Source: a virus. Taken from it: DNA of 32,927 nt. The stretch covers positions 1-32,927 of IMG/VR virus record IMGVR_UViG_3300045988_149366. One strand, 5' to 3'. Below, one piece after another: positions 1-32,927 of this stretch. Within the stretch, counting starts at the first letter, position 1; each line of letters begins with the position of its first letter. The translations under genes and the position numbers were made by a program. The notes beneath the pieces are model-generated. The model was not told where the DNA came from. It saw only the letters and a list, made by a program, of their open reading frames with translations, and made no database searches.

Positions 1-119
1 CTTTCGAGTCCGTTTGGCCCGTGAGCGTCGTCGTCTTTTTCGTCCTCGGCTTGTTGACGGGCGTTCTGATCTCGATGCTGGCTGCTGTTTTCGCTCAGGC
101 GCGAACGCGTGAAAAAAAC
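1..119. repeat. terminal direct repeat, left copy (circular-closure overlap)
   Basis: nt 1-119 are identical base-for-base to nt 32809-32927 (read directly from the sequence). Confidence 0.95.
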
Positions 120-413
120 TTGACGCGCGTTGATCTTCAGACATTCGACTGGGATCAACTACCAGCCACGGAAAACCAAAACGCTTCTGCGCAAACTCGA
201 ATGGATTCTTCCTCCATTCACGTTTCTGCAAAACCATCCACCACGGCGGGCGCGGAAATGGACACATTTCAACTACCGGCGACAAGAATTTCCTTCGTCT
301 TCGATAACGCTCCAATCTCAGTGGAGGAAAAACATAAGGAACATTCTCCAAATGAAAATGAACACCCTGAGCTAAATGGCCTCGACTACGGACAGGAGGA
401 TCTTTCCAAATGA
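1..413 (+). CDS. small membrane-anchored protein; junction-spanning gene whose true start is GTG 32784 (5' end cut by linearisation)
   Basis: Track ORF 21..413. The frame stays open to the window edge and, through the terminal repeat, back to GTG 32784. Clean hydrophobic helix VVVFFVLGLLTGVLISMLAAVF followed by a polar/acidic tail with an internal TF..QLPAT repeat. Confidence 0.6.
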   Translation, partial: FESVWPVSVVVFFVLGLLTGVLISMLAAVFAQARTREKNLTRVDLQTFDWDQLPATENQNASAQTRMDSSSIHVSAKPSTTAGAEMDTFQLPATRISFVFDNAPISVEEKHKEHSPNENEHPELNGLDYGQEDLSK

Positions 414-834
414 GCAGGCCAGATAAAGGAAACTCAATCTCATCTGGATTGTCAAGCCACACAGCTAACCCGATTTCATCACCAGGACGAACAGCAGGCA
501 GAACTGCCGGCGTAATCCCTGTAGAAGAATGCGAATATGGCCTAAAAAACAGTGCCTTGCATTTGAAAAATGGGAAATATTCCAGCATATACACTGCGCC
601 GTCCCCTGAATTCACAAAGTGTATGACTAGATCTGGATTCGGGGTGTTGGGAGCGTTAAAAAGACCACGCAGTTTTTCTGGGTTAATTCGGATCGTTCCA
701 TCTAGTACTAAGTGTGCTTTCGGGCGGCGCATCCATGTCCAAAAGAATGAAAATACTCCACCTGATAGGGAGATAAGTGCCGCTATTAGTGAAGCGATTG
801 CCGCAATCCATGCCGCGTCGTTGAGCCAGCTCAT
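1..834 (-). CDS. reverse-strand membrane-anchored protein B (TM helix + beta-rich domain); absent from the ORF track because it runs off the window edge; stop is TGA at complement 32803..32805 across the junction
   Basis: Hand translation: the complement frame has no TTA/CTA/TCA in phase from 915 down to 1. ATG at 834 (GGAG just upstream); alternative in-frame ATGs at 858 and 864. N-terminus MSWLNDAAWIAAIASLIAALISLSGGVFSFFWTWM (TM), then DLVIHFVNSGDGAVYMLEYF...VRPGDEIGLAVWL. The distal ~140 codons are Arg-rich and antisense to gene 32784..413, so the real C-terminus is uncertain. Confidence 0.5.
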   Translation of the reverse strand, partial: MSWLNDAAWIAAIASLIAALISLSGGVFSFFWTWMRRPKAHLVLDGTIRINPEKLRGLFNAPNTPNPDLVIHFVNSGDGAVYMLEYFPFFKCKALFFRPYSHSSTGITPAVLPAVRPGDEIGLAVWLDNPDEIEFPLSGLLIWKDPPVRSRGHLAQGVHFHLENVPYVFPPLRLERYRRRRKFLSPVVEMCPFPRPPWWMVLQKREWRKNPFEFAQKRFGFPWLVVDPSRMSEDQRASSFFHAFAPERKQQPASRSERPSTSRGRKRRRRSRAKRTRK

Positions 835-915
835 GGTCTCCACAGTACATGGAGACATGCGCATTTCGGATGGGAGCGTGTGATGAATACGCCAAACACC
901 GATCCGACTGTCCAG

Positions 916-1503
916 CTAGCTGAAGCGATGATCCAGCACGCTCTGACGCTCCACCCCGCTGCTAGACGACGCGTGAATGAACACGCGGCACGTAATACTG
1001 CTCGGAACGCTCATGCGTCGAACGCCATCAATACTCACGCGACTCGGCACGGGCTGTGCGAACAGTTCAAGCAGATGCTCATGGAGCAAATCGGGCGTGA
1101 ACGAATGCTCACCAAATGCGGGTACGTCTACCCCATCGAGCACTCGTACGGGAGCGTCTTCACACAAGACAGTAATGGACACACTGTATGCGTCGAAGGA
1201 ACTCTCGTTCATCACGGTGATGAGCTCACCTCTGTTTTCACTTTCAAGCCGCCATACGAAGTCAGCTCTGTCTTGGCTCGCCTTGAGTGCTCTCCTCGCG
1301 ACGTGGTTCGCCTCGCTACTTATCTGGTTTGCCTGTGCTGCCAGGCGGTTAGCCTCGGGCACTGCGAGGCCTGCTTCCTGGGCGATGCGGTTAGCTTCCT
1401 GAGCCAGTCTTTGGCCGCGTTTCGTGTCAGTGCGGGCGAGGACGGCGACGATGAGGCTTCCCAGCGCGATCGCCACGCTGACCACTGCGATAACGGTGCT
1501 CAC
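916..1503 (-). CDS. reverse-strand membrane-anchored coiled-coil protein A (TM helix + EAN-repeat helix + beta-rich C-terminal domain)
   Basis: Track ORF. N-terminal helix VIAVVSVAIALGSLIVAVLA, repeats EANRIAQEA/EANRLAAQANQISSEANHVA, then ELITVMNESSFDAYSVSITV...VPAFGEHSF. Composition is far more protein-like than the codon-aligned + ORF 880..1539, which is about 5% Cys and 8% His. GTG start with a TAGCGT -10-like hexamer 6 nt upstream (candidate leaderless start). Confidence 0.55.
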   Translation of the reverse strand: MSTVIAVVSVAIALGSLIVAVLARTDTKRGQRLAQEANRIAQEAGLAVPEANRLAAQANQISSEANHVARRALKASQDRADFVWRLESENRGELITVMNESSFDAYSVSITVLCEDAPVRVLDGVDVPAFGEHSFTPDLLHEHLLELFAQPVPSRVSIDGVRRMSVPSSITCRVFIHASSSSGVERQSVLDHRFS

Positions 1504-1509
1504 ACGGTA

Positions 1510-1515
1510 ACGCTA
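1510..1515 (-). promoter_or_regulatory. candidate -10 hexamer (TAGCGT) for a leaderless transcript of reverse-strand gene A
   Basis: The complement of ACGCTA at 1510-1515 reads TAGCGT (TANNNT), ending 6 nt before GTG 1503. There is no SD. This geometry is typical of actinobacterial leaderless mRNAs. Confidence 0.25.
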
Positions 1516-1535
1516 CCCGAAGGCGGTGAAGCGCT

Positions 1536-1727
1536 GTGACTGCCAGGAGGAAACTCGAACCCTTGTACACGCCAAGCGAGGTGGCGGAGCGTCACGGCGT
1601 GACCGCCCGCACCGTGCGCGAGTGGGTAGCACTGGGAAAACTCCCGGGCTCGTACCGCCGCTACAGGCGTATCTGCATCCCTAAGTCGGCGCTGGACGCT
1701 TTCGAGCGTAAAGCACCACGGTACTAG
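1536..1727 (+). CDS. excisionase-family / MerR-like helix-turn-helix DNA-binding protein
   Basis: LYTPSEVAERHGVTARTVREWVALGKLPG...IPKSALDAF matches the HTH_17 / excisionase pattern; GTG start. Confidence 0.65.
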   Translation: MTARRKLEPLYTPSEVAERHGVTARTVREWVALGKLPGSYRRYRRICIPKSALDAFERKAPRY

Positions 1728-1736
1728 AGGAGAACA

Positions 1737-1922
1737 GTGATGAAAACACTAACGCTCCGCACGGCAGCGGTACTTCACGCACTCCTCGCACTCATCATCC
1801 TCATAGCGCTCGCACGCATGGACAACACGCAGGTTCAGGCGGCAGCGGCCTACATGTGGGCATTCCTCGCCCTGCTGCTCGCAGTCGGCACATTCACCAA
1901 CGACAAGGAGGACGACCAGTGA
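1737..1922 (+). CDS. small two-helix membrane protein
   Basis: Track ORF with two hydrophobic segments (AAVLHALLALIILIALA; AAYMWAFLALLLAVGTF). GAGGAGAA upstream; the start may be ATG 1740. Confidence 0.6.
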   Translation: MMKTLTLRTAAVLHALLALIILIALARMDNTQVQAAAAYMWAFLALLLAVGTFTNDKEDDQ

Positions 1923-2197
1923 GCACCTATGAATCTGTTGATCTCGACGACTGCACGATCGACCTATTTGACAGGGATATCCAAATAAGTAGCCGCATGG
2001 GTTTATTTGACACTGACAGCGTTATTTTCGTGCCTACGGTGAGCACGGGAATCAGGTTGGCAGGTCTCGCCGCGCGCGCAGCAATCCAGCAATCCGATCT
2101 CCCATTACCCGATGACGCTAGCCTTACAACCATTTTCGCGAGGGTTATCTGCATCCTCAACGAAGACCTGTCGATTGAGGAGGAGCGGGAATGGTGA
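1919..2197 (+). CDS. hypothetical protein
   Basis: In frame with track ORF 1856..2197. GTG 1919 overlaps the upstream TGA (GTGA) and follows AAGGAGG by 7 nt. Confidence 0.6.
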   Translation: MSTYESVDLDDCTIDLFDRDIQISSRMGLFDTDSVIFVPTVSTGIRLAGLAARAAIQQSDLPLPDDASLTTIFARVICILNEDLSIEEEREW

Positions 2198-3126
2198 ACG
2201 CTGCTCGACTCCTCGGAACTTTCACTGTTGGCAGCAGCCAGTGGCACGCGGCACGACGCTTGGGTCTTGGAGGAAGCGAGGTTGCGAGCGCCGTTGGCCT
2301 TTCACCGTGGAAATCACGGTGGACGCTATGGCAGGAAAAAGCAGGAAACCTCCAACCATCACAAGGCGAGACATTCAAGCTCTGGCTGGGCTCACACATG
2401 GAACAGGTAGTTGTCGACGCGTGGAAGCAGACCAGCCCAGGCAGGTTCTGCAGGCGGACAGGAATGTGGGTGAACCGAGAACGCTCCTTCCAGTTCGCTG
2501 AACCTGACCGTCTGATCGTCGCCTCTCAGCATGGCCGCGCGCCAGTAGGGATCCTCGAAGCGAAAACAGCTGACATTGCGAACGCTTTCGAATGGGGCAA
2601 GTCAGGAGGCTCCCAGGACGATATCCCGCCGTACTACTACACGCAGGTGCTGTGGTACATGAGCTGTCTCGACATTGATATGGCTCAGCTAGCGGTCATT
2701 GTGTCGGCACGCGAGTACCGCGAATACAGTGTTGCGCGCAGCCGCCAGGACGAAGACTGGCTAGTCGGGGAAGCTGAGAAGTTCATGGCTTCTATCGAAG
2801 CAGGCACACCGCCTCTTGTGGACTCGTCCCAGTCCACGTATGAGGCGATCCGCACGCTGCACCCGGACATTAGACCAAGCGAAGACGTCACTATCAGCGC
2901 TGACCTTGCCAACAAGTGGGCGCAAGCTCGCGGCGAGCTGGAAGCTGCGAAGAAAGCTGATGCCCAGTACCGCAATGAGGTTGCTGACCTATTGGGCATG
3001 GGGCAAACCGCGTGGGTATCGACCGTTGACGGCAAAAACCTCAAGGTCGCATCGCGCCGGTCAGCGCGCGAAGGCGCAGCACCAAGCCTGTATCCGGTAC
3101 GCAACCTTTCACACACGATTTTCTAA
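2191..3126 (+). CDS. YqaJ-like viral recombinase exonuclease (lambda Exo / RecE-type PD-(D/E)XK)
   Basis: N-terminal motif WHAARRLGLGGSEVASAVGLSPWKSRWTLWQEK and EAKT...YYYTQVLWYM are typical of the YqaJ family. It lies directly upstream of recT. Confidence 0.8.
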   Translation: MVNAARLLGTFTVGSSQWHAARRLGLGGSEVASAVGLSPWKSRWTLWQEKAGNLQPSQGETFKLWLGSHMEQVVVDAWKQTSPGRFCRRTGMWVNRERSFQFAEPDRLIVASQHGRAPVGILEAKTADIANAFEWGKSGGSQDDIPPYYYTQVLWYMSCLDIDMAQLAVIVSAREYREYSVARSRQDEDWLVGEAEKFMASIEAGTPPLVDSSQSTYEAIRTLHPDIRPSEDVTISADLANKWAQARGELEAAKKADAQYRNEVADLLGMGQTAWVSTVDGKNLKVASRRSAREGAAPSLYPVRNLSHTIF

Positions 3127-3136
3127 GGACACCATC

Positions 3137-3907
3137 ATGAGTTTGCAGCAACAAGCAGAACAAGCAGTCGAAAAGCGCGAGGAGAAACAAACCGAGGTCG
3201 TGCATTTCATTAACAAGATGCAAGACGAAATCAAGCGCGCCCTACCAAAGCACCTTGACGCGGGTCGCATGGCGCGAGTGATCGCGACTGAAGTGCGCAA
3301 GATACCGGCTCTCGCACTGTGCAATCAGACCAGTTTCGCTGGAGCAATGCTCACAGCGGCCACTCTAGGGCTGGAACCGGGCGTCTCGAACGAATGCTGG
3401 CTTGTCCCTTACAAGGGGGAAGTCGCCCTCATCATCGGCTACCAGGGAATGGCGAAGCTCTTCTACCAGCACCCGCTGGCACGCAGTATTGATGCGCAAG
3501 CAGTGTACGCGGACGACTACTTCGAATACGAGTACGGCACGAACCCACACATCACGCACAAGCCATCATCTAACCCGACCGGTGAGCCAATATGTTTCTA
3601 TGCTGTCGCCACACTGGCTACAGGGGCAACCCACTTTTGCGTGCTGACAAGCCAACAGGTACGTGACCTGCGGCGCGGCCTTGACGGCACCTCAGGCGGA
3701 GTTCCTGACCCTCAACATTGGATGGAAAAGAAAACCTGTATTCGCCAGCTCTTCAAGCTACTGCCTAAGAGCTCAATTCTTGTCACGGCACTCGATAAAG
3801 ATGAGCGTTTGGGTAGCGAGCTTGCCCGCGACTTCCAGGTGAACATACAAGATTCAGACGCCGGTCCCAGCCAGCGCATGATCGAAAGCCGGGACCGCAA
3901 TGAGTAG
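3137..3907 (+). CDS. recT: RecT-family single-strand annealing protein
   Basis: ATG 3137 after AAGGA, in frame with track ORF 2816..3907. LPKHLDAGRMARVIATEVRK...GLEPG...CWLVPYKGEVALIIGYQGMAKL is a classic RecT core. Confidence 0.85.
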   Translation: MSLQQQAEQAVEKREEKQTEVVHFINKMQDEIKRALPKHLDAGRMARVIATEVRKIPALALCNQTSFAGAMLTAATLGLEPGVSNECWLVPYKGEVALIIGYQGMAKLFYQHPLARSIDAQAVYADDYFEYEYGTNPHITHKPSSNPTGEPICFYAVATLATGATHFCVLTSQQVRDLRRGLDGTSGGVPDPQHWMEKKTCIRQLFKLLPKSSILVTALDKDERLGSELARDFQVNIQDSDAGPSQRMIESRDRNE

Positions 3908-4325
3908 GAACCGCGATTCAGCCAAGCGTGCCGGGGCACGCTTCGAGCAGCTTGTCGCCACCTACCTCAACCAACACGTGGATGACCGCATTGAGCGGCG
4001 CAAAACCAACGGCGCGAAAGACAGAGGCGACATTGCCGGGCTGCGCGTGTGGGCAGGTGAGCGCGTTGTGGTCGAATGCAAAGACCGCGCCACCCCGTCA
4101 GTCGGCACGTGGCTCAACGAGGCAGAAACAGAGCGCGGCAACGATGACGCCCTGGCGGGTGTCGTGGCGTACAAGCGTCGCGGGAACGCCAACCCGGGCG
4201 ACCAGTTAATCGTCATGACGCTCCGCGATTTCGCTGCCATCCTGACCGGCGAGCGGCCAGACGATGACACCCCCACAAGGTTGAAGCAAGCAGATCAACC
4301 ACAAACAGGTGAAAGGAGGAAATAA
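3900..4325 (+). CDS. PD-(D/E)XK nuclease, putative Holliday-junction resolvase (Hjc/RecU-like)
   Basis: GARFEQLVATYL...DRGDIAG...VVVECKD gives a D...E-x-K motif. The position after exo/recT is typical of actinophage resolvases. Confidence 0.55.
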   Translation: MSRNRDSAKRAGARFEQLVATYLNQHVDDRIERRKTNGAKDRGDIAGLRVWAGERVVVECKDRATPSVGTWLNEAETERGNDDALAGVVAYKRRGNANPGDQLIVMTLRDFAAILTGERPDDDTPTRLKQADQPQTGERRK

Positions 4326-4327
4326 CA

Positions 4328-5281
4328 ATGGCGCAGAAAACAGACACCCCGTGGGTGCGTATCGCCCAATCAATGCCGAACCACCCAAAGATCATGCCAC
4401 TCAGCGATAAAGCGTTCAGAACGCTAGTGGAGATGATCTGCTATTCCGCTCAATACGAACTGGACGGCAAACTGCCAGCCGCCCTCGCAGAGCGACTGTG
4501 GAACATGGACGCGCTCGAAGAACTGATGACCAACAGCAGCACAGCACCATCACTTGCCAAGCGGGACTCCATGTATGTGATTCACGGCTACGAGGACATG
4601 CAAGAAACCAGTAACGAGATAGCTGCTAAGCGCGAGATTCTGCGGGAAAACGGGCGCAAGGGTGGACGCCCAACAGGCAAACCAAAACCAAACGATAACC
4701 AAGCTGGTTTTGACAGCGAAAACCAAACGCTAACCAACTTGGTTTCTGAAACAGAACCAGAAGATAACCAACTTGGTTTCGCCACGCAAAACCAAACGGA
4801 AACCAAGCTGGTTTCGCCACGCAAAACCAAAACAAAAGCAGAAGAAGAAAAAGAAGAAGAAGTAGAAGAAGAAAAAGAAATACACTCCCCCCTAACCCCC
4901 CTCAAGGGGGGAACATGTGCGACCGCCCAAGACTTCACCGACTTCTACAAAGCGTACCCCCGGCACGTCGGACGCAAAGACGCAGAGCGCGCATTCCATA
5001 GAGCCGCAAAGACAGTCAGCCCGCAAACGATCATCGACGCGGCACGCCGCCTAGCAGCAGACCCGAACCTTCCCGAAAAACAGTTCATTCCCCACCCGGC
5101 TACGTGGCTCAACCAAGGCCGGTGGGATGACGAGCCGCTACCGGAACGTCACGGAGGGCGCGGCACGTACAGTCAGCGCACTGAGGACGCTGAGCGCGCC
5201 GAGTGGGAACGGCTCCAAGCCCTAGAAGCCCAGCAGGCACAGGACAGCGGACTGTGGCTCACGGACGGGAGGACAGCATGA
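4328..5281 (+). CDS. replication initiator / replisome organiser (lambda O-like, with conserved C-terminal FxxFYxAYPR...PATWLNQGRWDDE domain)
   Basis: The N-terminal wHTH-like region and the C-terminal DFTDFYKAYPRHVGRKDAERAF...FIPHPATWLNQGRWDDE are typical of phage replication proteins. A repeat-rich linker holds candidate iterons. Confidence 0.7.
   Translation: MAQKTDTPWVRIAQSMPNHPKIMPLSDKAFRTLVEMICYSAQYELDGKLPAALAERLWNMDALEELMTNSSTAPSLAKRDSMYVIHGYEDMQETSNEIAAKREILRENGRKGGRPTGKPKPNDNQAGFDSENQTLTNLVSETEPEDNQLGFATQNQTETKLVSPRKTKTKAEEEKEEEVEEEKEIHSPLTPLKGGTCATAQDFTDFYKAYPRHVGRKDAERAFHRAAKTVSPQTIIDAARRLAADPNLPEKQFIPHPATWLNQGRWDDEPLPERHGGRGTYSQRTEDAERAEWERLQALEAQQAQDSGLWLTDGRTA
4697..4911. repeat. 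candidate origin of replication inside the initiator gene: four AACCAAnnTGGTT palindromes, a 22-nt direct repeat, a purine/A-rich tract and a C6/G6 hairpin
   Basis: AACCAAGCTGGTT at 4697 and 4801; AACCAACTTGGTT at 4732 and 4776. GGTTTCGCCACGCAAAACCAAA twice (4785, 4810). GAA/AAG-rich run about 4835-4880. CCCCCC-TCAA-GGGGGG at 4896-4911. Confidence 0.5.
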
Positions 5282-6063
5282 TCACCCCAACCGAGGCGTT
5301 CAAAGTCCTCAAAGTCGCCAAAGCGCTGAGGCTCATCCGAGAGATCGGCACCGGGGACGCAGAAGCATGGGCACACGCGGCTGCCAGGCTTATCCCTCAC
5401 GCCACGCTAGACAGCTTGGTTGACGCGGTCGAGCGCCTGGCAACCAGCCCACGCAAGCGCGGCGGGGACATCACGCTAGGCGACTTAGTGGAAGCAGCCC
5501 AATTCACCGACGCAGAACGATCCCAGCGCATCAACGAACACATCGCCACGCACGGAAGATTCACCGGCGACGGAATCACCGACCCCGCCAAGTGGCGCGT
5601 CGCGCTAGTCGCGTGGACCGACGCTATCGGCAGTGGTGCGAGCGGTGAGGAAGCGGAACAGGCGGCGTACAGGAGCGTGGGAATGGCTGTGCCGAGGCGT
5701 GACCGTCTTGTGCAAGACCCCGGCAAGATACGCAACCTCATTGAGAGCGCTAAACGAAACATCGCCGTTAACAGGGCTAGCACGCCGCCTGACAGGCAAA
5801 CAGGCAGCGACAGTACAAAAACCCGTAAGGGACAGGGCGTGAAACACGCTCAGAAAGGACGACAAGCATCATGCGACACATACTCAAAATCGAAGAAAAA
5901 TGGTTCGAGCGGATCCACGCAGGACAAAAAACCAGCGAACTCCGATTCAACGACCGCGACTACCAGACCGATGACACCATCATCTTCCAACCGGTCAACA
6001 GTGACGGCAACGTGCTCATCAAGCCCTACGACCTGCCGACCTACGAGATCACGCACGTACTGA
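5278..6063 (+). CDS. hypothetical protein (3' end uncertain; formal ORF overlaps the next gene by 193 nt)
   Basis: ATG 5278 overlaps the upstream TGA (ATGA), in frame with track ORF 5203..6063. The first ~195 aa look protein-like; the last ~65 aa are Ser/Thr-rich and overlap 5871..6131. Confidence 0.5.
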   Translation: MITPTEAFKVLKVAKALRLIREIGTGDAEAWAHAAARLIPHATLDSLVDAVERLATSPRKRGGDITLGDLVEAAQFTDAERSQRINEHIATHGRFTGDGITDPAKWRVALVAWTDAIGSGASGEEAEQAAYRSVGMAVPRRDRLVQDPGKIRNLIESAKRNIAVNRASTPPDRQTGSDSTKTRKGQGVKHAQKGRQASCDTYSKSKKNGSSGSTQDKKPANSDSTTATTRPMTPSSSNRSTVTATCSSSPTTCRPTRSRTY

Positions 6064-6131
6064 ACGCCAGCCAGTTCCCCGAGGCCCTACAGCCCGGCTA
6101 CTGCGTGCTCAGCATCGCACCACTGAAATAA
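5871..6131 (+). CDS. ASCH-fold / DUF3850-like protein
   Basis: MRHILKIEEKWFERIHAGQKTSELRFNDRDYQTDDTIIF matches the DUF3850 pattern (H.LKI...F..I..G.KT.E.R.NDRDY); AAAGGA precedes the ATG. Confidence 0.7.
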   Translation: MRHILKIEEKWFERIHAGQKTSELRFNDRDYQTDDTIIFQPVNSDGNVLIKPYDLPTYEITHVLNASQFPEALQPGYCVLSIAPLK

Positions 6132-6149
6132 ACAAGAAAGGACAGCCAA

Positions 6150-6665
6150 ATGACTGAGCTCGTTTTCAGTGAGGCCACGCGCGTCCCGCTCTCCACATGG
6201 GACAGCCTCGACATTCCACAAGACCGGCAAGGCAACTACTGGGTGTGGGACCAGCACGGCGCGAAATACAAGGTCACCAGCACCCCAAACATCATGAGAT
6301 TCACAGAACTCCACGACGGGCAAGACCCGCTGGTTTTCTCACTTGGGGCGCTCATTGATGATGGCACCGTTCTCTACACGAAGCCGCCCGCGCGCAAGCA
6401 AACCCGCGTAGGTGACACGCTCAAAACCATTGAGGACTTCCAGACAGCGCCCATCGGCACAGTCATCATCAACCCCCAAGGCCACGTGTGGCAAAAGCAC
6501 TACTACGGGTGGGACACCTGCACTCAGCATTTCGCCGGAATACACGGAGACGAAGACTTCACCAACCCCGACCAAATCGACAAATACAAATACCCCGGCG
6601 TCCCACCGTGGACAGTCATCCACGCAGGAAAAACCGAAAACTACGAACAGGAGAAAACCGAATGA
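6150..6665 (+). CDS. hypothetical protein
   Basis: Track ORF with AAAGGA RBS and a tight fit in the operon. Confidence 0.6.
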   Translation: MTELVFSEATRVPLSTWDSLDIPQDRQGNYWVWDQHGAKYKVTSTPNIMRFTELHDGQDPLVFSLGALIDDGTVLYTKPPARKQTRVGDTLKTIEDFQTAPIGTVIINPQGHVWQKHYYGWDTCTQHFAGIHGDEDFTNPDQIDKYKYPGVPPWTVIHAGKTENYEQEKTE

Positions 6666-6883
6666 TCGGAGACAACGAGAAGAAACACTTAGATGCCAGC
6701 AGCAACTCATACAAGCATCTAGTCGAAGCGCGGAAAATACTCGCACTCAACATCCCACGCGACGACGCGGATCTGCAAACGATATATAAGAACGCGATTG
6801 CCTACATCTGGGCAGCAGAAAACGAAACAGGAAAAATAATCAACCTCATCGGGCGTCGGCAGGCAGAGGAGGCCGAAAAGTGA
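6662..6883 (+). CDS. hypothetical protein
   Basis: ATG 6662 overlaps the upstream TGA (ATGA), in frame with track ORF 6488..6883. Confidence 0.55.
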   Translation: MIGDNEKKHLDASSNSYKHLVEARKILALNIPRDDADLQTIYKNAIAYIWAAENETGKIINLIGRRQAEEAEK

Positions 6884-7173
6884 ACTACCAGATCGACCTC
6901 GTGCTACAGAAAATGGCGACCGTCGAAGCAGCCGTCAAAAACCTACGCGAAACACTCGACGAATACACGCTCATGCCCATACCCGCCCTTGAGTGGCCGG
7001 ACGATCCCACTAAGACCTACTTGGTGGAAGCCACGCAGTACGGCCTCCCCGTGCGCGACATCATGCGATGGGACGAAGAAAAAGAACGCCTATGTTCAAC
7101 AATCACGCGCACCGAACTCGACCCGCACTCAGAACACGACTTCCTCTACATGTACGAGGAGGAACCAGAATGA
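6880..7173 (+). CDS. hypothetical protein
   Basis: Track ORF; the GTG start overlaps the upstream TGA. Confidence 0.55.
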   Translation: MNYQIDLVLQKMATVEAAVKNLRETLDEYTLMPIPALEWPDDPTKTYLVEATQYGLPVRDIMRWDEEKERLCSTITRTELDPHSEHDFLYMYEEEPE

Positions 7174-7529
7174 AAAAACTCGACCCCGACCAATGGCCGC
7201 TAGACAACCAACTCGTCTACTACGTGAAAGGCAGCAGCGACGGCTACCCGGTAGAAGGATTCGCCACTTACGACTGTAGCGGCGAACTCTACGTGACAGG
7301 CGGCAGCATCCTACGCGACTACCGCCCCGAAACAGACGCCCTCTATGAGTGGCACCCATGCGCAGTAGTCCCAATGCCACTGTGGGACGGAATCGCAGAC
7401 CTAGCGGGCGAACCAAACGCGCAATCCATACGCGACTACATCGAATGGTACAGCGCCTACTCAGAATGGGTAGAACGCGAATCTATCCACCCCACGAAAA
7501 TCATTGAAACAAAGGAGAACAACAAATGA
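7170..7529 (+). CDS. hypothetical protein
   Basis: ATG 7170 overlaps the upstream TGA, in frame with track ORF 7068..7529. Confidence 0.55.
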   Translation: MKKLDPDQWPLDNQLVYYVKGSSDGYPVEGFATYDCSGELYVTGGSILRDYRPETDALYEWHPCAVVPMPLWDGIADLAGEPNAQSIRDYIEWYSAYSEWVERESIHPTKIIETKENNK

Positions 7530-8017
7530 GTGGAGAACCAGTCATCACCATCACCGGGAACCTCACCAAAGACCCCGAACTACGATTCACGTCATCAGGA
7601 GTAGCAGTCGCAGACTTCTCAATAGCAGTCACACCACGCACCTACAACAAACAAACCCAACAATGGGAGGACGGTGACCCACAATTCTACAGGTGCAGCC
7701 TATGGCGCGACGCGGCAGAAAACGCGGCAGAAACACTACGCAAAGGCATGAGAGTAATCGCCACAGGCCGCATCTCACTACGCTCATACGAAAACCGCGA
7801 CGGACAACAACGCAGCGAACTCGCCCTACAGGTTGACGAGGTTGGCCCCTCACTACGCTACGCGCGCGCACAAGTCACGAAAGCCCCAACCGGCAGTGCG
7901 CAACCAGCACAGCAACCGCGAGCGCAAGCCACGCGCAACGCGCCAGCAGGCGGCACCAGCGGCGATCCCTGGGCACAACAGTCACAGCCCACATTCCCGG
8001 ACGAGCCACCATTCTAA
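7526..8017 (+). CDS. ssb: single-stranded DNA-binding protein
   Basis: ITITGNLTKDPELRFTSSGVAVADFSIAV...YRCSLWRDAAENAAETLRKGMRVIATGR is an OB-fold SSB. It has a Gln/Pro-rich tail ending in the acidic tip DEPPF. Confidence 0.9.
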   Translation: MSGEPVITITGNLTKDPELRFTSSGVAVADFSIAVTPRTYNKQTQQWEDGDPQFYRCSLWRDAAENAAETLRKGMRVIATGRISLRSYENRDGQQRSELALQVDEVGPSLRYARAQVTKAPTGSAQPAQQPRAQATRNAPAGGTSGDPWAQQSQPTFPDEPPF

Positions 8018-8164
8018 ACAGCGCCACTAGCACGCCGGGCGGGGGAGCAACAGCAACAAGCCAACTCCCCTGCCCCAAGCGCCGCGCATAGAATCACCAA
8101 ACACCAACAGCAGCCAAACAGCGAACCCACAACACGCCCGAACACCCGCAGGAGGAACCCACGC

Positions 8165-8932
8165 ATGACACACCTCATCCAGCGGCACGCGCCCCAACAA
8201 GTCAGGCGCGCCCAACACCAACTGCACGACCTCCACCACTGGACGCCACTACTCACCATCACCAGCAGTACGGCCACCGGCCTCCACTCGCCACGCTCAG
8301 GCAGGTCAGGAGGTGCGCAGGACAGTCTCCCGTTCGGCTTAGACCAAGCGATAGATGACACCACGCTAGGAGTAGCCGGAGTGCACACCACGATGGGAGC
8401 TGTCACAGAGATGTGGCACTGGGCTGTGAACGTGGCTGGCACACTCAACACACAGGAGCGTCCCAAGCGCGACCTGTCGGTGTTCTACTGGCTCACCGAG
8501 CACGCCCCCGACGCTTACGACCAGCACCCAGACTGGGACAGCCTCAGCAACGACATCGCGACGCTATGGCGCAGGGTCGCAACCCTCACAGGCCACGGCA
8601 CCCACAGGCTCGCAGAATGCCCATGCGGCGGCACCATACGCGCACAAGCCACCCGCAAAGGGATCACCACGGGAGGCGAATGCGACACGTGCGAAACCTA
8701 CTACCCTGACCTCGACACGGTGGCTGAAGCGCACCGCCAACACATGCGCACCGACGCAGTTAGCCCCACGGTGTGGGTCACCGCGCGCCAGGCACGCGTC
8801 ATCTGGCCAACCCTCACCGCCACTAACCTGCGTGTCCTCGCACACCGAGGCAAAATCGCCCGCCAACACAACACGGTCAGCACATACCGGCTCTTGGACA
8901 TCAACAGGCACATGCTACGCAAATGGCACTGA
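8165..8932 (+). CDS. hypothetical protein with a Cys4 zinc-ribbon-like motif and a C-terminal HTH-like segment (possible regulator)
   Basis: AGGAGG 8 nt before the ATG. CPCGG...CDTCE motif. The C-terminal WVTARQARVIWPTLTATNLRVLAHRGKIA resembles an HTH. The function is inferred only. Confidence 0.5.
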   Translation: MTHLIQRHAPQQVRRAQHQLHDLHHWTPLLTITSSTATGLHSPRSGRSGGAQDSLPFGLDQAIDDTTLGVAGVHTTMGAVTEMWHWAVNVAGTLNTQERPKRDLSVFYWLTEHAPDAYDQHPDWDSLSNDIATLWRRVATLTGHGTHRLAECPCGGTIRAQATRKGITTGGECDTCETYYPDLDTVAEAHRQHMRTDAVSPTVWVTARQARVIWPTLTATNLRVLAHRGKIARQHNTVSTYRLLDINRHMLRKWH

Positions 8933-9029
8933 CCCGTGATAATGTAACGCCTAGAGGCGTCAAGCGCGCCCAAAAACCAGCAAAGAAGCCTGGTTCCCCA
9001 TTCACCACCAGCCCAGCAAGGCAACCGTA

Positions 9030-9371
9030 ATGGCCGCCAAACCAAACCCACGGCGAGCCAACAGCACGCGCAGAAACCGACTGAGAGCACGAATCCTCGC
9101 GGCCTACGACACCTGCCACATCTGCGGACAACCTGTCGACAAAACACTCACATGGCCGCACCCCTGGTGCGGTGTCGTCGACGAAATAATCCCCATCAGC
9201 AAAGGCGGGCCACAAACATTTGCTAACACGCGCCTCGCCCACAACTACTGCAACCGCATCAAATCCAACAAGTCATTAGCGTGGGCACAACACAAGCTAC
9301 AACAAGCACGCGCCCCACACCAGCCACCAGCACGACCAACATCACTACCATTCACAACAAGCACATGGTGA
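9030..9371 (+). CDS. HNH endonuclease
   Basis: CHICGQPVD...DEIIPISKGG...NTRLAHNYCNRIK is an HNH motif. Its position just upstream of the terminase genes is typical of HNH-assisted packaging. Confidence 0.8.
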   Translation: MAAKPNPRRANSTRRNRLRARILAAYDTCHICGQPVDKTLTWPHPWCGVVDEIIPISKGGPQTFANTRLAHNYCNRIKSNKSLAWAQHKLQQARAPHQPPARPTSLPFTTSTW

Positions 9372-9515
9372 CCACACCAACGACAACCGCGAGAAAAGGC
9401 ATGCCACGCCCCACCACAGCCACACGAAACCACACAACACCAGGGGGAACACCCCCCACCACAGCAGGGCGGCCACCTCGGGTGCAGGGCTAATATCTCC
9501 CCACAGTGCTCTTGT

Positions 9516-9538
9516 GTAACACCCGCCCCGTAACACCC
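9516..9538. repeat. direct repeat GTAACACCC x2 upstream of the small terminase gene (candidate terminase recognition element)
   Basis: GTAACACCC at 9516-9524 and 9530-9538, 14 bp start to start, in the 192-nt HNH/terS gap. Confidence 0.3.
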
Positions 9539-9563
9539 AGTGGTTGGAGCGTGACAGGAGGAC

Positions 9564-10028
9564 ATGATGAAACGCGTGTGTGCGCATTGTGGCACGCAGC
9601 TTGACCGGAATGCCGGTGTTCGTGCGAAGTATTGTTCTGATGCGTGTAGGCAGGCTGCGTATCGCGCTCGAAAAGCGCAGAACCCTACGGCTCCCGGCAC
9701 TACTGCTGATAATTTTGGCGTGCGTAGAGGGCCGGGTGGGCATGTGACGGTGGATTTGACTAGGGACGTGTCGGCGACGATCACGCGTGAAGAGTTTGAA
9801 CGCATGATGGATGACACGGTTGAGGATACGTTGCGGTTTACGCGTGGGGTGCTGAAGATGGCGTTGCCTGAAGCGCCTGCTAATACTCTTGCCCCGATTT
9901 CTAAGCAGTTGATTGAGATTGCCAAAGAGCTTGAGGCTCGTACTGGCGGCGCTGTTTTTGATGATGCTTCGGGCTTGGGCGAGTCTGAGGAGGTGAGCGA
10001 GGAGGCTTTTGATCTTGGACAGATCTAA
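9564..10028 (+). CDS. putative terminase small subunit (N-terminal zinc-ribbon type)
   Basis: CAHCGTQL...YCSDACRQAAYRARK is an N-terminal motif I recall from actinophage small terminases, followed by an acidic C-terminus. It lies immediately upstream of terL. The start may be ATG 9567. Confidence 0.5.
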   Translation: MMKRVCAHCGTQLDRNAGVRAKYCSDACRQAAYRARKAQNPTAPGTTADNFGVRRGPGGHVTVDLTRDVSATITREEFERMMDDTVEDTLRFTRGVLKMALPEAPANTLAPISKQLIEIAKELEARTGGAVFDDASGLGESEEVSEEAFDLGQI

Positions 10029-11466
10029 ATTGAAGCTTTCCCAGCTCGCTAAGCATTTGGAGATTCCTGAGGGGATTGTAGCGTCTGATTTTCCGAGGAT
10101 TGCTCGGCAGGCTGCTAAGTGTGGGATCTTTTTTGATGCGTGGCAGGCGGGGATTGGGTCGCTGATTCTTGGTAGGCGCTCTGATGGGTCGTATGCGTGC
10201 GCTGTGGGTGGTGCGGGCTTGTCGATTCCGCGTCAGGCCGGTAAGACGTACATGATTGGCATGCTTGTCGTGTTCATGTGCATCATGCGGTCGAGTGTGA
10301 CGGTGTTGTGGACTGCTCACCGCTCGAAGACGTCTGGTGAGACGTTTAAGTCGATGCAGGGCATTGTGAATAGGCCGCAGTTGCGCCGGTTTGTCGCGTC
10401 GATTAGGCGTGCGAATGGTCAGGAAGCTATTGAGTTTGTGAATGGTTCGCGCGTGTTGTTTGGTGCGCGCGAGCAGGGGTTTGGCCGCGGGTTCGCTGAG
10501 GTGGACATTGAGGTGTATGACGAGGCTCAGATTCTGACTGAGCGCGCGTTGGATGACATGCTGCCTGCGACTGCGGTGTCGAAGATTGGCTTGGTGATTT
10601 ACATGGGGACGCCTCCGCGTCCTGGTGTTGATCCGGGTGAGGTTTTTGAGCAGAAGAGGCTTGACGCGGTTAAGCGGCATGATCGGGACACGTTGTGGGT
10701 GGAGTTTGGTGCGCAGCGTGGGTGTGATCCTGATGATCAGGCGAATTGGGAGGCTGCTAATCCGAGTTTTCCGCATCGCACTCCGGTGTCGTCGATTGCG
10801 CGGTTGCGTCGTCAGCTTGCTGCTGATTCGTTTATGCGTGAGGCGTTGGGGATTTGGGATGAGTCGGCGGGGTTGCGCGCGATTTCTGCTGCCCAGTGGG
10901 CGTCGGGTGAGGTTGCCGAGAGGCCGTCTGATGATGGTGTGGCGTGTTTTGCGATTGACATGCCGCCGGATAGGTCTGCTGTGGCTGTTGGCGCGTGCAT
11001 GAAGTATGACGATGGGACTGCGCATATTGAGCTGGCTGAGTATCGGCCTGTTGATACGTGTGGTTTGCGGTGGGCGGTTGATTGGGTTGCTGAGCGGTGG
11101 CCGAAAGCTGGCGCTGTGGTGGTTGATGCGCAGTCGCCTGCTATGGCGCTGCTGCCGGATTTGCAGGATGCGCATGTGAAGGTGACTGTCACTGATGTGA
11201 AGGATATGGGGCGTGCGTGTGGGCGTGTGGTGGACATGTTGAATACGCGGTCGTTGACGCATTTGCCTGACGCGGATCAGCCTCAGATGGGGATTGCTGT
11301 TGAGAATTTGACGAAGCGTGCGATTGGTCAGGCTGGCGCGTTTGGGTGGAATCGTAAGGGGTCGGATGTGGATATCAGCCCGATGGTGGCGTGCACTCTT
11401 GCTCTTCATGGTGCGTTTGTGACGCGGCGGGATCCGAGGCGAGTGCAGAAAGTGGGGATCAGATGA
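10009..11466 (+). CDS. terL: terminase large subunit
   Basis: Walker A-like SIPRQAGKTYM, Walker B-like VDIEVYDEAQ and a C-terminal nuclease-domain region. It sits before the portal gene. No in-frame ATG near the 5' end; candidates are TTG 10009, 10015 (better spaced from GGAGG 10001-10005) or 10030. Confidence 0.85.
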   Translation: MILDRSKLKLSQLAKHLEIPEGIVASDFPRIARQAAKCGIFFDAWQAGIGSLILGRRSDGSYACAVGGAGLSIPRQAGKTYMIGMLVVFMCIMRSSVTVLWTAHRSKTSGETFKSMQGIVNRPQLRRFVASIRRANGQEAIEFVNGSRVLFGAREQGFGRGFAEVDIEVYDEAQILTERALDDMLPATAVSKIGLVIYMGTPPRPGVDPGEVFEQKRLDAVKRHDRDTLWVEFGAQRGCDPDDQANWEAANPSFPHRTPVSSIARLRRQLAADSFMREALGIWDESAGLRAISAAQWASGEVAERPSDDGVACFAIDMPPDRSAVAVGACMKYDDGTAHIELAEYRPVDTCGLRWAVDWVAERWPKAGAVVVDAQSPAMALLPDLQDAHVKVTVTDVKDMGRACGRVVDMLNTRSLTHLPDADQPQMGIAVENLTKRAIGQAGAFGWNRKGSDVDISPMVACTLALHGAFVTRRDPRRVQKVGIR

Positions 11467-13082
11467 GCGTTATTAGTAGTGAATTGTCGACCGGCTACGC
11501 CTCCGTTAACGGCTTGCGTGTCCCTCCGCTTCGTGGTGTACCAGCGTCGCATATGGGTGTGATTCGTCAGCTCGCCAGGGTGTGGAGCGCGAAGTATCCT
11601 CGCAATCTTTTGCGCTCGGAATACTACGCTGCTAAGAACCGGCTGAAAGATTTCGGTATTGGTATTCCGAATCGTATTTCTGCGCAGGCGTCGGCAATGA
11701 TCGGCTGGCCTGAACTTGCCGTGCGCAGTTTGTCTGACTTGTCATCATTTCAGGGGTTCAACACGGGCAGTCGGGACGAGCTGGGTGTTTTGGAGATCTT
11801 TAACCGCAATAGTCTCGACCAGGTGGTGGCTGAGGCTATTGTGTCCGCCTACATTCACTCCTGCTCGTTCCTGACGATCTCGGTGGATGAGAATGGGCAG
11901 CCGGTGATCAGGCCGGCGTCTGCTGAATGGTCTGCTGGCATTTGGGATTATGCGAATCATCGGTTGGCGGCAGCACTGACGATCATGTCGACCACTGAGC
12001 GCGGGGACGTGACGCGGTTTTGCGCGTGGCTGCCCGGCGTGACGTACGACTGCGAGAAAACGAAGACGGGGTGGTCGGTTACTGGGCTGCCGACTGGGCT
12101 GGATGAGCCTGCTGCCGTTGCGATGGTTCACGATAAGCAGTTGCAGCGCCCGTTTGGGCATTCGCGGATTTCCCGCCCTGTCATGGCTGCTACTGATATC
12201 GGCTTCCGCACGGTGATGCGCATGGAGGGAAATGCCGAGTTTTATGCGTCTCCACGCCTGTGGTTCCTTGGGCTTGCGCAGGACGCTTTTGACACGGACA
12301 CGTGGTCTGCTCTCCAGTCGGCGGTTAATTCCGTCAGTAAAGATATTGACGGTGATGTGCCGACTATTGAGCAGGTTGCGCAGGCGTCGATGGCTCCGCA
12401 TGTGGAGATGCTCAAGTCGATGGCAATGCTGTGCGCGGCGTCAATGCGGGTGCCTGTGGACTATATGGGTATCACGTTGGATAATCCGACGTCTGCGGAG
12501 TCTCAGGCTGCGGCTGAGCGCCGGTTGACTCGTATTGCTGACCGGCAGAATGTGGCGTTTGGGCGCGCGCTTGTTCACGCGCTGATGATTGCTGTGCATG
12601 TGCGGGATGGGCGTTCTCCTGGCGAGCAGGCTCTTGAGAAGGTTACGGCGATTTGGGCTCCGACTCGTGAAGAATCGGGCGCGGCTCGTGCTGATTCGTT
12701 TGCGAAGGTTGCTGCTGTTATCCCGGGGTATGCGGATTCTGATGTCGGTTTGGAAAAGTTGGGATTGTCGCAGGAGGAGATACGCAGGTTGCGTATTGAC
12801 CAGCAGCGTGTCAGGGCGCAAGAAACACTCAACCAGATACGTGCCTCGATGGGGCAAGCCGCTCCAGAGGGAGAAGAAAGCAGTCTGACTCGCCCAGCCG
12901 GTTCACAAGATCCTGTCACGTTAAAAGCAAAGTTCGACGCTCTGGGGGTCGCGATCCGTGCAGGAGTCTCCCCAGAATCGGCGGCAACAAGCTTGGGTTT
13001 GGATGGCGTCGAGTTTACAGGGGCGGTTCCGGTGAGTTTGCGTATGCCTGAATCGGAAGCAACGGATTTGGAAGAAAAATAG
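11463..13082 (+). CDS. portal protein
   Basis: ATG 11463 overlaps the terL TGA, in frame with track ORF 11391..13082. About 540 aa, placed between terL and the MuF-like gene. Confidence 0.8.
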   Translation: MSVISSELSTGYASVNGLRVPPLRGVPASHMGVIRQLARVWSAKYPRNLLRSEYYAAKNRLKDFGIGIPNRISAQASAMIGWPELAVRSLSDLSSFQGFNTGSRDELGVLEIFNRNSLDQVVAEAIVSAYIHSCSFLTISVDENGQPVIRPASAEWSAGIWDYANHRLAAALTIMSTTERGDVTRFCAWLPGVTYDCEKTKTGWSVTGLPTGLDEPAAVAMVHDKQLQRPFGHSRISRPVMAATDIGFRTVMRMEGNAEFYASPRLWFLGLAQDAFDTDTWSALQSAVNSVSKDIDGDVPTIEQVAQASMAPHVEMLKSMAMLCAASMRVPVDYMGITLDNPTSAESQAAAERRLTRIADRQNVAFGRALVHALMIAVHVRDGRSPGEQALEKVTAIWAPTREESGAARADSFAKVAAVIPGYADSDVGLEKLGLSQEEIRRLRIDQQRVRAQETLNQIRASMGQAAPEGEESSLTRPAGSQDPVTLKAKFDALGVAIRAGVSPESAATSLGLDGVEFTGAVPVSLRMPESEATDLEEK

Positions 13083-13101
13083 ATAGAGCAGGGAGGTCCA
13101 G

Positions 13102-14367
13102 TTGGAGATTCCCAGTAATTTACAGCAGGAACTCGACCGGCTCTGGGCAAAATACCAGCAGGACCTCGACGCGATCACAGAGTACGCGTGCGGCCTCGTC
13201 GAGGAGGTTGCCGGAAACATTGATGACACGCTAGAAGTGATCAAGGACTACACATCCGTAGCGTCACAGGCAGCTAATGAGTATTACGACGCTGTGCGAA
13301 CCGTGTGGGGAAAAGCGGGCGTTGACCTGCCTGCTTTCAAGCACGACAATCTGATCGACCCGAGGCGGGCTCTGTGGCAGGTTCAAGGCGGCTTCTCAAA
13401 CACCGACTTTAATGGCCTGACCTACAAGCAGGTTATTAGTGGCGAGGCGCACTCGGGGATGACGATTTGGGATCTGCTTCCCGACATTACGAATGTTGAT
13501 ACTGCGCAGCAGCTTGTGGCCGACATGATTCATTCCGTTACACGCCTGACGACTCAGCGGAACATGCGCCTGGATCCGACCAGCCCGAGATGGGCGAGGG
13601 TACCGAGTGGCGAGACGTGCGAGTTCTGCCTGATGCTCGCGTCGAGAGGGTTTGCGTATACCAGTGAGAAAACGGCTGGGCGGGAAATGCAGTATCACTC
13701 GGATTGTGATTGCAGGATCGTTCCATCGTGGGGAAAGCAAACTCTCAAGGGATACGATCCTGACGGCTTGTATGCGCGGTATAAAGCGTGCGCGGACACT
13801 GTTGCGCCTATGACGACGCGTGAACGGTACGACGCGTATAAGAAGACGCTGGCCGCCAGGGGCGGTGAGGAGCTTCGTGACTATGAGTCGTGGAAATGCA
13901 GTATCGAGCTTGCTGAGATGCGTTGGCGTGATCGGCACTGGCTCAACACCGGTGAGCTACCAGAAATCACGTTCGCGTCACCGGGGGTCGAGCAGGAGAT
14001 TCTTAAAGAACGTCCGCATGAGCTACGAACAGCCCAACGATTAAGGCTATGTGGCGTTCAGTGTCACTTCATCGAGGACGAACTGCATATTCGACGTGGA
14101 AATGAAACAGTAACTGTCGGATTATCTGATCTTGCTGGCGGTATCGAGCTAAAAACCTTACTTAAAGCGGGTTCCGCGAACACGATTGAATCCCACTTGC
14201 GTTCACTGAGAACGAAGAGCGATTGCCGGCGTGTCATATTTGATAACCACGAAAATGACCAAATGGACGATGCTTCTCTCATCGACATACTCACGCGGTC
14301 AAAACGATTTGGCAGAGGAAGCGTTTATGTCCTTACCGGGACAGAAAGGCTCATGAAAGTACGATAG
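13102..14367 (+). CDS. MuF / SPP1 gp7-like head morphogenesis protein fused to a C-terminal PD-(D/E)XK-like nuclease (toxin-like) module
   Basis: The core RWARVPSGETCEFCLMLASRGFAYTSE...YHSDCDCRIVP is the MuF-like minor-capsid signature. Residues ~295-421 (PHELRTAQRL...GLSDLAGGIELKTL...RRVIFDN) form an extra module with a D-x5-E-x-K motif in visibly AT-richer DNA. Confidence 0.75.
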   Translation: MEIPSNLQQELDRLWAKYQQDLDAITEYACGLVEEVAGNIDDTLEVIKDYTSVASQAANEYYDAVRTVWGKAGVDLPAFKHDNLIDPRRALWQVQGGFSNTDFNGLTYKQVISGEAHSGMTIWDLLPDITNVDTAQQLVADMIHSVTRLTTQRNMRLDPTSPRWARVPSGETCEFCLMLASRGFAYTSEKTAGREMQYHSDCDCRIVPSWGKQTLKGYDPDGLYARYKACADTVAPMTTRERYDAYKKTLAARGGEELRDYESWKCSIELAEMRWRDRHWLNTGELPEITFASPGVEQEILKERPHELRTAQRLRLCGVQCHFIEDELHIRRGNETVTVGLSDLAGGIELKTLLKAGSANTIESHLRSLRTKSDCRRVIFDNHENDQMDDASLIDILTRSKRFGRGSVYVLTGTERLMKVR

Positions 14368-14443
14368 GCGTTCAACATGTCACCCTACAGTGTCACACTG
14401 AACGCCTAACACCTCGATTATATCACTTGATCGCTCGACTATG

Positions 14444-14473
14444 CCACCCCCCCTTCAGGTTGGGTGGTTTTTT
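14444..14473 (+). terminator. rho-independent terminator-like hairpin + T6 between the MuF-fusion gene and the scaffold gene
   Basis: CCACCC (14444-14449) pairs with GGGTGG (14462-14467), followed by TTTTTT (14468-14473). It is preceded by a second inverted repeat, GGCGTTCA (14367) / TGAACGCC (14399). Confidence 0.5.
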
Positions 14474-14512
14474 ATGCCCCGCAACCCGCACTCCCATAGT
14501 GATTGGAGGAAC

Positions 14513-15097
14513 ATGTTCACGAGATTAGAAATGAACAGGCATCGAAACCTGGTATTTGCACTGCCGGACTCGCCGCAAGGCGGCAGCGACAAGAACGCAG
14601 CCGACATTAGCGGCGAAACCGGTCAGCCTTCTCAGCCAAGCGAAAGCAAGGAAGATGCGACCAAGGCGGAAGAGACGGCTGCCGACTCTGACAGTGAAAC
14701 CGCTCAAGCACCAGAAGCTGACGAGCCCGAAGACGGCGCGAATGAACCGCGCGAGCAGGCCACAGAAACCACTCCCGAACAGGCAGTCGACTACCAGGCC
14801 CTGCAGGACAAGAACAGTGCGCTCGCGGAGGAAGTCGAGCAGTTGAAAGCGCAGATCGCGCGGTTCGAGACCGAACACCAGTGCGCCGCGTGGCGCGCGG
14901 AAATCTCCAAAGAAACCGGCGTTCCCGCTGAGGCGTTACGCGGGGGAACGCGCGAGGAAATCGAAGCGCACGCCAAGGTGCTCGCTGAACTCCTCAAACC
15001 ACGACCAGTTGTACGCGGCGCAGGCTCTCAGCCGGAGTCCCCGCGTCGAAGTGTGGAACTGGAAACCGCTAACCGCCTACTGGGTATTAACAATTAG
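14513..15097 (+). CDS. capsid scaffolding protein
   Basis: Acidic Glu/Asp/Ala/Thr-rich N-half, coiled coil (ALQDKNSALAEEVEQLKAQIARFE) and a position directly before the major capsid gene. Start uncertain: ATG 14513 (GGAGGA only 2 nt upstream) or 14531; the track start at 14441 lies inside the terminator. Confidence 0.7.
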   Translation: MFTRLEMNRHRNLVFALPDSPQGGSDKNAADISGETGQPSQPSESKEDATKAEETAADSDSETAQAPEADEPEDGANEPREQATETTPEQAVDYQALQDKNSALAEEVEQLKAQIARFETEHQCAAWRAEISKETGVPAEALRGGTREEIEAHAKVLAELLKPRPVVRGAGSQPESPRRSVELETANRLLGINN

Positions 15098-15111
15098 AAA
15101 GGACTCCCATC

Positions 15112-16011
15112 ATGGCACTGACAACAAGCAAGATCGCCCTCCCCAAGGAGGTTGTCGCTTCTATTGCGACAAAGACTAAGGACGATTCCGTCATCGCGAA
15201 ACTCTCCCCTTCCGAACCTCAGCTGTTTGCTGACAAGGAATACCTCGTGTTCAACGGGGCGTCTGAAGCGGAGATTGTTTCCGAGGGCGCAAAGAAAGGC
15301 TCTTACGAGCAGGAACTGTCCACTGTTGCCGCGAAGCGTCACAAGCTCGTGACGACCACTCGCGTGACCGACGAGCTTAAGTGGGCTGACGAGGACGATC
15401 GCCTGGAGATCATCTCGAAGATCCAGGAAGACCAGTCAAAGGCCATTGGCCGCGCCCTGGACTACATCGTTTTCCACGCGTTCAACCCCAAGCCCAAGAC
15501 CCCGATTGACGGTGCGACAGGCCTGGCAACATCCGGCGTGCAGGTGACGTCTTCAGGCAAGCCGGTCAATGACATTGACCTTTTGGCAGACGCAGTGGTT
15601 GACGAGTACGACATTAACGGCGTGGCCTTGTCGAAGACGTGGGCGTCAATGCTGCGCAAAGAACGAGTCGCAGCCACTGGCCAGCGCTTGTTCCCTGAGA
15701 TTCCGCTTAACCTGAATGCCGGGTATTTGGATTCGATTCCTGCAGCCACGTCAGGCACTGTGAACGGTCGCCTGATCACTCCCGAGACCGGCGTGCTGGC
15801 AATCATGGGTGACTTCAACATGATCCGCTGGGGTTTGGTGCGCGACGTGTACTCCGAGATCATCGAATACGGTGATCCTGACTCCACGGGCATGGACCTG
15901 AAGGGCTACAACCAGATCGCCTATCGCACTGAATGCGTGCTGACGACCGCTGTTGTTGACCCGCATGCGTTTGCAGTGCTCAAGGCCAAGGCGTCGGGCG
16001 CGCGCGGCTGA
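15112..16011 (+). CDS. major capsid protein
   Basis: 299 aa, AAAGGA RBS, follows the scaffold gene. Composition is typical of an actinophage major capsid protein. Confidence 0.8.
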   Translation: MALTTSKIALPKEVVASIATKTKDDSVIAKLSPSEPQLFADKEYLVFNGASEAEIVSEGAKKGSYEQELSTVAAKRHKLVTTTRVTDELKWADEDDRLEIISKIQEDQSKAIGRALDYIVFHAFNPKPKTPIDGATGLATSGVQVTSSGKPVNDIDLLADAVVDEYDINGVALSKTWASMLRKERVAATGQRLFPEIPLNLNAGYLDSIPAATSGTVNGRLITPETGVLAIMGDFNMIRWGLVRDVYSEIIEYGDPDSTGMDLKGYNQIAYRTECVLTTAVVDPHAFAVLKAKASGARG

Positions 16012-16026
16012 AAAAGGTGATGACGC

Positions 16027-16413
16027 ATGAGTAAGGATGCCACCGTGGTTGTCACTGTTGGAGAGCTGGAATCACGGTGGCACCCACTCTTGGGAGATGA
16101 GCAGAAGCAGGCAGAAAAACTGCTGGCCGACGCTGTGGACGTGATTAAGGCCGAATGCTCCCACTGGGGGACCCTGCCGGAAGAGCGCGTGGTTCGTGTT
16201 GCCTGCCAGATGGTGAAACGAGCCATGCTGGCAGGCGACTGGGCGGGGATCACTCAGCGGTCTGAAACAGACGGCCCGTTCACGGAGTCATTCACGTTTT
16301 CTAACGCTGACGGCGACCTGTATTTGACGAGGAGTGAACGCAAGGCTCTTGGTATTGCAGGCCAGCGCGCGTTCTTCGTTGACATGGCAGACGGGAGACC
16401 GCGCGGTGAGTGA
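16027..16413 (+). CDS. head-tail connector (gp6-like) protein
   Basis: Size and position immediately after the capsid gene; helical N-half. Confidence 0.55.
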   Translation: MSKDATVVVTVGELESRWHPLLGDEQKQAEKLLADAVDVIKAECSHWGTLPEERVVRVACQMVKRAMLAGDWAGITQRSETDGPFTESFTFSNADGDLYLTRSERKALGIAGQRAFFVDMADGRPRGE

Positions 16414-16708
16414 AGTCGTGGAATTCTTCCGGCCTACCAGTGAGGGGCGCACAACGCCTGTGTTGAGTACTAGCGCGCTCGTCGCACCAGTGTCACGCAC
16501 AGACCAGGATACGCCGGTCTCTACTGGCGTGACTGTCGCGTACGACATTTACGCGCGGTCGCGTACACCAACCGGCGTGCGTGAGGGCGATGTTGCGGTG
16601 GTGCGCGGGCAGCGCCTCCTCGTCGTGAGCGAGCCTGCCGTGTGGCACCGCAAACGCGGTGGCGGGCACGTCGGTGACGTGATCAGCGTCGGTTGGAAGA
16701 AGGGCTGA
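16406..16708 (+). CDS. head closure / head-tail joining protein
   Basis: GTG 16406 is in frame with track ORF 16334..16708, with GGGAG 8 nt upstream. About 100 aa, synteny-based call. Confidence 0.5.
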   Translation: MSEVVEFFRPTSEGRTTPVLSTSALVAPVSRTDQDTPVSTGVTVAYDIYARSRTPTGVREGDVAVVRGQRLLVVSEPAVWHRKRGGGHVGDVISVGWKKG

Positions 16709-16711
16709 GCG

Positions 16712-16945
16712 GTGGGGCGAACAAAGTTTGTTTTCAACCGCCGCGAGTTCTCCCAGCAGGTGTTGAAGAGCCGCGCGATTCAACGCAAGTGTCACGAGGG
16801 GCTGGAAGTAGCCAGCGGCGGGCGCTCCTACGTGTTCGTGCGTGATCAAACCCAAGGCAAGACGAGAAACGGGGCTGTAGCCATCACGAACGCTGGCAAC
16901 CGTGGCGTCCTGCAAGAAATTCTCGCGAATACGAGGGTCACATGA
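16712..16945 (+). CDS. hypothetical neck/tail-joining protein
   Basis: Track ORF, GTG start, fits between connector genes. Confidence 0.45.
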   Translation: MGRTKFVFNRREFSQQVLKSRAIQRKCHEGLEVASGGRSYVFVRDQTQGKTRNGAVAITNAGNRGVLQEILANTRVT

Positions 16946-17325
16946 TTCCCTATGTTTCAACACGCAAGCTGGCTCACGAGCTTGTCGCCCTGCTTGGCAA
17001 GCGGCTCGACGGCGTGATGGTCGCTGAGCATACTCCGCGCCTTGACGCGCCATACAAGCTGCTCGTCATTGAGCCTGTCCCCTCCAGCAGCATCACCGCT
17101 GTGACTCGGTATGTGCGTCTCCAGCTCACAGTCTCGGTCATCACGGAAGCGCTGACCGGTGACTTTAACGAGGCTGCTGAAATCTTCGACGACGCGTGCA
17201 ATGTCCTTGCAGCCTGCCCTGGCAGGATCGTGCACTGCGAAGTCGATTCTGGCCCCATTCGCACGCCCGACAGTAACGGTGCGATAGCAGCGTACGGGGT
17301 TCTTCTACTACACGTGACCAACTAA
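16942..17325 (+). CDS. tail terminator / tail completion protein
   Basis: 127 aa immediately upstream of the major tail protein; ATGA overlap with the upstream gene; synteny-based call. Confidence 0.5.
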   Translation: MIPYVSTRKLAHELVALLGKRLDGVMVAEHTPRLDAPYKLLVIEPVPSSSITAVTRYVRLQLTVSVITEALTGDFNEAAEIFDDACNVLAACPGRIVHCEVDSGPIRTPDSNGAIAAYGVLLLHVTN

Positions 17326-17343
17326 CCCGTCTATTGAAAGGAC

Positions 17344-17970
17344 ATGACAATGTCTGAAACTGATTACATCACTGAGATGAATGATGCTGACCGCGCGAAA
17401 GTCATCAAGCAGTACGCACTGTTCCTGTTCCCTAAGGGCACTCTCACCGGGAGCACAGTCCCCACGTCGAAGAAGTGGACCCCGCCCGCGGGGAAAGAGC
17501 CCATCGGCTATTCCACTGAAGACGGGGCTGTCCTACACCCCGAGTCAGGTGAGGAAACAGAGCTGAAGGGGCATAACGGGGACGTGATTGTCTCCGAATC
17601 GACTGGCGGGTATTGGACGCTGCAACTGGCTGGCGTGGAGTGCCGTCGTGAGGTCGCTGCCGCATATTTCGGCGTGCAGGCTGATAGTGAGGGCGCGATC
17701 CATGTTGATGACGCGTCCAACTCTGCTGAGTGGGAACTTGTGCTCGCCGCTCTCGACCACAAGGGGCGTCCGATGGTGCTGTACGTGCCGTCTTCCAGCG
17801 TCGGTGATCGTGATGACGTGTCGTTGAAGTACACGGAAATGATTTCGATGAGCTTGACGTTCAAGATGAAGCGCCTGCCGGGCAAGCACATGTTCTCCCT
17901 GTTCGGCTTCGTTGAAGATGGTGCAACAGGCACACCATCAGCTGCTTCTACTGGCAGTGAGGAAAAGTGA
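17344..17970 (+). CDS. major tail protein
   Basis: 208 aa between the neck genes and the chaperone pair. The AAAGGA spacing favours ATG 17350 over 17344. Confidence 0.7.
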   Translation: MTMSETDYITEMNDADRAKVIKQYALFLFPKGTLTGSTVPTSKKWTPPAGKEPIGYSTEDGAVLHPESGEETELKGHNGDVIVSESTGGYWTLQLAGVECRREVAAAYFGVQADSEGAIHVDDASNSAEWELVLAALDHKGRPMVLYVPSSSVGDRDDVSLKYTEMISMSLTFKMKRLPGKHMFSLFGFVEDGATGTPSAASTGSEEK

Positions 17971-18347
17971 TGGCAGAGACGACTTACACGCCTGTCGAGG
18001 TCGCCCTCGACACGACCGACGAGCTGGAAGACGTCCACCTGGACGTCCTGGGAGTGAAACTGGACCTGCCTAACTTGAACTCGTCGAACCTGCCTATCGA
18101 GCTCGTGCAGGCCGTGTTCCTCGCGAAGTCGAAGCCGCTGCGCAGTGAGGCGGATGATGCGCATATTACCAGCGTGTTTCTCGCGTACTTCGAGGCAATG
18201 CAACCCAACTTTTGGAACGCGTTGCGCACGAGCGACAACCCGCTGGCCTACTTGGCTGCGACCGTGCAGACGTGGGCGGAGCAGTCCGAGTTGGACCCAA
18301 AAGCGCTTTCCTCCTCGTTCTCTACCAGGACCACAGGCACGCGCTGA
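17967..18347 (+). CDS. tail assembly chaperone (gpG-like, zero-frame product)
   Basis: Acidic 126-aa ORF directly upstream of the tape measure gene. It contains the slippery heptamer near its 3' end. Confidence 0.75.
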   Translation: MMAETTYTPVEVALDTTDELEDVHLDVLGVKLDLPNLNSSNLPIELVQAVFLAKSKPLRSEADDAHITSVFLAYFEAMQPNFWNALRTSDNPLAYLAATVQTWAEQSELDPKALSSSFSTRTTGTR

Positions 18348-18709
18348 CAGTCGATTGGCTGGCAGCGTTCGGCCTCGTGTGGCAGCCATTGCGGTGGGAC
18401 GAATGGGCTCATGGGAAAAACCGGTGCGCGATCAGTTTTGGTGGCGCGTGGGAAGCCACCAGGCAGATTCTCATGGACCATTCGTCCCACTCGTGGACGG
18501 CTCTTACCGGCGCGTGGTACATCCCAACGGGCGCGGAAGCAGTGTTCTGGTATCAGGCAGCGGCAGAAAAACGTATCAAAGGAAGGCCCGTGTCATACAG
18601 GCCGTGGCTAGAAACGCGCCTTGACCCGTTCGCCCGGGTGAAAAGCATGAAAGTCAGCGCGGAAACGCTGCAGGCGCGCGAACGTTTGCATGAGGTTTTC
18701 AACTTCTAG
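17967..18709 (+). CDS. tail assembly chaperone G-T fusion made by -1 programmed frameshift; join(17967..18302,18302..18709)
   Basis: C-CCA-AAA at 18296-18302 in the zero frame. The -1 frame continues ...KSAFLLVLYQDHRHALTVDWLAAFG..., which equals track ORF 18212..18709, ending 22 nt before the tape measure start. Confidence 0.7.
18296..18302 (+). promoter_or_regulatory. -1 ribosomal frameshift slippery heptamer CCCAAAA
   Basis: X_XXY_YYZ pattern in phase with 17967..18347 (codons GAC CCA AAA). Confidence 0.65.
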
Positions 18710-18731
18710 AGAGACAGGGGGGTTGGTGTAG

Positions 18732-21674
18732 GTGGCTCAAGATGTCGGCACCGTATACGTGCAGGTAGTCCCCTCAGGCAGGGGCTTCGGCAAGTCGATT
18801 GAGGGCACGGTCGACCAGTCCGTGCAGCGCGGCTCCAAGACCGGGTTCTCCGGGCTGGCCAAGCGTGCTGGCGGAGCGTTCAAGACCGTTGGCAGTTTGG
18901 GGCTTGGCGCTATTACCGCTATCGGCGGTGGGCTGGCTGGGCTTGCAGGCAAAGGCGGTTTTGAGCGCGCGCTGAACATTGAGCGGGCGCAAGCCAAGCT
19001 GAAAGGCTTAGGGCACGACACCAATTCCGTGTCAACCATCATGAAAAGCGCGTTGGACTCCGTGAAAGGCACCGCCTACGGGCTGGGTGACGCGGCAACA
19101 GTGGCGGCCTCACTGTCCGCCGCAGGCGTGCAGTCCGGCGCGCACATGACGAAAGTTCTCAAAACTGTTGCCGACACGGCGCAAATCTCAGGCCGCTCCC
19201 TGAACGACATTGGCACGATCTTCGGGTCGGTCGCTGCGCGCGGAAAACTCCAAGGCGACGACATGCTCCAACTCATGTCCTCCGGGATCCCTGTCCTCGC
19301 CATGCTCGGAAAGCACCTGGGCAAGACGTCCGGGGAAATCTCCGACATGGTCAGCAAGGGGCAGATCGACTTCCAGACGTTCGCTGACGCTATGGAAGAA
19401 GGCATGGGCGGTGCCGCTCTCAAGGCCGGTGAAACATTCGACGGCGCCATGGCGAACGTGCGAGCAGCCCTATCCCGCACTGGCGAGAAGTTCGCAACCC
19501 CAGTCATGAACGGGCTAAGAGACCTGGCAAACAAGGCGATCCCTGTCATCGATAACCTCACCGGAGCGCTCCAACCATTGGTCGACGGGTTTGGCGACAA
19601 GCTCGCTCAGGCTGTGGAGTGGGCGTCAGGAAAGCTTGACGCGTTCAACCAGTCTCTCGAAGATGGGTCATTCAACGCCGGGGAAGTTGCTGGGAGACTG
19701 GCTCAGGCTGCTGGCGGGTTCGCCGCGCTCACGTTCGGTGGAGACATCTTGAAGAATGCTCCCTCGTGGTCGAAAATGTTCAGCCCGCTCGATGACATTC
19801 CCGGCAGGCTGTCGACCAGCACCCAGTCAATCGGAGACGCGCTCTCCTCGTTCAGTGAGGACCTGTCAGTGCGCTGGCAGTACGTCAAGGACGCTTTCTC
19901 CCATGTTGGCGACATTGGCAAAGACCTATTCAAAGTCGACGCTATCAAGCAGGCTCTGGCGGATAAGGGAAGTCAGATCGGTGAAGCGCTCAAAGGCATC
20001 GGCGGGAAAGCCAGTGAAGCCGTCTCAGGGCTTACAGGCAAGATCACCGGCGCGATTTCACCACTAGGCGAGAAGATTAGCGGCGCGTTCTCCCCCATCA
20101 CCAGTAAGATCAGTGACTTCGGCGGGAAGATCGGTTCAGCCCTGAGCCCTGTTAAGGACTCTCTCGCAAGCGCGTTCGGCGGGCTCGGCGAGGGGCTGCA
20201 AGGCCCCCTCGAAAAAGTTGGCGGCGTTATTGGGGACTTCTTCAAGCCAGGCCGCTTCCTCAAGTTCCTTTCATTCGGAACGCTCGCTGCTGGCTTGGTG
20301 GCTGGTCTTGGCGCGGTTGTCTCCAATGGAGGGGCTGAGCTGTTCGGCCAGATCAACCAGTTCGCCGCGCAACTGCCCGCAATGGTGCAAGGATTCGTCT
20401 CCCAGCTGGTGGCGAACATTCCGATGTTCATTCAGACCGGCACGCAGGTTATTACGACACTGCTGGAAGCGATCATCAGTGCGCTCCCCACTCTCTTGTC
20501 TGGCGCGGGGCAGATCATTCAGTCACTGGTCACTGGCCTGTCGGCAGCGCTGCCCACGCTAATTCCGCTCGCAGTGCAGGCAGTGTTGACTCTCGTGCTG
20601 GGCTTGGTCCAGCAGATCCCGTTGCTCATCCAGTCTGGGCTCACGCTTCTGAAAGGCCTCGTTGATGGCGTGCTCAGTGCGCTCCCTATGCTCATTGAGA
20701 TGCTCCCGCAGATCATTAACACGCTGATTACTGGCATTGTGGAAGCGCTCCCGATGATCATTCAGACAGGCGTGGAGCTGTTGACCGCGCTGATTAACGG
20801 GATCGTGACTGCTATTCCCATGCTGATCGGAATGCTCCCGCAAGTCATCAACACGACTGTTACGACGTTGATCGATAATCTTCCACTGATTATTAACGCT
20901 GGTATTCAGTTGTTGACCGCGCTGATTTCTGGTCTCGTGCAAGCGATCCCCGCGCTGATCTCGATGGTTCCGCAAATCATTACGACCATTGTGACAGTGC
21001 TTGCCCAGAACTTCCCGCGTCTTCTGCAGGCCGGTATTCAGGCCATTGGGCAGATCATCAGTGGCTTGGTGAACGCGCTGCCTGGAGTGCTCAGCAAGGC
21101 GAAAGAGATTCCGTCGATGCTCATGAATGGGATTGGGAATGCTGGGCGGATGCTCTTTGACTCTGGTAAAGCGATCATCAGCGGCCTGATCGATGGTATC
21201 GGCAGCATGGTCAGCGGAGTGAAGAACGCGGTGTCGAACGTGCTGTCTGCGGCGCGTAACCTCCTGCCGTTCTCCCCCGCGAAAGAGGGACCGTTCTCCG
21301 GTAGAGGGTGGACTCTGTACTCTGGCCGATCAATCGTTGAAGCGCTTGCGACTGGCGTCACGCAGCGGTCGAAAGTGTTCACTGACGCGGTGGAGTCAAC
21401 GCTTGCCGACGGTAGGCAGCGGATCGCCTCATCGGGCGAGTTTGGGCGCGGGTTTAGTCAGGCGCTGAAAGCCGGGTGGGACGACGCGCAGCGCGGATTC
21501 ACTCCCCAATCGTTGAGCTTCCACGCGTCCGGAGCATTGGCATCCGTCATGAATGTTGCTGGCCAGCAGGCTGACGTGGTGGAGCAGTTGCGCGCGCTCC
21601 GAGAGGAAATGCCGGTCAACATTGCCAGGTACACGCCGGTGATGAGCGCGCGCGACCTCGCGAGAATCAAATAA
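18732..21674 (+). CDS. tape measure protein
   Basis: 980 aa, N-terminal VGTVYVQVVPSGRGFGKS motif, and long hydrophobic/helical periodic repeats. Confidence 0.9.
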   Translation: MAQDVGTVYVQVVPSGRGFGKSIEGTVDQSVQRGSKTGFSGLAKRAGGAFKTVGSLGLGAITAIGGGLAGLAGKGGFERALNIERAQAKLKGLGHDTNSVSTIMKSALDSVKGTAYGLGDAATVAASLSAAGVQSGAHMTKVLKTVADTAQISGRSLNDIGTIFGSVAARGKLQGDDMLQLMSSGIPVLAMLGKHLGKTSGEISDMVSKGQIDFQTFADAMEEGMGGAALKAGETFDGAMANVRAALSRTGEKFATPVMNGLRDLANKAIPVIDNLTGALQPLVDGFGDKLAQAVEWASGKLDAFNQSLEDGSFNAGEVAGRLAQAAGGFAALTFGGDILKNAPSWSKMFSPLDDIPGRLSTSTQSIGDALSSFSEDLSVRWQYVKDAFSHVGDIGKDLFKVDAIKQALADKGSQIGEALKGIGGKASEAVSGLTGKITGAISPLGEKISGAFSPITSKISDFGGKIGSALSPVKDSLASAFGGLGEGLQGPLEKVGGVIGDFFKPGRFLKFLSFGTLAAGLVAGLGAVVSNGGAELFGQINQFAAQLPAMVQGFVSQLVANIPMFIQTGTQVITTLLEAIISALPTLLSGAGQIIQSLVTGLSAALPTLIPLAVQAVLTLVLGLVQQIPLLIQSGLTLLKGLVDGVLSALPMLIEMLPQIINTLITGIVEALPMIIQTGVELLTALINGIVTAIPMLIGMLPQVINTTVTTLIDNLPLIINAGIQLLTALISGLVQAIPALISMVPQIITTIVTVLAQNFPRLLQAGIQAIGQIISGLVNALPGVLSKAKEIPSMLMNGIGNAGRMLFDSGKAIISGLIDGIGSMVSGVKNAVSNVLSAARNLLPFSPAKEGPFSGRGWTLYSGRSIVEALATGVTQRSKVFTDAVESTLADGRQRIASSGEFGRGFSQALKAGWDDAQRGFTPQSLSFHASGALASVMNVAGQQADVVEQLRALREEMPVNIARYTPVMSARDLARIK
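20480..21090 (+). repeat. in-frame ~22-aa (66-nt) periodic repeats within the tape measure gene
   Basis: ALPMLIEMLPQIINTLITGIVE / ALPMIIQTGVELLTALINGIVT / AIPMLIGMLPQVINTTVTTLIDN / LPLIINAGIQLLTALISGLVQ / AIPALISMVPQIITTIVTVLAQN ... Confidence 0.7.
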
Positions 21675-21689
21675 TGCAGGAGGGTTTAG

Positions 21690-22529
21690 GTGGAGTCAAT
21701 CAAGTTGACGTTCGGAACCGCGTTTAACCCTGAGGTTTTCAGCCTGTCGGGCGATCAAGGCCTGTACGCGCAAACCGCAACCACGATACGCGGATACGCT
21801 TCCGACTACGAGCTCACAGGTCATGGAATCTCCGCACTAACGCGGCCAGCACGAGAAATCCAACTGGAAGTGAAAACACACGCGGAGCAGGGAGTGCGTT
21901 CGCTCAAGCGGTTGATGCGCGCCGCTTCAACCCAGCTTGACGAGGCTCCCGCTCTGGTCACGATTGACAGGTGGATGCAGCACTGCCAGATCCCCACCAT
22001 TGAGGTCACCGAAGTCACCCCACGGTTTTCGACCGCCACCCTGACACTCGCCCTTCTTGACGGCTGGTGGATGCTGGAAGGGGAAACCGTGTCGATCGTC
22101 CGCACTGAGCAAACTGACGTGGCGCTCGACCACGACTATGACCACGAGTATGACCTCGCTGGTGTCGCCTCCATCGAACGGATTGGGGCGGATGAAAACA
22201 CTCTAGATGCTGTCGATGTGCTCATGAGGCTGCGTATCTTCGGGCCGTGCGCAAACCCGACGGTACAGATCGGGGACAACCGGTTCCAGGTCATGACGGA
22301 AGTCCCTGCGGACGGATATCTGACGGTCGACCCGCTTTCACGAACGGTGCTGGTTACCGCGTCTAACGGTGTGGAAACGGACGTTTTCCCGAAAGCTGTT
22401 AGAGGAGAAGGGTTGGATCGCGGTGAGTACATTTTCCAGCCGCTTCCACCGCGAGCACTCGAAGTGTCGTACCCGGGCGCGTTTGATTTTGACGTGACAC
22501 CGATTTATCGGAGGCAGCACGCATGGTGA
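21690..22529 (+). CDS. distal tail protein (Dit-like)
   Basis: 279 aa immediately after the tape measure gene; GGAGGG RBS; GTG start. Confidence 0.65.
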   Translation: MESIKLTFGTAFNPEVFSLSGDQGLYAQTATTIRGYASDYELTGHGISALTRPAREIQLEVKTHAEQGVRSLKRLMRAASTQLDEAPALVTIDRWMQHCQIPTIEVTEVTPRFSTATLTLALLDGWWMLEGETVSIVRTEQTDVALDHDYDHEYDLAGVASIERIGADENTLDAVDVLMRLRIFGPCANPTVQIGDNRFQVMTEVPADGYLTVDPLSRTVLVTASNGVETDVFPKAVRGEGLDRGEYIFQPLPPRALEVSYPGAFDFDVTPIYRRQHAW

Positions 22530-24040
22530 CGTATCGCGAAACTGTCCCCCTCGTTGTCGCATCCCAGCAGCTCACCCCGATCATGGAGTTGACACAGTAC
22601 ACGCTGGATCTTGCCTACGGGACGTCAGAAAACAACTTCGAACTGACAACTGGTGTTCACCTACCTGCCGGGAGTCTGGTGTGGATGGATGGCACGCCTT
22701 ACGGCGGGATTATCGACCAGGTGAAAACGTCAACAAGCACGCCAGGAATGTACGAGTATGCGGGGAGAACGTGGACAGGCGTGCTGGAGACGCGCATCAT
22801 TGCGCCGCCCATGGGTGCCGACTATTTGACCCTTTCAGGAGACGTCGCAGCTATTGTCAGGAAACTGGTTGACACGGCTGGCCTGTCCAGCCTCCTAACC
22901 GTGAGTACAGCACCTGTTGGGCGGTCTGTGTCCGCCTGGCAGTTCGACCGGTACATCACGCTGCACGCAGGAATCCAGAAGCTGCTGGACCGCACGTCAA
23001 CAAAGCTCGTTATCATGTGCGCGGACAACCAGGTGAGCCTGACTGTGAAGCCGTCTGCTATTCATCAGGTGGTGAGTGAGCGCGCACGGTTCACCGCCGC
23101 ACATGACAGTGCTGGTGTCAACCATTTAATCGGCCTTGGTAAAGGCGAGCTCAGGGCACGCGAAATTGTTCACCGCTATGCGGACGCTAACGGTAAGGTG
23201 TCCGCGCGGCAGAGCCTGACTGGCATACGCGAAGTGCAAGCAACCTACGAACTGTCGAACAAGAGCGGCGCAGAACTGACTGCTGGCGTGGAGAAGAAAC
23301 TCGCAGAGTTGGCTGGCGGCGCGACTAGCGTTGATCTGGAGATCATCGGGGACGCCGCTGACATTGATGTGGGCGACACTGTGACCGCTACCGATGATGC
23401 GACGGGTATCCGTGCTACTGCCCGCGTGGTCAAGAAAATCGTGAAAGTGTCCAATAGTGGTGTCATCACCGTGTCCGTGGACGTCGGCGAAGGCGAATCA
23501 GCTCAATCTTCCACAACCAGAAGCGACGGTAGCGGTGAGCGGGCAGGAAGCGTCTCATACACGGCTGGCCGAGGCATCACAATCACTGGGAACCGCATCG
23601 ACGCGGACGTAGCTGCAGCCGATTTGAAAAATCTGAAAGGCGACAAGGGCGACCCCGGCAGCGCTGCGTCAATCGAAATCGGGGCGACAACCACAGGCCC
23701 TGCTGGGTCTGACGCATACGTCGAAAACGTGGGGTCAGCAACATCAGCAGTCCTACGCTTCACAATCCCGACAGGCCCGCAAGGCCCCACAGGTGCGCGC
23801 GGCCCCGTAGGCCCACGTGGTGGTACAGGTCCTGTAGGACCGCAAGGCCCTCAAGGCGATCCGGGGCCGCAAGGTCCTCCTGGTGATGCCAGCGACACGG
23901 CAACCATTTTCACAGCCTGCTACCCGGTGGGCGCGCTATTCCACACGACTCGAAACACTAATCCGTCAACGTACGCGCCCGGAACCGCGTGGAGCTTGCG
24001 CGACTCGCTGAACGGGTTTCTATGGGAAAGGAGAAGCTAA
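22523..24040 (+). CDS. tail-tip / minor tail protein with collagen-like C-terminal region
   Basis: 505 aa after Dit. G-X-Y repeats lie near the C-terminus, followed by a short globular tail. Confidence 0.7.
   Translation: MVTYRETVPLVVASQQLTPIMELTQYTLDLAYGTSENNFELTTGVHLPAGSLVWMDGTPYGGIIDQVKTSTSTPGMYEYAGRTWTGVLETRIIAPPMGADYLTLSGDVAAIVRKLVDTAGLSSLLTVSTAPVGRSVSAWQFDRYITLHAGIQKLLDRTSTKLVIMCADNQVSLTVKPSAIHQVVSERARFTAAHDSAGVNHLIGLGKGELRAREIVHRYADANGKVSARQSLTGIREVQATYELSNKSGAELTAGVEKKLAELAGGATSVDLEIIGDAADIDVGDTVTATDDATGIRATARVVKKIVKVSNSGVITVSVDVGEGESAQSSTTRSDGSGERAGSVSYTAGRGITITGNRIDADVAAADLKNLKGDKGDPGSAASIEIGATTTGPAGSDAYVENVGSATSAVLRFTIPTGPQGPTGARGPVGPRGGTGPVGPQGPQGDPGPQGPPGDASDTATIFTACYPVGALFHTTRNTNPSTYAPGTAWSLRDSLNGFLWERRS
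23774..23887 (+). repeat. collagen-like G-X-Y triplet repeat (about 12 triplets)
   Basis: GPQGPTGARGPVGPRGGTGPVGPQGPQGDPGPQGPPGD, read from the translation. Confidence 0.9.
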
Positions 24041-24273
24041 TGCGCACGACTGACCTTACGCGCTACACATGTGACCGCTGCCAGACAAGTGCGATTATCG
24101 CGAAGGGGGATCCTGCGAAAAACTGGCATGACATTCGCCGGTGGGATGCTGCTGACGTGGAGTCCTACAAGCTGCTGTGCGAGGCGTGCTTCAAGGCGTG
24201 GAAACCGCTGCAGCAGCGGCATGACATCGAGTTCCAACAGTTTATGACCACGGTGAGCATTGAAGGAGAGTGA
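24040..24273 (+). CDS. small CxxC...CxxC zinc-ribbon-like protein within the tail-fibre module
   Basis: ATG 24040 (TAATG overlap) after GGAGAAG, in frame with track ORF 23989..24273. Motifs CDRC and CEAC. Confidence 0.55.
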   Translation: MRTTDLTRYTCDRCQTSAIIAKGDPAKNWHDIRRWDAADVESYKLLCEACFKAWKPLQQRHDIEFQQFMTTVSIEGE

Positions 24274-25121
24274 TCATTATGGCAATGGAGCTAGTGACCG
24301 GAAAAGCTGGTGTCCCGCATATCTCATCTGAAGACATCGGCGCGTACCAGGCAGCAGTGTCAGGAACCGGCGTTATCCAGTTGCAAAACTACAATGGCAC
24401 GTTCCCCGAGGTGACCTTACAGAACGCGAACAAGGTGACTGTCCCACCGATGATGCTCCTGCTGGACGGGCGGTTCGTACGTATTACTGCTGCGGAGACT
24501 GTGACGATCCAGTCGGGCTCGTCGGGCTATAAGCGTCGAGACTTGATTTGCGTACGCTATTCGCGCGACTCCAGTAGCGGCGTCGAATCAGTCACGTTGA
24601 CTGCCGTGCGGGGAACGTCAACCAGTGGAACGCCTTCAACTCCGTCTGTATCTGGCTCGATCATCAGGGGATCTAGCGTTGCGACGTACCCTATTGCGAG
24701 CGTGGACATCGACGGGATCACGCCAAAACAGCCAGTCATGCTGGTGCAGAAGATTCCTTCTACAGGGGACGTTCTTACGCAGATCGATGCTCTGAGTCCG
24801 CAGCGTAGTGAAGTGAGTGTTGGCGGAGCATGGAAGAGCGACCCGGGTTTAGGTGGATTCACCATTCATAAGACTGGAGACCACGTGGTCTTCCAGGGCG
24901 CGCTGCGTCTCGTCAACGGGTGGGACGGCAAGGGGACAAGCCTCATTTGCAATCTCGCCAGTGAGTTTTGGCCGAAAAAAGACCAAGTTTTCGCAATGGC
25001 GAACCGAGTGGGAACAGTGTACGTGCGCTCAGGCGGCCAGTTTGAGGTACATGGCGGAGATTCGGCATGGACAAAATGGGACTACATCCCACTCAACATG
25101 ATCAGCTATTGGACGGATTAG
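24270..25121 (+). CDS. minor tail / candidate receptor-binding protein
   Basis: 283 aa and the last structural gene before the terminator and lysis cassette. The start may be ATG 24279 (better spaced from AGGAGA). Confidence 0.55.
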   Translation: MIIMAMELVTGKAGVPHISSEDIGAYQAAVSGTGVIQLQNYNGTFPEVTLQNANKVTVPPMMLLLDGRFVRITAAETVTIQSGSSGYKRRDLICVRYSRDSSSGVESVTLTAVRGTSTSGTPSTPSVSGSIIRGSSVATYPIASVDIDGITPKQPVMLVQKIPSTGDVLTQIDALSPQRSEVSVGGAWKSDPGLGGFTIHKTGDHVVFQGALRLVNGWDGKGTSLICNLASEFWPKKDQVFAMANRVGTVYVRSGGQFEVHGGDSAWTKWDYIPLNMISYWTD

Positions 25122-25145
25122 CAGAACTGAAGAACAAGAAAACGG

Positions 25146-25177
25146 AGCCCGACAGTCACTGTCTGCCGGGCTTTTCT
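25146..25177 (+). terminator. rho-independent terminator after the tail genes
   Basis: AGCCCG (25146-25151) pairs with CGGGCT (25167-25172), with an inner ACAG/CTGT pairing, followed by TTTTCT. Confidence 0.55.
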
Positions 25178-25203
25178 CATGCCCATTTTTGAGGAGGAAA
25201 AAG

Positions 25204-25302
25204 GTGGACGGACAAGAAGAATTCGACGCGCTCATGGAGCACGGTGACACGGCGAATGACACTCCCGCAGACACTGCTGAGATCGTGGAGGTGGAATACT
25301 GA
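25204..25302 (+). CDS. 32-aa acidic peptide translationally coupled to the endolysin gene (below the track size cutoff)
   Basis: GAGGAGGAAAAAG then GTG 25204; MDGQEEFDALMEHGDTANDTPADTAEIVEVEY; its TGA overlaps the endolysin ATG (TGATG). Confidence 0.4.
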   Translation: MDGQEEFDALMEHGDTANDTPADTAEIVEVEY

Positions 25303-26132
25303 TGGCAACCGCACTACAGGTTCTCGCCACCGCGTCCGGCGAGGTCGGATACTGGCGTTTTGGTGACCCTCTGGAGGGCACGAAGTACGGGCGGGCATTC
25401 GCTGCCCGTCACGGCGACTACTATGGGGCGAGCGGTGTCCCCTACTGCGCAATGTTCATAACCTACTGCCTGCGCGCAAACGGGATTACGGACTTCGACT
25501 ACGCGTACGTGCCGTACATGATCGTGGAGGCGCGCCGACGCGGCTGGCTGGTTGGTGTCACTCAGGCGCGGGCTGGGGACATTGTCTGCTTCGACTGGGA
25601 TTCCGATGGCGTGGCTGACCACGTGGGCTTTTGCGAAATCCCCTACTCCTACAAGATGCAGACCATTGAGGGCAATACTGATGGCGGGCGCGTCAAGCGT
25701 CGTGTACGCGATCACTCTGTGATTATTGCCGTGATCCGCCCCAATTATTCGGGTGCGGCGCGTCCGGTGGTGCCCGCTGGAACTCTCGCAGTGGACGGTG
25801 ACTGGGGCATGGCGACTACGCGCGCCTTGCAGCGTATTAATGGCACGCCGATCGACGGGATTATCTCCAGTCAGTATGCGCCGAACATGCAGTATCTCCC
25901 GGCCTGCGCGTGGGCTGGCAGTGGCTGGCAGTGGGAGGGCGAGAGCGCCCAGGGCAGCCAGCTCATCGCACGAATGCAAAAAACCTTCCGCACAACGCCT
26001 GACGGGATCGCGGGACCGGCTTTCGCCCGTGGGCTGCAGCGCTACTACAAAGTGAGCGTGGACGGGTATATCGGTGCCGACTCTGTGCGCGCCATGCAGC
26101 GCGCTATCAACCGACAACTAGGGAGGAAATGA
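25302..26132 (+). CDS. endolysin: N-terminal CHAP-type peptidase/amidase + C-terminal peptidoglycan-binding repeats
   Basis: Cys (GVPYCAMF), His (GVADHVGF) and EGNT form a CHAP-like triad. The C-terminal DGDWGMATTRALQ and DGYIGADSVRAMQ are PG_binding_1-like. Confidence 0.8.
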   Translation: MATALQVLATASGEVGYWRFGDPLEGTKYGRAFAARHGDYYGASGVPYCAMFITYCLRANGITDFDYAYVPYMIVEARRRGWLVGVTQARAGDIVCFDWDSDGVADHVGFCEIPYSYKMQTIEGNTDGGRVKRRVRDHSVIIAVIRPNYSGAARPVVPAGTLAVDGDWGMATTRALQRINGTPIDGIISSQYAPNMQYLPACAWAGSGWQWEGESAQGSQLIARMQKTFRTTPDGIAGPAFARGLQRYYKVSVDGYIGADSVRAMQRAINRQLGRK

Positions 26133-26479
26133 TGTTGGGTATTGAATTTGACCCACTCATCACGTGTGGGCTGGTTGGTTTTGTGTGGCCGCTGGTGCAG
26201 GCTGTTTTCGACCGCCCTGAATGGACGGCCAACCGGCGACGGCTGATCGTCCTGATCGCGGGCGTGCTGCTGGGTGTCGTGATCTGGCTGGCAGGCGTGT
26301 ACCCCGCGTCATGGCGCATCTTCTGCACGCAGGCCGGTGTCGTGATCGGCGCGGCTAGTGCAGCGTTCACGGTACTCAAGCAGGTTGGTGTGATCGACTG
26401 GGTGGGACGTGTCACGCCTGGCGGGGAACCCTACCAGCCCAAGCACCTCACCAAAGACGAGGACGGGGGTCGCGTATGA
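26129..26479 (+). CDS. holin (multi-TM)
   Basis: 116 aa with three hydrophobic segments and a charged C-terminus; ATGA-coupled to the endolysin gene. Confidence 0.65.
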   Translation: MMLGIEFDPLITCGLVGFVWPLVQAVFDRPEWTANRRRLIVLIAGVLLGVVIWLAGVYPASWRIFCTQAGVVIGAASAAFTVLKQVGVIDWVGRVTPGGEPYQPKHLTKDEDGGRV

Positions 26480-27030
26480 GTGGAAGCGTCACGCCAGACA
26501 CCATAGCCGTCGCACTCAGCGCGCCCGAAGTCGGCGCAGGGCTGATCGCCCTCATCGTCGCCCTCCTCGGTGGCATCACCGCCATCGTGCGTGTCATCAC
26601 CAAGAAATTTGAGGACCGTCTCACCGGCATCGCGAGAACGGCAGACGCGACTCACGACCAGGTAGCGAATAATCACGACATGAATCTCAGGGACGATTTG
26701 GACCGTATTAGCGCCGACTTTCAGTCTTTTTCTGCTCAGGTCATGCAGCAGCTCAGCGAGATCAAAGCGTCGCTGTCTGATCAGGATCGACGGGCGCGGG
26801 AGGCTCAGCACGAGCAGCACCAGCGTGACGCGCAAAGCGAAGAACGCGTCCTCGGCATCCGGCAAGACCTCCGGGCTGCCACTGAGAACGCTGTCCGTGA
26901 GCGCGAACTCCTGCACTCTCGCGTGAATGAGACGAAGCAGGAAGTCAGAGACCTCGCCAGTGATACGAAGAAACGGTTTACCGAGGTTGATGAGACGGTG
27001 CGGAAACTGCACCCCGACATGAACAAGTAA
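26476..27030 (+). CDS. membrane-anchored coiled-coil protein of the lysis cassette
   Basis: One N-terminal TM helix (GAGLIALIVALLGGITAIVRVI), then a long charged helical region; ATGA-coupled to the holin gene. Confidence 0.55.
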   Translation: MSGSVTPDTIAVALSAPEVGAGLIALIVALLGGITAIVRVITKKFEDRLTGIARTADATHDQVANNHDMNLRDDLDRISADFQSFSAQVMQQLSEIKASLSDQDRRAREAQHEQHQRDAQSEERVLGIRQDLRAATENAVRERELLHSRVNETKQEVRDLASDTKKRFTEVDETVRKLHPDMNK

Positions 27031-27051
27031 CACACGGCACGCACGTAGAGC

Positions 27052-27101
27052 AGCGCCACCCACGGGATGACATTTCCCGGCGGGTGGCGCTGTTCTTTTT
27101 T
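27052..27101 (+). terminator. rho-independent terminator closing the late operon
   Basis: A 10-bp stem, AGCGCCACCC (27052-27061) / GGGTGGCGCT (27082-27091), with an inner CGGGA/TCCCG stem, followed by GTTCTTTTTT. Confidence 0.75.
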
Positions 27102-27108
27102 GTGTGTC

Positions 27109-27288
27109 TTAGTGCAGGTCGGTTCGCGCTCCACGCCCTGGACGGTTCGCCTGCCATCGGTCGATCGTTTCTGGCAGCCAGCCGCGTGCCGACCCAGTGC
27201 CTTCACCGATGAGTGCGTCCGGCGGGGGCGTCAGGCCTTTAGCGACGTATGACTGCCATGTTCCAGGAGCGATGCAGGCAGCGCCTAC
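27109..27288 (-). pseudogene. start-less C-terminal fragment of an excisionase/AlpA-like HTH gene abutting the integrase 3' end
   Basis: Hand translation of the complement: VGAACIAPGTWQSYVAKGLTPPPDALIGEGTGSARGWLPETIDRWQANRPGRGARTDLH*. It is bounded upstream by TAA (27289-27291) and has no in-frame ATG/GTG/TTG. The W...W...RPGRG pattern resembles actinobacterial HTH_17 proteins. Confidence 0.4.
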
Positions 27289-28457
27289 TTATCCAGCTTT
27301 TCCACCATCCTGTCCACAGCCGACGCCACACGATCAAAATCACTCAGCTGATATTTCAGCACGGTCTCGATCTGTGTATGCCCAGGCAGATCCATCAGCT
27401 CCTTGAGCGACGCGCCCGCTCGGCCGAGATTGGTCAGGCACGTGTGCTTCAGGTCGTACAGCTCTGCATCTTGCAGGCCGATCGCGTCCAGTGCTTTCCT
27501 CACGCGGCCGCTCACATGCTTGTCCGACGCCGGTTCGCTGAGATCAGTGGGCGACGGGAAAACCCACTCGTTTTCATTCAGATCTTCGATGAGCAGTGTG
27601 AGCACGTCAATCAGGGGAGCGGGCAGCGGTGCCCATCTGCCGCGCCGCGTCTTCGTCGGCCCCTCCACAGTCTCACCGTTCTCCCCACGCTGCATCCCAC
27701 TGCCATACCAGATGCGCTTACGCTCCAGATCAATATCGCGCTTACGTAGAGCACGCGCCTCAGACGGCCTGCACGCCGTGTAATACACCAGAGCAGCTAT
27801 CCCCGCATACACGGGCATGTCGCACGCCTGCAGCTGTTCATACAGCGCCTCGTACTCCACATGCGTGAAATAGTGCTGCTGGCGCTTGTGGTCACTCTGA
27901 GTGACTTTCCCTCCGGCTTTGACGTGGCACGGACTGGCATCCAGATAGCCCTGCTCAACCGCACTGTTCATCATCGAGGACAGTACACGGTACGCGTTCG
28001 CCTTGGTCGACGCCGACATGCCTTGAGCAGCCTTCTTGTACCACTCGTCGACGTCGGCACGCGTGATGCTCACGAGCTTCTCCCCTCCCAATGCAGGGAG
28101 GACGTGGCGTTCGAGAGACGACTTGTAGGACCTGACCGTGTTCGCAGAGATGCGCCCATCTTTCTGCTTCGCGCGCCACTGATCGAGCCACGCCTCAGAA
28201 AACTCTCGGACCGTTATCGACTCAACTTCCTCACGAGCCGCTTCTGCTTCACGCTTCTGAGCTTTCTGCCTGGGAGACAGATACGTCCCCTCGACGAGCT
28301 CTTCCTTCATGTGCCAGGAGCGCTCGCGGGCTTTGGTCAGCGTCAGGAATCCGCCCTCGATGTATTTCTTGCCTCGGTATTGGACGATGGCTTTGTAGCG
28401 CGTGCCGCTGCCCGTGGAGTATTTGACAACTCTGCCTATTCCCGACCTACCAGCCAT
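27285..28457 (-). CDS. int: tyrosine integrase with N-terminal arm-binding (AP2-like) domain
   Basis: YKAIVQYRGKKYIEGGFLTLTKA arm-binding domain, TACRPSEARALR (Arg I), PTKTRRGRWAPLP (Lys), LPGHTQIETVLKY (His, Tyr). Box II reads YDLKHT instead of the usual HxLRHT. Confidence 0.9.
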   Translation of the reverse strand: MAGRSGIGRVVKYSTGSGTRYKAIVQYRGKKYIEGGFLTLTKARERSWHMKEELVEGTYLSPRQKAQKREAEAAREEVESITVREFSEAWLDQWRAKQKDGRISANTVRSYKSSLERHVLPALGGEKLVSITRADVDEWYKKAAQGMSASTKANAYRVLSSMMNSAVEQGYLDASPCHVKAGGKVTQSDHKRQQHYFTHVEYEALYEQLQACDMPVYAGIAALVYYTACRPSEARALRKRDIDLERKRIWYGSGMQRGENGETVEGPTKTRRGRWAPLPAPLIDVLTLLIEDLNENEWVFPSPTDLSEPASDKHVSGRVRKALDAIGLQDAELYDLKHTCLTNLGRAGASLKELMDLPGHTQIETVLKYQLSDFDRVASAVDRMVEKLDK

Positions 28458-28475
28458 TGCCAGATCCTGTTCTCT

Positions 28476-28494
28476 AGGTTCTTTCTCAGGTTCT
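28476..28494 (+). repeat. direct repeat pair AGGTTCT(N5)AGGTTCT (candidate integrase arm-type sites, P arm)
   Basis: AGGTTCT at 28476-28482 and 28488-28494. Confidence 0.4.
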
Positions 28495-28499
28495 ATAAA

Positions 28500-28539
28500 A
28501 ACGTATATTAACGTACATCAACGTACATCAACGTATATT
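28500..28539 (+). repeat. four tandem 10-bp repeats AACGTAYATY (helically phased; candidate Xis/RDF or host-factor sites)
   Basis: AACGTATATT AACGTACATC AACGTACATC AACGTATATT, read directly. Confidence 0.6.
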
Positions 28540-28684
28540 CGCCACCCGGGCTTTTCCCCGCAATACCAACGAAAAACCCCACCGTTTCAACAAAACAGCG
28601 GGGCATCTGCGGAGGATGGGGGAACCTACTCACCCCACGCAACTATGCAGGTCAAGACCATGTTTTGCGAAATCGTCATTTTGT

Positions 28685-28702
28685 AGGTTCTATACAGGTT
28701 CT
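28685..28702 (+). repeat. direct repeat pair AGGTTCT(N4)AGGTTCT (candidate arm-type sites, P' arm)
   Basis: AGGTTCT at 28685-28691 and 28696-28702, in the same orientation as the pair at 28476. Confidence 0.4.
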
Positions 28703-28753
28703 CACCATGCCCAAATAATCCCGATACGCGCGTACAAGATGATGGTGGTCACC

Positions 28754-28759
28754 TATTCT
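28754..28759 (+). promoter_or_regulatory. candidate -10 hexamer TATTCT for a leaderless DUF3800 transcript
   Basis: TANNNT hexamer ending 7 nt before GTG 28767; no SD upstream of that start. Confidence 0.3.
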
Positions 28760-28766
28760 TGAACCT

Positions 28767-29417
28767 GTGTATGTATTTATTGATGACTCCGGGGACGCAG
28801 GGGTGAAATTCAACCGTGGGTCTTCAACGCATCTTGTCATGGCTGCATGCGTCGTTCCCAACGACAGCGCGCTCATAGATATACAACGCGTCATGTCCAG
28901 AATGCCACGCCATCTTAAGACAGCAGGCGAATTCAAGCACTCCAAAATGAAAGCCAGCCATAAGGAAGAATTTTTCAGGGCACTCGAATCGATGAACTTC
29001 CATGTTCGTACGATTATCGTCGACAAGCGAGAATTAAAAAGCGGTTTCTTACGTGAACATGCCAACGAAATGAAGTCGTACTTCATCAAACAGCTTCTCA
29101 CTCACACATGGGGACAGATCGAGAACGCGCAGATACTCATTGATGGGGCAGACTTACGAGCTTTCGGTGTGAAAAGCACGCAGTACTTGCTCTCTCAAAT
29201 CAATAGTGAAGAAGTGCCAGTGGCCTTGGAAATCGCCTGCAGAGATTCCAAGGAAGAATTAGGTCTCCAGCTAGCTGACATGGTGGCAGGCACGATCATG
29301 TCTGGCATCACCAAAGGTATCAAAGTAACAAAAACAGAGTCCTGGCAACAGGTGCGCAAACGGGCCTACCATCCAAAAGGGAACTGGTGGATTTTCAGGG
29401 ATAAGAAAACGGCCTAG
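28767..29417 (+). CDS. DUF3800-family protein (accessory / moron gene)
   Basis: The N-terminal YVFIDDSGDAG and the later LQLADMVAG match the two DUF3800 signature motifs as I recall them (DES-like and QxxD). The DNA is AT-richer than its flanks, and the gene sits between attP and the immunity genes. Confidence 0.65.
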   Translation: MYVFIDDSGDAGVKFNRGSSTHLVMAACVVPNDSALIDIQRVMSRMPRHLKTAGEFKHSKMKASHKEEFFRALESMNFHVRTIIVDKRELKSGFLREHANEMKSYFIKQLLTHTWGQIENAQILIDGADLRAFGVKSTQYLLSQINSEEVPVALEIACRDSKEELGLQLADMVAGTIMSGITKGIKVTKTESWQQVRKRAYHPKGNWWIFRDKKTA

Positions 29418-29605
29418 CCGTGCGCTTGGCACGGCACGCCACCATACGGAGACTGTTCGACCGCTTTCATTACCGATTCTAGGATATCTCGTGAGCATCC
29501 GTCGAGGGGTTGCTTTTGGTTTCTTGTCCGCTCGTGTGAGCTCCTGTAGTGCTGGGTGGTACAGTTTTTGTGTCGGTGATAAGTCTTCCGGAGGTGGACT
29601 TCCCC

Positions 29606-30082
29606 TTATGCGGGATAGCCGACTTCCCTTATTCCATTTGAAGAGCCTGCGCCGTGAGGTTCGCACTGCTCCCGCTCCAGTACTCGCCGGTATGCTTGGA
29701 CGGCTTTCCTGGGCACGTCGAGTTCGATGGCGAGGGCGCGCGTGTTCCACCCGTATTGGGTTTCCGCCCACATGTAGTCGACGCGGTCGATCATGAGGCA
29801 GGCTGTTTCTTCATCGACGCGGCGTTCCACTTTTTCGTCTTGGTGGCCGTCGTGCTTGTTGTTCACGTGGATTGATTCGTGAATGAGTGCGAATAGTCGC
29901 TGCGATGAGGACAGTCCCGTGTGGATGGCGACGAGGCTGCGTGTCAGGGAGTATGCGCCCCACAAGCCGCCTGACAGGTCGGCGTCGATGACGCGCACGC
30001 CTTGCCGTTCGATCCAGTCGATCACGCTAGTCTCGCTCACCCTCATGTTCACGGGCAGCATGGTAACGGTCGCCATGTGCAT
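29606..30082 (-). CDS. immA: ImmA/IrrE-family zinc metallopeptidase (anti-repressor protease)
   Basis: HEXXH (LIHESIHV). Start ATG 30082 is 1 nt after the repressor TGA; the track ORF extends spuriously to 30244. The gene lies downstream of an XRE repressor, as in ImmR/ImmA modules. Confidence 0.75.
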   Translation of the reverse strand: MHMATVTMLPVNMRVSETSVIDWIERQGVRVIDADLSGGLWGAYSLTRSLVAIHTGLSSSQRLFALIHESIHVNNKHDGHQDEKVERRVDEETACLMIDRVDYMWAETQYGWNTRALAIELDVPRKAVQAYRRVLEREQCEPHGAGSSNGIREVGYPA

Positions 30083-30083
30083 T

Positions 30084-30479
30084 TCAGTCCCACTCCGGGT
30101 ATTGGTCCGCGTCTTCCTCGCCGTCTCGAAGCTGCGAGGCGGCGTACCGTTGTTCTGCCAGCATCGCGTCTGCCTCACGCTGGTTTTCCTGCCTGCTGGT
30201 GGCGGGGAATCGCAGGACGTTACTGGGCGCGGCTTCGAGCGCATCCTCAGCCTGACGCATCACACGCCACGGGGTAAGACCAAGAGCCTTTGCGATTCCC
30301 TCAAATTCCGATAGGTATGTTGCTCGGCTTCCTGCAAATGTCTTCAAGATTGTTGTCCGCGCAACCCCGACTTTCTCCGCAAGCTCGCCGTGAGTCATCT
30401 TCGACTGCTCGAATGAGTCTCGAAGAATGGTGATAGCTCTCTGCTCAACTTCTGTCATCTCTGCAGGTTTTCTAGCCAT
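30084..30479 (-). CDS. XRE-family (CI / ImmR-like) prophage repressor
   Basis: HTH MTHGELAEKVGVARTTILKTFAG; divergent from the cro-like gene across the operator region. Confidence 0.8.
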   Translation of the reverse strand: MARKPAEMTEVEQRAITILRDSFEQSKMTHGELAEKVGVARTTILKTFAGSRATYLSEFEGIAKALGLTPWRVMRQAEDALEAAPSNVLRFPATSRQENQREADAMLAEQRYAASQLRDGEEDADQYPEWD

Positions 30480-30488
30480 AACCTAAGT

Positions 30489-30502
30489 GTTCCAAATAGA
30501 CA
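30489..30502. promoter_or_regulatory. operator O1 (imperfect copy) GTTCCAAATAGACA
   Basis: Matches the 14-bp palindrome consensus GTTCYAWWTRGAAC except in the last half-site. Confidence 0.5.
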
Positions 30503-30518
30503 CACCCACGTCAATAAC

Positions 30519-30547
30519 TTGACATAGTTCTATTTGGAACTTACTCT
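30519..30547 (+). promoter_or_regulatory. candidate early rightward promoter (TTGACA-17 nt-TACTCT)
   Basis: TTGACA at 30519-30524, a 17-nt spacer, TACTCT at 30542-30547, about 35 nt upstream of cro ATG 30583. Confidence 0.5.
30527..30540. promoter_or_regulatory. operator O2 GTTCTATTTGGAAC
   Basis: Near-perfect palindrome lying in the spacer of the candidate cro promoter. Confidence 0.6.
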
Positions 30548-30557
30548 TACCTCAAGA

Positions 30558-30571
30558 GTTCTAAATAGAAC
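30558..30571. promoter_or_regulatory. operator O3 GTTCTAAATAGAAC
   Basis: Palindromic apart from the central A/T core, located between the candidate -10 and the cro RBS. Confidence 0.6.
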
Positions 30572-30582
30572 AGGAGGAAGGG

Positions 30583-30804
30583 ATGGATGTAGCCCTTGAA
30601 ATCAAAGCCGAAGCGGCGCGGCAGCAGATCACGCTCGAAGAAGTAGCGCGTCGGATGAGTTCCTACCCCGAAAGGCTCTCCAGAGCGTTTAGCGGGGAAC
30701 GGGAGCTCAAGGCTTCAGAGATTGTCGATGCCGCAAGCGCTCTCGGTATGCGCGCATCCGAGCTGCTGCGTCGGGCTGAGGAAGCGGAAAAAAGAGATGA
30801 ATGA
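30583..30804 (+). CDS. Cro-like / XRE-family HTH regulator
   Basis: 73 aa; ITLEEVARRMSSYPERLSRAFSGE is an HTH; AGGAGGAAG RBS; divergent from the repressor. Confidence 0.75.
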   Translation: MDVALEIKAEAARQQITLEEVARRMSSYPERLSRAFSGERELKASEIVDAASALGMRASELLRRAEEAEKRDE

Positions 30805-31009
30805 GAAGCCTATGGGGGCTATCCGTATTAGCGGGAATAGCCCAACTTTGTTCTACGACAAGGACGGTAACGAATATCCGCTTACTGACCGGCCAGTAGT
30901 CCTTGAACACGCTGGTATGGGCGTCTGGTATCTCACTGTGACGCTCTTCTGTCAGGACGCTGAGGTACTAGCCCACGCCATTGATCGTGACGACCATCAG
31001 GCCAAATAA
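30797..31009 (+). CDS. hypothetical protein
   Basis: In frame with track ORF 30722..31009; start at ATG 30797 or 30812. Confidence 0.5.
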   Translation: MNEKPMGAIRISGNSPTLFYDKDGNEYPLTDRPVVLEHAGMGVWYLTVTLFCQDAEVLAHAIDRDDHQAK

Positions 31010-31012
31010 GTA

Positions 31013-31043
31013 GCGGCCTTCCTACTAGCACTAGGAAGGCCGC
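31013..31043 (+). terminator. strong 12-bp hairpin (possible T-tract-less terminator or processing/regulatory structure)
   Basis: GCGGCCTTCCTA (31013-31024) / TAGGAAGGCCGC (31032-31043) with a 7-nt loop; no U-tract follows. Confidence 0.4.
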
Positions 31044-31109
31044 CCAGAAAGGAAAACAAATGAACCAGGAAGTTCTCCTTGTTCTCAAGGATATCAGGAA
31101 GCGAGGCGG

Positions 31110-32042
31110 ATGGCGATGACCGCTATCACTGGGATTCACCCGTATGCGGATCAGTTTCCTATGTTGCCGCAAGCCGAGTTGGAGGAGTTGGCGCAGTCGA
31201 TTCGTGACAGTGGGTTGCGTCAGCCGATCGTGGTCACGGTGGACGGTTTGATTCTGGACGGTAGGAACCGGTTCCGCGCGTGCCGCATGGCTGGTGTTGA
31301 GCCTGACACCGTGGTGTATGAGGGCGCTGACTTGGCGGAGTACGTGTTGGACGCGAATATCACGCGCCGCAACATGACTACTGGTCAGCGCGCTATGGCA
31401 ACAGCCCTCGTGCTGGAAGCAGACGGCAGAAGAACAAACGGCAGGTGGAAACGCGGCAGCATAGATATTTTGGGAACCCAAAATAGCGAAAACAACTGGC
31501 GTTACGTTCTTGCACAAGCCGGAACTGTTCTTGATTACTCGCCTGCGCTGGCTGGCCGCGTCCTGGACGGCACACTCGCCCTCGACGCAGCCTACAAAGA
31601 AGCCAACGAAATCAAGCAGTCCGAAGAACGCGACAAGATCATGGCGCGCGAACAAGCCCGCCGCCAGCGTGAAGAAGAAGCCGCCGAAGCCGAACACAAC
31701 GCGCGCATCGTCACCGACCTGACGCAAGCAGGCTCCAAATACGTCGCCCTCATCGAGGACGGCACCATGACCCCGCGCGCCGCGTGGAGCGCACACCGTG
31801 AGGACACGCGCAAACAACGCGAACACCAAGAAAAACTCGCACGCGGCTGGCGAGACACCAACCGGCACATCACAGAAGCCGTCGCCATGCTGCAAGGCGG
31901 CGCTGAGCAAGCCGAAATCTTCTTCAACGACGCATACCCACACGAAGCCGACACCGTGGCCGAACCCCTGCGCCTGACCATCAGCAACACGCAACAGGCC
32001 ATCGACTTCCTCACCTACCTGAACGAAAGGCTCCCACGATGA
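31110..32042 (+). CDS. ParB-like nuclease-domain protein
   Basis: IHPYADQFPMLPQAELEELAQSIRDSGLRQPIVV..LILDGRNRFRAC is a ParB N-terminal (sulfiredoxin-like) domain, followed by a long charged helical C-terminal half. Confidence 0.75.
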   Translation: MAMTAITGIHPYADQFPMLPQAELEELAQSIRDSGLRQPIVVTVDGLILDGRNRFRACRMAGVEPDTVVYEGADLAEYVLDANITRRNMTTGQRAMATALVLEADGRRTNGRWKRGSIDILGTQNSENNWRYVLAQAGTVLDYSPALAGRVLDGTLALDAAYKEANEIKQSEERDKIMAREQARRQREEEAAEAEHNARIVTDLTQAGSKYVALIEDGTMTPRAAWSAHREDTRKQREHQEKLARGWRDTNRHITEAVAMLQGGAEQAEIFFNDAYPHEADTVAEPLRLTISNTQQAIDFLTYLNERLPR

Positions 32043-32545
32043 ACCCCCAACTCAAAGACAGTGTCATCAACCTATACGACCAGTACATGAACCAGGCGGG
32101 CGGCAAACTCAAATATGAGGACGTGCGAGAAAAACTCGTGCCAGACATGGTGAACCTGCTCCAACAGCGCGACCGAGACCTCGAAACCGAAGCGCGCACA
32201 CTCATTAAAACAGCGCTCGACTCCACGCGGCGCACCAGGTCAAACAGCATGCGCAAAAGCCTGGAAGACATTCTGGGGCATCTCAGTGACCCTGAGGAAG
32301 CAGCGCTCAGCGTGCAGCCGATCATGGAGTGCGCGTTCCCCCTGGGAGACGGGCAGGACATGACACTGCGGTACTGGAAGATTGAGGACTTTTTCGATTC
32401 GCTTGTGGTGCGCTACAGGGAAGCCGCAGCATCCACCGAAGCAGCCAAACAGTATGACGAGGCAGTGTCAGCACTGACAGCCCTCATGCGGTCTACGGGG
32501 GCGCGCACAGTAGGCGACCTCATCACTGAGGAGGTCTCACTGTGA
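32039..32545 (+). CDS. hypothetical protein
   Basis: Track ORF; ATGA overlap with the upstream gene. Confidence 0.6.
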   Translation: MNPQLKDSVINLYDQYMNQAGGKLKYEDVREKLVPDMVNLLQQRDRDLETEARTLIKTALDSTRRTRSNSMRKSLEDILGHLSDPEEAALSVQPIMECAFPLGDGQDMTLRYWKIEDFFDSLVVRYREAAASTEAAKQYDEAVSALTALMRSTGARTVGDLITEEVSL

Positions 32546-32787
32546 AGTCGTTTGATACTCCTCGCCCCGCTGGGTGGCGTGAAGCCGAACAGGTCCAGCG
32601 CCTATTCCATGCCGCGAACCCGCCGACAAGGAGGCAAGTAGCACGCGCGCTCGACAACCTGGCACGCAAATACGACCTACAAGTCCAAACGCGGAAACAT
32701 CATTGTTCTTCCTTCCCGGTAGGCGAATGTTCCGGCGACAACAACCCTACCGGGGAGGACACCACCCACAAGGAGGCTGTGAGGTGA
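32542..32787 (+). CDS. hypothetical protein
   Basis: Track ORF; GTGA overlaps at both ends. Confidence 0.55.
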   Translation: MKSFDTPRPAGWREAEQVQRLFHAANPPTRRQVARALDNLARKYDLQVQTRKHHCSSFPVGECSGDNNPTGEDTTHKEAVR

Positions 32788-32927
32788 GCAGCACGCTCTT
32801 ATTCACTTCTTTCGAGTCCGTTTGGCCCGTGAGCGTCGTCGTCTTTTTCGTCCTCGGCTTGTTGACGGGCGTTCTGATCTCGATGCTGGCTGCTGTTTTC
32901 GCTCAGGCGCGAACGCGTGAAAAAAAC
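32784..32927 (+). CDS. 5' part of the junction-spanning membrane-protein gene (continues as 1..413)
   Basis: GTG 32784 overlaps the TGA of the preceding gene (GTGA). AAGGAGG at 32770-32776 lies 7 nt upstream. It is in frame with track ORF 21..413 via the repeat (32829 = position 21; 45 nt apart). Confidence 0.6.
   Translation, partial: MSSTLLFTSFESVWPVSVVVFFVLGLLTGVLISMLAAVFAQARTREKN
32809..32927. repeat. terminal direct repeat, right copy (circular-closure overlap)
   Basis: Identical to nt 1-119; unique genome length is therefore 32808 bp. Confidence 0.95.

What the first reader, a model, noticed from the sequence alone, without database searches (positions are those of the whole stretch)
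1..1535. Reverse-strand two-gene membrane-protein cassette embedded in the early operon (candidate prophage-expressed exclusion/defence module)
Two ORFs on the minus strand interrupt an otherwise uniformly + oriented early operon: A (1503->916) and B (834->junction). Both start with a single TM helix followed by a beta-rich segment of the same flavour. In A this is ELITVMNESSFDAYSVSITV...VPAFGEHSF; in B it is DLVIHFVNSGDGAVYMLEYF...VRPGDEIGLAVW. Both fit an h-x-h-x-N-x-G/S-x3-A-x2-V pattern typical of Ig-like beta-sandwich domains. A also carries EAN-repeat coiled-coil helices.

The two ORFs lie in the same frame, separated by one in-frame TAG (916-918) and 27 sense codons. They may therefore be one gene split by an amber codon, a read-through pair, or two paralog-like genes.

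Gene A has no SD but has a TAGCGT hexamer 6 nt before its GTG, which suggests a leaderless mRNA. B lies in visibly AT-richer DNA than its neighbours. Reverse-oriented membrane proteins in actinophage early regions have been reported to be expressed from the prophage and to exclude other phages. I recognise no named family for either protein.
Basis: partly seen in the sequence, partly recalled or inferred. Interest (0 to 1): 0.7.

Follow-up and report, generated by a model that had tools for sequence, protein, structure and literature searches.

The report
Reverse prophage genes overprinted by operon ORFs
Two real genes for membrane-anchored proteins sit backwards inside a temperate phage's early operon, and the operon strand across the better-studied one (A) is kept open as a normal ribosome-translated reading frame in 21 diverged lineages, so the same DNA seems to be read as protein code in both directions.

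Summary
The window is a circular 32,808-bp temperate actinobacterial phage contig; the nearest named proteins are from Actinomyces and Actinobaculum.

**ORF A (916-1503, minus)** is a real gene.
- It belongs to an unnamed family of 227 cluster representatives, all about 200 aa.
- AlphaFold gives pLDDT 91: a TM helix, an alanine-rich stalk and an Ig-like beta-sandwich.
- It lies reversed in the early operon in every context inspected.
- A conserved TANNNT box sits 6-7 nt before its start codon with no SD, which fits a leaderless mRNA (16 of 21 lineages).

**ORF B (834 across the junction to 32803, 279 aa)** is an orphan. It is probably real: all 5 polymorphic sites are synonymous in its frame. 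A and B are separate mosaic modules, not a split gene and not detectable paralogs.

**The + ORF 880/883-1539** is not a chance shadow.
- Across 21 lineages it stays open. TTA/CTA/TCA make up 1.1% of A's Leu/Ser codons against 13.1% in neighbouring genes (p = 2e-27, specific to the codon register).
- It has an SD and ATG, and stop-start overlaps with both neighbours.
- Its product does not fold confidently (pLDDT 53).

Best reading: a prophage-expressed membrane cassette overprinted by a "bridging" ORF that keeps the early mRNA translated. True dual coding is not excluded. The function of A and B is untested.

The parts
916..1503 (-). Gene A (195 aa; GTG 1503-1501, TAG 918-916). N-terminal TM anchor, ANxxA-repeat helical stalk (helix 2-77), Ig-like beta-sandwich (residues 84-194).
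   Evidence: The ORF is shown. The family has 227 representatives at E<=1e-3, all about 190-220 aa and aligned end to end. AF2 gives pLDDT 91.3. pN/pS is 0.56-0.67, like real genes. Foldseek finds generic Ig-like sandwiches.
1510..1515 (-). -10-like hexamer TAGCGT (TANNNT), 6 nt upstream of A's GTG with no SD. Candidate promoter of a leaderless A mRNA.
   Evidence: Read directly from the sequence. TANNNT-N6/7-ATG/GTG, mostly TAGAAT, is present in 16 of 21 family lineages. Only 1.06% of all ATG/GTG in the same loci have it.
883..1539 (+). Operon-strand ORF (opORF, 218 aa from ATG 883; GTG 880 is also possible). It contains all of A in the same codon register on the opposite strand. Its start overlaps the stop of + ORF 410..883, and its TGA (1537-1539) overlaps the GTG (1536) of the HTH_17 gene.
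   Evidence: It is open in 15 of 21 lineages (1-2 stops in the rest), against 2 of 123 control genes. Codon avoidance has p = 2e-27 and is register-specific. Coupling and SD are shown. It is annotated as a protein in public sets (P0003). AF2 gives only pLDDT 53.
871..875 (+). GGGAG Shine-Dalgarno-like motif, 7 nt before ATG 883 of the opORF.
   Evidence: Read from the sequence. The same SD-N5-8-(G)TGATG architecture occurs in relatives: GGGAGG, AAGGAGG, GGAGG.
1..834 (-). Gene B, main part (ATG 834; an alternative ATG lies at 864). TM helix at about residues 10-28, then a beta-rich segment, then a very basic C-terminal half (net +24).
   Evidence: The only database hit is a near-identical protein, P0004. 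Five polymorphic sites (88, 100, 283, 535, 610) are all third-position synonymous in B. The module recurs in different contexts.
32803..32808 (-). End of gene B across the circular junction: the last sense codon plus the TGA stop at 32805-32803.
   Evidence: using the circularised sequence after removing the 119-bp terminal overlap.
410..883 (+). Operon-strand ORF (157 aa) tiling the 5' half of B. It has ATGA overlaps at both ends, and its protein looks low-complexity.
   Evidence: Codon score is -0.085 against +0.06 for B over the same DNA. The two variable sites here are synonymous in both frames. Tiling by chance occurs in 1.7-4.5% of synonymous recodings of B.
21..413 (+). Operon-strand ORF tiling the 3' half of B. 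Its real start is GTG 32784 across the junction, overlapping the stop of ORF 32542..32787. It would encode a TM helix plus a low-complexity tail.
   Evidence: All three variable sites (88, 100, 283) are second-position and non-synonymous in this frame but synonymous in B. Against this, its codon score (+0.13) is better than B's (-0.30) over this stretch.
889..1536 (.). Mosaic module A. DNA homology with related phages (L001, L003-L005) starts at 889 and ends at 1536-1542.
   Evidence: blastn results. The limits coincide with the opORF's limits (883-1539).
1536..1727 (+). Downstream operon gene (HTH_17/MerR-like, excisionase-type DNA-binding protein). Its start is overlapped by the opORF stop.
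   Evidence: Pfam HTH_17 at 4e-11. The same neighbour is seen in L001 and L002.

Best explanation
**What is there.** The region holds a reverse-strand accessory cassette of two genes inside the rightward early operon of a temperate actinobacterial phage.

**Gene A.** It belongs to a widespread, unnamed family of prophage proteins from Actinomycetaceae, Bifidobacteriaceae, Propionibacteriaceae and Gordonia. Each member has a short N-terminal membrane anchor, an alanine-zipper-like helical stalk and an Ig-like beta-sandwich. The positive-inside rule predicts that stalk and sandwich face the cytoplasm. A has its own sigma-A-type -10 box placed so that transcription would start at the start codon, giving a leaderless mRNA.

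**Gene B.** It is an AT-rich orphan module inserted downstream of A. It is probably co-transcribed with A; no terminator was found.

**Expression (inferred).** The cassette is expressed from the repressed prophage, when no rightward early transcription collides with it. It serves the lysogen at the membrane, most plausibly in exclusion of or defence against other phages.

**The operon strand (shown).** The operon strand across A is kept under selection as an SD-led ORF, stop/start-coupled to its neighbours and lying in A's own codon register. The + strand across B is likewise tiled by two coupled ORFs, but that rests on one phage.

**Why (inferred).** This lets ribosomes translate straight through the antisense of the cassette during lytic growth. 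The early mRNA would then stay covered and coupled, avoiding Rho-type polarity or decay and keeping delivery to the downstream HTH_17 and RecET genes. The bridging ORF's product would matter little.
For: **A is real**
- 227 family representatives, all about 200 aa.
- AF2 pLDDT 91.3.
- A's frame is better conserved than the opposite frame whichever frame is used for alignment.

**Reverse orientation and variable partners**
- Shown: **Leaderless promoter**
- Present in 16 of 21 lineages against a 1.06% background.

**Topology**
- 42 of 44 members have more K+R after the TM helix than before it.

**B**
- 5 of 5 variable sites are synonymous in B.
- 3 of 3 of those in the + ORF 32784..413 are non-synonymous.
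- The module is mobile.

**The opORF is under selection**
- 0 stops in 15 of 21 lineages, against 2 of 123 controls.
- TTA/CTA/TCA are 7 of 636 Leu/Ser codons, against 842 of 6413 in controls (p = 2e-27).
- The depletion is register-specific: 7 in the codon register against 244 and 88 in the other two offsets.
- The opORF start overlaps the upstream stop by 4 or 1 nt in about 15 of 21 lineages. Its stop overlaps the downstream start in about 12 of 21. SD motifs are present.
- Mosaic breakpoints coincide with the opORF ends.

**The product looks unimportant**
- AF2 pLDDT 53 with a 17-sequence alignment.
- No Pfam, PHROGs or PDB hit.
- A's pS (0.60-0.68) is like that of control genes.
- The opORF's conserved His, and apparently the 'DS' motif beside it (my reading of the alignment), are the antisense imprint of A's start codon and -10 box.

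**No terminators**
- None was found on either strand above chance.
Against: - There is no expression data of any kind. Prophage expression, leaderless initiation, translation of the opORF and any polarity effect are all inferred.
- The substitution pattern is closer to symmetric than expected for a pure spacer ORF.
  - p-distances at codon positions 1/2/3 are 0.53/0.38/0.57, against about 0.49/0.44/0.62 in controls.
  - Six columns have a fixed third position with a variable first position, against a null mean of 0.15.
  - Identity in the opORF frame is 0.27, against a null of 0.20.
  - Together these suggest some amino-acid-level constraint on the opORF.
- B has no homologues, poor codon statistics in its 3' half and an odd basic tail. 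Its support rests on only 5 sites.
- Tiling of B by + ORFs is only modestly unlikely by chance (1.7-4.5%).
- No defence-family match exists for A, B or partner genes.
Confidence: 0.55

Rival explanations
1. True antisense dual coding. The opORF encodes a functional early-lytic protein and A encodes a lysogen protein. Both amino-acid sequences are under selection on the same 650 bp.
For: - Everything that shows the opORF is maintained also fits this reading.
- Substitution at codon positions 1 and 3 is nearly symmetric, with an extra-conserved position 2.
- 17 columns are better conserved in the opORF than in A, against a null mean of 7.4 and maximum of 13. These include an invariant Glu and near-invariant Leu and Arg that arise from fixed third positions of A.
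- pN/pS of the opORF is 0.72-0.92, against 0.92-1.07 for ordinary shadow frames.
- Gene callers annotate the opORF in many genomes.
Against: - AF2 gives no confident fold (pLDDT 53 against 91 for A), although the alignment was shallower.
- There is no family or structure match.
- The most divergent pairs approach neutrality (0.92).
- Part of its conservation is the imprint of A's signals.
- The nulls used ignore phylogeny.
Confidence: 0.3
2. Only the operon-strand ORFs are genes. A and B are shadow ORFs on the wrong strand.
For: - The + ORFs have SDs and starts and are perfectly coupled.
- Mosaic boundaries match them.
- Some gene callers choose them.
- The codon score favours + ORF 21..413 over B's 3' half.
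Against: - A: the family is large and full-length. AF2 gives pLDDT 91. A's frame is always the better conserved, and the third position of the + frame varies less than its first. A conserved promoter sits at A's start.
- B: 5 of 5 variable sites are synonymous, while 3 of 3 in + ORF 32784..413 are non-synonymous.
Confidence: 0.03
3. A is real but B is not. The AT-rich module carries two + strand genes (32784..413, a small membrane protein, and 410..883), and the 279-codon minus ORF is fortuitous.
For: - B has no homologues.
- Its C-terminal half is odd and very basic.
- The codon score is better for + 21..413.
- The module limits 32764..888 fit the + ORF chain at least as tightly as they fit B.
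- B's SD-like GGAG is not kept in relatives.
Against: - All five variable sites fall on B's third codon positions and are silent. The three within + 32784..413 fall on second positions.
- A 279-codon open frame in 45-49% GC DNA is unlikely by chance.
- The same slot holds unrelated reverse-strand genes in L001/L042 and L020.
Confidence: 0.2
4. A and B are one gene interrupted by an in-frame amber codon, either a read-through pair or a pseudogenised fusion.
For: They share a frame, separated by TAG 916-918 and 27 sense codons.
Against: - A's C-terminus aligns with the natural C-termini of the family.
- A is found without B in L001, L003-L005 and all 20 other lineages examined.
- A recombination breakpoint at 889 separates them.
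- No homologue spans both. B is unrelated to the family.
Confidence: 0.02
5. The open antisense frame over A is a passive by-product of A's amino-acid composition and codon bias, with no selection on it.
For: - A-ending codons are somewhat rarer in the family overall (0.115 against 0.173).
- Fully open same-register antisense frames do occur over two other genes in this window.
Against: - The depletion is 12-fold for exactly the three stop-generating codons. It is at most about 2-3-fold for most other A-ending codons, and absent for GTA, ATA, CGA and GAA.
- It is register-specific.
- It persists in a locus with 47% GC.
- The terminase gene's antisense ORF is not conserved in its homologue.
- The ORF carries SD, ATG and coupled ends in most lineages.
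Confidence: 0.05

Closest known systems
Prophage-expressed exclusion/defence membrane proteins of actinobacteriophages (for example the Charlie single membrane protein that excludes Che9c DNA injection, and Sbash gp30/31 and CarolAnn gp43/44; PMC6426606, PMC6426596)
   Same: It is a small membrane protein, or pair of proteins, carried by a temperate actinobacterial phage. It is transcribed against or apart from the lytic genes, has its own promoter, and sits in a mosaic, rapidly exchanged slot with variable partners.
   Different: - There is no sequence or profile similarity (PADLOC and Pfam negative).
- A and B are single-pass, not 4-TM like gp31/gp43/RexB, and have no DUF4747-type partner.
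- The cassette lies about 3 kb inside the early lytic operon rather than next to the repressor.
- Lysogenic expression and any defence phenotype are untested.
Long antisense overlapping genes of bacteria (P. aeruginosa olg1/olg2, PMC8850804; EHEC laoB and others, PMC5810103, PMC9927249)
   Same: Two long ORFs lie on opposite strands of the same DNA. Stop codons are depleted in the second frame, translation signals exist for both, and there are signs of purifying selection.
   Different: - Those cases are evolutionarily young and taxonomically narrow.
- Here the pair is kept across 21 lineages down to about 25-30% protein identity and across several actinobacterial families.
- The nested gene, not the enclosing one, is the well-folded, better conserved partner.
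- The enclosing ORF is an integral, coupled member of an operon.
Phage morons (autonomous accessory transcription units inserted between phage genes)
   Same: It is an accessory, non-essential-looking insert with its own promoter. Gene content varies at a fixed genomic slot, and B has a deviant, AT-rich composition.
   Different: No terminator was found. The insert is not between genes on the operon strand: that strand remains coding across it.
TM-anchored Ig-like/LEA-2-like beta-sandwich proteins (TMEM106B luminal domain 8b7d; archaeal type IV pilins 8fk7; ApaG, CopC)
   Same: A's model has an N-terminal helix followed by a 7-8-stranded Ig-like sandwich. These are the best Foldseek hits (E = 4e-4 to 1e-2).
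   Different: TM-scores are low (0.28-0.36) and identity is 8-15%. This is a generic fold resemblance only, and no functional inference is justified.
Alanine-zipper coiled coils (Lpp-type; Pfam PF11839)
   Same: The stalk carries repeated ANxxA / A-x3-A motifs. There are weak sub-threshold Pfam hits in 5 of 44 members.
   Different: The hits are far below the gathering threshold, and there is no lipobox. The oligomeric state is unknown.

Membership tests
A-family (unnamed; defined here by profile A2) | About 190-230 aa with an N-terminal TM helix, ANxxA-repeat helix, conserved W84, the N99-x-S-x3-A105 strand and the C-terminal G183-x2-R motif. | tested here: met
   The window protein aligns end to end with 43 homologues. 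N59 and W84 are invariant, and A34, A51, N52, A55, A65, N66, D78, N99, A105 and G183 are conserved in at least 90%. hmmsearch finds 227 representatives.
A-family | Encoded on the strand opposite to the flanking early-operon genes of a prophage. | tested here: met
   Gene calls in L001, L002, L020-L024 and L042/43. Coupled operon-strand ORFs flank it in most of the 21 lineages.
Leaderless actinobacterial transcription unit | A -10 hexamer TANNNT 6-7 nt upstream of the start codon, and no SD. | tested here: met
   Window TAGCGT-N6-GTG. Present in 16 of 21 lineages against a 1.06% background.
Leaderless actinobacterial transcription unit | The transcription start site maps to the first base of the start codon. 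| not testable with these tools
   This needs 5'-end mapping in a lysogen.
Antisense overlapping (dual-coding) gene pair | Both long ORFs kept open across diverged relatives beyond chance. | tested here: met
   15 of 21 lineages have 0 stops, against 2 of 123 controls. Codon avoidance has p = 2e-27 and is register-specific.
Antisense overlapping (dual-coding) gene pair | Translation initiation signals for both ORFs. | tested here: met
   The opORF has an SD plus ATG/GTG overlapping the upstream stop. A has a leaderless -10.
Antisense overlapping (dual-coding) gene pair | Purifying selection on the amino-acid sequence in both frames. | tested here: inconclusive
   A: clear. opORF: modest excess conservation and synonymous-site constraint, but pN/pS is 0.72-0.92 and AF2 gives pLDDT 53.
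Antisense overlapping (dual-coding) gene pair | Both products detected (Ribo-seq or proteomics). | not testable with these tools
   No expression data were available.
Moron | Own promoter and own terminator flanking the insert. | tested here: not met
   A promoter-like -10 is present. No intrinsic terminator was found on either strand above chance.
RexAB / Sbash gp30-31 / CarolAnn gp43-44 type two-gene defence | A 4-TM membrane protein plus a DUF4747-like cytoplasmic partner. | tested here: not met
   A and B each have a single TM helix. There are no Pfam or PADLOC hits.
Superinfection-exclusion (Sie/Ltp-like) proteins | Membrane-anchored, expressed from the prophage, and blocking DNA entry of incoming phages. 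| not testable with these tools
   Only membrane anchoring is shown. The predicted N-out/C-in topology would place the domain in the cytoplasm, unlike Ltp-type extracellular blockers.
Amber-interrupted single gene / programmed read-through | The two halves co-occur, are collinear in relatives, and homologues span both. | tested here: not met
   A occurs without B in most relatives. There is a breakpoint at 889, and no spanning homologue exists.
Ig-like beta-sandwich fold | Two-sheet sandwich of about 7 strands. | tested here: met
   For A only: strands at 84-135 and 170-194 with pLDDT above 90, and Foldseek hits to Ig-like, FN3, CopC and ApaG folds. B was not modelled.

The most novel reading that the evidence does not exclude
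Reverse-oriented lysogeny genes can be embedded in an actinobacterial phage early operon because the operon strand across them evolves into a coupled 'bridging' ORF. For the A family this has produced a roughly 200-codon antisense gene pair in a single codon register. The pair has been maintained by selection across Actinomycetaceae, Bifidobacteriaceae and other Actinomycetota. That would make it one of the oldest and best-supported antisense overlapping gene pairs in prokaryotic genomes. It would be either two functional proteins from one DNA segment or a new class of ORF selected for being translated rather than for its product.
Probability: 0.4. Interest if true: 0.9.

Novelty: new variant of a known kind. 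Interest (0 to 1): 0.75.

Why it matters
- **A new protein family.** It defines a large, unnamed family of prophage membrane-anchored proteins with a confident fold and a conserved leaderless promoter. This is a concrete candidate for lysogen-expressed exclusion or defence in gut and oral Actinomycetota.
- **Evidence on antisense overlapping genes.** The functionality of long antisense overlapping ORFs in prokaryotes is disputed. Here, comparative data alone give strong evidence that a second frame is under selection: 12-fold, register-specific avoidance of the three stop-generating codons across 21 lineages, plus SD and coupling.
- **A testable mechanism.** It suggests how phages tolerate backward genes inside operons, namely by keeping ribosomes on the sense-operon mRNA.
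- **An annotation problem.** Pipelines currently pick one strand or the other at random for this locus. Both A-type and opORF-type proteins are in public databases.

Tried and rejected
- **Phage collection.** blastn of 1-3200 found nothing. tblastn of A found one unannotated metagenomic record.
- **Species-representative genomes.** Two scans found no locus.
- **Window versus L001.** Codon-position counts were uninformative with only 15 substitutions.
- **Simple codon-usage scoring.** It could not separate A from the opORF, because they share a register.
- **Independence model for antisense stops.** It underestimates how often long shadow ORFs occur in this genome; two control genes have none. 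I replaced it with empirical controls from the same loci.
- **ORF-chain tiling test.** The loose version was non-discriminating (9 of 22 controls pass). Even the strict version passes 37 of 102 controls. Only the recoding simulation for B is quoted.
- **Structure prediction of the opORF.** A 17-sequence alignment of database proteins was used instead.
- **Partner genes.** The L001 280-aa and L020 210-aa proteins have no Pfam or PADLOC family. The L117 'partner' ORF looks like a shadow of a forward gene.
- **Literature.** The Bifidobacterium prophage paper PMC6109161 returned no passages for any of the six search terms tried (leftwards, reverse, opposite, membrane protein, RNAseq, superinfection).
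- **Host.** My initial guess of Bifidobacterium, from 55% portal identity to phage PMBT6, was revised. A's 90% cluster carries Actinomyces and Actinobaculum names.


Full report
**Setting**

The window is a circular contig. Bases 1-119 repeat at 32809-32927, so the true length is 32,808 bp. It is a temperate siphovirus-like genome with these landmarks:

| Feature | Coordinates | Evidence |
|---|---|---|
| Integrase | 27285-28457 (-) | ORF translation, (assignment from sequence inspection; no domain search run) |
| DUF3800 | 28767-29417 (+) | |
| M78 peptidase | 29606-30244 (-) | |
| HTH_3 repressor-like gene | 30084-30479 (-) | |
| HTH_3 cro-like gene | 30583-30804 (+) | |
| ParB_N | 31110-32042 (+) | |
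| YqaJ | 2191-3126 (+) | |
| RecT | about 3134-3907 (+) | |
| Structural genes | downstream | portal 55% identical to Bifidobacterium phage PMBT6 |

Proteins at least 90% identical to A are labelled Actinomyces sp., uncultured Actinobaculum and similar. One of them (P0235) is the JGI gene call on a 32,927-nt contig, which is evidently this window. The finding therefore lies about 3 kb into the rightward early operon of a prophage of Actinomycetaceae.

**Observation**

- A runs 1503->916 and is 195 aa.
- B starts at ATG 834. It crosses the junction to TGA 32805-32803, giving 279 aa.
- A and B share a frame, separated by TAG plus 27 codons.
- Each has one TM helix.
- TAGCGT lies 6 nt before A's GTG.
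- Positions 151-900 are AT-rich.
- The + ORFs 410..883 and 880..1539 also exist. Together with 32784..413 they tile the whole cassette with 4-nt stop/start overlaps from ORF 32542..32787 through to the HTH_17 gene at 1536.
- A and the + ORF 880..1539 use exactly the same codon boundaries on opposite strands.

**Gene A is real**

- A word-indexed search found only two clusters, at 94% and 51% identity.
- A full profile search of 1.84 billion representatives found 227 proteins at E<=1e-3 (78 at <=1e-10). Nearly all are 180-230 aa and most align end to end.
- The 44-sequence alignment shows a TM helix, ANxxA repeats, an invariant Trp, an N-x-S-x3-A strand and a C-terminal G-x2-R motif.
- AlphaFold2 on that alignment gives mean pLDDT 91.3. 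The model has a helix at 2-77 and a beta-sandwich at 84-194.
- Foldseek finds only generic Ig-like sandwiches at low TM-score: TMEM106B luminal domain, archaeal pilins, ApaG, CopC, FN3.
- Pfam, PHROGs, NCBIfam and PADLOC have no family for it.
- In 42 of 44 members the K+R excess lies after the TM helix. The positive-inside rule therefore predicts that stalk and sandwich are cytoplasmic (inference).
- Family members carry names from Winkia neuii, Actinomyces, Gordonia and Propionibacteriaceae, and opORF clusters carry Bifidobacteriaceae names.

**Context and promoter**

- Wherever neighbours are called, the family gene is reversed relative to flanking early genes such as Bro-N, HTH_17, ERF/RecT and SSB.
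- Its start codon is preceded by TANNNT, usually TAGAAT, at a 6-7-nt spacing and without an SD in 16 of 21 lineages. Only 1.06% of all ATG/GTG in the same loci have this.
- In Actinobacteria that geometry is the signature of a leaderless mRNA (established knowledge). The actual transcription start site is untested.
- No terminator above chance is present on either strand.

**A and B are separate modules**

- DNA homology to relatives L001 and L003-L005 begins at 889 and ends at 1536-1542.
- The B module is 32764..888. It is found only in close relatives (L026, L034, L036, L042, L043), next to A but with different far-side neighbours.
- The same slot holds other genes elsewhere:
  - In L001 and L042 it holds an unrelated soluble 280-aa reverse-strand gene.
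  - In a Winkia prophage (L020) it holds a different protein with a TM helix, a helix and a beta-rich domain.
- A, B and that partner show no sequence or profile similarity to one another.
- A's C-terminus coincides with the family's.

The split-gene and paralog readings are therefore rejected. What recurs is a slot for reverse-strand accessory genes downstream of A.

**Gene B**

- B has no homologues other than near-identical copies.
- Among those copies, five sites vary inside B (88, 100, 283, 535, 610). All are third-codon-position silent changes in B.
- The three sites that fall in + ORF 32784..413 are second-position amino-acid changes there.
- This favours B over its full 279 codons, including the strange basic tail (net +24). 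It rests on only five sites.
- Codon statistics for B's 3' half are poor.
- The 30 nt between ATG 864 and ATG 834 carry two non-synonymous changes, so 834 is the likelier start. The GGAG before it is not conserved.
- I put B at about 0.75 real.

**The operon-strand ORF over A**

This is the unexpected part. I collected 156 family genes with their DNA from viral and metagenomic contigs. They form 21 clusters at 80% protein identity.

*Openness of the frame*
- The same-register antisense frame has no stop in 15 clusters, one stop in 5 and two in 1.
- In the same loci only 2 of 123 other genes of 150-320 codons have none. The median is 3.8 stops per 200 codons.

*The cause is specific*
- TTA, CTA and TCA are the only sense codons that read as stops on the other strand in this register.
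- They are 7 of 636 Leu/Ser codons in the family, against 842 of 6413 in neighbouring genes (odds ratio 0.07, p = 2e-27).
- GTA, ATA, CGA and GAA are not depleted.
- The same trinucleotides occur 244 and 88 times in the two other offsets of the family genes.

*Translation signals*
- The ORF starts with ATG or GTG behind an SD (GGGAGG, AAGGAGG) and overlaps the stop of the upstream operon gene by 4 or 1 nt in about 15 of 21 lineages.
- It ends overlapping the start of the downstream gene in about 12 of 21.
- In L001 it keeps AAGGAGG-N7-GTG even though its upstream neighbour there is a reverse-strand gene.
- Mosaic breakpoints coincide with its ends.
- Public pipelines annotate this frame in many genomes: 6 of 10 exact look-ups succeeded, for example WP_427181064.1. 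The window's own version is P0003.

The reading frame is therefore under selection.

**Which frame carries the protein constraint**

| Measure | A frame | opORF frame | Controls |
|---|---|---|---|
| Protein identity across three diverged pairs | 0.49 / 0.39 / 0.34 | 0.42 / 0.29 / 0.26 | - |
| pN/pS | 0.56-0.67 | 0.72-0.92 | sense 0.33-0.81; antisense 0.79-1.07 |
| AF2 mean pLDDT | 91.3 (44 sequences) | 53.1 (17 sequences) | - |

- A wins even when the alignment is built on the opORF frame.
- The opORF has no Pfam, PHROGs or PDB match.
- Its conserved C-terminal His is the antisense of A's ATG/GTG (CAT/CAC). The adjacent 'DS' appears to be the antisense of A's TAGAAT box (alignments; my reading).

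The opORF is nevertheless not a plain shadow.
- Family p-distances at codon positions 1/2/3 are 0.53/0.38/0.57, against roughly 0.49/0.44/0.62 in control families.
- opORF identity among distant pairs is 0.267, against 0.204 when A's synonymous codons are redrawn.
- Six alignment columns have a nearly fixed third position with a variable first position. The null mean is 0.15 and the maximum 2.
- These columns yield an invariant Glu and near-invariant Leu and Arg in the opORF.
- The nulls ignore phylogeny, so I treat this as moderate evidence for some amino-acid-level constraint.

**Interpretation**

*Shown*
- A is a genuine, widespread, reverse-strand membrane-anchored protein gene with its own conserved -10 box.
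- The operon-strand frame across it is kept open, SD-led and coupled.
- A and B are separate modules.

*Inferred*
- The cassette is expressed from the prophage, when rightward early transcription is repressed, and acts at the membrane. By analogy with lysogenically expressed actinophage defence genes (PMC6426606, PMC6426596) it may act in exclusion or defence.
- During lytic growth, ribosomes translate the bridging ORFs. The early mRNA is then never left untranslated over about 1.5 kb of antisense sequence, which would avoid Rho-type polarity and preserve coupling to HTH_17 and the recombination genes.
- The alternative is that the opORF product itself is functional, which would be true dual coding. 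I give this about 0.3.
- The + strand over B is also fully tiled by two coupled ORFs. That is only modestly improbable (1.7-4.5% of synonymous recodings) and rests on one phage.

**Comparison with known systems and novelty**

- The cassette resembles prophage defence or exclusion genes in lifestyle only. Defining features of RexAB/Sbash-type pairs are tested and not met.
- It is moron-like but lacks a terminator and does not interrupt coding on the operon strand.
- The two-strand coding resembles reported bacterial antisense overlapping genes (PMC8850804, PMC5810103, PMC9927249).
- It differs in depth of conservation and in the enclosing ORF being a coupled operon member.
- I rate it a new variant of a known kind, with interest 0.75.

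Noticed in passing
window 1-119 and 32809-32927: There is an exact 119-bp terminal direct repeat. The window is a circularly closed assembly of 32,808 bp, so ORFs at the left edge (B, and + ORF 32784..413) continue at the right edge.
   Followed up: yes
window 29400-29469 (-), next to 28767-29417 (+): An Rfam DUF3800-IX RNA (49.3 bits; gathering score 36.8) lies immediately downstream of, and antisense to the end of, a DUF3800 protein gene in the lysogeny region.
   Followed up: no
window 30933-31994 (-) over 31110-32042 (+); 9901-11409 (-) over 10009-11466 (+): Two other genes, ParB_N-like and the terminase-like gene, also have completely open same-register antisense ORFs of 353 and 502 codons. 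For the terminase-like gene the antisense frame is broken (4 stops) in the 54%-identical homologue in L004, so it looks fortuitous. The ParB case was not checked.
   Followed up: partly
L001 2778-3620 (+); also L042 5952-6794: An unrelated soluble 280-aa reverse-strand gene occupies the slot next to A (L001) or next to B (L042). The operon strand across it is also covered by a chain of overlapping ORFs (172, 118 and 83 aa). It has no Pfam or PADLOC family.
   Followed up: partly
L020 6640-7272 (+) (Winkia neuii prophage, CP118946/CP116394 relatives): The gene downstream of the A homologue encodes another protein with a TM helix, a helix and a beta-rich domain (likely start at Met57). It is not detectably related to A or B. 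One antisense frame across it is open for all 210 codons.
   Followed up: partly
window 1737-1922 (+) compared with L001: The small membrane-protein gene after HTH_17 is much more diverged from L001 than A or HTH_17 are: 29 of the 55 substitutions in 1027 bp fall in about 180 bp. This points to a local hypervariable patch or a second recombination joint near 1756.
   Followed up: no
cluster 1 (P0153-P0167): The 90%-identity protein cluster that holds the L018-type opORF (234-235 aa) also lists 181-187-aa ImmA/IrrE peptidases from Bifidobacterium longum. The cluster seems heterogeneous, so its size (640 members) should not be read as the abundance of the opORF.
   Followed up: no

Follow-up and report, generated by a model that had tools for sequence, protein, structure and literature searches.

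What keeps a tRNase-like nuclease from harming the cell that produces it, or is it an effector of infection rather than a toxin? The question is raised by a head protein gene in a 32,927-nt virus sequence (IMG/VR record IMGVR_UViG_3300045988_149366, positions 1 to 32,927; hereafter the window), which a preliminary description had read as encoding a MuF-like protein with an added nuclease-like module and no adjacent immunity gene. MuF polymorphic toxins of temperate phages were described in 2017 (Jamet et al., 2017, BMC Biol 15:75; PMC5576092), and 89.4% of the toxin genes in that study are followed by an ORF of <150 aa, an arrangement that is frequent and not obligatory in the definition. The role proposed for such toxins is the poisoning of cells that a temperate phage enters, while kin are protected by the adjacent immunity gene. 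The tRNase domain of CdiA from B. pseudomallei 1026b (Bp1026b; cd13442) was already among the MuF toxin domains of that study (PMC5576092). MuF polymorphic toxins are known, this domain type included, and the window protein is a divergent member; what is new is that the immunity gene is lacking throughout one module family, together with a hairpin that is anchored on the toxin stop codon.

The head protein and its variable C-terminus

The gene (13102..14367, + strand, TTG start in the ORF list) encodes 421 aa. Residues 6-230 (13117..13791, +) match the Pfam VG15 domain (PF25310, E 4.7e-41), which we infer to be the equivalent of the MuF4 class of Jamet et al. PHROG matches of this domain (13257 and 193) are annotated as head maturation protease, and among the relatives of the 421-aa protein are mycobacteriophage proteins that carry the annotation MuF-like or capsid maturation protease. 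The end of an SPP1_portal gene lies 19 nt upstream, and an SPP1-type portal gene likewise precedes it in every one of 21 metagenome contigs that encode the identical protein. The next gene, after 145 nt, is not an immunity gene but the one for a 194-aa head scaffolding protein (14513..15097, +), which is the annotation of all four of its PHROG matches (9857, 1793, 2592 and 233), and the major capsid gene (15112-16011) follows directly. The window also encodes an integrase, an HTH protein and a protein of M78/ImmA-like type. The phage is a temperate siphophage and the gene product is its MuF4/VG15-type minor head protein; the VG15 match and the portal gene directly upstream thus bear out the MuF-type assignment made in the preliminary description, which had also placed the scaffold gene correctly.

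The C-terminal extension of the protein is ~190 aa long. In homologues, the same N-terminal domain leads into EndoU, ADP-ribosyltransferase, glutamine deamidase (Gln_amidase) or PF18451 domains or into no extension, and a close relative in the same phage lineage (L156) is without any C-terminal extension. With unrelated toxin domains or none in its place among homologues, the module is an accessory, as had been supposed, and not a universal extension of MuF proteins. The locus resembles the toxins of Jamet et al. in having a gene with a MuF-superfamily N-terminal domain after the portal gene, in the head module and in a temperate phage context, and in a C-terminal extension of at least 100 aa whose toxin-type domain varies among homologues. 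Between VG15 and the module lies a linker (residues 231-289; 13792..13968, +) with the motif AEMRWRDxxWLxxG, in which E272, R276, D277, W280 and G284 are invariant or near-invariant in alignment A1. The linker is shared with PF18451-type fusions and not with the EndoU, ADP-ribosyltransferase and deamidase types; homologues of other toxin types align over no more than 42-56% of the query.

Fold, family and predicted active site of the module

Residues ~290-421 (13969..14364, +) form a compact domain in the AlphaFold model (pLDDT 93.8), and the sole significant match of a Foldseek comparison with the PDB was 4g6v_A (E 1.3e-4, probability 1.0, TM 0.55/0.58), with the runner-up at E 0.025. The matched structure is the CdiA-CT of B. 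pseudomallei 1026b (PDB 4G6V; CdiA_C, PF18451), a Mg2+-dependent tRNase that cuts the acceptor stem of tRNA-Ala. Structural matches in BFVD were MuF-like, minor capsid and 'CDI toxin-like' phage proteins. With hhalign, the module family aligned with PF18451-positive MuF C-termini at 98.1% probability (E 1e-13); the latter match Pfam CdiA_C with a best E of 3.7e-17, and their profile aligns end to end with the 4G6V sequence, an alignment that is not significant (E 0.066). A Pfam scan of residues 295-421 gave no family at E <= 1, CdiA_C PF18451 included, and PDB sequence searches with the protein and with the family profile gave no significant match, so that the placement of the family comes from the transitive profile link and the predicted structure. 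On these two lines of evidence, from profile and model, the module belongs to the CdiA-CT(Bp1026b)/Pfam CdiA_C branch of the PD-(D/E)XK nucleases, in which it is divergent. The resemblance noticed in the preliminary description is upheld, and the profile and structure searches suggested there returned a CdiA-CT-type nuclease fold rather than a conserved structural extension.

The motif D343-x5-E349-x-K351, which had been pointed out earlier, is present. None of its three residues varies in an alignment of 12 family sequences, and E307, G318, D326, K372, D381, E384 and D390 are likewise invariant there. The published active site of the Bp1026b CdiA-CT is E187/D214/D223/K242 (PMC9086364). The predicted catalytic Glu, E307 (codon 14020..14022, +), is invariant in alignment A2 and corresponds to E187 in profile alignments, and E349-x-K351 aligns with the (D/E)xK of the PF18451-type C-termini, a motif that is itself aligned with D223 of 4G6V. 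D343 is the probable equivalent of D214, though the two fall into different columns in hhalign, and K351 the probable catalytic Lys. The codons for D343 to K351 (D-x5-E-x-K; 14128..14154, +) would encode the metal-binding and catalytic core, and the predicted catalytic set of E307, D343 and E349-x-K351 is complete.

Beyond the predicted fold, the module shares with the 1026b CdiA-CT a C-terminal position on a delivery protein and the order of acidic residues, with a Glu on the first helix, then an Asp, then an Asp/Glu on the next strand. It differs in sequence (about 9% identity), in an extra beta-hairpin at residues 327-340 and in its canonical Lys of E-x-K, where the 1026b protein has a Tyr and K242 is supplied by the following helix. 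The delivery protein differs as well, a type V secretion filament for 1026b and, as proposed here, a phage head protein for the module, which also has no neighboring CdiI-type immunity partner.

Could the domain be what is left of a toxin cassette that has decayed and lost its catalytic activity? Pfam does not recognise the module, and the window cassette seems to have lost a tRNA-Tyr gene that is present in many relatives. However, aligned module sequences that are down to 24% identical still agree without exception in all four predicted catalytic residues and in six more positions, the family comprises 198 cluster representatives at E <= 1e-3, the predicted fold is very confident and the identical protein occurs on 21 contigs, all of which make decay very improbable.

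Among the best 150 of these 198 representatives, the seven unusually long ones sampled are all MuF/VG15 or portal-MuF fusions, and the three short ones sampled (133-152 aa) have no Pfam domain and may be fragments. The remaining representatives are mostly 370-450 aa with the module at the end, which fits a MuF fusion when judged by length alone. The module family is common in phages of gut Actinobacteria (Bifidobacterium and Collinsella relatives). In GenBank phage records it was found as one unannotated fragment only, and a search of genome contigs matched only Arcanobacterium haemolyticum prophages, which carry a different toxin type. Pfam does not detect the family and cultured phage records do not contain it, so annotations of prophages will miss the module. 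One further type of C-terminus, represented by P0028, has little detectable homology to the nuclease family (hhalign probabilities of only 5% against alignment A2 and 30% against A3), and its AlphaFold model (pLDDT 55) is too poor for a fold search.

The PF18451 family at large occurs in CdiA, whereas the module subfamily, among those of the best 150 of 198 representatives with an identifiable N-terminal domain, is fused solely to MuF/VG15 or portal-MuF, with no other toxin-trafficking domain among the partners. This would fit a module that serves the phage's own cycle, as a nuclease or nucleic-acid binder acting on the DNA end at the portal or on phage transcripts, for which immunity would be needless; MuF-family proteins are portal-associated head components (PMC5512222), and the immunity gene is absent throughout the family (see below). 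We nevertheless consider such a role quite improbable, as many close relatives in the phage lineage lack the module, having no extension (L156) or unrelated toxin domains, which makes essential housekeeping unlikely, the closest structural relative is a bona fide toxin, and rapid mosaic diversification fits conflict better than housekeeping.

Immunity ORFs are missing across the module family

In none of its frames does the 145-nt gap behind the toxin gene (14368-14512) contain an ORF of useful size. In about 90 loci, stop codon and capsid gene are 713-834 nt apart with the scaffold ORF alone in between, and there is no space for a dedicated immunity ORF in 64 non-redundant related loci. The ORFs that were called mechanically in 62 non-redundant loci (module type and P0028 type) overlap the hairpin, a tRNA or the scaffold gene, and neither antisense nor overprinted ORFs within the nuclease region are conserved across loci. 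Cassettes were compared by how far behind the stop codon the first ORF of at least 270 aa lies. This distance has a median of 744 nt for the module type and is 743-824 nt for the PF18451 type, compared with 919-1063 nt for the Gln_amidase type and 893-1175 nt for the EndoU-like type. The Gln_amidase, EndoU-like and ADP-ribosyltransferase cassettes mostly contain an ORF of 57-97 aa that starts -10 to +100 relative to the toxin stop. The immunity ORF is therefore missing across the whole nuclease-module family and not in the window phage alone, which extends what the preliminary description had said of this one locus. The result is a natural contrast, with one toxin-domain family systematically immunity-less and same-slot siblings of the same lineage mostly keeping the gene. 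Compared with the toxins of Jamet et al., the family is unlike in leaving no room for a small ORF in any of the about 90 loci, in a module too divergent for Pfam and in a conserved stop-anchored hairpin that belongs to the cassette.

The region is also exchanged between phages, as had been proposed and as is seen directly in the DNA. Identity to the near-identical phages L092 and L093 is 93-100% before ~14000, falls to 76-81% at 13996-14055 and to 35-55% until ~14455, and is 100% from 14472 onward. Relative to these closest phages, the swap starts at ~14040-14070 (residues ~315-323), inside the nuclease domain, and ends at ~14450-14460, inside a terminator loop. The recently exchanged, AT-richer cassette (14040..14460, +) thus comprises the last ~100 nuclease codons and most of the intergenic region. 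The alignment to homologues with other toxin types stops at about residues 220-240. In place of the single breakpoint expected near residue 290, there are two nested borders, at ~220-240 and ~315-323. In another pair of loci (L018/L146), the variable segment stops precisely where a tRNA gene begins, at its first base. The module, the 3´ hairpin and a short promoter-like motif are a cassette that recombines among related phages at the MuF/scaffold junction. The AT-richness attributed to the module DNA was confirmed, with a GC content of 0.477 for 13984-14367 against a window mean of 0.575 (z = -2.5; 2.8% of equal-sized windows are equally low) and a GC3 of 0.44 against 0.66 in the N-terminal part. 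Elsewhere in the window, the low-GC3 orphan ORFs 21-413 and 410-883 have no family match.

These observations bear on whether the protein is a classical polymorphic toxin with a cognate immunity protein encoded elsewhere in the prophage or host, possibly by an accessory gene that is expressed in lysogeny and shields lysogens from the toxin of sibling virions. Sibling protection by prophage-encoded immunity was proposed by Jamet et al., in whose set about 10% of the MuF toxin genes are without a downstream small ORF (PMC5576092). The window has unassigned ORFs, including 21-413, 410-883 and those around the integrase and the DUF3800 region, and the toxin domain has diversified as a mosaic, with the C-terminus of one homologue (P0002) being half P0003-like and half window-like, a pattern typical of toxin-immunity arms races. 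However, about 20 window ORFs were scanned and no known immunity family was found among them. In same-slot sibling cassettes, the immunity ORF lies next to the toxin gene or overlaps it, which would make a separate location an exception, and the 62 non-redundant loci of the module and P0028 types have no room for a dedicated ORF. Moreover, with the cassette swapped as a unit, an unlinked partner gene would be lost at every swap. We regard immunity at a distance as unlikely. Of the three readings that the preliminary description had offered for the missing gene, a delivered effector not toxic to its producer is favored and immunity encoded elsewhere is less favored.

A tRNA-Tyr(GTA) gene directly follows the toxin gene in many relatives and can be identical in sequence even across cassette types; no tRNA gene was found in the window. 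This tRNA was considered as a cleavage-resistant 'tRNA immunity' and rejected because the same tRNA also lies behind Gln_amidase, EndoU-like and P0028-type cassettes.

The stop-anchored hairpin and the proposed role of the nuclease

The inverted repeat noted earlier in the gap is a two-tier hairpin anchored on the TAG stop codon (14365..14408, +), with the outer stem GGCGTTCA/TGAACGCC and the inner stem TGTCACC/GTGTCAC in the MFE fold (z = -2.9). RNAalifold gave compensatory changes in 9 of 11 pairs, and 10 of 14 pairs are changed on both sides, a count that none of 500 shuffles attained and that was much lower in slid controls. The covariance model built for the hairpin (R1) has one match per locus, at the toxin stop codon, except in L093, where the match is weak and ~5 nt downstream; it found no copy of this hairpin family in 17 control loci, which have another C-terminal type or none. 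A stop-anchored hairpin was found in 49/50, 12/12 and 2/2 non-redundant loci for the three cassette types that lack an immunity ORF, and in 5/16 other non-redundant loci. A scan of IMG/VR with the inner-stem sequence found the full element at these nuclease-fusion genes only, and an Rfam search of the gap matched no family. The hairpin is conserved with compensatory base changes and travels with the cassette. It has no U-tract, and its inner stem is conserved beyond the needs of a generic terminator. A hairpin is also present, and an immunity ORF absent, at loci with the P0028-type C-terminus. An integron attC-like hairpin was considered and dropped, the 'GCCTAAC' core being in the wrong orientation and not conserved.

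The co-occurrence of hairpin and missing immunity ORF, the location of the hairpin inside the exchanged cassette, its strong compensatory changes and its restriction to these genes would all be expected if a structured RNA 3´ of the stop codon were the counterpart of the immunity gene, encoded in cis and acting on the RNA nuclease as a decoy or inhibitor, or serving as its autoregulatory target, so that the producing cell comes to no harm. The same co-occurrence could, however, stem from simple linkage in a single cassette lineage, and the hairpin takes the position held in immunity-bearing cassettes by a canonical terminator, after which the same promoter-like motif follows, so that a role at the transcript end is simpler. 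In addition, the alleles of L093 and L012 have a different palindrome, and the types of base pairs do not tell the strand or whether the molecule is RNA or DNA. Type III toxin-antitoxin systems (ToxIN-like) rely on an RNA to neutralise an endoribonuclease, but only the idea of a structured RNA antidote is shared; the cassette has a single hairpin in place of a tandem array, its RNA is encoded 3´ of the nuclease, and the nuclease has a different fold. With no tandemly repeated antitoxin RNA in the window, assignment to these systems was not adopted. An RNA counterpart of immunity is, in our estimate, quite unlikely. The wider proposal that CdiA_C-like MuF modules are a class of their own, confined to phages, of RNA nucleases that are delivered by the virion and need no protein immunity, with the hairpin RNA as cis antidote, decoy or autoregulatory target, seems improbable; if true, a polymorphic toxin system would have an RNA, the hairpin, in the role of its immunity gene.

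The explanation that we prefer, with a probability of about 0.5, is that the protein is an immunity-less, MuF-fused CdiA_C-like nuclease that is swapped as a cassette and serves as a virion-delivered effector. We infer its packaging, delivery and substrate, and the reason for the missing immunity, as follows. The MuF domain would carry the nuclease into the capsid, beside the portal, and the nuclease would exit with the DNA and act in the newly infected cell. There it may be a metal-dependent RNA nuclease, probably a tRNase, with the function of an early effector or toxin. MuF-fused enzymatic domains have been treated as injected effectors (PMC5512222; PMC5576092). Unlike sibling cassettes in the same slot, this module type would function without a dedicated neighboring immunity protein, and self-harm might be avoided if the nuclease is latent in the producing cell or if its target is irrelevant late in the lytic cycle. 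As sibling cassettes with the same late expression keep their immunity genes, late expression cannot wholly explain the missing immunity. The stop-anchored hairpin would most simply be the transcript-end structure of the cassette.

The proposed effector is like the virion-packaged effectors or 'polyvalent proteins' (Iyer et al., 2017, J Bacteriol 199:e00245-17), examples of which are T4 Alt and MuF-fused RNase domains, in combining an enzymatic domain on a head- or portal-associated protein with proposed co-injection with DNA and no need for an immunity gene. Those effectors are, by contrast, usually BECR-fold RNases, 2H phosphoesterases, ADP-ribosyltransferases and similar, and the study of Iyer et al. 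has no immunity-less CdiA_C-like PD-(D/E)XK MuF fusion with its own 3´ structured element.

Downstream of the hairpin, the terminator that had also been noted in the gap corresponds to an intrinsic-terminator-like stem-loop with the sequence GCCACCC...GGGTGG and T6 (14443..14473, +; stem at 14443-14468, T-run at 14468-14473), whose loop contains the right-hand border of the cassette. L092, L093 and L012 share this stem. A simple terminator scan did not call it, probably because its loop of ~12 nt is outside the 3-8 nt limit. A promoter-like motif, GATTATATCAC (14416..14426, +; family consensus ATTMTAYCAC), is in conserved columns of alignments A4 and A5, and in relatives a motif of this type lies 5-10 nt upstream of the tRNA-Tyr gene. 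A sigma-70 promoter scan of 14200-14700 gave zero sites. A second copy of the motif, TTTTATGCC (14470..14478, +), is found right after the terminator and upstream of the scaffold gene, and this arrangement recurs in unrelated cassette types (L096, L138, L139, L141 and L098).

A CdiA-CT-type nuclease domain at the end of a MuF head protein

The 421-aa MuF-type head protein is encoded at 13102-14367 (+), directly after the portal gene, and is followed by a 194-aa gene (14513-15097) matching PHROG head scaffolding families and then by the major capsid gene. Residues 6-230 form a VG15 domain (Pfam PF25310, E 4.7e-41), while no Pfam match was obtained for residues 295-421. The preliminary description held the C-terminal module to be AT-richer, and this is borne out by the composition: GC is 0.477 for the C-terminal coding region compared with 0.575 on average across the window (z = -2.5; just 2.8% of equal-sized windows reach a value this low), and GC3 is 0.44 compared with 0.66 for the N-terminal part. 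Database searches returned full-length relatives with 33-97% identity as well as many other proteins matching the N-terminal ~230 residues only, the latter carrying the Pfam toxin domains EndoU (PF14436), Gln_amidase (PF15644), ADPrib_exo_Tox (PF03496) and CdiA_C (PF18451).

We aligned 12 C-termini of the window's nuclease type and, separately, six PF18451-positive MuF C-termini. E307, G318, D326, D343, E349, K351, K372, D381, E384 and D390 are invariant among the 12, and the two alignments matched each other by hhalign (probability 98.1%, E 1e-13). An AlphaFold model built from the 12-sequence alignment had a pLDDT of 93.8, and Foldseek gave a single significant match in the PDB, the CdiA-CT toxin of B. 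pseudomallei 1026b (4g6v_A; E 1.3e-4, probability 1.0, TM 0.55/0.58; second-best E 0.025). The significant matches among predicted viral structures were phage proteins, including minor capsid proteins, a 'CDI toxin-like protein' and a 'capsid maturation protease and MuF-like fusion protein'. The 1026b toxin is a Mg2+-dependent member of the PD-(D/E)XK superfamily that cuts tRNA-Ala in the acceptor stem, with E187, D214, D223 and K242 as its active site (review, PMC9086364). The PF18451 profile aligned end to end with the 4G6V sequence in a weak match (E 0.066), in which its conserved Glu, Asp and (D/E)xK line up with E187, D214 and D223. Through the alignment of the two families, E307 is the equivalent of E187 and E349 that of D223; D343 probably corresponds to D214, although hhalign put the two in different columns. 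The 1026b toxin differs in having a Tyr in place of the canonical (D/E)xK lysine, K351, its K242 coming from the next helix. The D343-x5-E349-x-K351 motif and PD-(D/E)XK fold proposed from the sequence at first reading were therefore right, and the module is an intact, conserved nuclease domain of the CdiA-CT type. That a domain with these ten invariant residues is a dead remnant is very improbable, and a housekeeping nucleic-acid role for a domain whose one significant PDB match is a toxin also seems a poor prospect.

MuF polymorphic toxins as a class, even in combination with a 1026b-type domain, were published in 2017 (Jamet et al.); the protein is therefore a divergent member of that class, undetectable by Pfam. 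An exhaustive profile search found the domain in 198 cluster representatives at E <= 1e-3, and in most of the best 150 of these it lies at the C-terminus of ~370-450 aa proteins. Ten representatives, seven unusually long and three short, were scanned with Pfam: the long ones are VG15 fusions or, in one case, a portal-MuF-nuclease triple fusion (P0216, 867 aa), while the short ones had no Pfam domain. In another relative, P0171 (586 aa), the nuclease domain (residues 308-446) precedes a linker and one more domain of ~85 aa. GenBank phage records held the module in one unannotated fragment only, and the named relatives are from Bifidobacterium, Collinsella and Arcanobacterium.

Cassette exchange and the missing immunity gene

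DNA identity was profiled between the window and two related loci, L092 and L093, from the phages encoding the relatives P0005 and P0004. Identity is 93-100% up to ~14000, falls to 76-81% at 13996-14055 and to 35-55% (unalignable) from 14056 to ~14455, and is 100% from 14472, placing the right border of the exchanged segment inside the terminator loop. Another relative, P0002, is a mosaic, with a first half like that of P0003 and a second half identical to the window. Whole toxin types are exchanged just past the VG15 domain, at residues ~220-240, and alleles of the nuclease type within the nuclease domain, at residues ~315-323. On these sequence comparisons, exchange has two nested levels, toxin type and allele; the swapped cassette of the preliminary description thus stands, but its single border near residue 290 gives way to these two. 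Between L018 (nuclease type) and L146 (Gln_amidase type), identity restarts precisely with the first nucleotide of the tRNA gene that follows, and the cassette therefore comprises everything from the MuF core to that point.

A gap of 145 nt separates the toxin stop codon from the start codon of the scaffold gene. As first described, it holds no immunity gene: it consists of an inverted repeat that includes the TAG stop (14365-14408) and a terminator-like stem-loop with a T-run (14443-14473), and no usable ORF was found in any frame. Twenty-one contigs encode the identical protein, all with the same gap. We examined 80 IMG/VR loci with this C-terminus, three close relatives, and the loci of the relatives P0009, P0077, P0043, P0098 and P0108 (the last three PF18451-positive). 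In these loci, 713-834 nt separate the stop codon from the capsid gene, with the scaffold ORF alone in between. In contrast, among 80 control loci sharing the N-domain, those with a Gln_amidase, EndoU-like, ADP-ribosyltransferase or unclassified C-terminus mostly carry a 57-97 aa ORF that begins between -10 and +100 relative to the toxin stop, with a canonical terminator after it. A small downstream ORF has been reported at 89.4% of MuF toxin genes (Jamet et al.). The distance from the toxin stop to the first ORF of 270 aa or more has a median of 744 nt (702-913) for the nuclease type and is 743-824 nt for the PF18451 type and 638 nt where there is no extension, compared with 919-1063 nt for Gln_amidase, 893-1175 nt for EndoU-like and 821-932 nt for other types. 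Some nuclease-type loci contain mechanical ORFs, which overlap, in other frames, the hairpin, a tRNA gene or the scaffold gene; none was called by the source gene callers in the loci with calls available, and no conserved antisense or overprinted ORF was found. An adjacent immunity ORF is missing in every family member examined and its absence is a family trait. An immunity gene could lie unlinked elsewhere, which we regard as unlikely though worth keeping in mind; no known immunity family was found in the ~20 other window ORFs.

Two orphan ORFs at 21-413 and 410-883 (+), of 130 and 157 aa, have GC3 values of 0.51 and 0.44, low like the nuclease cassette. Neither matches Pfam or PHROG, and a hydrophobic segment lies at the N-terminus of one. 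Both may be accessory genes, for which an unlinked immunity function is conceivable.

MuF/gp7 proteins are portal-associated head components. We propose that the nuclease module would be ejected into the next host and would cut RNA there, probably tRNA, without needing a dedicated protein antidote. Possible reasons are that the domain stays latent before it is delivered, or that its target does not matter in the cell that makes it; late expression alone is no explanation, because sibling cassettes with the same timing keep their immunity genes. The systematic lack of an immunity gene in this domain type, as against the other control cassette types, appears undescribed. The finding does not reveal a new kind of system but raises a question that lends itself to a clean test.

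A hairpin at the toxin stop codon and a promoter-like motif downstream

In the nuclease-type loci, a two-tier hairpin lies directly at the stop codon, bases 2 and 3 of which are usually paired within the outer stem; the third base (TAA vs TAG) covaries with its pairing partner (U vs C). RNAalifold on nine diverse loci showed compensatory changes in 9/11 pairs. A covariance model had one match per locus, at the toxin stop, in 32/57 sources (in L093, a weak match ~5 nt downstream of the stop), with no match elsewhere in the 683 kb searched or in 17 control loci. In the alignment of these matches, 10/14 pairs had both-sided changes, compared with 4.6 +/- 1.2 in shuffles (0/500 reached 10) and 1-6 in slid controls. 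By one criterion, a stop-anchored hairpin was present in 49/50 non-redundant loci of the nuclease type, 12/12 of the type of the relative P0028 and 2/2 of the PF18451 type, compared with 5/16 other non-redundant loci. Scanning IMG/VR for the inner stem gave 64 matches, with the full element in 14, all already known nuclease-type loci, and Rfam had no match. Such a conserved hairpin travelling with the cassette appears undescribed; the literature searched yielded no description of it or of an immunity-less domain type.

The motif ATTMTAYCAC follows ~8-40 nt downstream of the hairpin. In the window, the short motif stands at 14416-14426 and 14470-14478 (ATTATATCAC, TTATGCC or TTATACC), with equivalent sites in most loci. 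The TTATGCC/TTATACC variant recurs past every terminator and also stands 5-10 nt before the tRNA or ~30 nt ahead of the scaffold ribosome-binding site, and the motif is common to phages whose proteins share only 30-45% identity. It reads as promoter-like and may be a late promoter element missed by the sigma-70 consensus scan. Immunity-bearing cassettes have the order immunity ORF, canonical terminator, motif. Because hairpin and motif stand where these have terminator and motif, the simplest reading of the hairpin is a transcript-end structure of the cassette. The covariation and confinement to the toxin stop might also suit an RNA antidote or regulator, which we consider improbable.

In the closest relatives, the intergenic region contains one or two copies of a ~45-nt GC-rich palindromic element (GGAGCCnCnCACGCACCACATGGGGTCGCGCACGnnGCTCC; L092 1600-1655, L093 11272-11325 and 11350-11400, L094 about 1925-1970, L012 6427-6480) that the window lacks. 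L012 and L093 have it immediately after the stop codon, where it replaces the hairpin. In L107, a locus of the P0028 type, the MuF toxin gene has an altered end from about 6350, and a different GC-rich sequence, possibly an insertion, stands where the hairpin and tRNA would be.

The tRNA-Tyr slot and genome layout

Many relatives carry a tRNA-Tyr(GTA) gene between the toxin and scaffold genes, whatever the toxin type (for example, L005 5412-5494, L013 3968-4050, L018 6495-6577 and L055 6494-6580; also L098, L147 and others). It follows 5/6 Gln_amidase, 4/5 EndoU-like, 10/12 P0028-type and 22/50 nuclease-type cassettes, and identical tRNA sequences are common to phages with different toxin types. 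A specific role as replacement for the target of a tRNA-Tyr-cutting toxin is ruled out by the control set, in which the same tRNA accompanies other toxins; the gene might help with codon supply or act against a host defence aimed at tRNA-Tyr. No tRNA gene is present in the window, which keeps the flanking motif and terminator in the order hairpin, motif, terminator, motif, a layout resembling that of a relative whose tRNA gene, between first motif and terminator, has been lost. Aberrant tRNA-like genes occupy the slot in L061 (6469-6554), L062 (6466-6549) and L008 (about 5415-5500): one has an 8-nt anticodon loop ('gtaa'), another is called tRNA-Glu(ctc) with odd geometry, and the third is an uncalled tRNA-Tyr-like sequence with the anticodon loop CCGTACA instead of CTGTAAA.

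Elsewhere in the window, a DUF3800-IX RNA (Rfam RF02968, 49.3 bits, above gathering) at 29400-29469 (-) adjoins the 3' end of a DUF3800 protein gene on the opposite strand (28767-29417, +), between the integrase and an M78/ImmA-like gene. Because the integrase (27285-28457, -) and lysogeny switch lie mid-window and early genes at both ends, the window resembles a complete, circularly permuted phage genome of ~33 kb, not an integrated prophage with host flanks.
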